From NCBI GenBank assembly GCA_964354495.1, contig CAYHAA010000003.1, positions 70,507 through 102,506 of the forward strand: 32,000 nt of DNA, given 5' to 3'. Both the position numbers and the translations under genes were made by a program. A model generated the notes under the pieces. It made no database searches and was not told the DNA's origin. It saw nothing but the letters and a program-made list of their open reading frames with translations. This DNA is from an uncultured archaeon (lineage in GTDB: Archaea > Asgardarchaeota > Thorarchaeia > Thorarchaeales > Thorarchaeaceae). Of this stretch, positions 1 through 32,000 are shown in pieces. Positions within the stretch are counted from its first letter, which is position 1. Each line of letters opens with the position of its first letter.

Positions 1-81
1 AGGCTTCGCAGCGATTGTTCTATGATAATGGAGTTTATTTGTGAGAGTCTAGCCAATGGTCAGATGATGTGTGTGAGCTAA

Positions 82-1056
82 ATGATAAAGACCAGCGTAA
101 CTGAGATGTTAGGATGCAAATATCCGATTGTGGCGGGAACCATGGCAAGGATATCTGGTCCCGAGTTTGTCGCGGCAGCGAGTAATGCAGGTGCCTGTGC
201 TGTATTGGCCAGCGCAAACTACAGGTCTCCTGATGCGCTGCGTGACGCAATTAGAGAGACGCAATCCCTTACAGACCAACCATTTGCAGTAAATATCAAT
301 CTATTTCCTGCAATAATGCCTCAGGACAAACTGGAAGACTATGTGGACGCCACACTGGCCGAGGGTGTGAAGATCATTGAAACGAGTGGTCACAAGGCTC
401 CTGAGAGTCTGGCCCCAAAATTCAAGAATAGTGGCGCAGTCTGGATTCACAAATGTGCCGGAGTGAGGTACGCGAAAAAGGGAGCATCCCTGGGTGCAGA
501 CATAATCACAGTCGTTGGATATGAGAATGGGGGAGCTACTGGAATCCTGGACATTGGAACGATGGTGATGATTCCATCTGTAGTTGATGCTGTAGATGTT
601 CCCGTAATTGCCGGGGGTGGAATATCCGATGGCAGAGGTGTTGCCGCGGCCTTCGCACTGGGTGCTGAAGGAGTAATCATGGGCACAAGGATGATGGCCA
701 CAAGAGAGTGTCCTATCCATGACAACCTCAAGCAGGCCTTTGTCAAGGCAGCGGAAACTGATACCGTTCTCACTCTGCGTTCTGTTGGAAACACCCACAG
801 ATTCTGGAATAATAAGGCAGCGCAGCAGGTACTTGAACTGGAGGCTCAAAAAGCACCACTGTTCGCACTCATTCAGGCTGCCTCTGGAGACAAGTCACAA
901 GAGATGTACAGGAATGGAGATATCGACCTCGGGGTTGTGAGCTGTGGCCAGGGTGTGGGTCTGATAAGAGACATTCCCACTGTCAAGGAGTTGTTAGATA
1001 GAGTAATGGGTGAGGCTGGAGAGATAATCTCACGACTTCATAGTAGATTCAAGTAG
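82..1056 (+). CDS. Nitronate monooxygenase / FabK-like FMN-dependent oxidoreductase (2-nitropropane dioxygenase family)
   Basis: 324 aa with family motifs YPIVAGTM, T.QPFAVNI, G.ENGG, VPVIAGGGISDGRG.AAA.ALGAEGV.MGTR, ATRECPIH, CGQGVGLI.DIP. Confidence 0.9.
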   Translation: MIKTSVTEMLGCKYPIVAGTMARISGPEFVAAASNAGACAVLASANYRSPDALRDAIRETQSLTDQPFAVNINLFPAIMPQDKLEDYVDATLAEGVKIIETSGHKAPESLAPKFKNSGAVWIHKCAGVRYAKKGASLGADIITVVGYENGGATGILDIGTMVMIPSVVDAVDVPVIAGGGISDGRGVAAAFALGAEGVIMGTRMMATRECPIHDNLKQAFVKAAETDTVLTLRSVGNTHRFWNNKAAQQVLELEAQKAPLFALIQAASGDKSQEMYRNGDIDLGVVSCGQGVGLIRDIPTVKELLDRVMGEAGEIISRLHSRFK

Positions 1057-1068
1057 AATAGACAGAGA

Positions 1069-1100
1069 GAAGAATGTCTGGCCAGACGGGATTTGAACCC
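1069..1100 (-). repeat. tRNA 3'-end relic 1 (att-like remnant)
   Basis: Reverse complement of 1079-1100 is GGGTTCAAATCCCGTCTGGCCA (T-loop plus acceptor 3' strand; 18 of the first 21 nt match the tRNA at 6462-6482). Shares GAAGAATG flank with relic 2. Confidence 0.6.
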
Positions 1101-1154
1101 TTGAACCTTTATTTCTAGAGTGCCGTTGAAATCAATATGTGTGAGTGAACAACA

Positions 1155-1901
1155 ATGGAGAAATGGAAGTACTTTGACATTACGCACAAATTTCATGTCT
1201 TTTGTAATCCGATGAGTGAAGAGAAGTTCGAACGCCTCTGTAGTCTTCTCAATTTACCAAGAGAAGCTCGAGTTCTTGATATCGCATGTGGAAAAGGTGA
1301 GGTCCTAGTAAGGTTAGCAGAGAAATATGATATCTCAGGTGTGGGGGTTGATTTATCCCCATTTTGTATCAATGACTGTAGGAAGAAGCATCTTGAGAGA
1401 GCTCCAGAAACCGATCTGATATTCATAGAATTAGACGGTGCTAAGTATCAACCAGCACCTGGTGAACTATTCGACGTTGCAATGTGTGTGGGAGCAAGCT
1501 GGATATTCGAAGATCATGCTGGCACACTTCGAGCACTCAAAAAGATGACGCGACCTGGAGGGCTTGTTATTGTTGGCGAACCATTTTGGTTGAAAGAGCC
1601 TGATGCGGAATATCTTGAAACATCTAAAATGACTCATGATTCTTTTCGGTTGCATGCAAAGAACGTGTTACAAGGTGAAGAGATGGGACTCAACTGCCTC
1701 TATACACTTGTGTCTAACAAAGGTGATTGGGATCACTATGAAACTCTTCAGTGGTGGGCTGTTGATAATTATATCCAATCACATAGAGATGATCCAGACA
1801 ATCAGGAGCTCCTTGAAAAGACCAAGATGGAGAAAGAACTCTATCTAAGGTGGGGCAGAGATACTCTCAACTGGGGAGTGTATATCTTTAGAAGTCCATA
1901 G
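1155..1901 (+). CDS. Class I SAM-dependent methyltransferase
   Basis: 248 aa; motif I VLDIACGKG, GVGVDLSP, FDVAMCVGA, RPGGLVIVGE. Confidence 0.9.
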   Translation: MEKWKYFDITHKFHVFCNPMSEEKFERLCSLLNLPREARVLDIACGKGEVLVRLAEKYDISGVGVDLSPFCINDCRKKHLERAPETDLIFIELDGAKYQPAPGELFDVAMCVGASWIFEDHAGTLRALKKMTRPGGLVIVGEPFWLKEPDAEYLETSKMTHDSFRLHAKNVLQGEEMGLNCLYTLVSNKGDWDHYETLQWWAVDNYIQSHRDDPDNQELLEKTKMEKELYLRWGRDTLNWGVYIFRSP

Positions 1902-1963
1902 AAGTAAGTGCTGGACCGGGGGAGGTTTTTGGCAATCTGTTGATATTCCTTGGATGGCATGAA

Positions 1964-2004
1964 GAAGAATGCAAAATAGATGGCGGGCTAGACAGGACTT
2001 GAAC
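1964..2004 (-). repeat. tRNA 3'-end relic 2 including CCA and trailer (att-like remnant)
   Basis: Reverse complement reads GTTCAAGTCCTGTCTAGCCCGCCA-TCTATTTTG; 18/24 identical to tRNA-Lys 3' end (6464-6487) and similar to its trailer TCTTCATTTTG. Confidence 0.7.
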
Positions 2005-2029
2005 GACATTGTGAAGTCAATTCTAATCC

Positions 2030-2467
2030 CTAAATATCCAATTTGACTTCGACATCCTGTTCATTATACCAGTCAATATCTTGTTGAATACGATAGGCGA
2101 CCTCTTTGTTTGTTTGCCATGCTCTATCTGTATAGATGAACTTGTTTCCGTAGCCATATTTCAGGAAAATCCGATTCTTGATGATCTCCAGTTTCTGATT
2201 GAATAAGTGCTCTGCTACATTGTAATCAAGTGACCATAAAGTATGATTGTTAACTATGGCAACATGCAATCTTGCTTTTTTCGGCTGACTCTTTGTTGGT
2301 TGTTTTGCTGTTAACGCTTTAAGTCTTCTCGCAGATGCTGTTTCTTTTTTTCGAGGTTTATGGGGTTTACTCACCTTTCGCCCTCCTAACCCAATAGGTG
2401 TGTCACTTTCTTTTAGATATTTCATCTCGGACTTGTAAGATAATGGGGCATACCCAATCTCATCCAA
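2030..2467 (-). CDS. Hypothetical protein (basic N-terminal half)
   Basis: 145-codon ORF starting 14 bp downstream of the AbiV-family stop, same strand; TTG start; no recognisable motif. Confidence 0.5.
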   Translation of the reverse strand: MDEIGYAPLSYKSEMKYLKESDTPIGLGGRKVSKPHKPRKKETASARRLKALTAKQPTKSQPKKARLHVAIVNNHTLWSLDYNVAEHLFNQKLEIIKNRIFLKYGYGNKFIYTDRAWQTNKEVAYRIQQDIDWYNEQDVEVKLDI

Positions 2468-2481
2468 ACTCAGAAGTCAGA

Positions 2482-3243
2482 TTAATCCTTCCTTCTCTCT
2501 TTCTCGAACAATTCGAATCTTTCATCACTGATATAGGCTCTCGCTAAGGATGAAATGATCTTCCCAACGACGCCATATTTTTCCATCCTCCTATCAAGAT
2601 CCTCCAGATCATTCACCTCATCTTTTTGAACCTGTCTGAGTGAATGAGCTATCTCTTTCAGTTCGCTCTTCGCACTTTCTCTCTCCTGTTCTGGAATTTT
2701 ATCAACTTGGGATAGTATCCTGACAACTTCCTTGACCGAGTCTAATTGAGTTCTAAGTAATTGCTGTGCAAATTTCACAGAGGTCTTGTTCATTGCCGAT
2801 GGAAACCACATTGGACTTCGGAAGGCATCAACATAGAACCCGTCATTCTTCATCTGTTCTAGTTTTTCTGTAATCGCAAAAGTTGTTCCCTCTTGAAGCT
2901 CTTTTCTTGAAGGCATACCTATCTCTTTTCTTTCTTTCTCAGATAGTGCATCAATTATCGCTTCTAGTGAGATTCTTAATTCCAAAGCGAAAGTCTGTTT
3001 CCAGAAATGGGAAGTCAACTGTTTTTGTAGCAGTATCAAATCAGCTTTGGCAAAGAATCCATCAAAAATCGGATGATATTTCGTCAGTTGATAGGCTTTC
3101 ATTGCTTCTTCATATCCCAAAATTGCCAAACTAACGGCAGAAGCAAAACTTCCTTTCTTTTCCAATGTCTCTGAATCCTTTAGAAGTCTTTGAGCATTAG
3201 TATATGTGCGCTGAATGGCTTCTTGGATATCTTTCTGATTCAT
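2482..3243 (-). CDS. AbiV-family abortive infection protein (HEPN-related fold)
   Basis: N-terminal signature NAQRLLKDSETL..KG.FASAVSLAILGYEEAMKA, central H.WKQ and KNDGFYVD; AGGAGGT RBS upstream. Confidence 0.75.
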   Translation of the reverse strand: MNQKDIQEAIQRTYTNAQRLLKDSETLEKKGSFASAVSLAILGYEEAMKAYQLTKYHPIFDGFFAKADLILLQKQLTSHFWKQTFALELRISLEAIIDALSEKERKEIGMPSRKELQEGTTFAITEKLEQMKNDGFYVDAFRSPMWFPSAMNKTSVKFAQQLLRTQLDSVKEVVRILSQVDKIPEQERESAKSELKEIAHSLRQVQKDEVNDLEDLDRRMEKYGVVGKIISSLARAYISDERFELFEKERRKD

Positions 3244-3250
3244 CGTGCTG

Positions 3251-3257
3251 ACCTCCT
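3251..3257 (-). promoter_or_regulatory. Shine-Dalgarno site AGGAGGT of the AbiV-family gene
   Basis: ACCTCCT on + strand, 7 nt upstream of the ATG at 3243. Confidence 0.7.
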
Positions 3258-3355
3258 ACCTTCGTGATTTCCTGGCTAAGAATCACCGAGTGGTTTCTTT
3301 TTATAACCAAATACCATAACCAACTCATAAAATTGTAGGCTTTGAGGGTGAAGTA

Positions 3356-4372
3356 TTGACGAGGTCTAATTCAGTGAGTTCTGCGATTAAGAGAAGGGTT
3401 AGGGAGAGGAAAATTCGGAAACTAGCACGTATGGATACAAGAATCGATATTTCGCTTGACGATTTCTACAAGTATCAACAAAGTAAGATGTTGCGGGTTT
3501 TCGAAATATCTAGACATGAGAAACCTGATTCAAGTCTGGATATGGTTAGAAGTCTTAGATACATACAAAATCTGGTACAGATTCTACCAATGTGTGCCGA
3601 GGATCCTGAAACTCTTTTCAATATATTTTCCGTTACGATACTCCCAAGTGCCCGAATGACAGATTCCCTGAATATGCTTGAGGACTCAATTGTACTTGCG
3701 CTAACAGGACGCTATTCAGCAGCTCATACGTTATTACGTTTAGCTTTCGAAAGCCTCATTGTGGGAGGATTCTATCATGTAGTTGCCTATAATCAAACTA
3801 AGATGATACCTCAAATCAGAACTTTCAATGGGTGGGGCAACTATCCAAAACCGTTTGGAGAAATGGTTGAGAATATTCTGGAAAATCTCACTCCAAAAGA
3901 AAGAAGATTCACTTCCTTTATGCTAGAAAGCAAGATTGAGGAAGTCTTTCGAAACCATCAACCAAAACTAATTCCGCCTAGTTTCTCACTTATGCTATTT
4001 CAAGTCTGTGAATTCTATCCTCTGATAACTCCGAAGTATAAGAAATTCGTTCAAGATTTATACAGTGACCTGTCAACATATGTTCATACGATGAAAGATG
4101 CATCGTATGAAATAGGAAATTGGAAATTGGGCGTAGTATTTTCAGCCGAAAAACTCCAAGTCTTTCAATCGACATTTCTCACTGCACTGGATATGATTAG
4201 TTATCTGTATAATGTCATAATGGCGGCTAGCTATTCCTTTCCTGATGTTGTCTTGCATACTATTGATTTTATGGACAGGTTCAAGGTGGAAGGAGAGAGT
4301 CTGAGATTAACTAATTTCATTATTACTGCTCTTTGCAATCTCACTTCAGAACATAGTGAATCAGAGAATTAA
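3356..4372 (+). CDS. HEPN-like protein (DUF5677/Cthe_2314-like helical pattern)
   Basis: 338 aa (alternative ATG at 3431); LALTGRYSAAHTLLRLAFES helix and C-terminal LYSDLSTYVH motif typical of this HEPN group. Confidence 0.6.
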   Translation: MTRSNSVSSAIKRRVRERKIRKLARMDTRIDISLDDFYKYQQSKMLRVFEISRHEKPDSSLDMVRSLRYIQNLVQILPMCAEDPETLFNIFSVTILPSARMTDSLNMLEDSIVLALTGRYSAAHTLLRLAFESLIVGGFYHVVAYNQTKMIPQIRTFNGWGNYPKPFGEMVENILENLTPKERRFTSFMLESKIEEVFRNHQPKLIPPSFSLMLFQVCEFYPLITPKYKKFVQDLYSDLSTYVHTMKDASYEIGNWKLGVVFSAEKLQVFQSTFLTALDMISYLYNVIMAASYSFPDVVLHTIDFMDRFKVEGESLRLTNFIITALCNLTSEHSESEN

Positions 4373-4600
4373 GAATAACGTACCTATGCTCTAGAGGAAT
4401 TTACTCCGGAACATCCGTGTAATCAGAGCAGCGTAATAAAGAGAGAAGCAGGAGAAGTTGGATGAGTACACTGGCACAGAATACCCCTGGTGATGTAGGG
4501 AAGTTGTGTCTCCCTCGCATCAGGGATGAGAAGTTCATTGACCTTAGGAAGAAGTAAGAGGTTATTGACTAGTGGATAATTCTGGTACAGACACATGTGC

Positions 4601-4747
4601 ATGACACACACTTATCACTGTGGTGGCTCTATGAATGTTCACTACGAGCAGCGTAGAAAGGAGGGTGGTGAACCCAGATTCCTTCCAGTGGGATACAAGT
4701 GCAACAAGTGTGGAGAAGTCATCTACGATGAGAGTACTGGGTCATGA
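4601..4747 (+). CDS. Small Zn-ribbon-like protein, 48 aa (absent from the ORF track)
   Basis: Manual translation MTHTYHCGGSMNVHYEQRRKEGGEPRFLPVGYKCNKCGEVIYDESTGS*; HCGG and CNKCG knuckles. Confidence 0.55.
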   Translation: MTHTYHCGGSMNVHYEQRRKEGGEPRFLPVGYKCNKCGEVIYDESTGS

Positions 4748-4820
4748 TCTCCTTCGATCCTAATTTCCTTTGGTTTAGCTCGAGCTGTGGAATGTTCAGT
4801 TTTCCAAATGATAGCAAAAC

Positions 4821-6077
4821 TCACTCACGAAGGGGAGAATCTGGCCAGCCTCCAGCATTCCACATGGTTGTTATGACGGGATGAAGAAGAACTGCTATGT
4901 TGTCGTCATAGTCTTGGAGCAGGACCTCCGGAAATAGTAGACTAGCTTGAACGATGCCTTCGAAAGGAAGTGTGTCACTCCTGTATGAAGTGATAGCTTC
5001 TCCGGTTCCAATACGATATCCAAGTTTACAGCCCTTTACTCTTAACATACTAATCATGATGAGTATAGGGGGGTTCACTCCAATAGTTTGCAGTAGCTTG
5101 AGATAGCTCGGGATGTATTGAAGAACTAATTCTTCAATATCCTCTCCAATGATGATTGTTTCCTTAAGGTATCTCAACACCCGTAATGCTTCAATACTAC
5201 CATTTCGAAAGAACTGCGTGTATGCATTGGCAATGTGCCTATTGCCGATGAACGTTCCTGGGCTTCCTCCCAAACTCCATCGAAGATATCCATCGAGGTT
5301 GTAGAGATAGGTAGAACCTCCCAGCCTCATTGGCTCAAGTAATTCTTCTCTGGAAACCACTTTTTCAAGTTCAAAGGATTGGGCAGGGGTGAATGCATCT
5401 AGAGGCACGAGGTGAACGACAATCAACGGTCCATCATCAATGAGTAGTGGTGCTCTGTCCTCCAAGATAGCCTCTATCCGTTCTGCCCTAAAATCTCTAA
5501 TCTTGTCCACGATAGATTCAGAGGCCAAGAATGCTCTTCGCAGATCGTGAACATCAAGCTGATATTTCCCTCTCGAGTCTCTTGAATAGAATTTGTCATG
5601 GCTGCTAAACGTGACTCTATGAGGAGCCGCCCAGCTCCTCGGGATTCTAATGACAATTGCAAATCCTGTTGAACTGAGCCTTACTTCTCCAATCTCTATA
5701 TTATGAATCCGAGGACTGATACCATCTCGTATCTTCTGTTCAAGCTGCAAGATGACTGCATCGGGATTGGTAAGGATTAAGGGAGTAAGACTCACAGGAA
5801 TACCTTTGTTCTCATTCATCCCAAAGACCAGATGCCCTCCAGAAGCATTTGCAAAGGATGACACATCGCTCAGGAGCTCTATCGATCCTGGTCTGTCGTT
5901 GCTATGCAGCTCTTTCTTGTAATCAATCAACTTTGTTTCTGAGTCTTGATGCTCGATCAGCTCCAAGAGGTCTCCCTCTGTTATTTCATTAATTGGCCTG
6001 TGACGAATATGCATACTACCTTGCTCCATTCTTTGTTTTTCTATCTTACATTGAAACATAAAGAAGCCCGAATGCAT
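4821..6077 (-). CDS. Schlafen/AlbA_2-domain protein with uncharacterised C-terminal domain (likely start ATG 6014)
   Basis: ETKLIDYKKEL...ELLSDVSSFANASGGHLVFGMNE is the AlbA_2 core; later IVIRIPRS..APH...FYSR. Confidence 0.85.
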   Translation of the reverse strand: MHSGFFMFQCKIEKQRMEQGSMHIRHRPINEITEGDLLELIEHQDSETKLIDYKKELHSNDRPGSIELLSDVSSFANASGGHLVFGMNENKGIPVSLTPLILTNPDAVILQLEQKIRDGISPRIHNIEIGEVRLSSTGFAIVIRIPRSWAAPHRVTFSSHDKFYSRDSRGKYQLDVHDLRRAFLASESIVDKIRDFRAERIEAILEDRAPLLIDDGPLIVVHLVPLDAFTPAQSFELEKVVSREELLEPMRLGGSTYLYNLDGYLRWSLGGSPGTFIGNRHIANAYTQFFRNGSIEALRVLRYLKETIIIGEDIEELVLQYIPSYLKLLQTIGVNPPILIMISMLRVKGCKLGYRIGTGEAITSYRSDTLPFEGIVQASLLFPEVLLQDYDDNIAVLLHPVITTMWNAGGWPDSPLRE

Positions 6078-6118
6078 ATAATTCTAGCAGCCAGTGGTTT
6101 GAAGGTGCACAACCTCAA

Positions 6119-6325
6119 GTGACACAAAATTCCATTTTGAATAAGCTTCGAACTCCTGGATTTGATATCGAAGAAGTTTCACACATTCCGGGCAAAGTAG
6201 AAGACGCACTCGTAATAGAGAGTGGTGAACTTGTACGTTGGTTCTATCTAATCCCCCAAGAAGAACTTTCAAAAGAATGTGAAAAGGAAATGAATGAACT
6301 TGCAAAGAAACTCAGTGATGGATAG
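6119..6325 (+). CDS. Hypothetical small protein or gene fragment
   Basis: 68-codon ORF with GTG start filling the gap before the tRNA; no motif. Confidence 0.35.
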   Translation: MTQNSILNKLRTPGFDIEEVSHIPGKVEDALVIESGELVRWFYLIPQEELSKECEKEMNELAKKLSDG

Positions 6326-6379
6326 CTAGGATTGTTCCGAAACCTCTATAACCGAAAAACCTGCAGACTCGAACGATTT

Positions 6380-6487
6380 GGGCCGATTGCTCAGCCAGGT
6401 AGAGCGGCAGGCTCTTAACTTGTAGAGCATGGGAATTCTCCCTTGTTCGAGGAGTGGTCGCGGGTTCAAATCCCGCTCGGCCCGCCA
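6380..6487 (+). tRNA. tRNA-Lys(CTT) with a 31-nt intron at a non-canonical position (variable-loop boundary) and encoded CCA
   Basis: Acceptor GGGCCGA/TCGGCCC, D-arm GCTC/GAGC, anticodon stem GCAGG/CTTGT with loop CT-CTT-AA (anticodon 6414-6416), T-arm GCGGG-TTCAAAT-CCCGC, G73 and CCA; 31 extra nt between 6424 and 6456. Confidence 0.9.
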
Positions 6488-6530
6488 TCTTCATTTTGAT
6501 AGACCAAATCATCCTGCTGAGCCACCAGCC

Positions 6531-6600
6531 GATCATTGTTAGTTGGAACAGCGTTGACACAAAGGTCAAGCTGACCGTCCAGGAACGGCACTGGACACTT
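6531..6600 (-). ncRNA. Putative omega/reRNA scaffold 3' part overlapping the tnpB stop
   Basis: Hairpins GTCCAG/CTGGAC (6577-6596) and GGTCA/TGACC (6564-6576), alternative TTGAC/GTCAA pairing, GTCAA at 6558-6554; position matches known TnpB reRNA overlap; boundaries uncertain. Confidence 0.4.
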
Positions 6601-8704
6601 TCTTTTGGACATGAATGATGTTACGTGATGCGTTCACATCTGCATGGAAATGCTCATCACATCTCTCACAGTAGAAGAATTCACCTGCTCTCATTTCAGA
6701 GATTGAGAGTTCATCGGAAACTCGGATACCAATCTCACCGCACTGATGACAGGTCTGAGATGTCAAGGCAGGGTTCACAGCCCACACACCTCCATAACTA
6801 TGACCGAGACTTCGTCGCATGTAACGTACTGTTTCAAAGATCTTCGAAAAGAGATTGGCTGAAAGGCTCCATGACAGATTACTAAGGCCAGACGGAGCAG
6901 AGTAGTTCTTCAAGTTCTCAAAGACGACAGTCTTGACTTCATGCTCCTCACAGAACCAGACCAATCGTGATGCAACCTGTCGGGCGATTTCTCTGTCAAT
7001 CCTTCGAATCCTATCCCATACCGCATCATACTCTCTTCGTTTCTTGAGCAAATGAGAAGGATGACCCAAGTTAGGATGTTTCTTATCCCAGTTATTTTGC
7101 ATCCTGACTATTTTGGACTGTAGCCACTTTGTATCCTCGAGTAGGAGAATGCGCTTCTTCAGTAGCTGATCCATCTCTATGAGTTCATCGACATATGTTT
7201 CACCTTTCTGTACAGATACTGCAATTGGTACCCGGAGGCCCCTGTCAGCACCTGCCCGCCGGTGATAGTTTGTCTTGCCAAGCGCAGTTTCTATGACCTC
7301 GTAAGTGGGCGGTAGGAACGGAAGATAGAGAACAGCCTTGTGCCCACGAAGTACAAGCTGTGGAGGCTTGCATCTTCTAGAATTCCTTAGTTCTCCCCTT
7401 CGCACTTCTAGTAGTCTTAACTCCTCGGGATCTACGTCTTTCCTGCATTTGCGTAGTCTGAGTTGATGGGTGATATGGTGATATTCAATGGTGTTCATTA
7501 GTTGTTGATGCATATCACTGAACTTGGCAGCTCGAAACCGGAGTTGCTTTGCTCGCTGGTGTTGTCCATCTCTCTCAGCTCTGTCTGCCTTCTGCAAGTC
7601 CTTCTGTACTGCTCTTGGGAACCAGTTGAGGAACCGAAAGCCAAGTGTCTTGGTCCTGTAGGGAGAATCAGTGTGCCTTGCTCCTTCAATGGGTTCAGGA
7701 GGTTTCAAGAACAATAGAATCTCGTTCTTACGATCTGTGTCCCTTTCGATACTGTACCAGTACCCCTGGCCAATATCGCTCTCGGACCCAGCTGAGAAGT
7801 CCTCTGAGAAGGAGAGCATCTTTGGCACTGTGAACGGGTACCCATCTGTAGACCACTTAGCCAAAGTAGTCTTGACAGTAGGCACGACTAGACCAGGATT
7901 CTGTACGAGTAGTTCCTTTACTCGCACCCGCTGGCTCTTCCTGAATCGAAGAGGTTCTCCCTGTTCAGTGAGAATGACCTCATCCAATAGGCGACGAAGT
8001 TGTTTGAGGACGGACACAACGTAGTAGTAGTTCTTGCCATTGGTCCTGATTGCTGAACATTCCCTTCGGATTGTTGTTATCAGCGAAGAGGAGATGTATT
8101 TGTTCTTCAGGAGTCTCAGGACCAGCGTTTCATCTCCAAGGAGAACTGAAAGAGATGTAGCCATCAGCTGTCTTCTCCTCCAGTCAGACAGAATCACTCG
8201 TGCCGCCTCTTCCAAGGCATTACGGTACATTCTCTCAAAGCAGATGCTCTCAATCTCCTCGTTGTCCCGGTATCTGAGATATCCGATTTTCTTCAAAAGG
8301 TCGTACCCTTTTCCTCGGTGTTCAGATAGCTGTCTGCCAACTGACTCAGCCCGCTCATCGGACTCATAGACCCTTTCAAGGACCATGTTCACGAGTCGGA
8401 CATAGACTGTAAAATGCTCTCCAAGACGGGACACATCGATATCCCGGATTTTTCGACCTGTTTGTGATTCCCCCTGAGCTCTGGCTATTGTACTGAGCAT
8501 AGCCTCAGGTCCTCTTCCCTTTCCCTGCCGTTGTACGGTTCGTTCCACAGAGTTGAGAGTGAATGACTCGGTGAGATACCTAAGCCCAGTCTTTGGCGTT
8601 CCCGATGAACAGGATATAAATTTGTCATCCATTGTCTGTTGCTGTTCAGTCAGGGACTGAGTCTGCTCCCGGGGACGACGCCGGGCTCTTGATTCCTTAA
8701 TCAT
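6566..8704 (-). CDS. tnpB: Oversized TnpB/Cas12-like RNA-guided endonuclease (RuvC plus Zn finger), 712 aa
   Basis: RuvC-I RAGAD487RG, RuvC-II VVFE596NL, Zn finger CHQC...CERC, RuvC-III HAD689VNASRNI; GGTGA RBS at 8708-8712. Confidence 0.88.
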   Translation of the reverse strand: MIKESRARRRPREQTQSLTEQQQTMDDKFISCSSGTPKTGLRYLTESFTLNSVERTVQRQGKGRGPEAMLSTIARAQGESQTGRKIRDIDVSRLGEHFTVYVRLVNMVLERVYESDERAESVGRQLSEHRGKGYDLLKKIGYLRYRDNEEIESICFERMYRNALEEAARVILSDWRRRQLMATSLSVLLGDETLVLRLLKNKYISSSLITTIRRECSAIRTNGKNYYYVVSVLKQLRRLLDEVILTEQGEPLRFRKSQRVRVKELLVQNPGLVVPTVKTTLAKWSTDGYPFTVPKMLSFSEDFSAGSESDIGQGYWYSIERDTDRKNEILLFLKPPEPIEGARHTDSPYRTKTLGFRFLNWFPRAVQKDLQKADRAERDGQHQRAKQLRFRAAKFSDMHQQLMNTIEYHHITHQLRLRKCRKDVDPEELRLLEVRRGELRNSRRCKPPQLVLRGHKAVLYLPFLPPTYEVIETALGKTNYHRRAGADRGLRVPIAVSVQKGETYVDELIEMDQLLKKRILLLEDTKWLQSKIVRMQNNWDKKHPNLGHPSHLLKKRREYDAVWDRIRRIDREIARQVASRLVWFCEEHEVKTVVFENLKNYSAPSGLSNLSWSLSANLFSKIFETVRYMRRSLGHSYGGVWAVNPALTSQTCHQCGEIGIRVSDELSISEMRAGEFFYCERCDEHFHADVNASRNIIHVQKKVSSAVPGRSA

Positions 8705-8734
8705 CGGTCACCACTCTCAATTCTAGGTACAGAA

Positions 8735-8758
8735 TTATATCCTCATATTAGGATATAA
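8735..8758. promoter_or_regulatory. 24-bp near-perfect palindrome overlapping the tnpB TATA box (operator candidate)
   Basis: TTATATCCT-C-ATAT-T-AGGATATAA has one mismatched pair; minus strand reads TTTATAT over 8760-8754. Confidence 0.55.
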
Positions 8759-8852
8759 ATTTACCAAGATTACTATGAAGAATAGAACAGAGTGGTTTTA
8801 AAGTGGCACATTCTGGCTCATGAGGCGAAATAGAAAATAGACACTACTCAAT

Positions 8853-8868
8853 AAAATTCTTATATATA
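8853..8868 (+). promoter_or_regulatory. BRE/TATA-like promoter of the giant gene
   Basis: AAAA-TTC-TTATATATA about 26-34 nt upstream of ATG 8894, the usual archaeal spacing for a short leader. Confidence 0.55.
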
Positions 8869-8893
8869 ATAAGCAACATTCAATCTCATACCA

Positions 8894-11800
8894 ATGAAAA
8901 CAGCGAGAGTCCCCGAGAATCCCGGGAAGGTTCTTACCAAGGCCCTGCAACTGGGTCTTACATCCACAGCATACCTGACCAGATCCAGAGTGACCAAGGC
9001 AACAAGACACTTCTACTGGGGAGGGAAAAGGCGCAAGGGAATAAGACAGATGATGAAGGATGCCCTCTCAGACTACCAGAGATCTGTCAACGAGAGAAGA
9101 CCCAACGCAAAGCACCTTCAGAGATATGAGAACAACATTCGCCGCAACCACAACAAGGTGGTCCTGAACACATCGGTTGCCTATGGGAACACCGAGGAGA
9201 AGAGAAGAAGACGGGATGAGAACAGGAAGTACATCAACACTCTCGCTGACTATTTCGGAGCAAAGATAAGGAATACCGGTGCAACGAAGTTCCAATTCCA
9301 AGTACCAGCTAAGCTGCGCACCGCGGGCAGAGCTGTCGAGCGGTACTATCCGGGTAACTCACGGATCCCTGAGTATGTTCCCCGTCACGTTGCTCCTGAA
9401 CTAGACTTCGTGGATATGATTCGAAGTCATGGCATCGAGCTTGCCCGCCAGTGTATGAAGTACTCAGTTCCGCTGAGAGATGCAAAACGATACTTGGACA
9501 GACTCATTGATGAACTGATTCCCTATCTTGAGCATGTCTATACAGAGGGTCGGGCGGGAAAGAAGGGATTCATTCATGGCGGAGTGAGGGTGCTCCGCAA
9601 GATTACGGCTGAGATGAGGACTCTATATGGAGGAGTCAACGGTCACCCGCAATCAATCACAGCTGAGATCTCAGAAGAGATCGATAAGAGCGCAGAGAGG
9701 AGTATGGCACTTGATGATTCTCAATTAACAGAAACAAATCGAGTAGAAACGGTCGTTGACGATGAAGAGGATAGGTCTGAGCCGGAAACGGTCGAGGAAG
9801 AAGACCTTGACACTTTCTTTAATCGCCTCTTGGACCATTGCGACATTGTTACTAATCCACATTGGAAAGTGCATGTGGAGCGAGTGAGGTCACTAGTTGA
9901 GCAGGGAATTCTGACACGTAAAGATGCAGAGTATTTCCTGAGCCTCATTCTCGAAGATAGCCGGAAGATGGGATCAGCCTTTCATGATTTCATTGCCAAT
10001 TCGGAGTTCACAGTCCGCCCATTCTCGCTTCTTGGCCCTATCAAGCATGGTGATGAGATGGTCACCGAAAACACGGAGTTATTATTCACCTGTGAAACCA
10101 GTGTGGCGGATGGTCGAGGGAGAATCGACATTCTTGTCTTTCGAAGAAAGCATCTAGCGCGGGTCGACGAATCACGACCCGTTGCTATCTGGGAACCGTG
10201 CATCCTCATCGAGATAAAGACGAAGAACTTCTACGGACTTGACCTCTATGCAATAACCACCAAGTCGAAAGACATGAGGAAGAGAGTCGTTGAACCAGTT
10301 CTAGAGAAGAGAAAATCCGAGAGACCTGAATGGGAAGCAATCGTCAGTTCCACTCCAACTGCATATGAAAAGAAACAGCTAGAGTCCTATGAGAGAGCTG
10401 TACTCTCAGACTATAGAAAGTATGTGAGAAACGATTCGGGTCCACCAGAGAAACTGATGAAAGGAGTACTTGTTGTTGACTTAGCGGAGAACTGGGAAGT
10501 CCTACGAGCCAACATCAAAGATCTAATTCTTCAGGCGCACCATTCTTCCCAAGAGATGACTCTTCCAAAGAGGCAACACTTCTATCCAACCTTGAAGAGC
10601 AAAGAAACCAGAATGGGACTTGTTCTCTTCAGTGATTATGAAGATAGAAGCACCGCACCAGTCGAGAATGTTGTAGAGTTCAATCCGTTCTCACATCCCG
10701 GAGGTCGCGATGACAACCGAGAGTTCATCCTGTATCTTGGTGTGTCAGACAAAGGCTCTCCTTCCATTTCGGCAGCAGAGATTGCAGCTAGGTGGCACGG
10801 ATTGAAGTTCATCCATGAGAGAACCAAAGGAAAGAACAGAGATATTCTTTGGCTGGATTTCACTGGTGAATACAGGGATGCTAGACTCAGAAAAAAGAGC
10901 TTGCGACTCACTCTTCAATCGAAAAGCATTCAGCACCTGGTGAGAGAAAGAATCATTTTTGTTGACATGTCGGGAGAGATGTCCTCGTACCTTCATGAGA
11001 GAGTGTCCATCGAGGCTCCGGGCCAAAAGGTCCGGGAGAGTTTCCATGGAAAGAGAAGACCATTCATCGTTGTAACGGGCTTCGATAAGTTGAGAGAGAG
11101 CATTCCTAGAGAGAAGATGTCCCTTCTTGATGAATGCATAGTCTGGTTAATTGAACTCGTTCCACCACACTCATCAGTACTGTGGTTCGATAAGCCCGTA
11201 CCGACCAGCTGGACAAGTCAGGAGTATGACACTCGAGGCATAGCACCCTTTTACACAAGCAGCCCATGGAAACGCGTTGTAGATGAGATTGTTTACAATG
11301 TACCAATGGCTCCCAGGAGGTGGGGGTCCTATGTTCCTGCAGAAGATGACATCAGATGGATTGTGATTGAGAGCAAATTCAGTCTTGACTATGGTACAGA
11401 ACTGGTTCCACCTCTATACATGTGGGGAGAACGGTTCAGACCCGATGGTAATCGTGAGGACAATATTGACAGGCAACAGGTATTCTATCTTAGATCTACT
11501 TACTCGTCAACAAGACAACGCAATCTAAGAAAATATAGCAAAGAGGATTTCAACAGCGTATTGGAGCTCATCCCGCATCTCAATAGATTCTATGAGAATC
11601 CAGATTTGAATGACATTGAGAGAGTGTATGACAGTGAGGAAGTAAAGATGCTGAGGGAGGAGCTCTCAGAGATTCCATCGAGTCCAGCCCCAATCCTTTC
11701 GAGAGTGGTCTTCACACCCAATCAGTCCTTGACTTCAGTTGAGAAAGACAGTCGAGTGAAATTGCTCATGCCGCTATCCATGATTAACGCTGCCAGAGAA

Positions 11801-14296
11801 TATCGACAGACCAGACTCTTGAATGAGCCCAAAAGGGAAACGACAAGGCCGCCTCATTTGGGATTACTCAGGTTTCATGGTGCTGACGTGTTCACGGTTG
11901 TGAGAAATGAACTTGGTGGATTAAGACAGGTTGCGAAAGTCATAGAGAAACGTCATGGGGGGAACAAGGAGTGGAGGGAATTCCTTGATTCATTGAGGCT
12001 GCTTCTAAAGCCGGAAACAATAGGTGACTATAATCAACATACTGTTCTGAACATGCTGCGGTCGGTTCATGTCTTCCTTGAAACCCACGAGTTGAGCAGG
12101 GGTGTTTGGGAAGCCATCAAACCACGCAGGACATGGATTCCGGATGGACTGTCGGAAGAACAGCAGACGAACCTGAGGATTCTCCTAGACAGAGATCCAG
12201 ATCTGTTGCTTTTGGTAGGCAACCATCTCTTTCTTCTTCTTCTAGTATCGCTGCATGAAGCCGAAGCCATGGACCTGTCAACAGGGTTCATTGAAAGACT
12301 CTGGAACTACCTTCTTCCCTTTCAAATGGCAGGGATAGGATTTGAGCCAGAGTATCATTCACAGCATAATACTGGCAAATCATTCCTGCACAGAACTAGA
12401 CTCATCACAAGACTGGCATCTTGGGCAAGGAGTCTAAAACTACTCCAAGCAAATCAGAACGTGAATGAGATTCTCTTTGGGCGCGCGTACCTTGTTGGAA
12501 ACGATAGAGGTGGATTGCCCTCGCACATCTTACTATCTTTTCAGACAACCCTAGGAAGTCATGAAATGAGCATGGCCTTCTTGAAAGCGCCATCGGAGGT
12601 CAAGGGCTCAGTTCATGAAGTCCTTGGGGGTCTGTGCCAAAAAAGACCATTCTGGGGCACGAGTGACCTATTGATTCTCAGAAAGCTAGCAGAGAGTGTG
12701 AGCCCCAGTGTTGGTACTGATATCATGATTGCTTCTCAAAACGGAACTCGTGGCCTTTGGACCTGTGAAAATAGTTCAGACAAATGGATTCCTATTGGAG
12801 GATTCGACTACTATTCGCGGAAACGCGAGATGGCCACACTTCTAATGTCAGCTGTTCTTCGTGAGGACGCGACTCTTCAAGAAGTGCCATGCGAGAGCAT
12901 CAGAACGACGCCTCAGAATCTGAAAGAGTCTATCGACATTGGTCTGCAGCTCATCTCAGCGGCATTCCGGATGTGCATTCCTGTGAGATGTCACGTGTCC
13001 TTGGACTACAATGAGAAGATGTTCAGAATTTCATTTGTGAAGGCTAAGAGGAAGAAAGAAGTGGGAGAACTTCTGATCAAGAAGACCGCAGATATACTTG
13101 AGATTCTGAGAAGACCAGACATTTCGTGTGAACCTGTCGTTGTTGAGGGGAAACAATGCATCTGGAACAGATTCGACGATATCGAGTACGACGAAGATGT
13201 CAAAATCCTGCGACCTTATGTAATTCGAAACAACCCCTTCAAGGTTTATTCGCTAGCATTGCCACAGAATGCAGAGACACTTTGTTCAATAGAAAGAGGG
13301 CGTGTTTTGAGAACGAAGATTCTGCATGACCCGTACGTATGTCCTTTGAGAAGCGTGCGTCTGGAAAATCTCATTCAGCAGCCCATCAAGTCGGCATCTG
13401 TTATTGATTATCTGAGGAACATGGATGGTCATCCTGGGCAACCTGACCCATTGTTCAATCAGTCTATACATAGACATGGAACTTGCTGGAGATTATCATT
13501 CGACTCTGATGATGATCTTCCTGCACAGATCGAGGAACTTGATAAGGTGAAGTTCGGAGGTCCTGCTCTTGCAACCTTCTTAGAGACAGGTGTTGTGTTC
13601 TATTCAACCCCCAACGGAGATTGGGTTTCTCACGAGATACAAGTTCCTGAATCGAGAGATTTGCCCAAGGAGTTTAGGGAATCCATACACCTCATGAGAT
13701 GGAGAAAGGACAACGCTATATATCCTGGCTTCTACCTACTTGACGGCTGGATTCCCGAGATTCAGATCTACAAGGACAGGGTTGATTTCAGACTCGTATC
13801 GAAACTCACACTTCAAGAGAAGACACACTCGATCTTTGAATCTAATGCTGAAATGCTAGAAAAAGAAAGACTGCGATTACTGCTGAAGAGAGGAATGAGT
13901 AGGGTCATCGAACTAGGAGGCTTCTCCGGGAATAGTACTATGAAGCAGTTAGCCAACAGCGAGATTGCAGGTCAACTCGCTCATATTGATAATGAGAGTG
14001 GCATAGAGTTGCAGTATGATTCGGTTGGGGTTGCTGAAGATAGGGTTCGAGAGAAAGTCATCGTGGCAAATTTCGTTACTCATGATGATGAGTATGTGAC
14101 TATTCAGGTAACACAACAGATATTGGTGTACAAGGACTGGACTGCAATGGCAGGGGGCGTTGACTTCGATACAGTAGAAGTAGAAATCAACGATAGGCTA
14201 CAGGGGTATAACGTCAATGATGAACACATTAACAGAATCGCAGAAAGAGCGAGAGAATTGTTAGAAGAAATGGGTGTGGTGTTCTTTGAACCATGA
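8894..14296 (+). CDS. Giant 1800-aa protein with Cas4/RecB-like PD-(D/E)xK nuclease domain and a degenerate RecA-like region
   Basis: G360SAFH, GRID412IL, IE440IK442T, Q495LESY499; then GVSDKGS (~616), ILWLD655FTGEY, FIVVTGFD (~724); basic N-terminus and acidic linker. Confidence 0.8.
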   Translation: MKTARVPENPGKVLTKALQLGLTSTAYLTRSRVTKATRHFYWGGKRRKGIRQMMKDALSDYQRSVNERRPNAKHLQRYENNIRRNHNKVVLNTSVAYGNTEEKRRRRDENRKYINTLADYFGAKIRNTGATKFQFQVPAKLRTAGRAVERYYPGNSRIPEYVPRHVAPELDFVDMIRSHGIELARQCMKYSVPLRDAKRYLDRLIDELIPYLEHVYTEGRAGKKGFIHGGVRVLRKITAEMRTLYGGVNGHPQSITAEISEEIDKSAERSMALDDSQLTETNRVETVVDDEEDRSEPETVEEEDLDTFFNRLLDHCDIVTNPHWKVHVERVRSLVEQGILTRKDAEYFLSLILEDSRKMGSAFHDFIANSEFTVRPFSLLGPIKHGDEMVTENTELLFTCETSVADGRGRIDILVFRRKHLARVDESRPVAIWEPCILIEIKTKNFYGLDLYAITTKSKDMRKRVVEPVLEKRKSERPEWEAIVSSTPTAYEKKQLESYERAVLSDYRKYVRNDSGPPEKLMKGVLVVDLAENWEVLRANIKDLILQAHHSSQEMTLPKRQHFYPTLKSKETRMGLVLFSDYEDRSTAPVENVVEFNPFSHPGGRDDNREFILYLGVSDKGSPSISAAEIAARWHGLKFIHERTKGKNRDILWLDFTGEYRDARLRKKSLRLTLQSKSIQHLVRERIIFVDMSGEMSSYLHERVSIEAPGQKVRESFHGKRRPFIVVTGFDKLRESIPREKMSLLDECIVWLIELVPPHSSVLWFDKPVPTSWTSQEYDTRGIAPFYTSSPWKRVVDEIVYNVPMAPRRWGSYVPAEDDIRWIVIESKFSLDYGTELVPPLYMWGERFRPDGNREDNIDRQQVFYLRSTYSSTRQRNLRKYSKEDFNSVLELIPHLNRFYENPDLNDIERVYDSEEVKMLREELSEIPSSPAPILSRVVFTPNQSLTSVEKDSRVKLLMPLSMINAAREYRQTRLLNEPKRETTRPPHLGLLRFHGADVFTVVRNELGGLRQVAKVIEKRHGGNKEWREFLDSLRLLLKPETIGDYNQHTVLNMLRSVHVFLETHELSRGVWEAIKPRRTWIPDGLSEEQQTNLRILLDRDPDLLLLVGNHLFLLLLVSLHEAEAMDLSTGFIERLWNYLLPFQMAGIGFEPEYHSQHNTGKSFLHRTRLITRLASWARSLKLLQANQNVNEILFGRAYLVGNDRGGLPSHILLSFQTTLGSHEMSMAFLKAPSEVKGSVHEVLGGLCQKRPFWGTSDLLILRKLAESVSPSVGTDIMIASQNGTRGLWTCENSSDKWIPIGGFDYYSRKREMATLLMSAVLREDATLQEVPCESIRTTPQNLKESIDIGLQLISAAFRMCIPVRCHVSLDYNEKMFRISFVKAKRKKEVGELLIKKTADILEILRRPDISCEPVVVEGKQCIWNRFDDIEYDEDVKILRPYVIRNNPFKVYSLALPQNAETLCSIERGRVLRTKILHDPYVCPLRSVRLENLIQQPIKSASVIDYLRNMDGHPGQPDPLFNQSIHRHGTCWRLSFDSDDDLPAQIEELDKVKFGGPALATFLETGVVFYSTPNGDWVSHEIQVPESRDLPKEFRESIHLMRWRKDNAIYPGFYLLDGWIPEIQIYKDRVDFRLVSKLTLQEKTHSIFESNAEMLEKERLRLLLKRGMSRVIELGGFSGNSTMKQLANSEIAGQLAHIDNESGIELQYDSVGVAEDRVREKVIVANFVTHDDEYVTIQVTQQILVYKDWTAMAGGVDFDTVEVEINDRLQGYNVNDEHINRIAERARELLEEMGVVFFEP

Positions 14297-14311
14297 AACT
14301 ATTGCATGGCC

Positions 14312-14410
14312 CCACCAGCCCACAGACCGCCCCTTGCCTGTTCTGCGTTCATAGAGATTGCGGTGTTACAGAGGCCCATGGCTGTCACAAGGCGTATAGT
14401 AGAAGCACAT
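14312..14410 (+). repeat. Dispersed direct repeat copy C1
   Basis: 52-nt core 14317-14368 AGCCCACAGACCGCCCCTTGCCTGTTCTGCGTTCATAGAGATTGCGGTGTTA; distal TGTCACAAG...GAAGCA shared with C4. Confidence 0.9.
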
Positions 14411-14658
14411 CTAGTAGAGAGTACTCTGTAGATCATGAGAGAGCTAGTGGATTCAATTACTGATGATATAGACTAAGTCATTCTACATAATCTCTCTTAG
14501 TCGCGAAATTTACTGTCAGATTCTGGCCAAAAGACAATATCGTTTCAAATTCGGCAAATAAGAGAGCTATCATTTCTTCATAAAACGCGATTGGTAGAAT
14601 TAGCGTCGAATTAGGTCTTGAAAAGTGCAAACGAAACGGAAAAAGGACAACTACGATT

Positions 14659-15132
14659 TCACTCTTTGACTCTGATTCTATAAAAGACCCTGAGAGCCAT
14701 GGCAATCAGTGAAGGCCCCGGAAACGGTAGAATCCAGACTATATAGGCAGGCGTTCCCTGCACAGCTAATGCAAAGAGTGCTAATGGGACAAGCACCTGC
14801 CCGATAATGAGAGCGGCGAGTAGGGCAATATCACGTGCGAAGGTAATGTCGCGCCCTCTCCGCAAGATGAAATACGAAACTATGGTGACTCCTACCCATA
14901 GTAGAGAAAGAATCCAATATGTCAGATTGGGAAATCGATACCAAAGAACATCAGGATATGAGATGGGGAAAAGGAGCCCAGATCGGCTACTGTAAGACCC
15001 CCATGAGAACAGCAAATTTGTGTCAAAATCAAAAAAAACATCTCTCCAATCTACAACGGCAATGGGTGTGCAGAGCGTGGAAAGAGCTAGCAAAACAAGC
15101 TCCCTTATCCTATTCACTCTCTCTTGCTCCAC
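14659..15132 (-). CDS. Hypothetical integral membrane protein
   Basis: 157 aa with 3-4 hydrophobic segments; divergent from the S8 protease. Confidence 0.7.
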   Translation of the reverse strand: MEQERVNRIRELVLLALSTLCTPIAVVDWRDVFFDFDTNLLFSWGSYSSRSGLLFPISYPDVLWYRFPNLTYWILSLLWVGVTIVSYFILRRGRDITFARDIALLAALIIGQVLVPLALFALAVQGTPAYIVWILPFPGPSLIAMALRVFYRIRVKE

Positions 15133-15188
15133 AGGTAGAAATGATTTAAATACTAATTAATGTATCCTTTTATGTTGCTAGGGGGCGC

Positions 15189-18100
15189 ATGTACTTGATT
15201 ATGAAGTTTTATTCTGTGCATGTTCTAATCCTGATACTAGCTCTTGCCACTGTGATGGACTCGAATAACGCAACTGCTAGTTCTGGATTCACCAGTCCGT
15301 CGATGGGTTTCTCTTTAATCGATAGCAACGCAACTGAAGCTGGAATCACGCGAAACGTCCAGACAGGCTCCATGGCAATAATGAACAAAACGCAACTGGA
15401 GCAGAGCTCATATGTCGGCGGAGATATGGTCAAGGGATTTGAAGCACTGAACTACTCTACGACGAGTATCAATGTATTGATACCCAAACTATCATGTTTT
15501 GAAGAGATTTTTTCTGTATCCTCACGGTACTCCGTTAATCCTGTCTCATCACCTATAGATTTCTATAGTTCACTGAATAGCAGCAGCATCGCCGTTGTAA
15601 TGGAGTCTGCCTTAGCAGGACTTACTGATATGGAGCTGTCCGAGTTTGTCACAAATCTCGTTCGATGGGCAGAACAAGGGAATCTCCTAGTCCTAAATGA
15701 CATGAGGTCGCTTGATGAGGATATATGTAGAATCCTTGGAATTAGCTTCCTTGAAACTAAAGTGAGCAATACCTCAACATATCAGGTGAAATTCAAATCA
15801 CCCAGTCCGTTGACACACAATAGAGTTTACAGGGAACTTGAGTTGGATGTGATTCCGACCTGCTTTTTAGTAGTCAATCCTCAGATATCGGAAGCTGTTG
15901 CATCCATTGAAGAGCAAGAACTGCCGTGTGTTGTCTTATCAACACTAGGTAAGGGATTTGTCTTCACTATCGGATTCAACGCGGGATCCATTAAGATACC
16001 AGGATTGCCCACTTTTCGGGGAGTCTTGGAAAATCTATTCGAAATGTACGGGAGTGTACACTTCTACCTCTGCACGGACAGCTTATCTGTTGCAAACCCC
16101 TCTTCACCGCATCTTCACGCAATGCAAGGAAATGAGTCGATACTAGTTGAGATGAGAGAAGTGATTTCCTCTCTGTCTTCGCTTGGTTTCAACGCCTTTG
16201 GGAGTAATCTACTATATGCCGACCACAACGGAGGATACTTTGGCTATGCGTCATTTCATGGGGGATTGCAGTCCTTCGTGCGAATATTTTCTAGTTTTAT
16301 CAGCATAGCATATGATGATACACCTCATATTATTCTATCGAATACAACAAGGATACCCTCTTCTTGCTCCGATGTCTTTTCCAAGATTGATCCTCTGCCT
16401 GTCACTACATTATTTTGGCCTGCTGGCTGGAATCCTCCCGATGTGCCATACTACCATCTTGCACCAACAAAACAGTACTCTCATGACATGGGTAGTGACC
16501 TATGGACGCCTCAGAGTGTAGAAGAGGTCATCAGAGCCGATGACGCTAGGAACCTCGGACCTGCCGGTGATGGTGTCAAAGTAGTCATGGTAGATACGGG
16601 TTTTTCTCGTAATAGAATTAGTGACCCTAACAACCCTGACTATCCCACTGAGCTTGGTTACCATCCATATTACGAGGAATACTGGCGCTACAAAGATCTT
16701 ATGGAATTCCAGTACGCTGGTCATTGGGCTGGAGGCTACAATCCGGACGAGGATACCTATGGCCATGGCACTGGAATAGCATCCAACCTGTTTGCAGTTT
16801 CACCAGATATAGAATTTCACTTTGTCCCGTACTGGGACACAGTGGATGCATTCAGAGTAATACTCGAGGATATTGAGCCGGACGTAGTCACATGTAGCTG
16901 GGGTTGGGCAGGGGAGGATATTCCTGCAATCCCAGCTCTGCAAGATCAGATTAGACAGCTCGCAGAGAATGGGGTAATTGTTGTATTCTCAGGAGGAAAT
17001 GGAGCATACGATAGAACTTGGCCCTCCAGTGAACCGTGTGTTGTATCGGTCGGTGGTGCTTACGTTGACTCTAGTGGGGGCCTCGAAGCATCCAACTATG
17101 CTTCTAGTGGCAGAGAGCCGGCCTTCAACGGCAGAGTTGTCCCTGATGTCTGTGGGATTGTTGGACAACAGCCCTATGGGGTGTTAATCGAGATGCCCAC
17201 TGAGCCAGAGTCAACAATGGATCAAAAGCTTAGTCAGGAGTGTCTTGACGGAACCGGTTATTCGGACGGATGGTGCGTTTTCAGCGGTACGTCGTCAGCA
17301 GCTCCACAAGTCGCAGGTCTAGCTGCTTTGATGAAGGAACTGGAACCCGACTTAAATGTGGGTAGGTTCAAGCATATAGTAATGACAACCTGTACTGATA
17401 TAGTCACTGGACAGAGCTATGATGAGGATGTAGCAGAAAAAGGGTTCGATAAAGCAACTGGAGCAGGCCTGATTGATTGCTATCGTGCGATAAAGACCAT
17501 GCTAGAGTATTCCTCGTCTGGTATTTACGAAGCCAAGACGGAGCCGGATGGGAAATTCATGAACTTCTACTCCTTTACCGGCCCTCATGGACCCAGTTAT
17601 CACGCCGACACAGCTGGAAGTACTCAGTCTGGATACTATTTCTTTGGCTATCTCGTATCACGCGATGGTGCGGTCATGACTCGCCAATACGATGCGTCTG
17701 CAGGATGGTTTCGGATAGCAGGATGGTTCCGCCAATACGACACCTTCACTCCCTCTTTGCAGCCAGGTAGGAGATATCTGGATATGTATGTCCTGTCTGT
17801 AGATGGGAACCAACTAATCAAAGCGGTTAGAATCTTAGACCATGATGATGGCACCAACTGGATATACGTTAATGCTATCGTAACAGACCTTCCAGAGTAT
17901 GGTATGGTTCGAGTGGCCTTCGGAAGATATGACTGTTGGTCGACTGACTGGCAACTCACCGCTGAGTGGGCCAATGTCAATATCTATTCCTATGATCAAT
18001 GGTGGCCGGACACAATCTACGATGGTAGATACTATAGATGGGGATCATCAATTGCACCTGAATCTCATTTGGGAAACACCTACAGAATAGACACAATAGG

Positions 18101-18482
18101 TAGCAGTGAGTATAGCTACTACTTCTTTGGCTATGCATCAGACTATAATCCGTATCTAGGACCTAACACCAAGATATCGATTGCTGGTTGGTTCAGGCAG
18201 GATGATACGTTCGATTCAGATTTGCAGGAAGGTCGAAGATACCTTGACCTCTATGTCATTGACCGCCTGTCTCAACCATGGGCGGTGAAGGCAACATTCA
18301 GAATTCTGGACTACTATGATGGCACAGATTGGGTGCACAGACGATTGGTCTTCCAGATGCCGAGTAATCTCCCTGCAGACTATTATTATATTGCTATTGG
18401 GAGATATGACTGCTGGATGTACGACTGGCACCTAACAGGAGAGTGGAACAATATCCAACTTGTCGTAGGTCCGTCCTTCTAG
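15189..18482 (+). CDS. Secreted S8 (subtilisin-like) serine protease with long N-terminal extension and duplicated C-terminal domain
   Basis: Signal peptide; triad VVMVDTG, YGHGTGIA, FSGTSSAAPQVAG; two ~130-aa C-terminal repeats. Confidence 0.9.
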   Translation: MYLIMKFYSVHVLILILALATVMDSNNATASSGFTSPSMGFSLIDSNATEAGITRNVQTGSMAIMNKTQLEQSSYVGGDMVKGFEALNYSTTSINVLIPKLSCFEEIFSVSSRYSVNPVSSPIDFYSSLNSSSIAVVMESALAGLTDMELSEFVTNLVRWAEQGNLLVLNDMRSLDEDICRILGISFLETKVSNTSTYQVKFKSPSPLTHNRVYRELELDVIPTCFLVVNPQISEAVASIEEQELPCVVLSTLGKGFVFTIGFNAGSIKIPGLPTFRGVLENLFEMYGSVHFYLCTDSLSVANPSSPHLHAMQGNESILVEMREVISSLSSLGFNAFGSNLLYADHNGGYFGYASFHGGLQSFVRIFSSFISIAYDDTPHIILSNTTRIPSSCSDVFSKIDPLPVTTLFWPAGWNPPDVPYYHLAPTKQYSHDMGSDLWTPQSVEEVIRADDARNLGPAGDGVKVVMVDTGFSRNRISDPNNPDYPTELGYHPYYEEYWRYKDLMEFQYAGHWAGGYNPDEDTYGHGTGIASNLFAVSPDIEFHFVPYWDTVDAFRVILEDIEPDVVTCSWGWAGEDIPAIPALQDQIRQLAENGVIVVFSGGNGAYDRTWPSSEPCVVSVGGAYVDSSGGLEASNYASSGREPAFNGRVVPDVCGIVGQQPYGVLIEMPTEPESTMDQKLSQECLDGTGYSDGWCVFSGTSSAAPQVAGLAALMKELEPDLNVGRFKHIVMTTCTDIVTGQSYDEDVAEKGFDKATGAGLIDCYRAIKTMLEYSSSGIYEAKTEPDGKFMNFYSFTGPHGPSYHADTAGSTQSGYYFFGYLVSRDGAVMTRQYDASAGWFRIAGWFRQYDTFTPSLQPGRRYLDMYVLSVDGNQLIKAVRILDHDDGTNWIYVNAIVTDLPEYGMVRVAFGRYDCWSTDWQLTAEWANVNIYSYDQWWPDTIYDGRYYRWGSSIAPESHLGNTYRIDTIGSSEYSYYFFGYASDYNPYLGPNTKISIAGWFRQDDTFDSDLQEGRRYLDLYVIDRLSQPWAVKATFRILDYYDGTDWVHRRLVFQMPSNLPADYYYIAIGRYDCWMYDWHLTGEWNNIQLVVGPSF

Positions 18483-18532
18483 ATTAGAACATAGCCTCCT
18501 TTGTTTGACAGTACAGAAAGCTCTGATAGTTT

Positions 18533-18600
18533 AGCCCACAGACCGCCCCTTGCCTGTTTTGAACTCATAGAGACTGTGGTATTCGCGGGTTGGTATCTGT
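18533..18600 (+). repeat. Dispersed direct repeat copy C2
   Basis: 44/52 identity to C1 core (18533-18584); TATCTGT shared with C4. Confidence 0.88.
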
Positions 18601-18707
18601 GAATACAGAAACCTTGCTGTTTAAATATATATTATTGTGTTTCAGTATTATATACATTATGGTCTTGAAATGCCTGTAGTTCGATGAGTACTTGGAAATG
18701 ATATGAA

Positions 18708-19502
18708 ATGAAAGAAAGTCAAAATCCATCCACTATTCAACAAAGACTACCGCGAGAAGCTCAAAAATTCATACAAGAAATCAGACCATATTGTTCTTCG
18801 ATTGTTCTTGGAGGGTCAAGAGCAAAAAGTGTTGAATCAGAGGGAAGTGATATTGATTTATGTATAATATGTCCAAACAATCAAGGGAAGAGTAAGGTTG
18901 TTTCCTTCTTTCGCGGGATAGGCTCAGAGAAACCACAGCAAAGAGTTCTAGTTGATGCCAAGATTTTCTCAGAGGAGGAGTTTGTGACAGTAATACAAGG
19001 CACGCAGAATGCCTTCTGGTACACATTCATCAGTAATGGTTTGGTCATTCATGGTGCTGAAGTAAATGTAACCTTGTTTTCGCATCAATTTCGTAATACT
19101 GTGTGGGCAGCGATTGATGAATTGAGAGAATCGATTGACCTTATTGAAAAGAATGTATTCCCAGAAATCATAGGTTATAAAGTCTATTCAGCAATATCCA
19201 CTTGTTACACCATTGAATGTCTTCATTACTGCAGACCATTCTCTCAGATTGAAAGAGCAGAATTAATCAGCCAAGTTCTAGGAGATCAGAAACAAGTAAT
19301 GAAGACGCTCTATGATTGTATTAGAAAACGAATGAGAATGGAATTAGCAACGCAGGTCTTGAGCACTGATTTCAAACTAACAAAAACCGGACATTGTAGA
19401 ACTATAGTAGATTCAAACAACTTTGATAGGGCCAAACTCGAGCAATCGATTCAGCATGCCCTTCACCATGCTGAAGAACTTTATCATATACTAGGTGATT
19501 GA
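18708..19502 (+). CDS. Nucleotidyltransferase (MNT, Pol-beta superfamily) with C-terminal helical, possibly HEPN-like, domain
   Basis: IVLGGSRA......SDIDL motif, downstream VDAKI strand; helical C-terminal half. Confidence 0.8.
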   Translation: MKESQNPSTIQQRLPREAQKFIQEIRPYCSSIVLGGSRAKSVESEGSDIDLCIICPNNQGKSKVVSFFRGIGSEKPQQRVLVDAKIFSEEEFVTVIQGTQNAFWYTFISNGLVIHGAEVNVTLFSHQFRNTVWAAIDELRESIDLIEKNVFPEIIGYKVYSAISTCYTIECLHYCRPFSQIERAELISQVLGDQKQVMKTLYDCIRKRMRMELATQVLSTDFKLTKTGHCRTIVDSNNFDRAKLEQSIQHALHHAEELYHILGD

Positions 19503-19559
19503 ATTTCTTAATCTAGCATGACTGTGCGGTCATGCATGTTATATTGAGGATAAGTATTG

Positions 19560-19591
19560 AAAAAAAAGAAGGAGAGTAGGCTATGCTCTCC
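19560..19591 (-). terminator. Hairpin plus T-tract terminator of the minus-strand S8 gene
   Basis: Minus strand GGAGAG-9nt-CTCTCC followed by TTCTTTTTTTT, 23 nt after the stop. Confidence 0.55.
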
Positions 19592-19613
19592 AATTATTCG
19601 CTCGATATGTTCA

Positions 19614-21440
19614 CTACGATGCCGTTAGAAGTATTTCAACATCATAGTAGTCCCCGGACTGACTGCATACTACTATTCGACCATAATAGGTGCCAGTGTA
19701 ATCTGCCCAGTATCCAGTATTTCGATTATTACCAGGATAAGAGGAGGCTACTAATTCCAGGTCCTCATCATAGATCTCAACTTTCAGGATTAGATCGGGG
19801 TCTCCATGTGCACTCACCCACATGAAATAATCTTCTTCACAGTTGAACTTGTACCAGTCTGCACCATCATCACTGTCACCAATCCATAGAGGTTCGTTGT
19901 ATCGAGTGTAGGATGACTCATACACATAGTTGAGTACTATAGGTGCATCCAGACTATTCGAAGATATGTCAGATGTAAGGAAATTATACTCGTCTTGTGC
20001 ATCGACTCTTCCAGCTCCATAGGAGCTATCCAAGCCTGGAGTTGAGTCTTCAGGCATATCAGTCGCAGCTGCCATCAGAAGGTTCTTCACATATGATTGA
20101 TTGTTCTCTGTTTGGCTTAGGTTACAATCATAATCAAGCCAGAGTGCACACAATCCTGCAACAAAAGCTGTTGCCATTGAAGTACCTGACATTTTAATAT
20201 AACCATCATTGTCATCGTAGTCTGCAGCTGTAATGTTAGTTCCAGGTGCAAGAATATCAGGTTTGATTCTATCATCGTCGCAAGGGCCGCGACCAGAATC
20301 TGAAGCCAGCTCCCAGCCATCGCCACTCTCATCAGGATCTACTGCATTTCCCGCGGTGATTACATACTTTCCAGTTCCTGGCTGAGCGATTGTGTCACTA
20401 GAAGGTCCCTCATTACCTGCAGCAACAACAACTACAAGTCCATATGTAGCAACAAGAGTGTCAGCAGCCTGAGCCAATGTGCCATATTCACCATAAGGAG
20501 TGAAACCCCATGAACAACTTACGATGTCTATCCCATATTCAGATTTGTTACCAGCAACCCAATCAAAGGCAGCAAGTGCATCTGACAATAAAATGGTTGC
20601 GTCATACTTTATTATCTTTACACCAACTAGAGCTGCTTCACTGGCAACTCCTCGATATGAACTGTTTGCATCACCTGACCCAGCAGCAATACTTGCACAG
20701 TGAGTACCATGTCCAAGATCATCGTAGGGTTCAGTGTGGATGGTTCCACTAATAATAGTGGAGGAATCATAGGGCACAGTATATTTTTCAAGCATTGTTG
20801 GGACAGAACTCGTGACCGAATCGTCACCGACCAAATCAACCCATCCAATAACCTTTCCACCATCAAGGTCGTAATGGCTATCACTAATTCCTGAATCAAG
20901 TATTGCAATAACGATATCATCCTTGCTATAACCTGTACTATTAGAATCTTTGTCCCCATCTAAGTCAGGATATTGAGATTGAAGCCAATCAACATCGGTG
21001 CGGTTCCTAGCTGAATCCATACAGACCGCATTTTCTTTAATATCAAGATCGATAAAACTCACGAATGAAAGCGTAGCAAGGTCGTATATCTGACTCGATG
21101 TGAGTCGTGCACTAAACCCTCCTAGATATTTCCAGATTCTAAGTAGTTGAACCTCACCCAAATTAGATTTAACTGAAGCTGAATAATCAATATTCGGGTT
21201 TTTACACATGACAACAACATCGAGTTTCTCAAATTCTGATATCTGAGATAGTTCAGGTGTTAGATGAGTACCCATCTTTTCCACTCCTAAAACTGGGTTC
21301 TCACCGGAAAAAACATTTGTCGGATGAATTTGAGCTAATGTCGGATAGCTCAAGATCAACATTAAAAGGATAAATCCACAATAGTGTATCCAATTCTTCT
21401 TTTTCGGCTTCTTGTTTGGTTTTGTTATCTCATTCTGCAT
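19614..21440 (-). CDS. Secreted S8 serine protease (AprX-like) with I9-type propeptide and PPC-like C-terminus
   Basis: IAILDSG, PYDDLGHGTHCASIAAG, VVVVAAGNEG, MSGTSMATAFVAG; C-terminal DGADWYKF. Confidence 0.92.
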   Translation of the reverse strand: MQNEITKPNKKPKKKNWIHYCGFILLMLILSYPTLAQIHPTNVFSGENPVLGVEKMGTHLTPELSQISEFEKLDVVVMCKNPNIDYSASVKSNLGEVQLLRIWKYLGGFSARLTSSQIYDLATLSFVSFIDLDIKENAVCMDSARNRTDVDWLQSQYPDLDGDKDSNSTGYSKDDIVIAILDSGISDSHYDLDGGKVIGWVDLVGDDSVTSSVPTMLEKYTVPYDSSTIISGTIHTEPYDDLGHGTHCASIAAGSGDANSSYRGVASEAALVGVKIIKYDATILLSDALAAFDWVAGNKSEYGIDIVSCSWGFTPYGEYGTLAQAADTLVATYGLVVVVAAGNEGPSSDTIAQPGTGKYVITAGNAVDPDESGDGWELASDSGRGPCDDDRIKPDILAPGTNITAADYDDNDGYIKMSGTSMATAFVAGLCALWLDYDCNLSQTENNQSYVKNLLMAAATDMPEDSTPGLDSSYGAGRVDAQDEYNFLTSDISSNSLDAPIVLNYVYESSYTRYNEPLWIGDSDDGADWYKFNCEEDYFMWVSAHGDPDLILKVEIYDEDLELVASSYPGNNRNTGYWADYTGTYYGRIVVCSQSGDYYDVEILLTAS

Positions 21441-21446
21441 AATACA

Positions 21447-21493
21447 ATCACCATATAGTATATTGCATATCAGTATGCAGTATCTTATATAAG
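21447..21493 (-). promoter_or_regulatory. Promoter and RBS of the AprX-like protease
   Basis: GGTGAT RBS (21452-21447), inverted repeat TGCATA/TATGCA (21464-21479), palindromic TATA element CTTATATAAG (21484-21493). Confidence 0.55.
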
Positions 21494-21727
21494 CTTATCG
21501 CAACTTTGAGTGTACAACTTCCAGCATTAGAGTGAAGAAAGTAGTCAATGGAACTTGAAACAGGTCTTGTTCGGTTATCATTTGGAATCGTAGAATCTTT
21601 CGAAACAGAATAGTCTAGCCAAGGAAACTTTCTCGTGTTATGTTATTTTGGAGATTTGGAAGGCACTCTGACCGAATCTTCTGGTACTATTTCATCGGGA
21701 TGATTTTCTTCTGAGGAAGGAGTATCT

Positions 21728-23602
21728 TCAAGGCCTGCCTTCTTTGTGCCAGTATATCTTGAGAACTGCCGCGATAATAACCACCATGCAGACAACTGAA
21801 ATTACACGTAGAACATAGGTCAATAGGTCAACTGGTTCTAGCTCACCAGTTTCAGTCAGAGTTGTAGCTGTACGATTCAGGGCATAATAGAATTCAGGGT
21901 TATATACCAAGGAATAGTAATCATCAATCTCATAGTCATCCATCAGAAAGGGACCACAGGTAATAAGAGGGTGCGTAAGATTGAAGATTGGATCCCATTC
22001 GTCCCATGTAATCGTGCCATTGTTGAAAAGGTGCTCTGGTACTATGTATCCAGAGGCAAAGTATGAAAAGTTCCTGTATGATTCTGTATCGAATTCCATT
22101 GCAATCCGATACGGGCTGAGTATATCAGTGGCAATGAGAGAGCTTGGAGGCATTCCACCATTATACCAGAAACTACCAGGGAGCGCGTTCGAGTGTCTAC
22201 TGACTAACTGCAATGTGAAGTTCACATCGTGTGCTGTGAGGGGGGTCCCATCGCTCCAGGTCGCATTCTCAAGTATATCGATGACATAGCGCGTATGTCC
22301 AACGGGAACATCAGGATTGCTAGAATTGTTTTGTACTGCGAGGTGCGTTACAAGATTGCCGATTGGCCTGAGTGAGGGGTCATAGTCATACAATGACGGA
22401 TAGAGGAGATCCAGAATCATGTGTGATGAGGATGACTCATAATTGAATATGTTGAAATTTGTAGGAGCTTCAACAATACCAACTGAAACACTCCCACCGT
22501 GCGAAGCCCCTATGGGACGTATCTGTCGAAGAGACCATGAACCAGAGATTCCTTCTCCCAGGTCATTGATATGATTCTCGAACAAGTCGGTTCGATATGC
22601 TTGATAAGTCTGTTTCAAGTAACAGACAAGTCTTGGAACGTTATACTGGAGAATCTTCTGCATCTCAGCAGCAGCTTCGTAGATTTCCTCATAGGTTGTT
22701 CCATTGAGAAGTTGGCTTCTCCAACTATCATAGGTGGCGTTGGCAAAATTCGATGGATTCTGATACTCAACGTCAGCATAGTCAGACCAGTACTCGTACG
22801 CTAACCAGTCAACATCATTACCTTGGAAGTTCGAAGCATAGAAGACCATATCATAGTTTCCATGGCTGCCCAGCCTTGAGATGAATTCGTCGAAGTCTGA
22901 TGCTTGGGTTTCCGCGTTGATACCTAGCCTTCGAAGTGCATCGACACCAATCTGAGCAATACCACCAGCAATCTCTGGGAATGATGCTGCATATTCGATT
23001 GTGATGTTGAAGGGTTCACCCTTGTAGGTTCGGCATTCACCTTCGTCATCATATGGAAATAGACCAGAATCATTCAGTAGTTGATCACCAATTGTGGTCT
23101 GATCAGTGTAATAGTGTGACGTGAATTGGTCTTCAACACACCATCCATTTGAAGAGGGAACAAGTGAGTCGTGTTCCTGTGAGAGACCACCCATGATTTC
23201 TTCAATTACGGCTGTCTTATCAAATGCAAAGGCAAATGCTCTTCTTAGAATGCTCTCGTTCAGTGGGGCATCACGACAGTTAATCGTGATATGACCATAA
23301 CCAATTCCAGCCACATTATTTCTCTCTATGAATGGGTCTGATGATGTCAGCGAACTAACCTGTGTTTCAGAGAGGAATCCTGTGTGCATATCGATGCTAC
23401 CCGATTGAAGGTCCAACATGAGTTGATTAGAGTCTTCAATGACATGGAAGGTTACTCTATCAATATAGGGTCCGATTCTTAGATTCTCATTCACTGAAGC
23501 CTGAAGCGCAGCTGTTGATGATGCTGTGTCAATCTGCGGTACAACTAGAAATGATAATACCAATGAGAGAACAAATACGAGTTTTGCCAGGCCGCTTTTC
23601 AT
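21728..23602 (-). CDS. ABC transporter family-5 (DppA/OppA-like) substrate-binding protein, membrane anchored
   Basis: Signal peptide, GPYIDRVTF, LRRAFAFAFDK, ATWSDGTPLTAHDVNFT, TCGPF, C-terminal TM helix; no permease or ATPase nearby. Confidence 0.9.
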   Translation of the reverse strand: MKSGLAKLVFVLSLVLSFLVVPQIDTASSTAALQASVNENLRIGPYIDRVTFHVIEDSNQLMLDLQSGSIDMHTGFLSETQVSSLTSSDPFIERNNVAGIGYGHITINCRDAPLNESILRRAFAFAFDKTAVIEEIMGGLSQEHDSLVPSSNGWCVEDQFTSHYYTDQTTIGDQLLNDSGLFPYDDEGECRTYKGEPFNITIEYAASFPEIAGGIAQIGVDALRRLGINAETQASDFDEFISRLGSHGNYDMVFYASNFQGNDVDWLAYEYWSDYADVEYQNPSNFANATYDSWRSQLLNGTTYEEIYEAAAEMQKILQYNVPRLVCYLKQTYQAYRTDLFENHINDLGEGISGSWSLRQIRPIGASHGGSVSVGIVEAPTNFNIFNYESSSSHMILDLLYPSLYDYDPSLRPIGNLVTHLAVQNNSSNPDVPVGHTRYVIDILENATWSDGTPLTAHDVNFTLQLVSRHSNALPGSFWYNGGMPPSSLIATDILSPYRIAMEFDTESYRNFSYFASGYIVPEHLFNNGTITWDEWDPIFNLTHPLITCGPFLMDDYEIDDYYSLVYNPEFYYALNRTATTLTETGELEPVDLLTYVLRVISVVCMVVIIAAVLKIYWHKEGRP

Positions 23603-23663
23603 AGCACAAATTCAAATGGCAGTCATGACACATAAAACTACTGGAAGAAGTCGTTAACAATTC

Positions 23664-23879
23664 TCAAATGTTATAGAATTCTCTCACATTTCGAATGATC
23701 TCTGCTTCTTCCTGAAGACCAGCTTTACGAAGTCGAACAGCAAACTCGGATAAGATCTTCATTGATGGACACACCCTGCATTTGCCAGATAACTCACCCA
23801 TTTTGTCAGCCATCTCACCCAAAATATCCTGCAAAGCTCGAATTAGAGCATCACGCTCTAGTAATCCTTTATCAGACAT
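23664..23879 (-). CDS. Small hypothetical protein with CxxC
   Basis: 71 aa, helical, CRVC; co-oriented downstream of the wHTH gene. Confidence 0.55.
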   Translation of the reverse strand: MSDKGLLERDALIRALQDILGEMADKMGELSGKCRVCPSMKILSEFAVRLRKAGLQEEAEIIRNVREFYNI

Positions 23880-23943
23880 TCTTAATCATTATGTCGTGTG
23901 GAGCAATGCTATTTTAGCATCTATTATTCATAGGTATCAATTC

Positions 23944-24255
23944 TCAGGTGCTAATTGAAAGAATTCTTGCAATCTTATAGATGCCTTCGGCCACCTCCCG
24001 ACCTCTGTCCGTCAGACCCAAATAAAGACGGGTCTTCTTCGTTAGCTCGTTGAACTGCTCACGTTCTTCAACGAGCCCCATTTCGACCAATGAGGTTCGG
24101 GTTTTCTCAAGAGCAGGTTGTGATGCAATTCCTTGATTGTCGTATCGTCTTATCAATTCCGAGATGAACTTGTCACCATCCAATAAAGATACTAAAAGAC
24201 GGAGTGCCCCTGTTCTCTCTAATCCTGCCAAGAGGTCAAGATTTGAATGTGCCAT
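23944..24255 (-). CDS. Winged helix-turn-helix transcriptional regulator (HxlR/MarR-like)
   Basis: GALRLLVSL...ISEL...L.EMGLV...YLGLTDRGREVA; ATG at 24255 preferred over the ORF start at 24303. Confidence 0.75.
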   Translation of the reverse strand: MAHSNLDLLAGLERTGALRLLVSLLDGDKFISELIRRYDNQGIASQPALEKTRTSLVEMGLVEEREQFNELTKKTRLYLGLTDRGREVAEGIYKIARILSIST

Positions 24256-24323
24256 ATCTGATTTCACGATGATGACAATACCGTAGTTAGATAAAATAAG
24301 CATTATGCATTCTGCACTATTGT

Positions 24324-24337
24324 AAGAGTCGACTCTT
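24324..24337. promoter_or_regulatory. Perfect 14-bp palindrome AAGAGTCGACTCTT (operator candidate)
   Basis: Self-complementary; 69-82 bp upstream of the wHTH ATG. Confidence 0.45.
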
Positions 24338-24482
24338 CTACTAAATTCACATGCAAACAGAAAAGAACATGTGCATTCGCTATGTGATTAATTCGACAAA
24401 CTCAGCATTAGACTGCAAACAATATCCACAGTAATGATGTTGGGTCATGGAGCTATACCGTAGGTTAAGAGCACAAAAGGAG

Positions 24483-24574
24483 CCACTAGCCCACAGACGG
24501 CCCCTTGCCTGTTCTGCGTTTGTAGAGATTGCGGTGTTAACGAGAATTCCAGATGTCAAAATGCATCATGAAGC
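24483..24574 (+). repeat. Dispersed direct repeat copy C3
   Basis: 49/52 identity to C1 core (24488-24539); distal TGTCA and GAAGC retained. Confidence 0.9.
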
Positions 24575-24647
24575 TGACATTGGCACCAACCGGTCTTATG
24601 ACTTGGAGACTCTAGTTTAATATGATACAACTTCATACCGTACACAG

Positions 24648-24869
24648 GTGGCCACAATGGAGCGGGATTCTATTTCAACGAGAGGGGACTCTACTTCAAA
24701 CCGCAATCTACTCGTTCTTGGAATTTCGCTAGTAATACTTGGAGGCGCTAATCCGGTTTCAGTTCATTTACCCTGGGTGGGTACCCTGCGATATTATTTT
24801 TTCATAGTAGGCGTCACACTCATAATAATGGCTGTGGTGTTCATGATAAAAGACCGCAAAACTCGTTGA
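24648..24869 (+). CDS. Small two-TM membrane protein (paralogue of 28799-28984)
   Basis: LLVLGISLVILGG...LRYYFFIVGVTLIIMAVVFMIKDRK; alternative ATG at 24657. Confidence 0.7.
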   Translation: MATMERDSISTRGDSTSNRNLLVLGISLVILGGANPVSVHLPWVGTLRYYFFIVGVTLIIMAVVFMIKDRKTR

Positions 24870-24875
24870 AGAATG

Positions 24876-24914
24876 GAGAGAGCAATCAGAGTGGGTTCCT
24901 TTTTTTGTTCTCTC
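24876..24914 (+). terminator. T-tract/hairpin terminator immediately before C4
   Basis: GAGAGAGCAA pairs with TTGTTCTCTC; T7 run at 24900-24906. Confidence 0.45.
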
Positions 24915-24925
24915 TCACTTCCTTC

Positions 24926-25021
24926 ACTAGCCGACCGACCGCTCCTTGCCCGTTGTGAGTCCATAGAGATTGCGGTGTTAACGAGGCCGCTATCTGTCAC
25001 AAGCCATATGGTGAAGCAAAT
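24926..25021 (+). repeat. Dispersed direct repeat copy C4
   Basis: 45/52 identity to C1 core (24929-24980); GAGGCC...CTGTCACAAG...GAAGCA shared with C1. Confidence 0.9.
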
Positions 25022-25087
25022 GAACCTGATGACTGCTATAGAAACGCTAATGGATTTCGCGATGATGTGCTTTAAGATGAAATCAAG

Positions 25088-26278
25088 CTATGATCCTCTT
25101 CTGATTCTCTTCATTGTGGCTGAGTACCCTGCAACTCCGATAATAGTGGAAGCGAATAGTACTAGAACGATTCCCAAGAACGGATTGGTACTCAAGGAGA
25201 GTCCTCCACTAAACAGAGGGTCCGGACAGAATTGAGTTCCGCTTCTGGCATTTATCTCGAATTCTTCCACATACACACCGGAGGACACATTCAATTCATA
25301 CGCAAAGGCCCAGGCTGGTTCATAACCCGATTCAAACGGTATACTTCGAAGAAGTCGCAAGTGAACAGCTCGTTCTTTGTGGTCGTTAAGAACATGCTCT
25401 TGGGCAACTGTCCTCGCAGTCGAAATGGAAACGAGATTGGCCAGAGAAACCTCAGGAAGCTGAAGTGCAAAGTACTCGAAACAAAACACACGACCTGTTA
25501 CTGCGTCAATCTGCAAAAGAAGGCCTTGATGCATCCGTTCTGGGAGAACTCTGTTTCTGGCAATCCCAAGCTCAATGATGTACACAGGACGTGTCCAATT
25601 CTCTGGTTCACCAGGAGCAGATTCGTAGGAAAACATCTCAATCCTGGTGTCCAGCAGATAGGTACTGTAAGGTAGTGTATAGTTACGTGCCAAGAGGTAG
25701 TCGCGCCCTATGTATTGCGCTTCAGTCTCATTCTTCACCGGAATGTAGCTCTTTCCTGAATATAATAAGGCATGAAATTCCTCTGAAAGCACTTCATAGT
25801 AGCCAATGACTCTCCCGGTCACCGCATTTAGAGTCACACGTACGTATGCTTCGTAGTCATATATTCCGTTTTCAAGCCGTGTTCCGTTGAAGAAAACATA
25901 TCTCCATTCATTCATCCAGTTCGTCCCTGGATTCTCGGGATCTTCATCCAGAAAGACTCCCAGATCCTCATCGATGAATGAGAGCGCTTTGATTCTTCCT
26001 TCTTCATGGCTTATCGATGGACTCGGAAGATCAAGCTGGTATGTCCCTGCCCATCCCGGCCCTGACCAGTTGCCGGTGATGACTGCAGGATCGGTTTCAT
26101 TCGATAATAGAGGAGCAAACGCAGTCTGAGCAATTTCAACACCTGGCTCAGGAATATCTAAAGTGCTCGTTCCTGCCATCGAACTCAGTAAGAGAGGAAC
26201 AGCGAGGCCAGAGGTCATTGCAGCCGCAGTGATTAGCACAATGGTAATGACTCCTCTCCTAAACACTGCGTTCACCAC
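25088..26278 (-). CDS. Membrane-anchored protein with PepSY-like repeats
   Basis: N- and C-terminal TM helices; three motifs LNAVTGRV, IDAVTGRV, INARSG. Confidence 0.7.
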   Translation of the reverse strand: MVNAVFRRGVITIVLITAAAMTSGLAVPLLLSSMAGTSTLDIPEPGVEIAQTAFAPLLSNETDPAVITGNWSGPGWAGTYQLDLPSPSISHEEGRIKALSFIDEDLGVFLDEDPENPGTNWMNEWRYVFFNGTRLENGIYDYEAYVRVTLNAVTGRVIGYYEVLSEEFHALLYSGKSYIPVKNETEAQYIGRDYLLARNYTLPYSTYLLDTRIEMFSYESAPGEPENWTRPVYIIELGIARNRVLPERMHQGLLLQIDAVTGRVFCFEYFALQLPEVSLANLVSISTARTVAQEHVLNDHKERAVHLRLLRSIPFESGYEPAWAFAYELNVSSGVYVEEFEINARSGTQFCPDPLFSGGLSLSTNPFLGIVLVLFASTIIGVAGYSATMKRIRRGS

Positions 26279-26393
26279 TCGACAAGTATTTCAAAATACA
26301 CAAGGAGCTTTTTTGCTCTTAATTCTAACATTTGAGCTTCCAGACACCATGGTGAGCTAGTCTTAGAGCTAGACTAATCGAGCGATTGCAGAG

Positions 26394-26846
26394 CTAGATA
26401 GTGGGTCTGCTCCTCCACATACTCACAGCCTCGTACAAGAAGACGATTATCGAGAATGATGAGAAGAGAACAAGCAGGATGAAATGAGGTGTCAGGTACC
26501 ATCCGAACAGCCACAGTGCTCCAATAAGGTATGATATGGCGAAGAGCGAGTAGAACACATAGCGAGGGAGAAAGAACCCACCCAGTCCAACGAAGAATCG
26601 GAGGATTCCAACTCTGATGTACTTTGTGACTCGAAATCCTTCAATCTGGTCCATCTCAACCAATTCAAGGGCTTCAAGCTTCTTCAGATGGTATAGCACC
26701 AAGCTTGGACTTGAGATTCCCATTCTGCGCTGGATTTCTCTTGCCGAGATTGGTTTTGTCTGTCCAAGAAGAAAGAAGTACACTGCAAGGGTCTTCCCTT
26801 TCAAGTCATCCAAAGTCTGATTATCGTTCACGCACAAACCCCTCAA
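26394..26846 (-). CDS. wHTH (ArsR-like) regulator fused to C-terminal transmembrane helices
   Basis: AREIQRRMGISSPSLVLYHLKKLEALELV followed by 2-3 hydrophobic helices. Confidence 0.8.
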   Translation of the reverse strand: MRGLCVNDNQTLDDLKGKTLAVYFFLLGQTKPISAREIQRRMGISSPSLVLYHLKKLEALELVEMDQIEGFRVTKYIRVGILRFFVGLGGFFLPRYVFYSLFAISYLIGALWLFGWYLTPHFILLVLFSSFSIIVFLYEAVSMWRSRPTI

Positions 26847-27001
26847 ATGCTATCTGAAACATAGCTATAATAACAATTCTAGAACTACTATTCTTAGTAA
26901 AAACTATATACAACTTCTGTAGTTCATAACGAGGGGGTATCATGACAATGATAATTTACAGTTTAGTTTATCATAGGGCTAAATATCTCCAGGAGTAAGA
27001 A

Positions 27002-28657
27002 TTGAGAGAAGAAAAGACGATTTCTATTGTGATGATCCAATTCCTCATCATATCCACTTCGTTGGCATTTCTATCACCAATAGGACATACCAGTACAGGA
27101 CTCTTTTTCGCCCTGCCAGATTCAACAACGTCATCAAATTCGCCTGATTTGGATCCAAGTGCGGAATTGTTTCTGAACACGCAATGGGCTGAGCCACTGA
27201 CTACAGAACAGGCAGCAGTAATCGAATACAAGTCTATGAGTGATTTGTACTCTGAACCCGACTCATATGGCTTCTCAACTCTGGATCAAGAATCTGATGA
27301 TTTCAACAGCACTGGTTGTGCACCTCAGATATACGCGAGTGATGAACTAGCGGTAGAAGATGCCACTATCGAGAGCCTAGATGAATCAGGATGGCCATGG
27401 CAACCTTGGCTCTCTGTTCGCAATGATTTTCCAGCGTTGCCTCCAGCACCGGCTATGGAAGGCAGATGGTGGCCCAAAAAGAGCTATTCTACCCTATCGT
27501 TTGATATTCAAATTGACATCCCGATTTCAGGCGAATTGTATATCTGGGCCTGGATTATCCGTGATCAAGACTCCTATAGCAGATATCTGACTTTTCGGTT
27601 CGATAATAATTTTGTACAACAGTATATCATAGGCTGGCTTGGTTTCAAGAGCTCAGTGCATGTTCCTGCCTCTATGATAAACACTGGCTTAACCAGACAC
27701 AGAGTAGAGATATCGATTAACTACTGTGGTTACGTTGACCGTGGTTGGAAACTCCTCTACGGATGGGTTGGAAATGGAACTGGGCCTAACGGTGATCAGC
27801 AGACCCCACCAATGGATACTAGTGGTAATCTATATTCCATGACCGAGCTGACCCCGAGGACTGGGCAAACACATTGTGTAATGGAGTTTGATGTTCTTGC
27901 AGGCGAATACACACTATTGAATATCCAAACAGAGAATGTTGCAGATTCGACATCTCGGACTATATACGTGTATTTTGAGAATTCTGGTGGGACATATGAC
28001 TGGAAAGCCATGATTAGCAGCCCAGGGTCATATCAAGTATATCTTGGAGAACACACGGATAACGTTCATCGAAAATTAAAACTCGAATTCAGATATTTGC
28101 CTGATATTGATTATGCAAAGCGAATCAAACAACTGTGTGTGACTCACGTAGGATGGAAGCTTGAAATTGACTATATGCCAAGCGCTCCAATCTCATTATT
28201 GGTTTATCAGACTGATCAAATGAACGCTTACTACAAAACACATTCCTATCACTATGTGACTTACACCACATCACAAGATCTATCAGAAGACTATGAAACC
28301 ACGCAGCTTGAGCACTCTACGTATTTCTCCAGTTACTTCAATCATTGGGGCCAAGCAAAATGGGAATATGTAATCTACGTCAATGACCTAGTTGATAACG
28401 TTGGTAAGCACGGTGCAGGTTGGCACTACGCCCCGCAATTACTTGGCATTAGAACAGCAGATTATGGCATTGGCATCGCTGATAATTACTTCTATATGTC
28501 CTACGTGATATGGCACGAATACGGCCACCATATCTACATTTCTTGTCCCCCTGTGGGTCCCGAAGTCTACTGTTCGAATCCGGGCTGCGTGATGAATGGT
28601 ACAGACCCTGACGGGTGGTACTGCTTCTACCACTTCTGGGAAAGAAGAACTTTCTAA
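27002..28657 (+). CDS. Secreted protein with C-terminal HExxH zinc-metalloprotease motif
   Basis: Signal-like N-terminus; VIWHEYGHH at 28514-28528 followed by CSNPGCVM (Met-turn-like); TTG start, alternative ATG 27032. Confidence 0.7.
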   Translation: MREEKTISIVMIQFLIISTSLAFLSPIGHTSTGLFFALPDSTTSSNSPDLDPSAELFLNTQWAEPLTTEQAAVIEYKSMSDLYSEPDSYGFSTLDQESDDFNSTGCAPQIYASDELAVEDATIESLDESGWPWQPWLSVRNDFPALPPAPAMEGRWWPKKSYSTLSFDIQIDIPISGELYIWAWIIRDQDSYSRYLTFRFDNNFVQQYIIGWLGFKSSVHVPASMINTGLTRHRVEISINYCGYVDRGWKLLYGWVGNGTGPNGDQQTPPMDTSGNLYSMTELTPRTGQTHCVMEFDVLAGEYTLLNIQTENVADSTSRTIYVYFENSGGTYDWKAMISSPGSYQVYLGEHTDNVHRKLKLEFRYLPDIDYAKRIKQLCVTHVGWKLEIDYMPSAPISLLVYQTDQMNAYYKTHSYHYVTYTTSQDLSEDYETTQLEHSTYFSSYFNHWGQAKWEYVIYVNDLVDNVGKHGAGWHYAPQLLGIRTADYGIGIADNYFYMSYVIWHEYGHHIYISCPPVGPEVYCSNPGCVMNGTDPDGWYCFYHFWERRTF

Positions 28658-28680
28658 GAAACTGTTCCACGACTTGGTGC

Positions 28681-28716
28681 GGGTGAGTTCGCTTTAGCCT
28701 CTCACCCTTTCTTTCT
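28681..28716 (+). terminator. Hairpin plus pyrimidine tract terminator
   Basis: GGGTGAG-13nt-CTCACCC followed by TTTCTTTCT, 24 nt after the stop at 28657. Confidence 0.55.
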
Positions 28717-28798
28717 CTCCACATAGCTAATCAGAATTCCCTTCTGTCACTCGTCTACTTTATTAGATTGAAAGACCCTACAGTATCTAGGGAGTACA

Positions 28799-28984
28799 AT
28801 GGGTCGTGTTTCTATTCCAACGGGCAGTCTGCTTGTTCTTGGAGTCTTACTATTCATACTTGGAGGTTATAGTCCGGGCCAAGACCTAACTCCTTACTGG
28901 TGGGGTTTGCTGCAATATTTCTTCTTGACAGGAGGATCCATACTCATAGTACTGGCCATTGCACTTATGCTGAGAAAACGTTAA
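28799..28984 (+). CDS. Small two-TM membrane protein (paralogue of 24648-24869)
   Basis: LLVLGVLLFILGG...LQYFFLTGGSILIVLAIALMLRKR. Confidence 0.7.
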   Translation: MGRVSIPTGSLLVLGVLLFILGGYSPGQDLTPYWWGLLQYFFLTGGSILIVLAIALMLRKR

Positions 28985-29025
28985 AGACACCGGAGTGACT
29001 GCAACGAGACGGTGGTCAGTAGCTA

Positions 29026-29565
29026 ATGGGCCAGAATCCAAATCCCCCGGACAGTAGTGAGCAGGCATCCGGAGGGAACGAGAGACCAAGGGTGGACAGG
29101 GTGGTAGTATTTCTTCTCATATCAATGTTCATCAGCTTCGTTGTCTCAGTCATCGATTTTGTACTGCTGCAGATGATGGTCATTCAGATTCACTGGTTTG
29201 TCATTGGACTTCTATTGCTTGCCATTGGGTCAGTGACGAAGATTCTACCGCGGAAGAAGCTTGTTGAGGCTGGTCTCGGGAGCGCCCTGAACACTGCATA
29301 CCTCCAAGTCGTCAAGGACCAGAGACTGGTGACGGATGGTTTCTACAAGTACATTCGACATCCAATCTATTCCGGCGATATCATGCAGAAGTATGGATGG
29401 GTGATCATGCTCTCAAGCCTCTACGGTCTGGTGTTCGTGACCATAGGACTCTGTGGCTATCTCTACAGAATAAGGAGGGAAGAAGAGATGCTTGTTGAGG
29501 CATTCGGAGAGGAGTACAAGGAGTATCAGAAGACTACGAAGAAACTGATTCCTTACATATACTGA
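29026..29565 (+). CDS. Isoprenylcysteine carboxyl methyltransferase (ICMT/Ste14) family membrane protein
   Basis: LVTDGFYKYIRHPIYSG and REEEMLVEAFGEEYKEY....KKLIPYIY motifs. Confidence 0.9.
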   Translation: MGQNPNPPDSSEQASGGNERPRVDRVVVFLLISMFISFVVSVIDFVLLQMMVIQIHWFVIGLLLLAIGSVTKILPRKKLVEAGLGSALNTAYLQVVKDQRLVTDGFYKYIRHPIYSGDIMQKYGWVIMLSSLYGLVFVTIGLCGYLYRIRREEEMLVEAFGEEYKEYQKTTKKLIPYIY

Positions 29566-29630
29566 TTCAAGAGACCTTCTTAGTCTGCAGAGACTGCTGT
29601 GGCACATCGCGTGACGGAGGAGGAGCTGTG

Positions 29631-32000
29631 TCATGACGACGCCTTGACACAGCTTGGAATCTTCTGGAGCGGAGCCCTGCGTGTCCGGAGCACAGCCTTG
29701 GCAAGCAAGGCCGACATTGGAGCCCCAACTGCAAGGACTGCTGCAAGAGACAGCAAGATACTCTCTATGGAGCTTGCCTGAACTCCTGGGGACGGAGGCA
29801 GCGGCACCTTTTCGCTTCCAGATACCACCGCAATTCGATTAGACGAGAGAACAAACACATCAAAGGGTGCCAGGGTTGAGTCTAACTTCCCCGGCAGTGC
29901 CACAGTCATCGGTTCATCTGTCACATAGTGCCAGAGGAGATCTCTGGTGGCACCGCTAATCACGGTGATGTAGTTGTTGTTCCTCAGGACCAGATCAGCG
30001 TATGAGTCACTGTCCATGTTCCTGAACGAGAAGCCCACATCTGCGCCATAGACTGGCACTCGTAGCTGGGTGTCGAATCTCCAGGTCGCATCGCCTGTAG
30101 CGTTATAGGCAGTGACTCCTGCGTTCCGAACCAAGGCGGCCACCTCGTTGGCAAAGTCGCCCTCTATGTCAGCCGAGTAGATGTCCACCAACGTCTGATA
30201 GTCCATGCTCACTGAGCCTATCTCTGTCTGTGTGGACGAGCTGATGATGTCTATTCCGTAGGCGGTCTGTACCGCCACGGCATCATGCAGGAGAATCTTG
30301 TCGAAGTCACCTGAGACCATCTTGTCTCCGCCAACGCCGATGTTCACCTGGAAGATGAAGGTGCCCGTGTTCCCAGCATAGAATCTGACATTCTGGTCGT
30401 CACAACCAAAGGCGATGTCGTAGGTACTGGCTCCATTGAAGCGACCTGAGGTCATGTATGCGTCACTCCTTGTGCCATTGACACTACTGACATAGCTCGC
30501 CTTCAGGTTGTAGTTGTACCACACAACGTAGGACTTGGTGTCACCTGTGTTCTCGAAGAGTATCGCAATCTCGTCGTATTCATAGCTGGTACCAGTCCTG
30601 AAGTTTGCCACAATGCAGTCAACAATCCTCACACTAGCACTGGGGCTTGTCACTGCGCCCAGCTGTACACCAGTGTCGCCGTTCAGGAGAAGAACCTTGT
30701 TGCTATCGACAACGACAGCAAGGTCTCTGTTTCCTGCGTTGTTGAGGTTTCCGAACCTGACCTCTGAAATCGTCCCTGAGAACTTCGAAGACCAGAGATC
30801 GACGTCGCGGTAGGCGTCAATCAGTGTCAGGAAACTCCCTTGACGTACAACGACCTCATCGTATGAAGTGGGATTGACATCAAAGGTCCATGCGTTCTCG
30901 TATTCCTCTGTGAGCGATGTTCTTGCCCAGTACTCACCGCGAGGATTGTAGGCCCGTGTCCATTCCCACTCAGAAAGACTGGCCCGCTCCAAGAACAGCA
31001 GGTGAGAATACACCGTCGGATACGGGAATATCCATGCCAATGCCGAATCAACACCATCGCCGTCGAAGTCTACTGCGCCCAGACCCTGAACATACTGGCC
31101 GGTGTAGTTGAGGAACATCGGCAGCCCGCTCTTGCCATCAAGGGCAATGACCGTACTGGTGCTGTTCAGGCTCAACAAAACATCGTACTTGCCGGTACCA
31201 CCGAAGTAGCCGTAGGTCGCGCTTTGGACTTGGCCGAGATCACTGGTGTAGTGCCACTGTATACACAGCGTATTCGCCTCTATGAGATACACGCCGCTAT
31301 CCCTTGTCACTACGAGAAGCTCTGTCGTACGGTCGCCGTCGAAATCATCTGCGATAAGACCTCTACTAGACAAGTACTGGCTGATTGTAAGATTGTAGAT
31401 AATCCGTCCGTGGTACACGTCGGCAATCCGCACCACATTCTTTCCGAAGATGACTTCATCGTAGGTGTCACCGTTCATGTCTGCTGTTATGAACGCCTGG
31501 GGACTCCAGCTCGGTACCATGTTGTTCAAAGTATCAAACAGCACGGTCCCGTCGAAGGGATTGATTGCCTTTACCGCATAGGTGTCGTTTGCATAGGCAA
31601 CACCGACCAATCCCTCGTCAAAGTGTCCGACTGCGACTGCCCAGACATCTCCAATTTCGATGTCCAGCACATGCCATACTAAGCCGGTGCTGTTTATGAT
31701 ACATATCTGTGCATTGCCGGTGCCACCGTCTGTACCGACGACAACTTCGAGCAGGCCATCTCCATTCAGGTCGCCAATATCGTATGACTGTACCTCGTCA
31801 GCAAGAGAGCTGCAGTTCCAAAGGAGTGAGCCGTTCGTTACGTTGTAGGCAACGGGATGCCCATTCTGGTCACATCCAATGATCTCAGGAGTGGAGTCCC
31901 CGTTGATATCTTCGAGTCTGATCTGAGTGCCGAATGAAAACGAGTTCGTGACGTTCCATAGCAGAGTTCCGTTGTCGTCGAAGAGCTGGAAGCCCCCGCC
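29631..32000 (-). CDS. FG-GAP/VCBS-repeat beta-propeller surface protein, 5' end beyond the window
   Basis: Frame stays open from 31670 to 32000 (GGGFQLFDDNG...EDINGDSTPE...GDLNGDGLLE); repeated ADMNGD, DFDGD, GRFNG motifs; C-terminal TM helix. Confidence 0.85.
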   Translation of the reverse strand, partial: GGGFQLFDDNGTLLWNVTNSFSFGTQIRLEDINGDSTPEIIGCDQNGHPVAYNVTNGSLLWNCSSLADEVQSYDIGDLNGDGLLEVVVGTDGGTGNAQICIINSTGLVWHVLDIEIGDVWAVAVGHFDEGLVGVAYANDTYAVKAINPFDGTVLFDTLNNMVPSWSPQAFITADMNGDTYDEVIFGKNVVRIADVYHGRIIYNLTISQYLSSRGLIADDFDGDRTTELLVVTRDSGVYLIEANTLCIQWHYTSDLGQVQSATYGYFGGTGKYDVLLSLNSTSTVIALDGKSGLPMFLNYTGQYVQGLGAVDFDGDGVDSALAWIFPYPTVYSHLLFLERASLSEWEWTRAYNPRGEYWARTSLTEEYENAWTFDVNPTSYDEVVVRQGSFLTLIDAYRDVDLWSSKFSGTISEVRFGNLNNAGNRDLAVVVDSNKVLLLNGDTGVQLGAVTSPSASVRIVDCIVANFRTGTSYEYDEIAILFENTGDTKSYVVWYNYNLKASYVSSVNGTRSDAYMTSGRFNGASTYDIAFGCDDQNVRFYAGNTGTFIFQVNIGVGGDKMVSGDFDKILLHDAVAVQTAYGIDIISSSTQTEIGSVSMDYQTLVDIYSADIEGDFANEVAALVRNAGVTAYNATGDATWRFDTQLRVPVYGADVGFSFRNMDSDSYADLVLRNNNYITVISGATRDLLWHYVTDEPMTVALPGKLDSTLAPFDVFVLSSNRIAVVSGSEKVPLPPSPGVQASSIESILLSLAAVLAVGAPMSALLAKAVLRTRRAPLQKIPSCVKASS

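Follow-up and report, generated by a model that had tools for sequence, protein, structure and literature searches.

Two groups of TnpB nucleases associated with the Cas1-like protein aCas1, Cas1H-Asgard-1 and Cas1H-Asgard-2, have been described in Asgard archaea (Altae-Tran et al., 2023; PMC10691335). In these aCas1-TnpB loci a variable segment lies downstream of tnpB, between a conserved T and GTTCACTCA; the loci are flanked by repeats, aCas1 was considered the likely transposase, and a spacer-like reading of the variable segment was also raised by the authors (PMC10691335). Giant genes at tRNA sites have been reported in Heimdallarchaeum, where the so-called aloposons encode proteins of 3000-6000 aa (PMC8813620).

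Here we describe a tnpB-like gene found in a 32,000-nt stretch of DNA from an uncultured archaeon of the Thorarchaeaceae, hereafter called the window. We propose, at a probability of roughly three in four, that this gene belongs to a family of mobile elements specific to Thorarchaeota and encodes their RNA-guided nuclease, which would take its guide from its own transcript. The nuclease forms one half of a Thorarchaeota mobile module, the other half being a giant Cas1-like protein. Elements of this kind had already been flagged, by computation only, in earlier surveys of Asgard archaea, and aCas1 itself is said to go back to Makarova et al. in 2020.

The nuclease and its family

The two genes of the module lie head to head:

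6566..8704, minus strand: tnpB-like gene (P0001), 712 aa, recognized from its open reading frame, profile matches, fold and conservation
8705..8893, no strand assigned: divergent promoter region common to tnpB and the giant gene, conserved among relatives
8894..14296, plus strand: giant partner gene (P0121), 1800 aa, recognized from fold and motifs

A TATA-like box and the motif CTTGGTAAATTTATAT, located about 60 nt upstream of the tnpB start, are kept among relatives. A metatranscriptome contig of 167 nt from sediment maps to 7558-7724 and is uninformative on the omegaRNA.

The catalytic residues of the window protein are D487 in GADRG, E596 in VVFENL and D689 in HADVNAS, and a TNB zinc finger with Cys652/655 and Cys679/682, arranged as CxxC...CxxC, is present between RuvC-II and RuvC-III. 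None of these seven residues varies among 64 full-length ORFs of the family, one alignment gap excepted, which bears out an earlier note on this DNA that had described triad and zinc finger as intact. Judged from these residues, the RuvC site appears as intact as in the aCas1-TnpB groups, and the invariant triad sets the family apart from the TldR-type nuclease-dead TnpB derivatives. Sequence profiles recover only part of the protein: Pfam Cas12f1-like_TNB (PF07282) matches residues 640-696 with an E value of 1e-11, and NCBIfam guided_TnpB aligns residues 352-697 with profile positions 79-387 at 58 bits, under its cut-off of 100 bits. Since the latter alignment starts only at residue 352 (profile position 79), approximately 270 residues at the N-terminus are not covered by the canonical profile. 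In a search of 1.84 billion representatives, the first ~440 residues had no sequence relative outside the family, and in an unlabelled representative search the outside relatives shared RuvC and TNB alone.

The earlier note had asked for a structure prediction of this N-terminal part. The AlphaFold2 (AF2) model of the 712-aa nuclease (pLDDT 78, pTM 0.71) predicts a WED-REC-RuvC-TNB fold with the following parts:

residues 44-49: WED strand
residues 88-287: helical REC lobe
residues 300-359: WED strands
residues 362-442: extra helices
residues from ~449: RuvC (D487, E596, D689)
residues 640-700: TNB zinc finger

AsCas12f (8dzj) aligns with the model over 377 of 416 residues (Z 16.7, rmsd 4.3, model range 41-702) and ISDra2 TnpB (8h1j) over 350 of 362 (Z 14.1, rmsd 4.7); Fanzor2 is one among many structural matches (Z 14.6). 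These best matches to Cas12f (type V-F) and ISDra2 TnpB cover the whole core, with the same RuvC triad and TNB zinc finger. According to the model, the nuclease is a full TnpB/Cas12f fold with about 290 extra, mostly helical residues, its core being enlarged by a helical REC lobe of ~200 aa and a second helical insertion. Unlike these two relatives, it has a REC lobe expanded by the ~290 extra residues, its sequence similarity to them is confined to RuvC and TNB, and neither a CRISPR array nor a tracrRNA locus is found here.

That the N-terminus might be a fusion or an assembly artefact is contradicted by more than 120 full-length homologues of 690-730 aa, which can be aligned over their whole length and share many invariant residues between positions 44 and 480. 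The enlarged, catalytically intact TnpB-type clade that the earlier note had suspected is therefore real. Its hosts are Thorarchaeota/Promethearchaeota MAGs for all named matches and all 80 genome loci, which distinguishes the family from Fanzor, whose hosts are eukaryotes or their viruses, and which makes it Asgard-only like the aCas1-TnpB groups. Genomes carry up to ~10 copies, as well as decayed fragments; solo units of 2.3 kb that are 92-93% identical sit in different contexts, and contigs break at family copies, as is typical of repeats. The closest paralogue in the source genome is 46% identical and no near-identical second copy was found there.

The earlier note had also reported that the window holds no CRISPR array, Y1 transposase or serine transposase. 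This holds, the two transposases being absent at the level of Pfam. Neither the window nor the related loci nor the assembly, which was scanned by k-mers, has a CRISPR-like array. Neither Cas1 nor Cas2 is detectable in the window, the former by Pfam, and the genome (97.7% complete) yields no Pfam Cas1 and no Y1 TnpA.

The giant partner protein

Across the family loci the giants measure 1500-1900 aa and adjoin tnpB in 46 of the 67 informative loci. The following domains were assigned in the window giant:

residues 1-232: Cas1-like helical catalytic domain, with invariant E79, H165, D171 and D174
G360, H364, D412, E440-x-K442 and Q495xxxY499: Cas4/RecB-like PD-(D/E)xK domain, from motifs
residues ~603-890: RecA/KaiC-like domain

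No domain was assigned to the C-terminal ~900 residues, and the well-modelled portion amounts to 1180 aa. Residues 1-232 match nine Cas1/casposase entries and no other family, with Z values of 9.8-13.4, to be read with the structure-search tool's own note that by chance helical domains may score as high as Z ~13. The motif LDxxDxxR resembles LDxxExFK of Cas1 (alignments A5/A6). An hhalign comparison of the N-terminus with an alignment of canonical Asgard Cas1 gave a probability of 0.3%, so that the Cas1 likeness of the giant rests on its fold and one short motif; searches of Pfam, NCBIfam, PADLOC, a PDB sequence profile and ESM Atlas features returned no match. The statement of the earlier note that the window has no cas1 consequently stands at the level of sequence profiles and fails at that of structure, since the 1800-aa neighbour resembles Cas1 in its fold.

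Two other candidates for the identity of the giant were set aside. Aloposon proteins are larger (3000-6000 aa) and TnpB is not mentioned in their description (PMC8813620). The large Cas1-containing ORFs G041 and G058, from another Asgard family, have their Cas1 part at the C-terminal end, and BLAST gave no similarity between them and the nuclease or the giant.

The same genome contains a sister family of nucleases (~570 aa), paired with giants homologous to the window giant, in which a variable segment of 11-13 nt lies between a conserved ...GAAGT and GTTCACTCA, as in the aCas1-TnpB groups. The window giant is 25-37% identical to giants beside GTTCACTCA-bearing loci. Given these homologous giants, the window's family probably belongs to one already described that shares its architecture (PMC10691335), and the fold of the giant likewise suggests that tnpB adjoins a very divergent Cas1-like protein here as it does there. 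The window's own family differs in that GTTCACTCA is absent downstream of tnpB and nothing is conserved after the variable flank, and it may thus be the second published aCas1-TnpB group or a further one.

A Cas1-like and a Cas4-like domain beside an RNA-guided nuclease could suggest a one-spacer adaptive system, in which the giant inserts or exchanges a short variable segment beside the omegaRNA scaffold. The variable segment of the sister family and the spacer-like reading offered by Altae-Tran et al. (PMC10691335) agree with this idea. We regard it as very improbable, given that the flank in the window's family is followed by nothing conserved, that the "guide" of the window is simply the interrupted tRNA gene (see below) and that no Cas2 or repeat array is present.

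The right end and a candidate omegaRNA

The 3' end of tnpB and the DNA beyond it contain the following features:

6578..6595, minus strand: RNA hairpin in the last codons (TCCAG, 8-nt loop, CTGGA), from covariation
6529..6576, minus strand: right end of the element; similarity in other loci stops at its boundary
6510..6530, minus strand: guide-like flank GGCTGGTGGCTCAGCAGG..., equal to nt 2-20 of the interrupted tRNA-Lys gene

In an alignment of 42 sequences (A4), the closing pair of the hairpin is evenly divided, with UA in 21 and CG in 21. At the inner pair 34 sequences have GC and 6 have CG, and every cell is paired. The right end holds a second helix, formed by GGTC and a GTTCC-type partner. 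Hairpin and second helix together are 97.6% paired, with compensatory changes in six of nine pairs, and none of 500 shuffles reached the observed values. This covariation makes the hairpin the best-supported piece of what appears to be an omegaRNA-like scaffold. The right end further contains two degenerate direct repeats of ~10 nt (family consensus TGTCCAAGTT TGTCCAACTT) and terminates in ACAATGATCGG. In 73 loci a right end of ~32 nt is conserved and then gives way to unrelated sequence. An omegaRNA with its guide would be expected to produce such a pattern, in which a covarying hairpin and a conserved right end precede flanks that have nothing in common.

Several of these features recall IS607 elements, namely the subterminal repeats of ~10 nt at the ends, the right end finishing in GG, an omegaRNA-like structure overlapping the 3' end of tnpB and the existence of solo tnpB units. 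The differences are the size of TnpB (712 aa here versus ~400) and the Cas1-like protein carried by most family copies.

Insertion into a tRNA-Lys gene

The window copy lies inside a tRNA-Lys(CTT) gene, after approximately nt 10, and is flanked by a 9-bp repeat:

6522-6530, minus strand: right copy of the 9-bp direct repeat, the first 9 nt of the guide-like flank
14312..14320, minus strand: left copy of the 9-bp direct repeat (CCACCAGCC on the plus strand), 15 nt past the stop codon of the giant
14313..14400, minus strand: stub with the promoter and first ~10 nt of the interrupted tRNA-Lys gene
18533-18583, 24484-24571 and 24925-25012: further copies of the tRNA-Lys stub
6380..6486, plus strand: intact, intron-bearing tRNA-Lys(CTT) gene, converging on the 3' end of tnpB

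A search for a tRNA-like fragment past the giant gave nothing but the promoter stub. The intact tRNA-Lys(CTT) gene matches the guide-like flank at ~14 of 19 positions. Related genomes provide the empty site, an uninterrupted tRNA-Lys gene behind the same promoter. Insertion inside the tRNA-Lys(CTT) gene suggests that the guide would recognize its uninterrupted alleles. A search of the genome for a guide target elsewhere gave only 16-mers with 1-2 mismatches in unrelated coding DNA, no co-variation was seen between the guide-like flank of each locus and its neighbouring tRNA, and no TAM was derivable. An element at tRNA genes and a guide matching a tRNA gene are also known from the homing of type V-K CRISPR-associated transposons, and a Cas1-type integrase fold within a mobile element is shared with casposons. 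Differently from both, the locus has no PolB, no TnsB/TnsC/TniQ and no array, and its nuclease site is predicted to be active, not dead.

Relatives with protein identities of 83% down to ~50% share the tRNA-Lys position in synteny. This wide distribution and the lack of a near-identical second copy make the window copy look old and possibly immobile. Such a copy could be a domesticated module at tRNA-Lys, whose active nuclease with its fixed guide would serve the cell in CRISPR-less defence or genome maintenance. The synteny fits this proposal, as do the retained active site, the conservation in relatives of the 18 guide-like nucleotides and not of neighbouring intergenic bases, and the lack of a recombinase, a left end and a recent paralogue. 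Note also that AbiV, HEPN-like and Schlafen/AlbA_2 genes adjoin the tnpB-giant locus, a neighbourhood that counts on the same side. However, the conserved flank may be a mere tRNA gene remnant, and the guide has no target in the genome. Within the family, some copies have entirely different flanks or carry a recombinase, others are solo units or decayed fragments, and contigs end at copies. All of this argues against domestication, which we consider unlikely. A solitary or domesticated gene, the latter envisaged as possible by the earlier note, is likewise not supported in view of a multi-copy family, paired with giants at most informative loci and with a recombinase and an inverted left end in ten loci.

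Which enzyme moves the element?

An IS607-type serine recombinase (Resolvase and MerR HTH, ~200 aa) is encoded in ten related loci, as in IS607 elements, and the left end of these loci carries a motif that is the inverse of the right-end repeats. The source genome has this recombinase intact twice, adjoining paralogues of the tnpB-like gene, and some giants lie with it inside elements bounded by IS607-type ends. In contrast to IS607 elements, the window copy is flanked by the 9-bp repeat and contains neither the recombinase nor, near the 3' end of the giant, the left-end motif. Repeats of 8-9 bp are not expected from transposition by serine recombinases, and a complete copy (C24) is without them.

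Locus-specific direct repeats of 8-9 bp that start exactly at the right-end boundary were found in four of 22 loci (window, L059, L062 and L080), all of them recombinase-less, against ~0.1 expected by chance; flanking by repeats in these copies and not in the remaining loci is a further, partial likeness to the aCas1-TnpB groups. These four units could indicate that the aCas1 giant, and not the serine recombinase, is the transposase, which would integrate in a casposon-like manner with a staggered cut and leave TnpB as a homing or retention nuclease only. The Cas1/casposase-like N-terminal fold with its invariant E, H, D and D, insertion into or next to tRNA genes and the published view of repeat-flanked loci with aCas1 as likely transposase (PMC10691335) point the same way. 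We hold this alternative to be possible, albeit doubtful. No common left-end sequence and no terminal inverted repeat was found in the four units; among giant-TnpB units more widely, only 11 of 65 loci have the inverse of the right-end 12-mer upstream, and its place varies between them. In 18 of the 22 loci no direct repeat was found within 300 nt of the giant's stop codon. Giants also occur within the IS607-ended elements with a serine recombinase, and the identities of giants and TnpBs correlate only moderately (Spearman 0.59).

Our preferred reading remains that of a mobile element family with a self-guided nuclease. Based on the related loci, a full element would comprise a left end with inverted right-end repeats, the IS607-type serine recombinase, the giant aCas1 protein (Cas1-like, Cas4-like and RecA-like) encoded on the strand opposite to tnpB, tnpB itself and the right end. 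The guide RNA would be cut from the transcript of tnpB, its scaffold ending in the covarying hairpin of the last codons, the second helix and then the motif ACAATGAWCGG, and its guide being the next 16-20 nt of flanking DNA. The window copy would have lost the recombinase and left end, or never have had them. By analogy with IS605/IS607 TnpB, the nuclease may cut empty sites, here the uninterrupted tRNA-Lys(CTT) alleles, and drive re-copying or retention of the element; the moving enzyme would be the serine recombinase or aCas1.

Significance

The locus offers experimental handles, including a defined end of the RNA scaffold, an 18-nt candidate guide, 1180 well-modelled residues of the giant and a known natural target, the 5' end of tRNA-Lys, for which relatives have the empty site. 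For genome editing, too, a ~700-aa nuclease that encodes its own candidate guide may be of interest. A more speculative proposal, to which we give a low probability, is that the giant and the enlarged TnpB form a functional unit, the Cas1-like domain integrating either the element itself or guide-specifying segments beside the omegaRNA scaffold. If this were true, casposon-type integrases, CRISPR adaptation and type V effectors would be connected by the giant-TnpB unit, an array-less form that exists today. The two steps by which type V CRISPR presumably arose are the enlargement of TnpB into Cas12 and the recruitment of Cas1, and an enlarged TnpB with an apparently intact nuclease site and a Cas1-like protein are found here within one array-less mobile module, in the lineage of archaea closest to eukaryotes.

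An enlarged TnpB-type nuclease family

The 712-codon reading frame at 6566-8704 of the reverse strand is as claimed in the earlier note, and so are the RuvC triad of its product, P0001 (D487 in GADRG, E596 in VVFENL and D689 in HADVNAS), and its four-cysteine zinc finger (CxxC pairs 652/655 and 679/682). The triad and the four cysteines are invariant in 64 of 64 full-length reading frames, one alignment gap aside. P0001 matches the Cas12f1-like TNB domain of Pfam (E 1e-11) and, weakly, OrfB_IS605; NCBIfam guided_TnpB aligns residues 352-697 with profile positions 79-387 (58 bits, cut-off 100 bits), and in PADLOC, residues 477-700 are matched best by Cas12u3 and Cas12f models. An AlphaFold model obtained with 29 relatives as input (pLDDT 78, pTM 0.71) corresponds over the whole core to Cas12f 8dzj (Z 16.7, rmsd 4.3, 377/416 residues, model range 41-702), and also resembles Fanzor2 (Z 14.6) and ISDra2 TnpB 8h1j (Z 14.1, 350/362 residues). 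The N-terminal enlargement pointed out earlier is borne out by this model, where the additional ~290 residues form a helical lobe (88-287), predicted to be a wedge-domain insertion at the REC lobe site of the Cas12f/TnpB core, and further helices (362-442).

It had been considered that the N-terminal part might be a fusion or assembly artefact; more than 120 proteins of 690-730 amino acids align end to end with P0001, so it is neither, and residues 1-480 contain dozens of positions invariant in the family. All named members come from Thorarchaeota or Promethearchaeota MAGs. When 1.84 billion representatives were searched with a profile, the family stood out as a tight island, and past E ~1e-24 the matches cover profile positions ~440-700 only; in sequence, the N-terminal half is thus peculiar to the family. 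The genome of the window (3.3 Mb, 97.7% complete) encodes paralogues with 46, 42 and 38% identity to P0001 as well as five C-terminal fragments. Species-representative genomes hold 80 family loci, with up to about ten per MAG and many at contig ends, and solo tnpB units of 2.3 kb that are 92-93% identical are found in differing contexts.

A conserved right end and its predicted RNA structure

Directly past the tnpB stop codon, ~32 nt are common to 73 loci, with unrelated sequence beyond. In the consensus of this right end, ACAATGAACGG comes after a pair of direct repeats of ~10 nt each, TGTCCAAGTT and TGTCCAACTT.

Features at the tnpB 3' end of the window copy
6595-6578, reverse strand: hairpin within the final tnpB codons, predicted by RNAalifold
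ending at 6529, reverse strand: right-end motif, ...GTTCCAACTAACAATGATCGG

The input to RNAalifold was the final 300 nt of 42 aligned sequences. These split evenly between U-A and C-G as the closing pair of the hairpin (21 each), and an inner G-C pair becomes C-G in six, with the amino acids changing to match. In a predicted second helix, GGAC just 5' of the stop codon pairs with GTCC of the second right-end repeat. For both elements together, 97.6% of cells are paired, with double changes at 6 of 9 pairs, and neither any of 500 shuffles nor any slid register comes close. Judged from these alignments, the predicted 3' structure matches the TnpB omegaRNA arrangement, in which gene and scaffold share sequence at the 3' end and the flank serves as guide.

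The giant partner protein and its relation to aCas1

Divergently upstream of tnpB, most loci carry a conserved N-terminal coding sequence that belongs to homologues of P0121, the 1800-aa "giant" encoded at 8894-14296 (forward strand) of the window. Upstream sequence of 1 kb or more is available for 67 loci; the giant is adjacent and divergent in 41 of them, co-directional in five and missing beside tnpB in 21. In the five co-directional loci (L015, L028, L045, L053 and L090), one or two genes that belong to no known family and a gene for a Rad51/KaiC-like ATPase (Pfam Rad51, E 5e-21) stand between the two.

P0121 has no recognised match in sequence libraries. Its residues 1-1180 were modeled with 35 relatives (pLDDT 85, pTM 0.84), and for residues 1-232 an all-against-all structural search returned nine different Cas1/casposase entries and nothing else, including 4n06 (Z 13.4, rmsd 3.9 over 195 residues), 8flj (Z 13.2), 7kft (Z 12.3) and casposase 6opm (Z 11.1); chance matches between helical domains may, however, score up to Z ~13. 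Canonical Cas1 is not recovered by profile-profile comparison (probability 0.3%). Residues invariant throughout the giant superfamily include E79, H165, D171, D174 and R177, the last three within an LDFxDMIR motif, and this set resembles the E...H...LDxxExFK of aligned canonical Cas1. The giant also contains a Cas4/RecB nuclease motif set (G360/H364, D412, E440-x-K442, Q495xxxY499) and, at ~603-890, a region matching KaiC/RadA/RAD51-paralogue/DnaB-type ATPases in structure (Z 10-12), an assignment on which Foldseek and ESM Atlas agree. Another Asgard family, of 1325-1367 aa (L112-L114, in genomes G041 and G058), has a weak C-terminal match to Pfam Cas1 (E 1e-6 to 3e-10) and is unrelated to the giant by BLAST.

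Altae-Tran et al. (2023, PMC10691335) described two TnpB groups that are linked to Asgard archaea and associated with "aCas1". By this name they refer to Cas1 homologues of extreme divergence from Makarova et al. (2020), which they regard as the likely transposase because the loci are repeat-flanked. Downstream of the published tnpB genes, a conserved T and GTTCACTCA enclose a hypervariable segment; the family of P0001 lacks the GTTCACTCA motif. The genome of the window encodes four further giant homologues that share 25-37% identity with P0121, including over the N-terminal domain, and each is divergently paired with a TnpB-like reading frame of ~550-590 aa that represents a second large-TnpB family.

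Sister giant-TnpB modules in the genome of the window
C31:6342-11228
C27:7606-12694
C6:13956-18080
C17:679-5793

Downstream of three of these TnpB-like frames, ...GAAGT is followed by 11-13 variable nt and GTTCACTCAC; the fourth has GTTTCACTCAC. The homology of the sister giants to P0121, together with this GTTCACTCAC-type signature, ties the giants to the published aCas1, and the family of P0001 is probably the second published aCas1-TnpB group or a close further one. In total, this genome has seven or eight giant-TnpB modules.

The serine recombinase and a proposed full element

Ten loci encode an IS607 TnpA-type protein of 200 aa with MerR-HTH and Resolvase domains (Pfam E 1e-17 to 1e-20), whose gene converges on the giant 3' end in six and lies directly upstream of tnpB in four. 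Two intact copies exist in the genome of the window, on contigs C22 and C24, the latter next to a giant-tnpB pair that has decayed. The recombinase genes are preceded, at a distance of about 60 nt, by a left-end motif, GACAAA(C/G)TTGGACAT, which is the inverse of the right-end repeats and which in locus L027 precedes a solo tnpB unit. On the basis of the recombinase loci, this motif and the solo units, we propose that a full element would run from the left end through the serine recombinase, the giant (reverse strand) and tnpB to the right end. Shorter derivatives are common; in the window copy, both the recombinase and the left-end motif were looked for and neither was found.

Insertion into tRNA genes

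Features at the insertion site in the window
6530-6513: GGCTGGTGGCTCAGCAGG, the 18 nt that follow the right end, resembling the 5' end of tRNA-Lys
14312-14320: first nine nt of GGCTGGTGGCTCAGCAGG repeated, fifteen nt beyond the giant stop codon
6380-6486: intact tRNA-Lys

The second copy of the nine nt is preceded by a tRNA-Lys promoter sequence of ~55-88 nt that is repeated at 18533, 24484 and 24925. In another genus of Thorarchaeaceae, the same promoter sequence continues into an intact, intron-bearing tRNA-Lys(CTT) gene, and this uninterrupted gene is the empty site. The repeated nine nt and the empty site therefore indicate that a tRNA-Lys gene was interrupted behind about nt 10 by a ~7.8-kb giant-tnpB unit (6529-14311), with duplication of 9 bp. 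Between the intact tRNA-Lys of the window and the guide-like flank, only ~14 of 19 positions agree, and no other target of this flank was found in the genome. In loci L116 and L117 (genus g5), the uninterrupted gene apparently has two introns, past the anticodon region and in the T-arm, and ARAGORN makes no call.

Three recombinase-less units (L059, L062 and L080) show differing 8-9-bp direct repeats that start exactly at the right-end boundary, with the second copy 44-117 nt past the giant stop codon. Such boundary-exact repeats occur in 4 of 22 loci including the window, against ~0.1 by chance; the complete C24 element was examined for a duplication and none was found. The giant-tnpB unit may be mobilised by either protein: these repeats favour a staggered-cut integrase, for which the Cas1-like domain would be a candidate, and the end architecture favours the serine recombinase.

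Other lineages of the family adjoin tRNA-His or tRNA-Arg and have tRNA-like segments past the right end. In four such loci (L020, L023, L029 and L051), the right end is followed by an antisense 3' end, a sense anticodon-to-T-arm segment or a sense D-arm, and these differing pieces suggest repeated insertion in tRNA genes at varied positions.

The tRNA-Lys promoter with the first ~10 nt of the gene is present four times in the window (14313-14400, 18533-18583, 24484-24571 and 24925-25012), bounding unrelated gene blocks (S8 peptidases, a nucleotidyltransferase and a solute-binding protein), a pattern suggestive of successive insertions at a single tRNA-Lys site. At 1076-1100 of the reverse strand, between nitronate monooxygenase and methyltransferase genes, there is a segment similar to the T-arm and acceptor strand of a tRNA 3' end, inverted relative to the intact tRNA-Lys. 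Between this relic and the tRNA-Lys gene, a small defence-type cluster (2030-6325; AbiV (HEPN), a DUF5677-like gene and a Schlafen/AlbA_2 protein) has an AT content above its surroundings.

Implications

The most likely role of P0001, a TnpB-type nuclease, is homing or retention of a mobile element of Asgard archaea in which an aCas1 giant is usually, and an IS607-type recombinase sometimes, present. The window copy most likely goes back to an old insertion in a tRNA-Lys hot spot, is truncated and may be immobile, and its position is common to relatives down to ~50% protein identity. It may have a domesticated role, but the data are explained without invoking one, and the idea that the giant-TnpB module writes guides is weakly supported. 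Asgard Cas1-linked TnpB is a kind already published, from computation only. Beyond this, the locus contributes its anatomy in good resolution, a candidate guide with its natural target, the empty site seen in relatives, a map of the partner's domains and the co-occurrence with a serine recombinase.

Follow-up and report, generated by a model that had tools for sequence, protein, structure and literature searches.

The question raised by this locus is what the four dispersed direct repeats that divide its genes into cassette-like blocks are, and how the blocks came to be arranged between them. We analyzed a stretch of 32,000 nucleotides (the window) from a Thorarchaeota (Asgard) genome of 3.3 Mb that is 97.7% complete (G000). 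A repeat search of the window recovered four direct copies on one strand (C1-C4, at 14317-14367, 18533-18583, 24488-24538 and 24929-24979), with the sharp left edge and the rightward fading of similarity that a preliminary description of this DNA had reported, and reproduced its spacings of 4216, 5955 and 441 bp. Identity to C1 over 51 nt is 86-94%, and in C1, C3 and C4 similarity runs on to 88 nt. Pairwise identity among the copies over the core is 75-89%, which is low for efficient homologous recombination. All four copies are intergenic, and C1, C2 and C4, which had been described as lying shortly after stop codons, start 17, 51 and 56 nt past those of plus-strand genes. The proposed comparison of the core with the source genome was carried out with blastn and with an nhmmer profile (E-values of 1e-20 to 1e-26), and neither search yields a clear copy other than C1-C4 in the 3.3-Mb genome. 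A fifth, decayed copy, which nhmmer matches much more weakly, is found 12.5 kb outside the window on the same strand, and the five copies together span about 30 kb. The four-copy repeat exceeds chance by far and does not recur genome-wide; this local distribution on one strand led us to reject a MITE or REP element.

Read on the minus strand, which is the functional one, C1-C4 are decayed paralogues of the region directly 5' of a tRNA-Lys(CUU) gene, with BRE/TATA-like elements, followed by the opening 6-12 nt of the tRNA itself; the refined coordinates in Table 1 take in this tRNA stub. In same-genus Thorarchaeota the repeat runs straight into GGGCCAGTGGCTAAGCCAGGTATAGCGACAG, and these continuations are complete intron-bearing tRNA genes according to Infernal. 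Alignment of the copies reveals an invariant block, AACACCGCAATCTCTATAAAC, some 27-46 nt 5' of tRNA +1. The A/T-rich box ending in CAATCTCTATAAAC, 27-46 nt before tRNA +1, is unvaried in the relatives' copies (n=8) and resembles an archaeal promoter. The TATA box reads TATAAA in 8/8 relatives' copies and is mutated in all four window copies (TATGAA, TATGAG, TACAAA and TATGGA). By synteny, C3 corresponds to the copy that bears the intact tRNA in relatives. The direct repeats carry tRNA-Lys positions 1-6 to 1-12 together with the gene's own 5' flank, in the manner of attachment sites in tRNA genes. Since the repeat is a tRNA-Lys promoter flank and 5' stub on the other strand, the locus belongs with tRNA-linked insertion hot spots and not with integrons; the earlier interpretation of the copies as sites of an integron-like array holds for the clustered block boundaries and fails for the integron placement.

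Table 1. Features of the tRNA-Lys locus, in window coordinates.
Feature	Position	Strand	Description
3' remnant of ancestral tRNA-Lys	1080-1100	-	T-arm and acceptor strand, GGGTTCAAATCCCGTCTGGCC; adjoins NMO gene
Resident tRNA-Lys(CUU) gene	6380-6484 (with promoter 6337-6484)	+	non-canonical intron; different allele GGGCCGATTGCTCAGCC
TnpB right-end tail and tRNA-Lys 5' fragment	6513-6539	-	tail ACAATGATC; 18-nt fragment GGCTGGTGGCTCAGCAGG, first 9 nt repeat the C1 stub
TnpB-like gene	6566-8704	-	module 6566-14296
1800-aa gene	8894-14296	+	head-to-head with TnpB-like gene
C1	14312-14405	-	tRNA-Lys promoter flank and tRNA positions 1-10 (GGGCTGGTGG); also left flank of TnpB and giant-gene module
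Block B	14406-18531		between C1 and C2; membrane protein and S8 protease
hyp157 (block B)	14659-15132	-	157-aa membrane protein
S8 protease (block B)	15189-18482	+	1097 aa
C2	18532-18621	-	promoter flank and tRNA positions 1-6 (GGGCTA); distal arm unlike C1, C3, C4
Block C	18622-24480		between C2 and C3; four genes
Nucleotidyltransferase (block C)	18708-19502	+	
S8 protease (block C)	19614-21440	-	
SBP_bac_5 (block C)	21728-23602	-	
Winged-helix protein (block C)	23944-24303	-	
C3	24481-24576	-	promoter flank and tRNA positions 1-12 (GGGCTAGTGGCT)
Block D, tm73	24648-24869	+	73-aa small membrane protein gene between C3 and C4
C4	24925-25017	-	most diverged, putatively oldest copy; stub about 9-10 nt; junction J1

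In relatives the gene order is NMO-(MTase)-tRNA(-)-flank-tm73, and arrays end in a restored, intact tRNA. There is no intact tRNA at the array end in G000, and no copy continues into a tRNA. What G000 keeps of this tRNA-Lys is a 5' fragment of about 18 nt (6513-6530) and the 21-nt 3' remnant. The sole Rfam match in the window is the resident tRNA-Lys of a different allele, the only intact one nearby; its TATA box is intact (CTATAA) and its promoter is only weakly homologous to the repeat. The ancestral tRNA-Lys gene is thus broken in this genome, and the resident allele appears to stand in for it.

The module formed by the TnpB-like gene and the giant gene occurs in multiple copies in the genome and here interrupts the C1 copy at tRNA position 10. 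At its opposite end, the tRNA-Lys 5' fragment occupies the position that the omega-RNA guide has in TnpB elements. A direct repeat of 9 nt lies on either side of the module, and virtual excision lets the tRNA sequence continue. Two other genomes, G030 and G106, share the layout of promoter and stub, module, right end and tRNA fragment; the arrangement is conserved across genera, with left flanks that are promoter and stub copies cut at positions 10, 13 and 10 (window, G030 and G106, respectively). Homology between the window and L161 stops at 14304. One tnpB paralogue adjoins an IS607-type serine recombinase. Termini shared by the module's paralogues were not found, at about 65% nucleotide identity, which is too diverged. 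The 1800-aa protein was considered as Cas1 or another known enzyme and rejected, having no match in Pfam, NCBIfam, PDB sequences or the Atlas. C2-C4 adjoin no tnpB, and the preliminary suggestion of repeated element ends applies to C1 and does not extend to the other three copies. We also rejected C1-C4 as stand-alone omega-RNA scaffolds with guides, as relatives show that the variable side is the tRNA gene.

Protein annotation and defence-system models identified no hallmark mobile-element genes in blocks B and C, and the defence-system models gave generic subtilase matches only. A transposase domain in the block B protease was dismissed because those proteins of its cluster that are labelled "transposase" represent ISH3 insertions into other genomes' homologues, and hyp157 is a membrane protein and not a small transposase. 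An exact-protein look-up of tm73 returned no record. The block B protease also has homologues elsewhere in Thorarchaeota (L127, L128); they are encoded beside ribosomal protein genes, without repeat copies. In relatives the blocks between copies contain ordinary genes, for example SHMT, flavodoxin, TPR and Kelch.

Of 61 family genomes (G000 included), 35 have a repeat match; most carry a single copy, and several carry 2-4 clustered copies on the same strand. The contigs X1, X5 and X6 are assembled Logan contigs, X1 from a metagenome, read from alignments to the window, and window parts without contig cover in X1, X5, X6 and X10 count as absent only where a joint bridges them. A metagenome scan with the exact G000 core gave no match, and L126, being the same strain as G000, provides no independent evidence. 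Along window positions 14331-18558 (block B), the X1 contig differs at 30 of 4228 positions (about 99.3% identity), while its flanks differ at 30/154 and 153/1031 positions (about 80-85% identity). Both breakpoints of the high-identity tract fall within the cores of C1 and C2, the C2-side one at 18558. The tract is direct evidence of the recent sharing of a 4.2-kb block, bounded by copies, by lineages with 15-20% flank divergence. The same contig has 589 nt in place of block C and 1431 nt in place of the TnpB module. The X5/X6 contigs contain the right part of block C (SBP5-wHTH), C3, tm73 and a C4-like copy, and no block B; their deletion joint, 6964->21545, falls outside any repeat. In L160 and L158 a hyp157 homologue is located between a C4-type copy and tm73. 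The cargo between copies therefore differs among close relatives (X1, X5/X6, L160), and neither genome-wide scatter nor a fixed cargo order, the two outcomes that the preliminary description had named as speaking against its reading, was found.

The junctions form an identity gradient, which we read as one of age: that of C4 (J1) is common to other species (G002, X5/X6, L158 and L160), that of C3 is common to the X5/X6 contigs at about 96%, and C1/C2 stand at about 99.3%. The two-copy arrangement of the C3-tm73-C4 type is present in several species, and array junction J3 is common to different genera; part of the array is thus ancient and stable and is not actively shuffling. Stub ends in independent junctions cluster at tRNA positions 10 and 13-14, which resembles a site-specific cut more than random homology ends. 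A copy-gene-copy pattern also recurs in several genomes; in it, the copy lies 17-56 nt past the stop codon of a convergent gene. Relatives have at least two tandem tRNA-Lys-like genes or pseudogenes with the same promoter, some truncated at about positions 48-53 or degenerate.

Searches with PF00589, PF16795, PF01797 and PF01867 gave no matches in G000, that is, no tyrosine integrase, Y1 transposase or Cas1, and PF00589 had no match in the array-bearing genomes G014, G068 and G090. There is no recombinase domain in the window proteins, and no split Int(N)/Int(C) ORFs lie beside the copies. The initial impression of no recombinase in view extends, for integrases, to the genome as a whole, but two serine recombinases are encoded elsewhere in G000; these could act in trans. 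The regular 25-40-nt spacing of CRISPR is absent at C1-C4, in line with the earlier exclusion of such an array. Single-sequence folds of both strands differ between copies (z of -1.8 to +0.95 against shuffles), and the consensus fold of 12 copies reaches -3.7 kcal/mol with 0 compensatory pairs, which agrees with the claim that the copies are not attC sites. In the Rfam scan of the window no family matches C1-C4, and with these weak folds we rejected a structured ncRNA; the suggested dispersed ncRNA is unsupported. An integron was rejected as well: its variation in cassette content is seen here, but there is neither an IntI-type tyrosine recombinase nor an attC-type hairpin.

We propose that C1-C4 are att-like scars of serial insertion at the 5' end of a tRNA-Lys gene that now serve as recombination boundaries, and we assign this reading a probability of roughly 0.6. 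What the repeat is, its confinement to this locus, the block polymorphism with breakpoints within the cores and the layout at the TnpB flank are observed; as to the crossover mechanism, the joining enzyme and the order of events, we infer the following course. An incoming DNA segment would carry its own copy of the tRNA-Lys promoter and 5' end. A Campbell-type single crossover within the conserved 25-60 bp or so from the TATA box to the tRNA start would insert the block and duplicate the copy, and the displaced copy would stay upstream as promoter and stub. Repeated rounds would build the array, in which distance from the tRNA would grow with age: C4, the oldest copy, would be the most remote, and C2 and C1, the youngest, the closest. 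The copies would then be portable boundaries for gain, loss and exchange of blocks among Thorarchaeota lineages. C1 would have been hit again, by the TnpB and giant-gene element at tRNA position 10, and the ancestral tRNA would finally have been destroyed, with the different tRNA-Lys(CUU) allele substituting for it. As the genome searches detected no integrase, joining would be carried out by host homologous recombination between the conserved copies or by a recombinase acting in trans.

It is also conceivable, if unlikely, that the stubs are what is left of native tRNA-Lys gene copies truncated at about positions 10-14 through TnpB cleavage or insertion guided by a tRNA-Lys 5' omega-RNA sequence, with DNA captured at the break and a guide-mismatched allele beside the element taking over. 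The right-end tail is followed directly by an 18-20-nt tRNA-Lys 5' fragment in 14/86 family genomes from 4 genera (reversed control, 0), and at 13/13 loci this fragment differs from the neighbouring antisense tRNA-Lys at 2-5 of the first 12 nt. Fragments match alleles resident in other genomes (that of L097 matches the window tRNA at 16/16 positions), G000 holds no full target of the window fragment, its stubs matching at most 9-11 nt, and in L161 tandem tRNA 3' remnants are accompanied by a relic right end with its fragment but no tnpB; the TnpB left flanks cut at positions 10, 13 and 10 point the same way. However, only C1 adjoins a TnpB element, seven genomes have stub arrays without a right-end/fragment match (G002, G004, G008, G020, G068, G090 and G102), and the element-linked tRNA is inverted, in contrast to the common orientation of the four stubs. 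The omega-RNA, TAM and cleavage are all putative, and the fragment could simply stem from an old insertion whose flank has decayed. A broader form, which we likewise regard as improbable, would have a Thorarchaeota TnpB family with fixed guides against tRNA-Lys 5' ends that moves together with, or comes to lie beside, a guide-mismatched replacement allele, and whose rounds of attack and replacement would leave scar arrays; these would act as cassette boundaries needing no recombinase, an integron-like accretion at an essential tRNA gene that the RNA-guided nuclease and host recombination would drive. Classical integration, in which the copies would be attL/attR of a tyrosine (pTN3-like) or serine integrase that was lost or acts in trans, seems quite unlikely. 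It would account for tRNA-derived direct repeats in one orientation that bound foreign-looking blocks and for junctions recurring at positions 10 and 13-14, and the two serine recombinase genes fit it. In addition, insertion on the tRNA 5' side, which obliges the incoming DNA to bring a promoter, is shared with the pTN3-like (SSV-type) integrases of Thermococcales, reported as the only ones in archaea with a tRNA 5' half as attB (PMC8371274). Their att cores, however, sit within both the tRNA 5' half and the integrase gene, and integration splits that gene, whereas here the repeat unit is, unlike att cores known so far, mostly promoter upstream of the gene (50-90 nt, with 6-12 nt of tRNA), no Int fragments flank the copies, and the integrase domains are missing from the genomes searched. 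Nor is an intact tRNA restored at the array end in G000, and relatives' blocks hold housekeeping genes such as SHMT.

That the copies are passive relics of tandem duplication and decay of tRNA-Lys genes, with unrelated indels making the blocks, is in our view very unlikely. The tandem tRNA-Lys-like genes and pseudogenes of relatives, the junctions conserved across genera, the decayed TATA boxes and the X5/X6 deletion joint off the repeats would all be expected of such relics, but a near-identity tract over block B that stops within the cores on both sides, between flanks diverged by 15-20%, is hard to explain without recombination there, and the recurrent copy-gene-copy pattern also argues against it. 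A functional role, with the copies kept as antisense promoters into the 3' ends of convergent genes or encoding an RNA, is highly improbable. The predicted promoter-like block is aimed at the 3' ends of plus-strand genes, and C3 precedes the same-strand wHTH-SBP5-S8 gene string by 180 nt; against this stand the mutated TATA boxes of all four window copies and the Rfam and folding results given above, and no RNA run contains the window DNA.

Transfer RNA genes are classic landing sites of mobile DNA, which almost always uses their 3' part via an element-borne integrase. The locus shares with tandem tRNA-island accretion the tRNA-derived direct repeats of one orientation that delimit variable blocks, a tRNA 3' remnant at the far end and a hot spot in many relatives. 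It differs in that the promoter flank and 6-12 nt of the tRNA 5' end are repeated instead of the 3' part, in that an integrase was detected neither in the locus nor in the genome and mobile-element hallmark genes are missing from the blocks, and in that the target tRNA is destroyed, with another allele standing in. On the proposed reading, the array would be a new form of tRNA-linked island accretion. As in an integron, gene-plus-site units are arrayed in one orientation, content varies, and new units appear to enter beside a fixed site, the oldest lying farthest away; unlike an integron, the locus has no IntI and no attC palindrome or folded form, its sites come from a tRNA promoter, and its blocks may hold several genes on both strands. 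Asgard TnpB loci are "often flanked with repeats" (PMC10691335). At C1 the locus shares with IS200/IS605-IS607 TnpB elements a tnpB gene, a conserved right-end tail, a flank at the guide position and multiple copies; it differs, at C1 only, in having the 1800-aa gene instead of TnpA or Cas1. In addition, tRNA positions 2-10/13 are duplicated (9-12 nt) on either side of the module, and the gene that follows it is in every case an inverted tRNA-Lys of another allele. Aloposons of Heimdallarchaeum carry twin genes of 3000-6000 aa and a ParA-like gene set, with no TnpB or promoter-stub array described (PMC8813620), and by that description they are set apart from this locus.

An Asgard archaeon has in this locus an array that would have grown block by block on copies of a tRNA promoter and 5' stub, with no integrase found in its genome. 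If host recombination across the promoter copies does the joining, it would be a simple and general route of gene exchange in Asgard archaea, and if the neighbouring TnpB triggers it, RNA-guided nucleases would be tied to the turnover of an essential tRNA gene. For annotators the result is also a practical caution that intergenic repeats of this kind are debris of tRNA genes.

A repeat search of the window recovered the four same-strand direct copies reported in the preliminary description (C1-C4), with start-to-start distances of 4216, 5955 and 441 bp. Over a 51-nt core, identity to C1 is 86-94%, and similarity among C1, C3 and C4 extends over 88 nt. All copies are intergenic, and gene positions agree with the earlier placement of C1, C2 and C4 after the stop codons of plus-strand genes (17, 51 and 56 nt past them, respectively). 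We searched the whole source assembly (3.3 Mb, 51 contigs, 97.7% complete) with blastn and an nhmmer profile, and only C1-C4 were matched clearly (E 1e-20 to 1e-26), so the genome-wide scatter that had been considered as a counter-indication does not apply. Because there are no other clear copies in the assembly, the repeats are neither REP nor MITE elements, a reading ruled out by this local confinement, and a chance origin is excluded. A marginal fifth match, 12.5 kb beyond the window end, is a decayed same-strand copy with the distal arm only, orthologous to a partial copy just upstream of HTH150-PepSY genes in a related genome (G012, L031/L012).

Read on the minus strand, the repeat covers ~90 nt, over which similarity rises from faint to strong and then stops sharply at ...GTCTGTGGGCT(A/G)GTG. 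The same sequence is present in eight genomes of the genus, and in most of them it continues into GGGCCAGTGGCTAAGCCAGGTATAGCGACAG, where Infernal calls the beginning of complete tRNA genes that have the anticodon CUU and one or two introns. Because the copies in relatives run into these complete genes, sequence comparison makes it essentially certain that the repeat is the 5' flank of tRNA-Lys(CUU) plus the first bases of the gene. In all eight copies from relatives the best-conserved block, AACACCGCAATCTCTATAAAC, occupies the stretch 27-46 nt upstream of tRNA +1, the usual place of an archaeal BRE/TATA promoter, and is a predicted promoter. Its TATA box is mutated in every window copy (TATGAA, TATGAG, TACAAA and TATGGA), and the relatives' copies all read TATAAA. 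A dispersed ncRNA, which had been offered as one option, finds no backing: no Rfam family matches C1-C4, their single-sequence folds are no better than shuffles, and the consensus fold of 12 copies (-3.7 kcal/mol) has zero compensatory pairs. Among orthologous tRNA-Lys(CUU) genes of relatives (L006, L007, L011, L025, L026), intron number and position vary between species, the sites being in the anticodon loop, before it, or in the T-loop; in the tRNA-Lys of the window, the intron interrupts the variable region.

The gene order in relatives is NMO-(MTase)-tRNA-Lys(-)-flank-tm73, where tm73 encodes a 73-aa membrane protein, and in several species a second flank copy follows tm73. None of the four window copies continues into a tRNA; each ends in a short stub. 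Beside NMO, 21 nt from the 3' end of the same tRNA survive as a remnant (GGGTTCAAATCCCGTCTGGCC). The sole intact tRNA-Lys(CUU) nearby is a different allele, GGGCCGATTGCTCAGCC, with close homologues in few relatives only, and its promoter has weak homology to the repeat, with CTATAA kept. The genes between this tRNA and the 3' remnant encode AbiV-type HEPN, DUF5677-like and Schlafen/AlbA_2 proteins, and look like a further insertion because MTase directly adjoins tnpB at a related locus (L076). At another locus (L161), a relic right-end tail and tRNA fragment without tnpB are followed by four tandem antisense tRNA 3'-end remnants (ATGGCGGGCC...GAAC) around the MTase gene; therefore, the tRNA-Lys locus gathers scars on its 3' side too.

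Coordinates of features in the window and at compared loci (window positions unless a contig or locus is named; stub lengths in tRNA nt)
Feature	Position	Strand	Detail
C1	14312-14405	-	stub 10
C2	18532-18621	-	stub 6
C3	24481-24576	-	stub 12
C4	24925-25017	-	stub about 9-10
Decayed fifth copy	source contig C3:115059-115122	-	
tRNA 3' remnant	1080-1100		
Genes between remnant and intact tRNA	2030-6325		
Intact tRNA-Lys(CUU)	6380-6484	opposite to C1-C4	
TnpB right-end tail and the tRNA-Lys 5' fragment after it	6513-6539	-	fragment 18 nt at 6513-6530; 18-20 nt across family genomes
Further fragment loci	L097, L076, L129-L142, L146, L152		
CCACCAGCC	6522-6530; 14312-14320		two occurrences
TnpB-like gene	6566-8704	-	712 aa
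Giant gene	8894-14296	+	1800 aa
High-identity tract of X1	14331-18558		
tnpB/spacer joint of X5/X6	6964 to 21545		
HTH150/protease/nucleotidyltransferase trio	18708-21440; 26394-26846		
Paralogous trio clusters	source contigs C4:728-4823; C3:118247-121740		
Block B protease homologues	L127:910-4143; L128:208-3411		
Relic tail and tandem 3' remnants	L161:1300-2700		
Small serine recombinases	source contigs C22:1317-1724; C24:10937-11335		

We compared Logan contigs of four runs by their placement on window positions 6200-26199. A 58.8-kb contig (X1) matches one tract at ~99.3% identity (30 differences in 4228 nt), consisting of block B, which lies between C1 and C2, and the inner halves of both copies; its other matching parts are much more diverged (30 differences in 154 nt and 153 in 1031). 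X1 has 1431 nt in place of 7977 nt holding the intact tRNA, TnpB and the giant gene, and 589 nt in place of the 6034 nt of block C (between C2 and C3). A chimeric join with a strain resembling the source genome is unlikely, because the other blocks specific to that genome have no cover in X1. The tract runs from inside the tRNA-proximal half of C2 to inside the distal half of C1, with a 12-nt overlap window (AACAGGCAAGGG), a geometry that would be expected if a circle with one copy had entered by a single Campbell-type crossover, by homologous and site-specific recombination alike. The X5/X6 contigs carry SBP5-wHTH119-C3-tm73 at ~96%, then the flank of array junction J1 and a further copy; they are without block B, C1 and C2, a truncated tnpB being joined straight to the spacer downstream of SBP5. 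This joint retains the final 133 tnpB codons and amounts to a 14.6-kb difference with no repeat copy at its end; C-terminal-only tnpB fragments are also found on several other contigs of the source genome.

In the metagenome contigs L160 and L158, a homologue of hyp157, the 157-aa membrane protein of block B, occupies another slot, between a C4-type copy and tm73. In the metagenome contig L161, tm73 is followed by a C3-like copy that breaks off at tRNA position 13, then by MTase and the giant gene, and homology of this contig to the window stops at 14304, just before C1. Cargo therefore varies between copies, block content differing in X1, X5/X6 and L158/L160, and the fixed cargo that would have spoken against exchange does not apply. 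The placed contigs leave the role of the copies as putative boundaries of exchangeable blocks well supported. The C4 junction (GTGG followed by AGGAAGTGAGAG) is common to other species, the C3 junction is shared at ~96% and those of C1 and C2 at ~99.3%, an age gradient that fits new blocks entering at the tRNA-proximal end.

A sequence model of the repeat matches 35 of 61 family genomes, the source genome included, mostly as a single copy that is the tRNA's own flank. Clustered co-oriented copies were found in G014, G020, G090 and G102 (two each) and in G068 (four), and nhmmer on fetched loci added copies in G002, G004 and G008. Copies are repeatedly truncated at tRNA position 10 (C1 and junctions J1, J2 and J3) and at 13-14 (four junctions), and a further class is broken where the T-arm begins, at ~48-53. 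Junction J3 is common to different genera; therefore, part of the array is old. Inter-copy blocks of relatives carry ordinary genes (SHMT, flavodoxin, BPL_N-like, TPR, Kelch, NosD-like), with no recombinase among them.

The trio of an HTH150-like regulator, a 608-aa S8 protease and a 264-aa nucleotidyltransferase found in the window has paralogous clusters at two further sites of the source genome. In other Thorarchaeota (L127, L128) the trio stands beside ribosomal protein genes, and the block B protease homologues there have an ISH3/DDE_Tnp_1 transposase segment fused to, or replacing, the N-terminal third.

We consider recombination through the conserved promoter/5'-end copies, with no integrase detected in the genome, to be the probable mechanism (probability about 0.6): blocks would be inserted and excised through these copies in Campbell-type events, and new blocks would enter the array at the tRNA-proximal end. 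The earlier observation that no recombinase is in view stands, as block proteins of the window are S8 proteases, a nucleotidyltransferase, SBP_bac_5, winged-helix and membrane proteins. The source genome (97.7% complete) has no tyrosine recombinase match (PF00589 or PF16795), not even Xer-type, and no match for Y1 transposases (PF01797) or Cas1 (PF01867); array-bearing G014, G068 and G090 have no PF00589 match. Two small serine recombinases are encoded in the source genome, one directly upstream of a TnpB paralogue in the IS607 layout. A site-specific integrase, since lost or acting in trans, would be compatible with the block B geometry but is quite improbable given these missing PF00589 and PF16795 matches, and no split integrase gene was seen. 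The only archaeal integrases reported to target the 5' half of tRNA genes are pTN3-like (PMC8371274), and their att core lies inside the tRNA gene and inside the split integrase gene, two features that C1-C4 do not show.

A possible TnpB-triggered breakage at tRNA-Lys draws on the module formed by the TnpB-like gene and the divergent giant gene, which are head-to-head on two other contigs too. With 6531-14311 removed in silico, C1 reads GGGCTGGTGG-CTCAGC-AGG, and the ancestral tRNA GGGCCAGTGG-CTAAGCCAGG. The same layout of promoter and stub (cut at tRNA position 13 or 10), element, right-end tail and tRNA-Lys 5' fragment occurs in G030, from another genus, and G106, and the motif of tail plus fragment in 14 of 86 family genomes (reversed control, 0 matches). 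At 13 of 13 loci with a neighbouring antisense tRNA-Lys, the fragment reaches to about tRNA position 19-22 and has 2-5 mismatches to that neighbour in the first 12 nt, never equalling it; often it is identical to the resident allele of a different genome. DNA directly past the right end of TnpB elements is established to specify the omega-RNA guide (PMC10691335), and the mismatches to the neighbour together with identity to alleles elsewhere suggest guides aimed at non-resident tRNA-Lys alleles. No full target of its own fragment is left in the source genome. The bases natively preceding tRNA-Lys 5' ends (...YGTG) are a candidate TAM. These features support a putative link of TnpB to tRNA-Lys turnover. 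However, TnpB is physically tied to C1 only, among C1-C4, and the motif is found in none of seven array-bearing genomes; therefore, we keep the TnpB link as a rival, and an unlikely one, rather than as the main mechanism. The 1800-aa protein is 55-58% identical across genera, and its gene is always divergent from tnpB. Comparison with Pfam, NCBIfam, PDB sequences and the ESM Atlas gave no match for it; it may be the enzyme by which the element integrates, a role that would account for the 9-12-nt duplication around the element.

Asgard TnpB loci described as "often flanked with repeats" (PMC10691335), like aloposons found at tRNA sites (PMC8813620), are thematically related to the C1-C4 array but distinct from it. 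The proposal of an integron-like, non-attC array holds in part: one-way order and variable cassettes are found, but the genome has no IntI and the copies lack attC structure, so that membership among integrons fails. Integrons are a functional analogue, a one-way array of variable cassettes that would be entered at a fixed end, and the nearest kind of system is the build-up of integrated DNA in tandem at tRNA genes, with tRNA-derived direct repeats as its boundaries.
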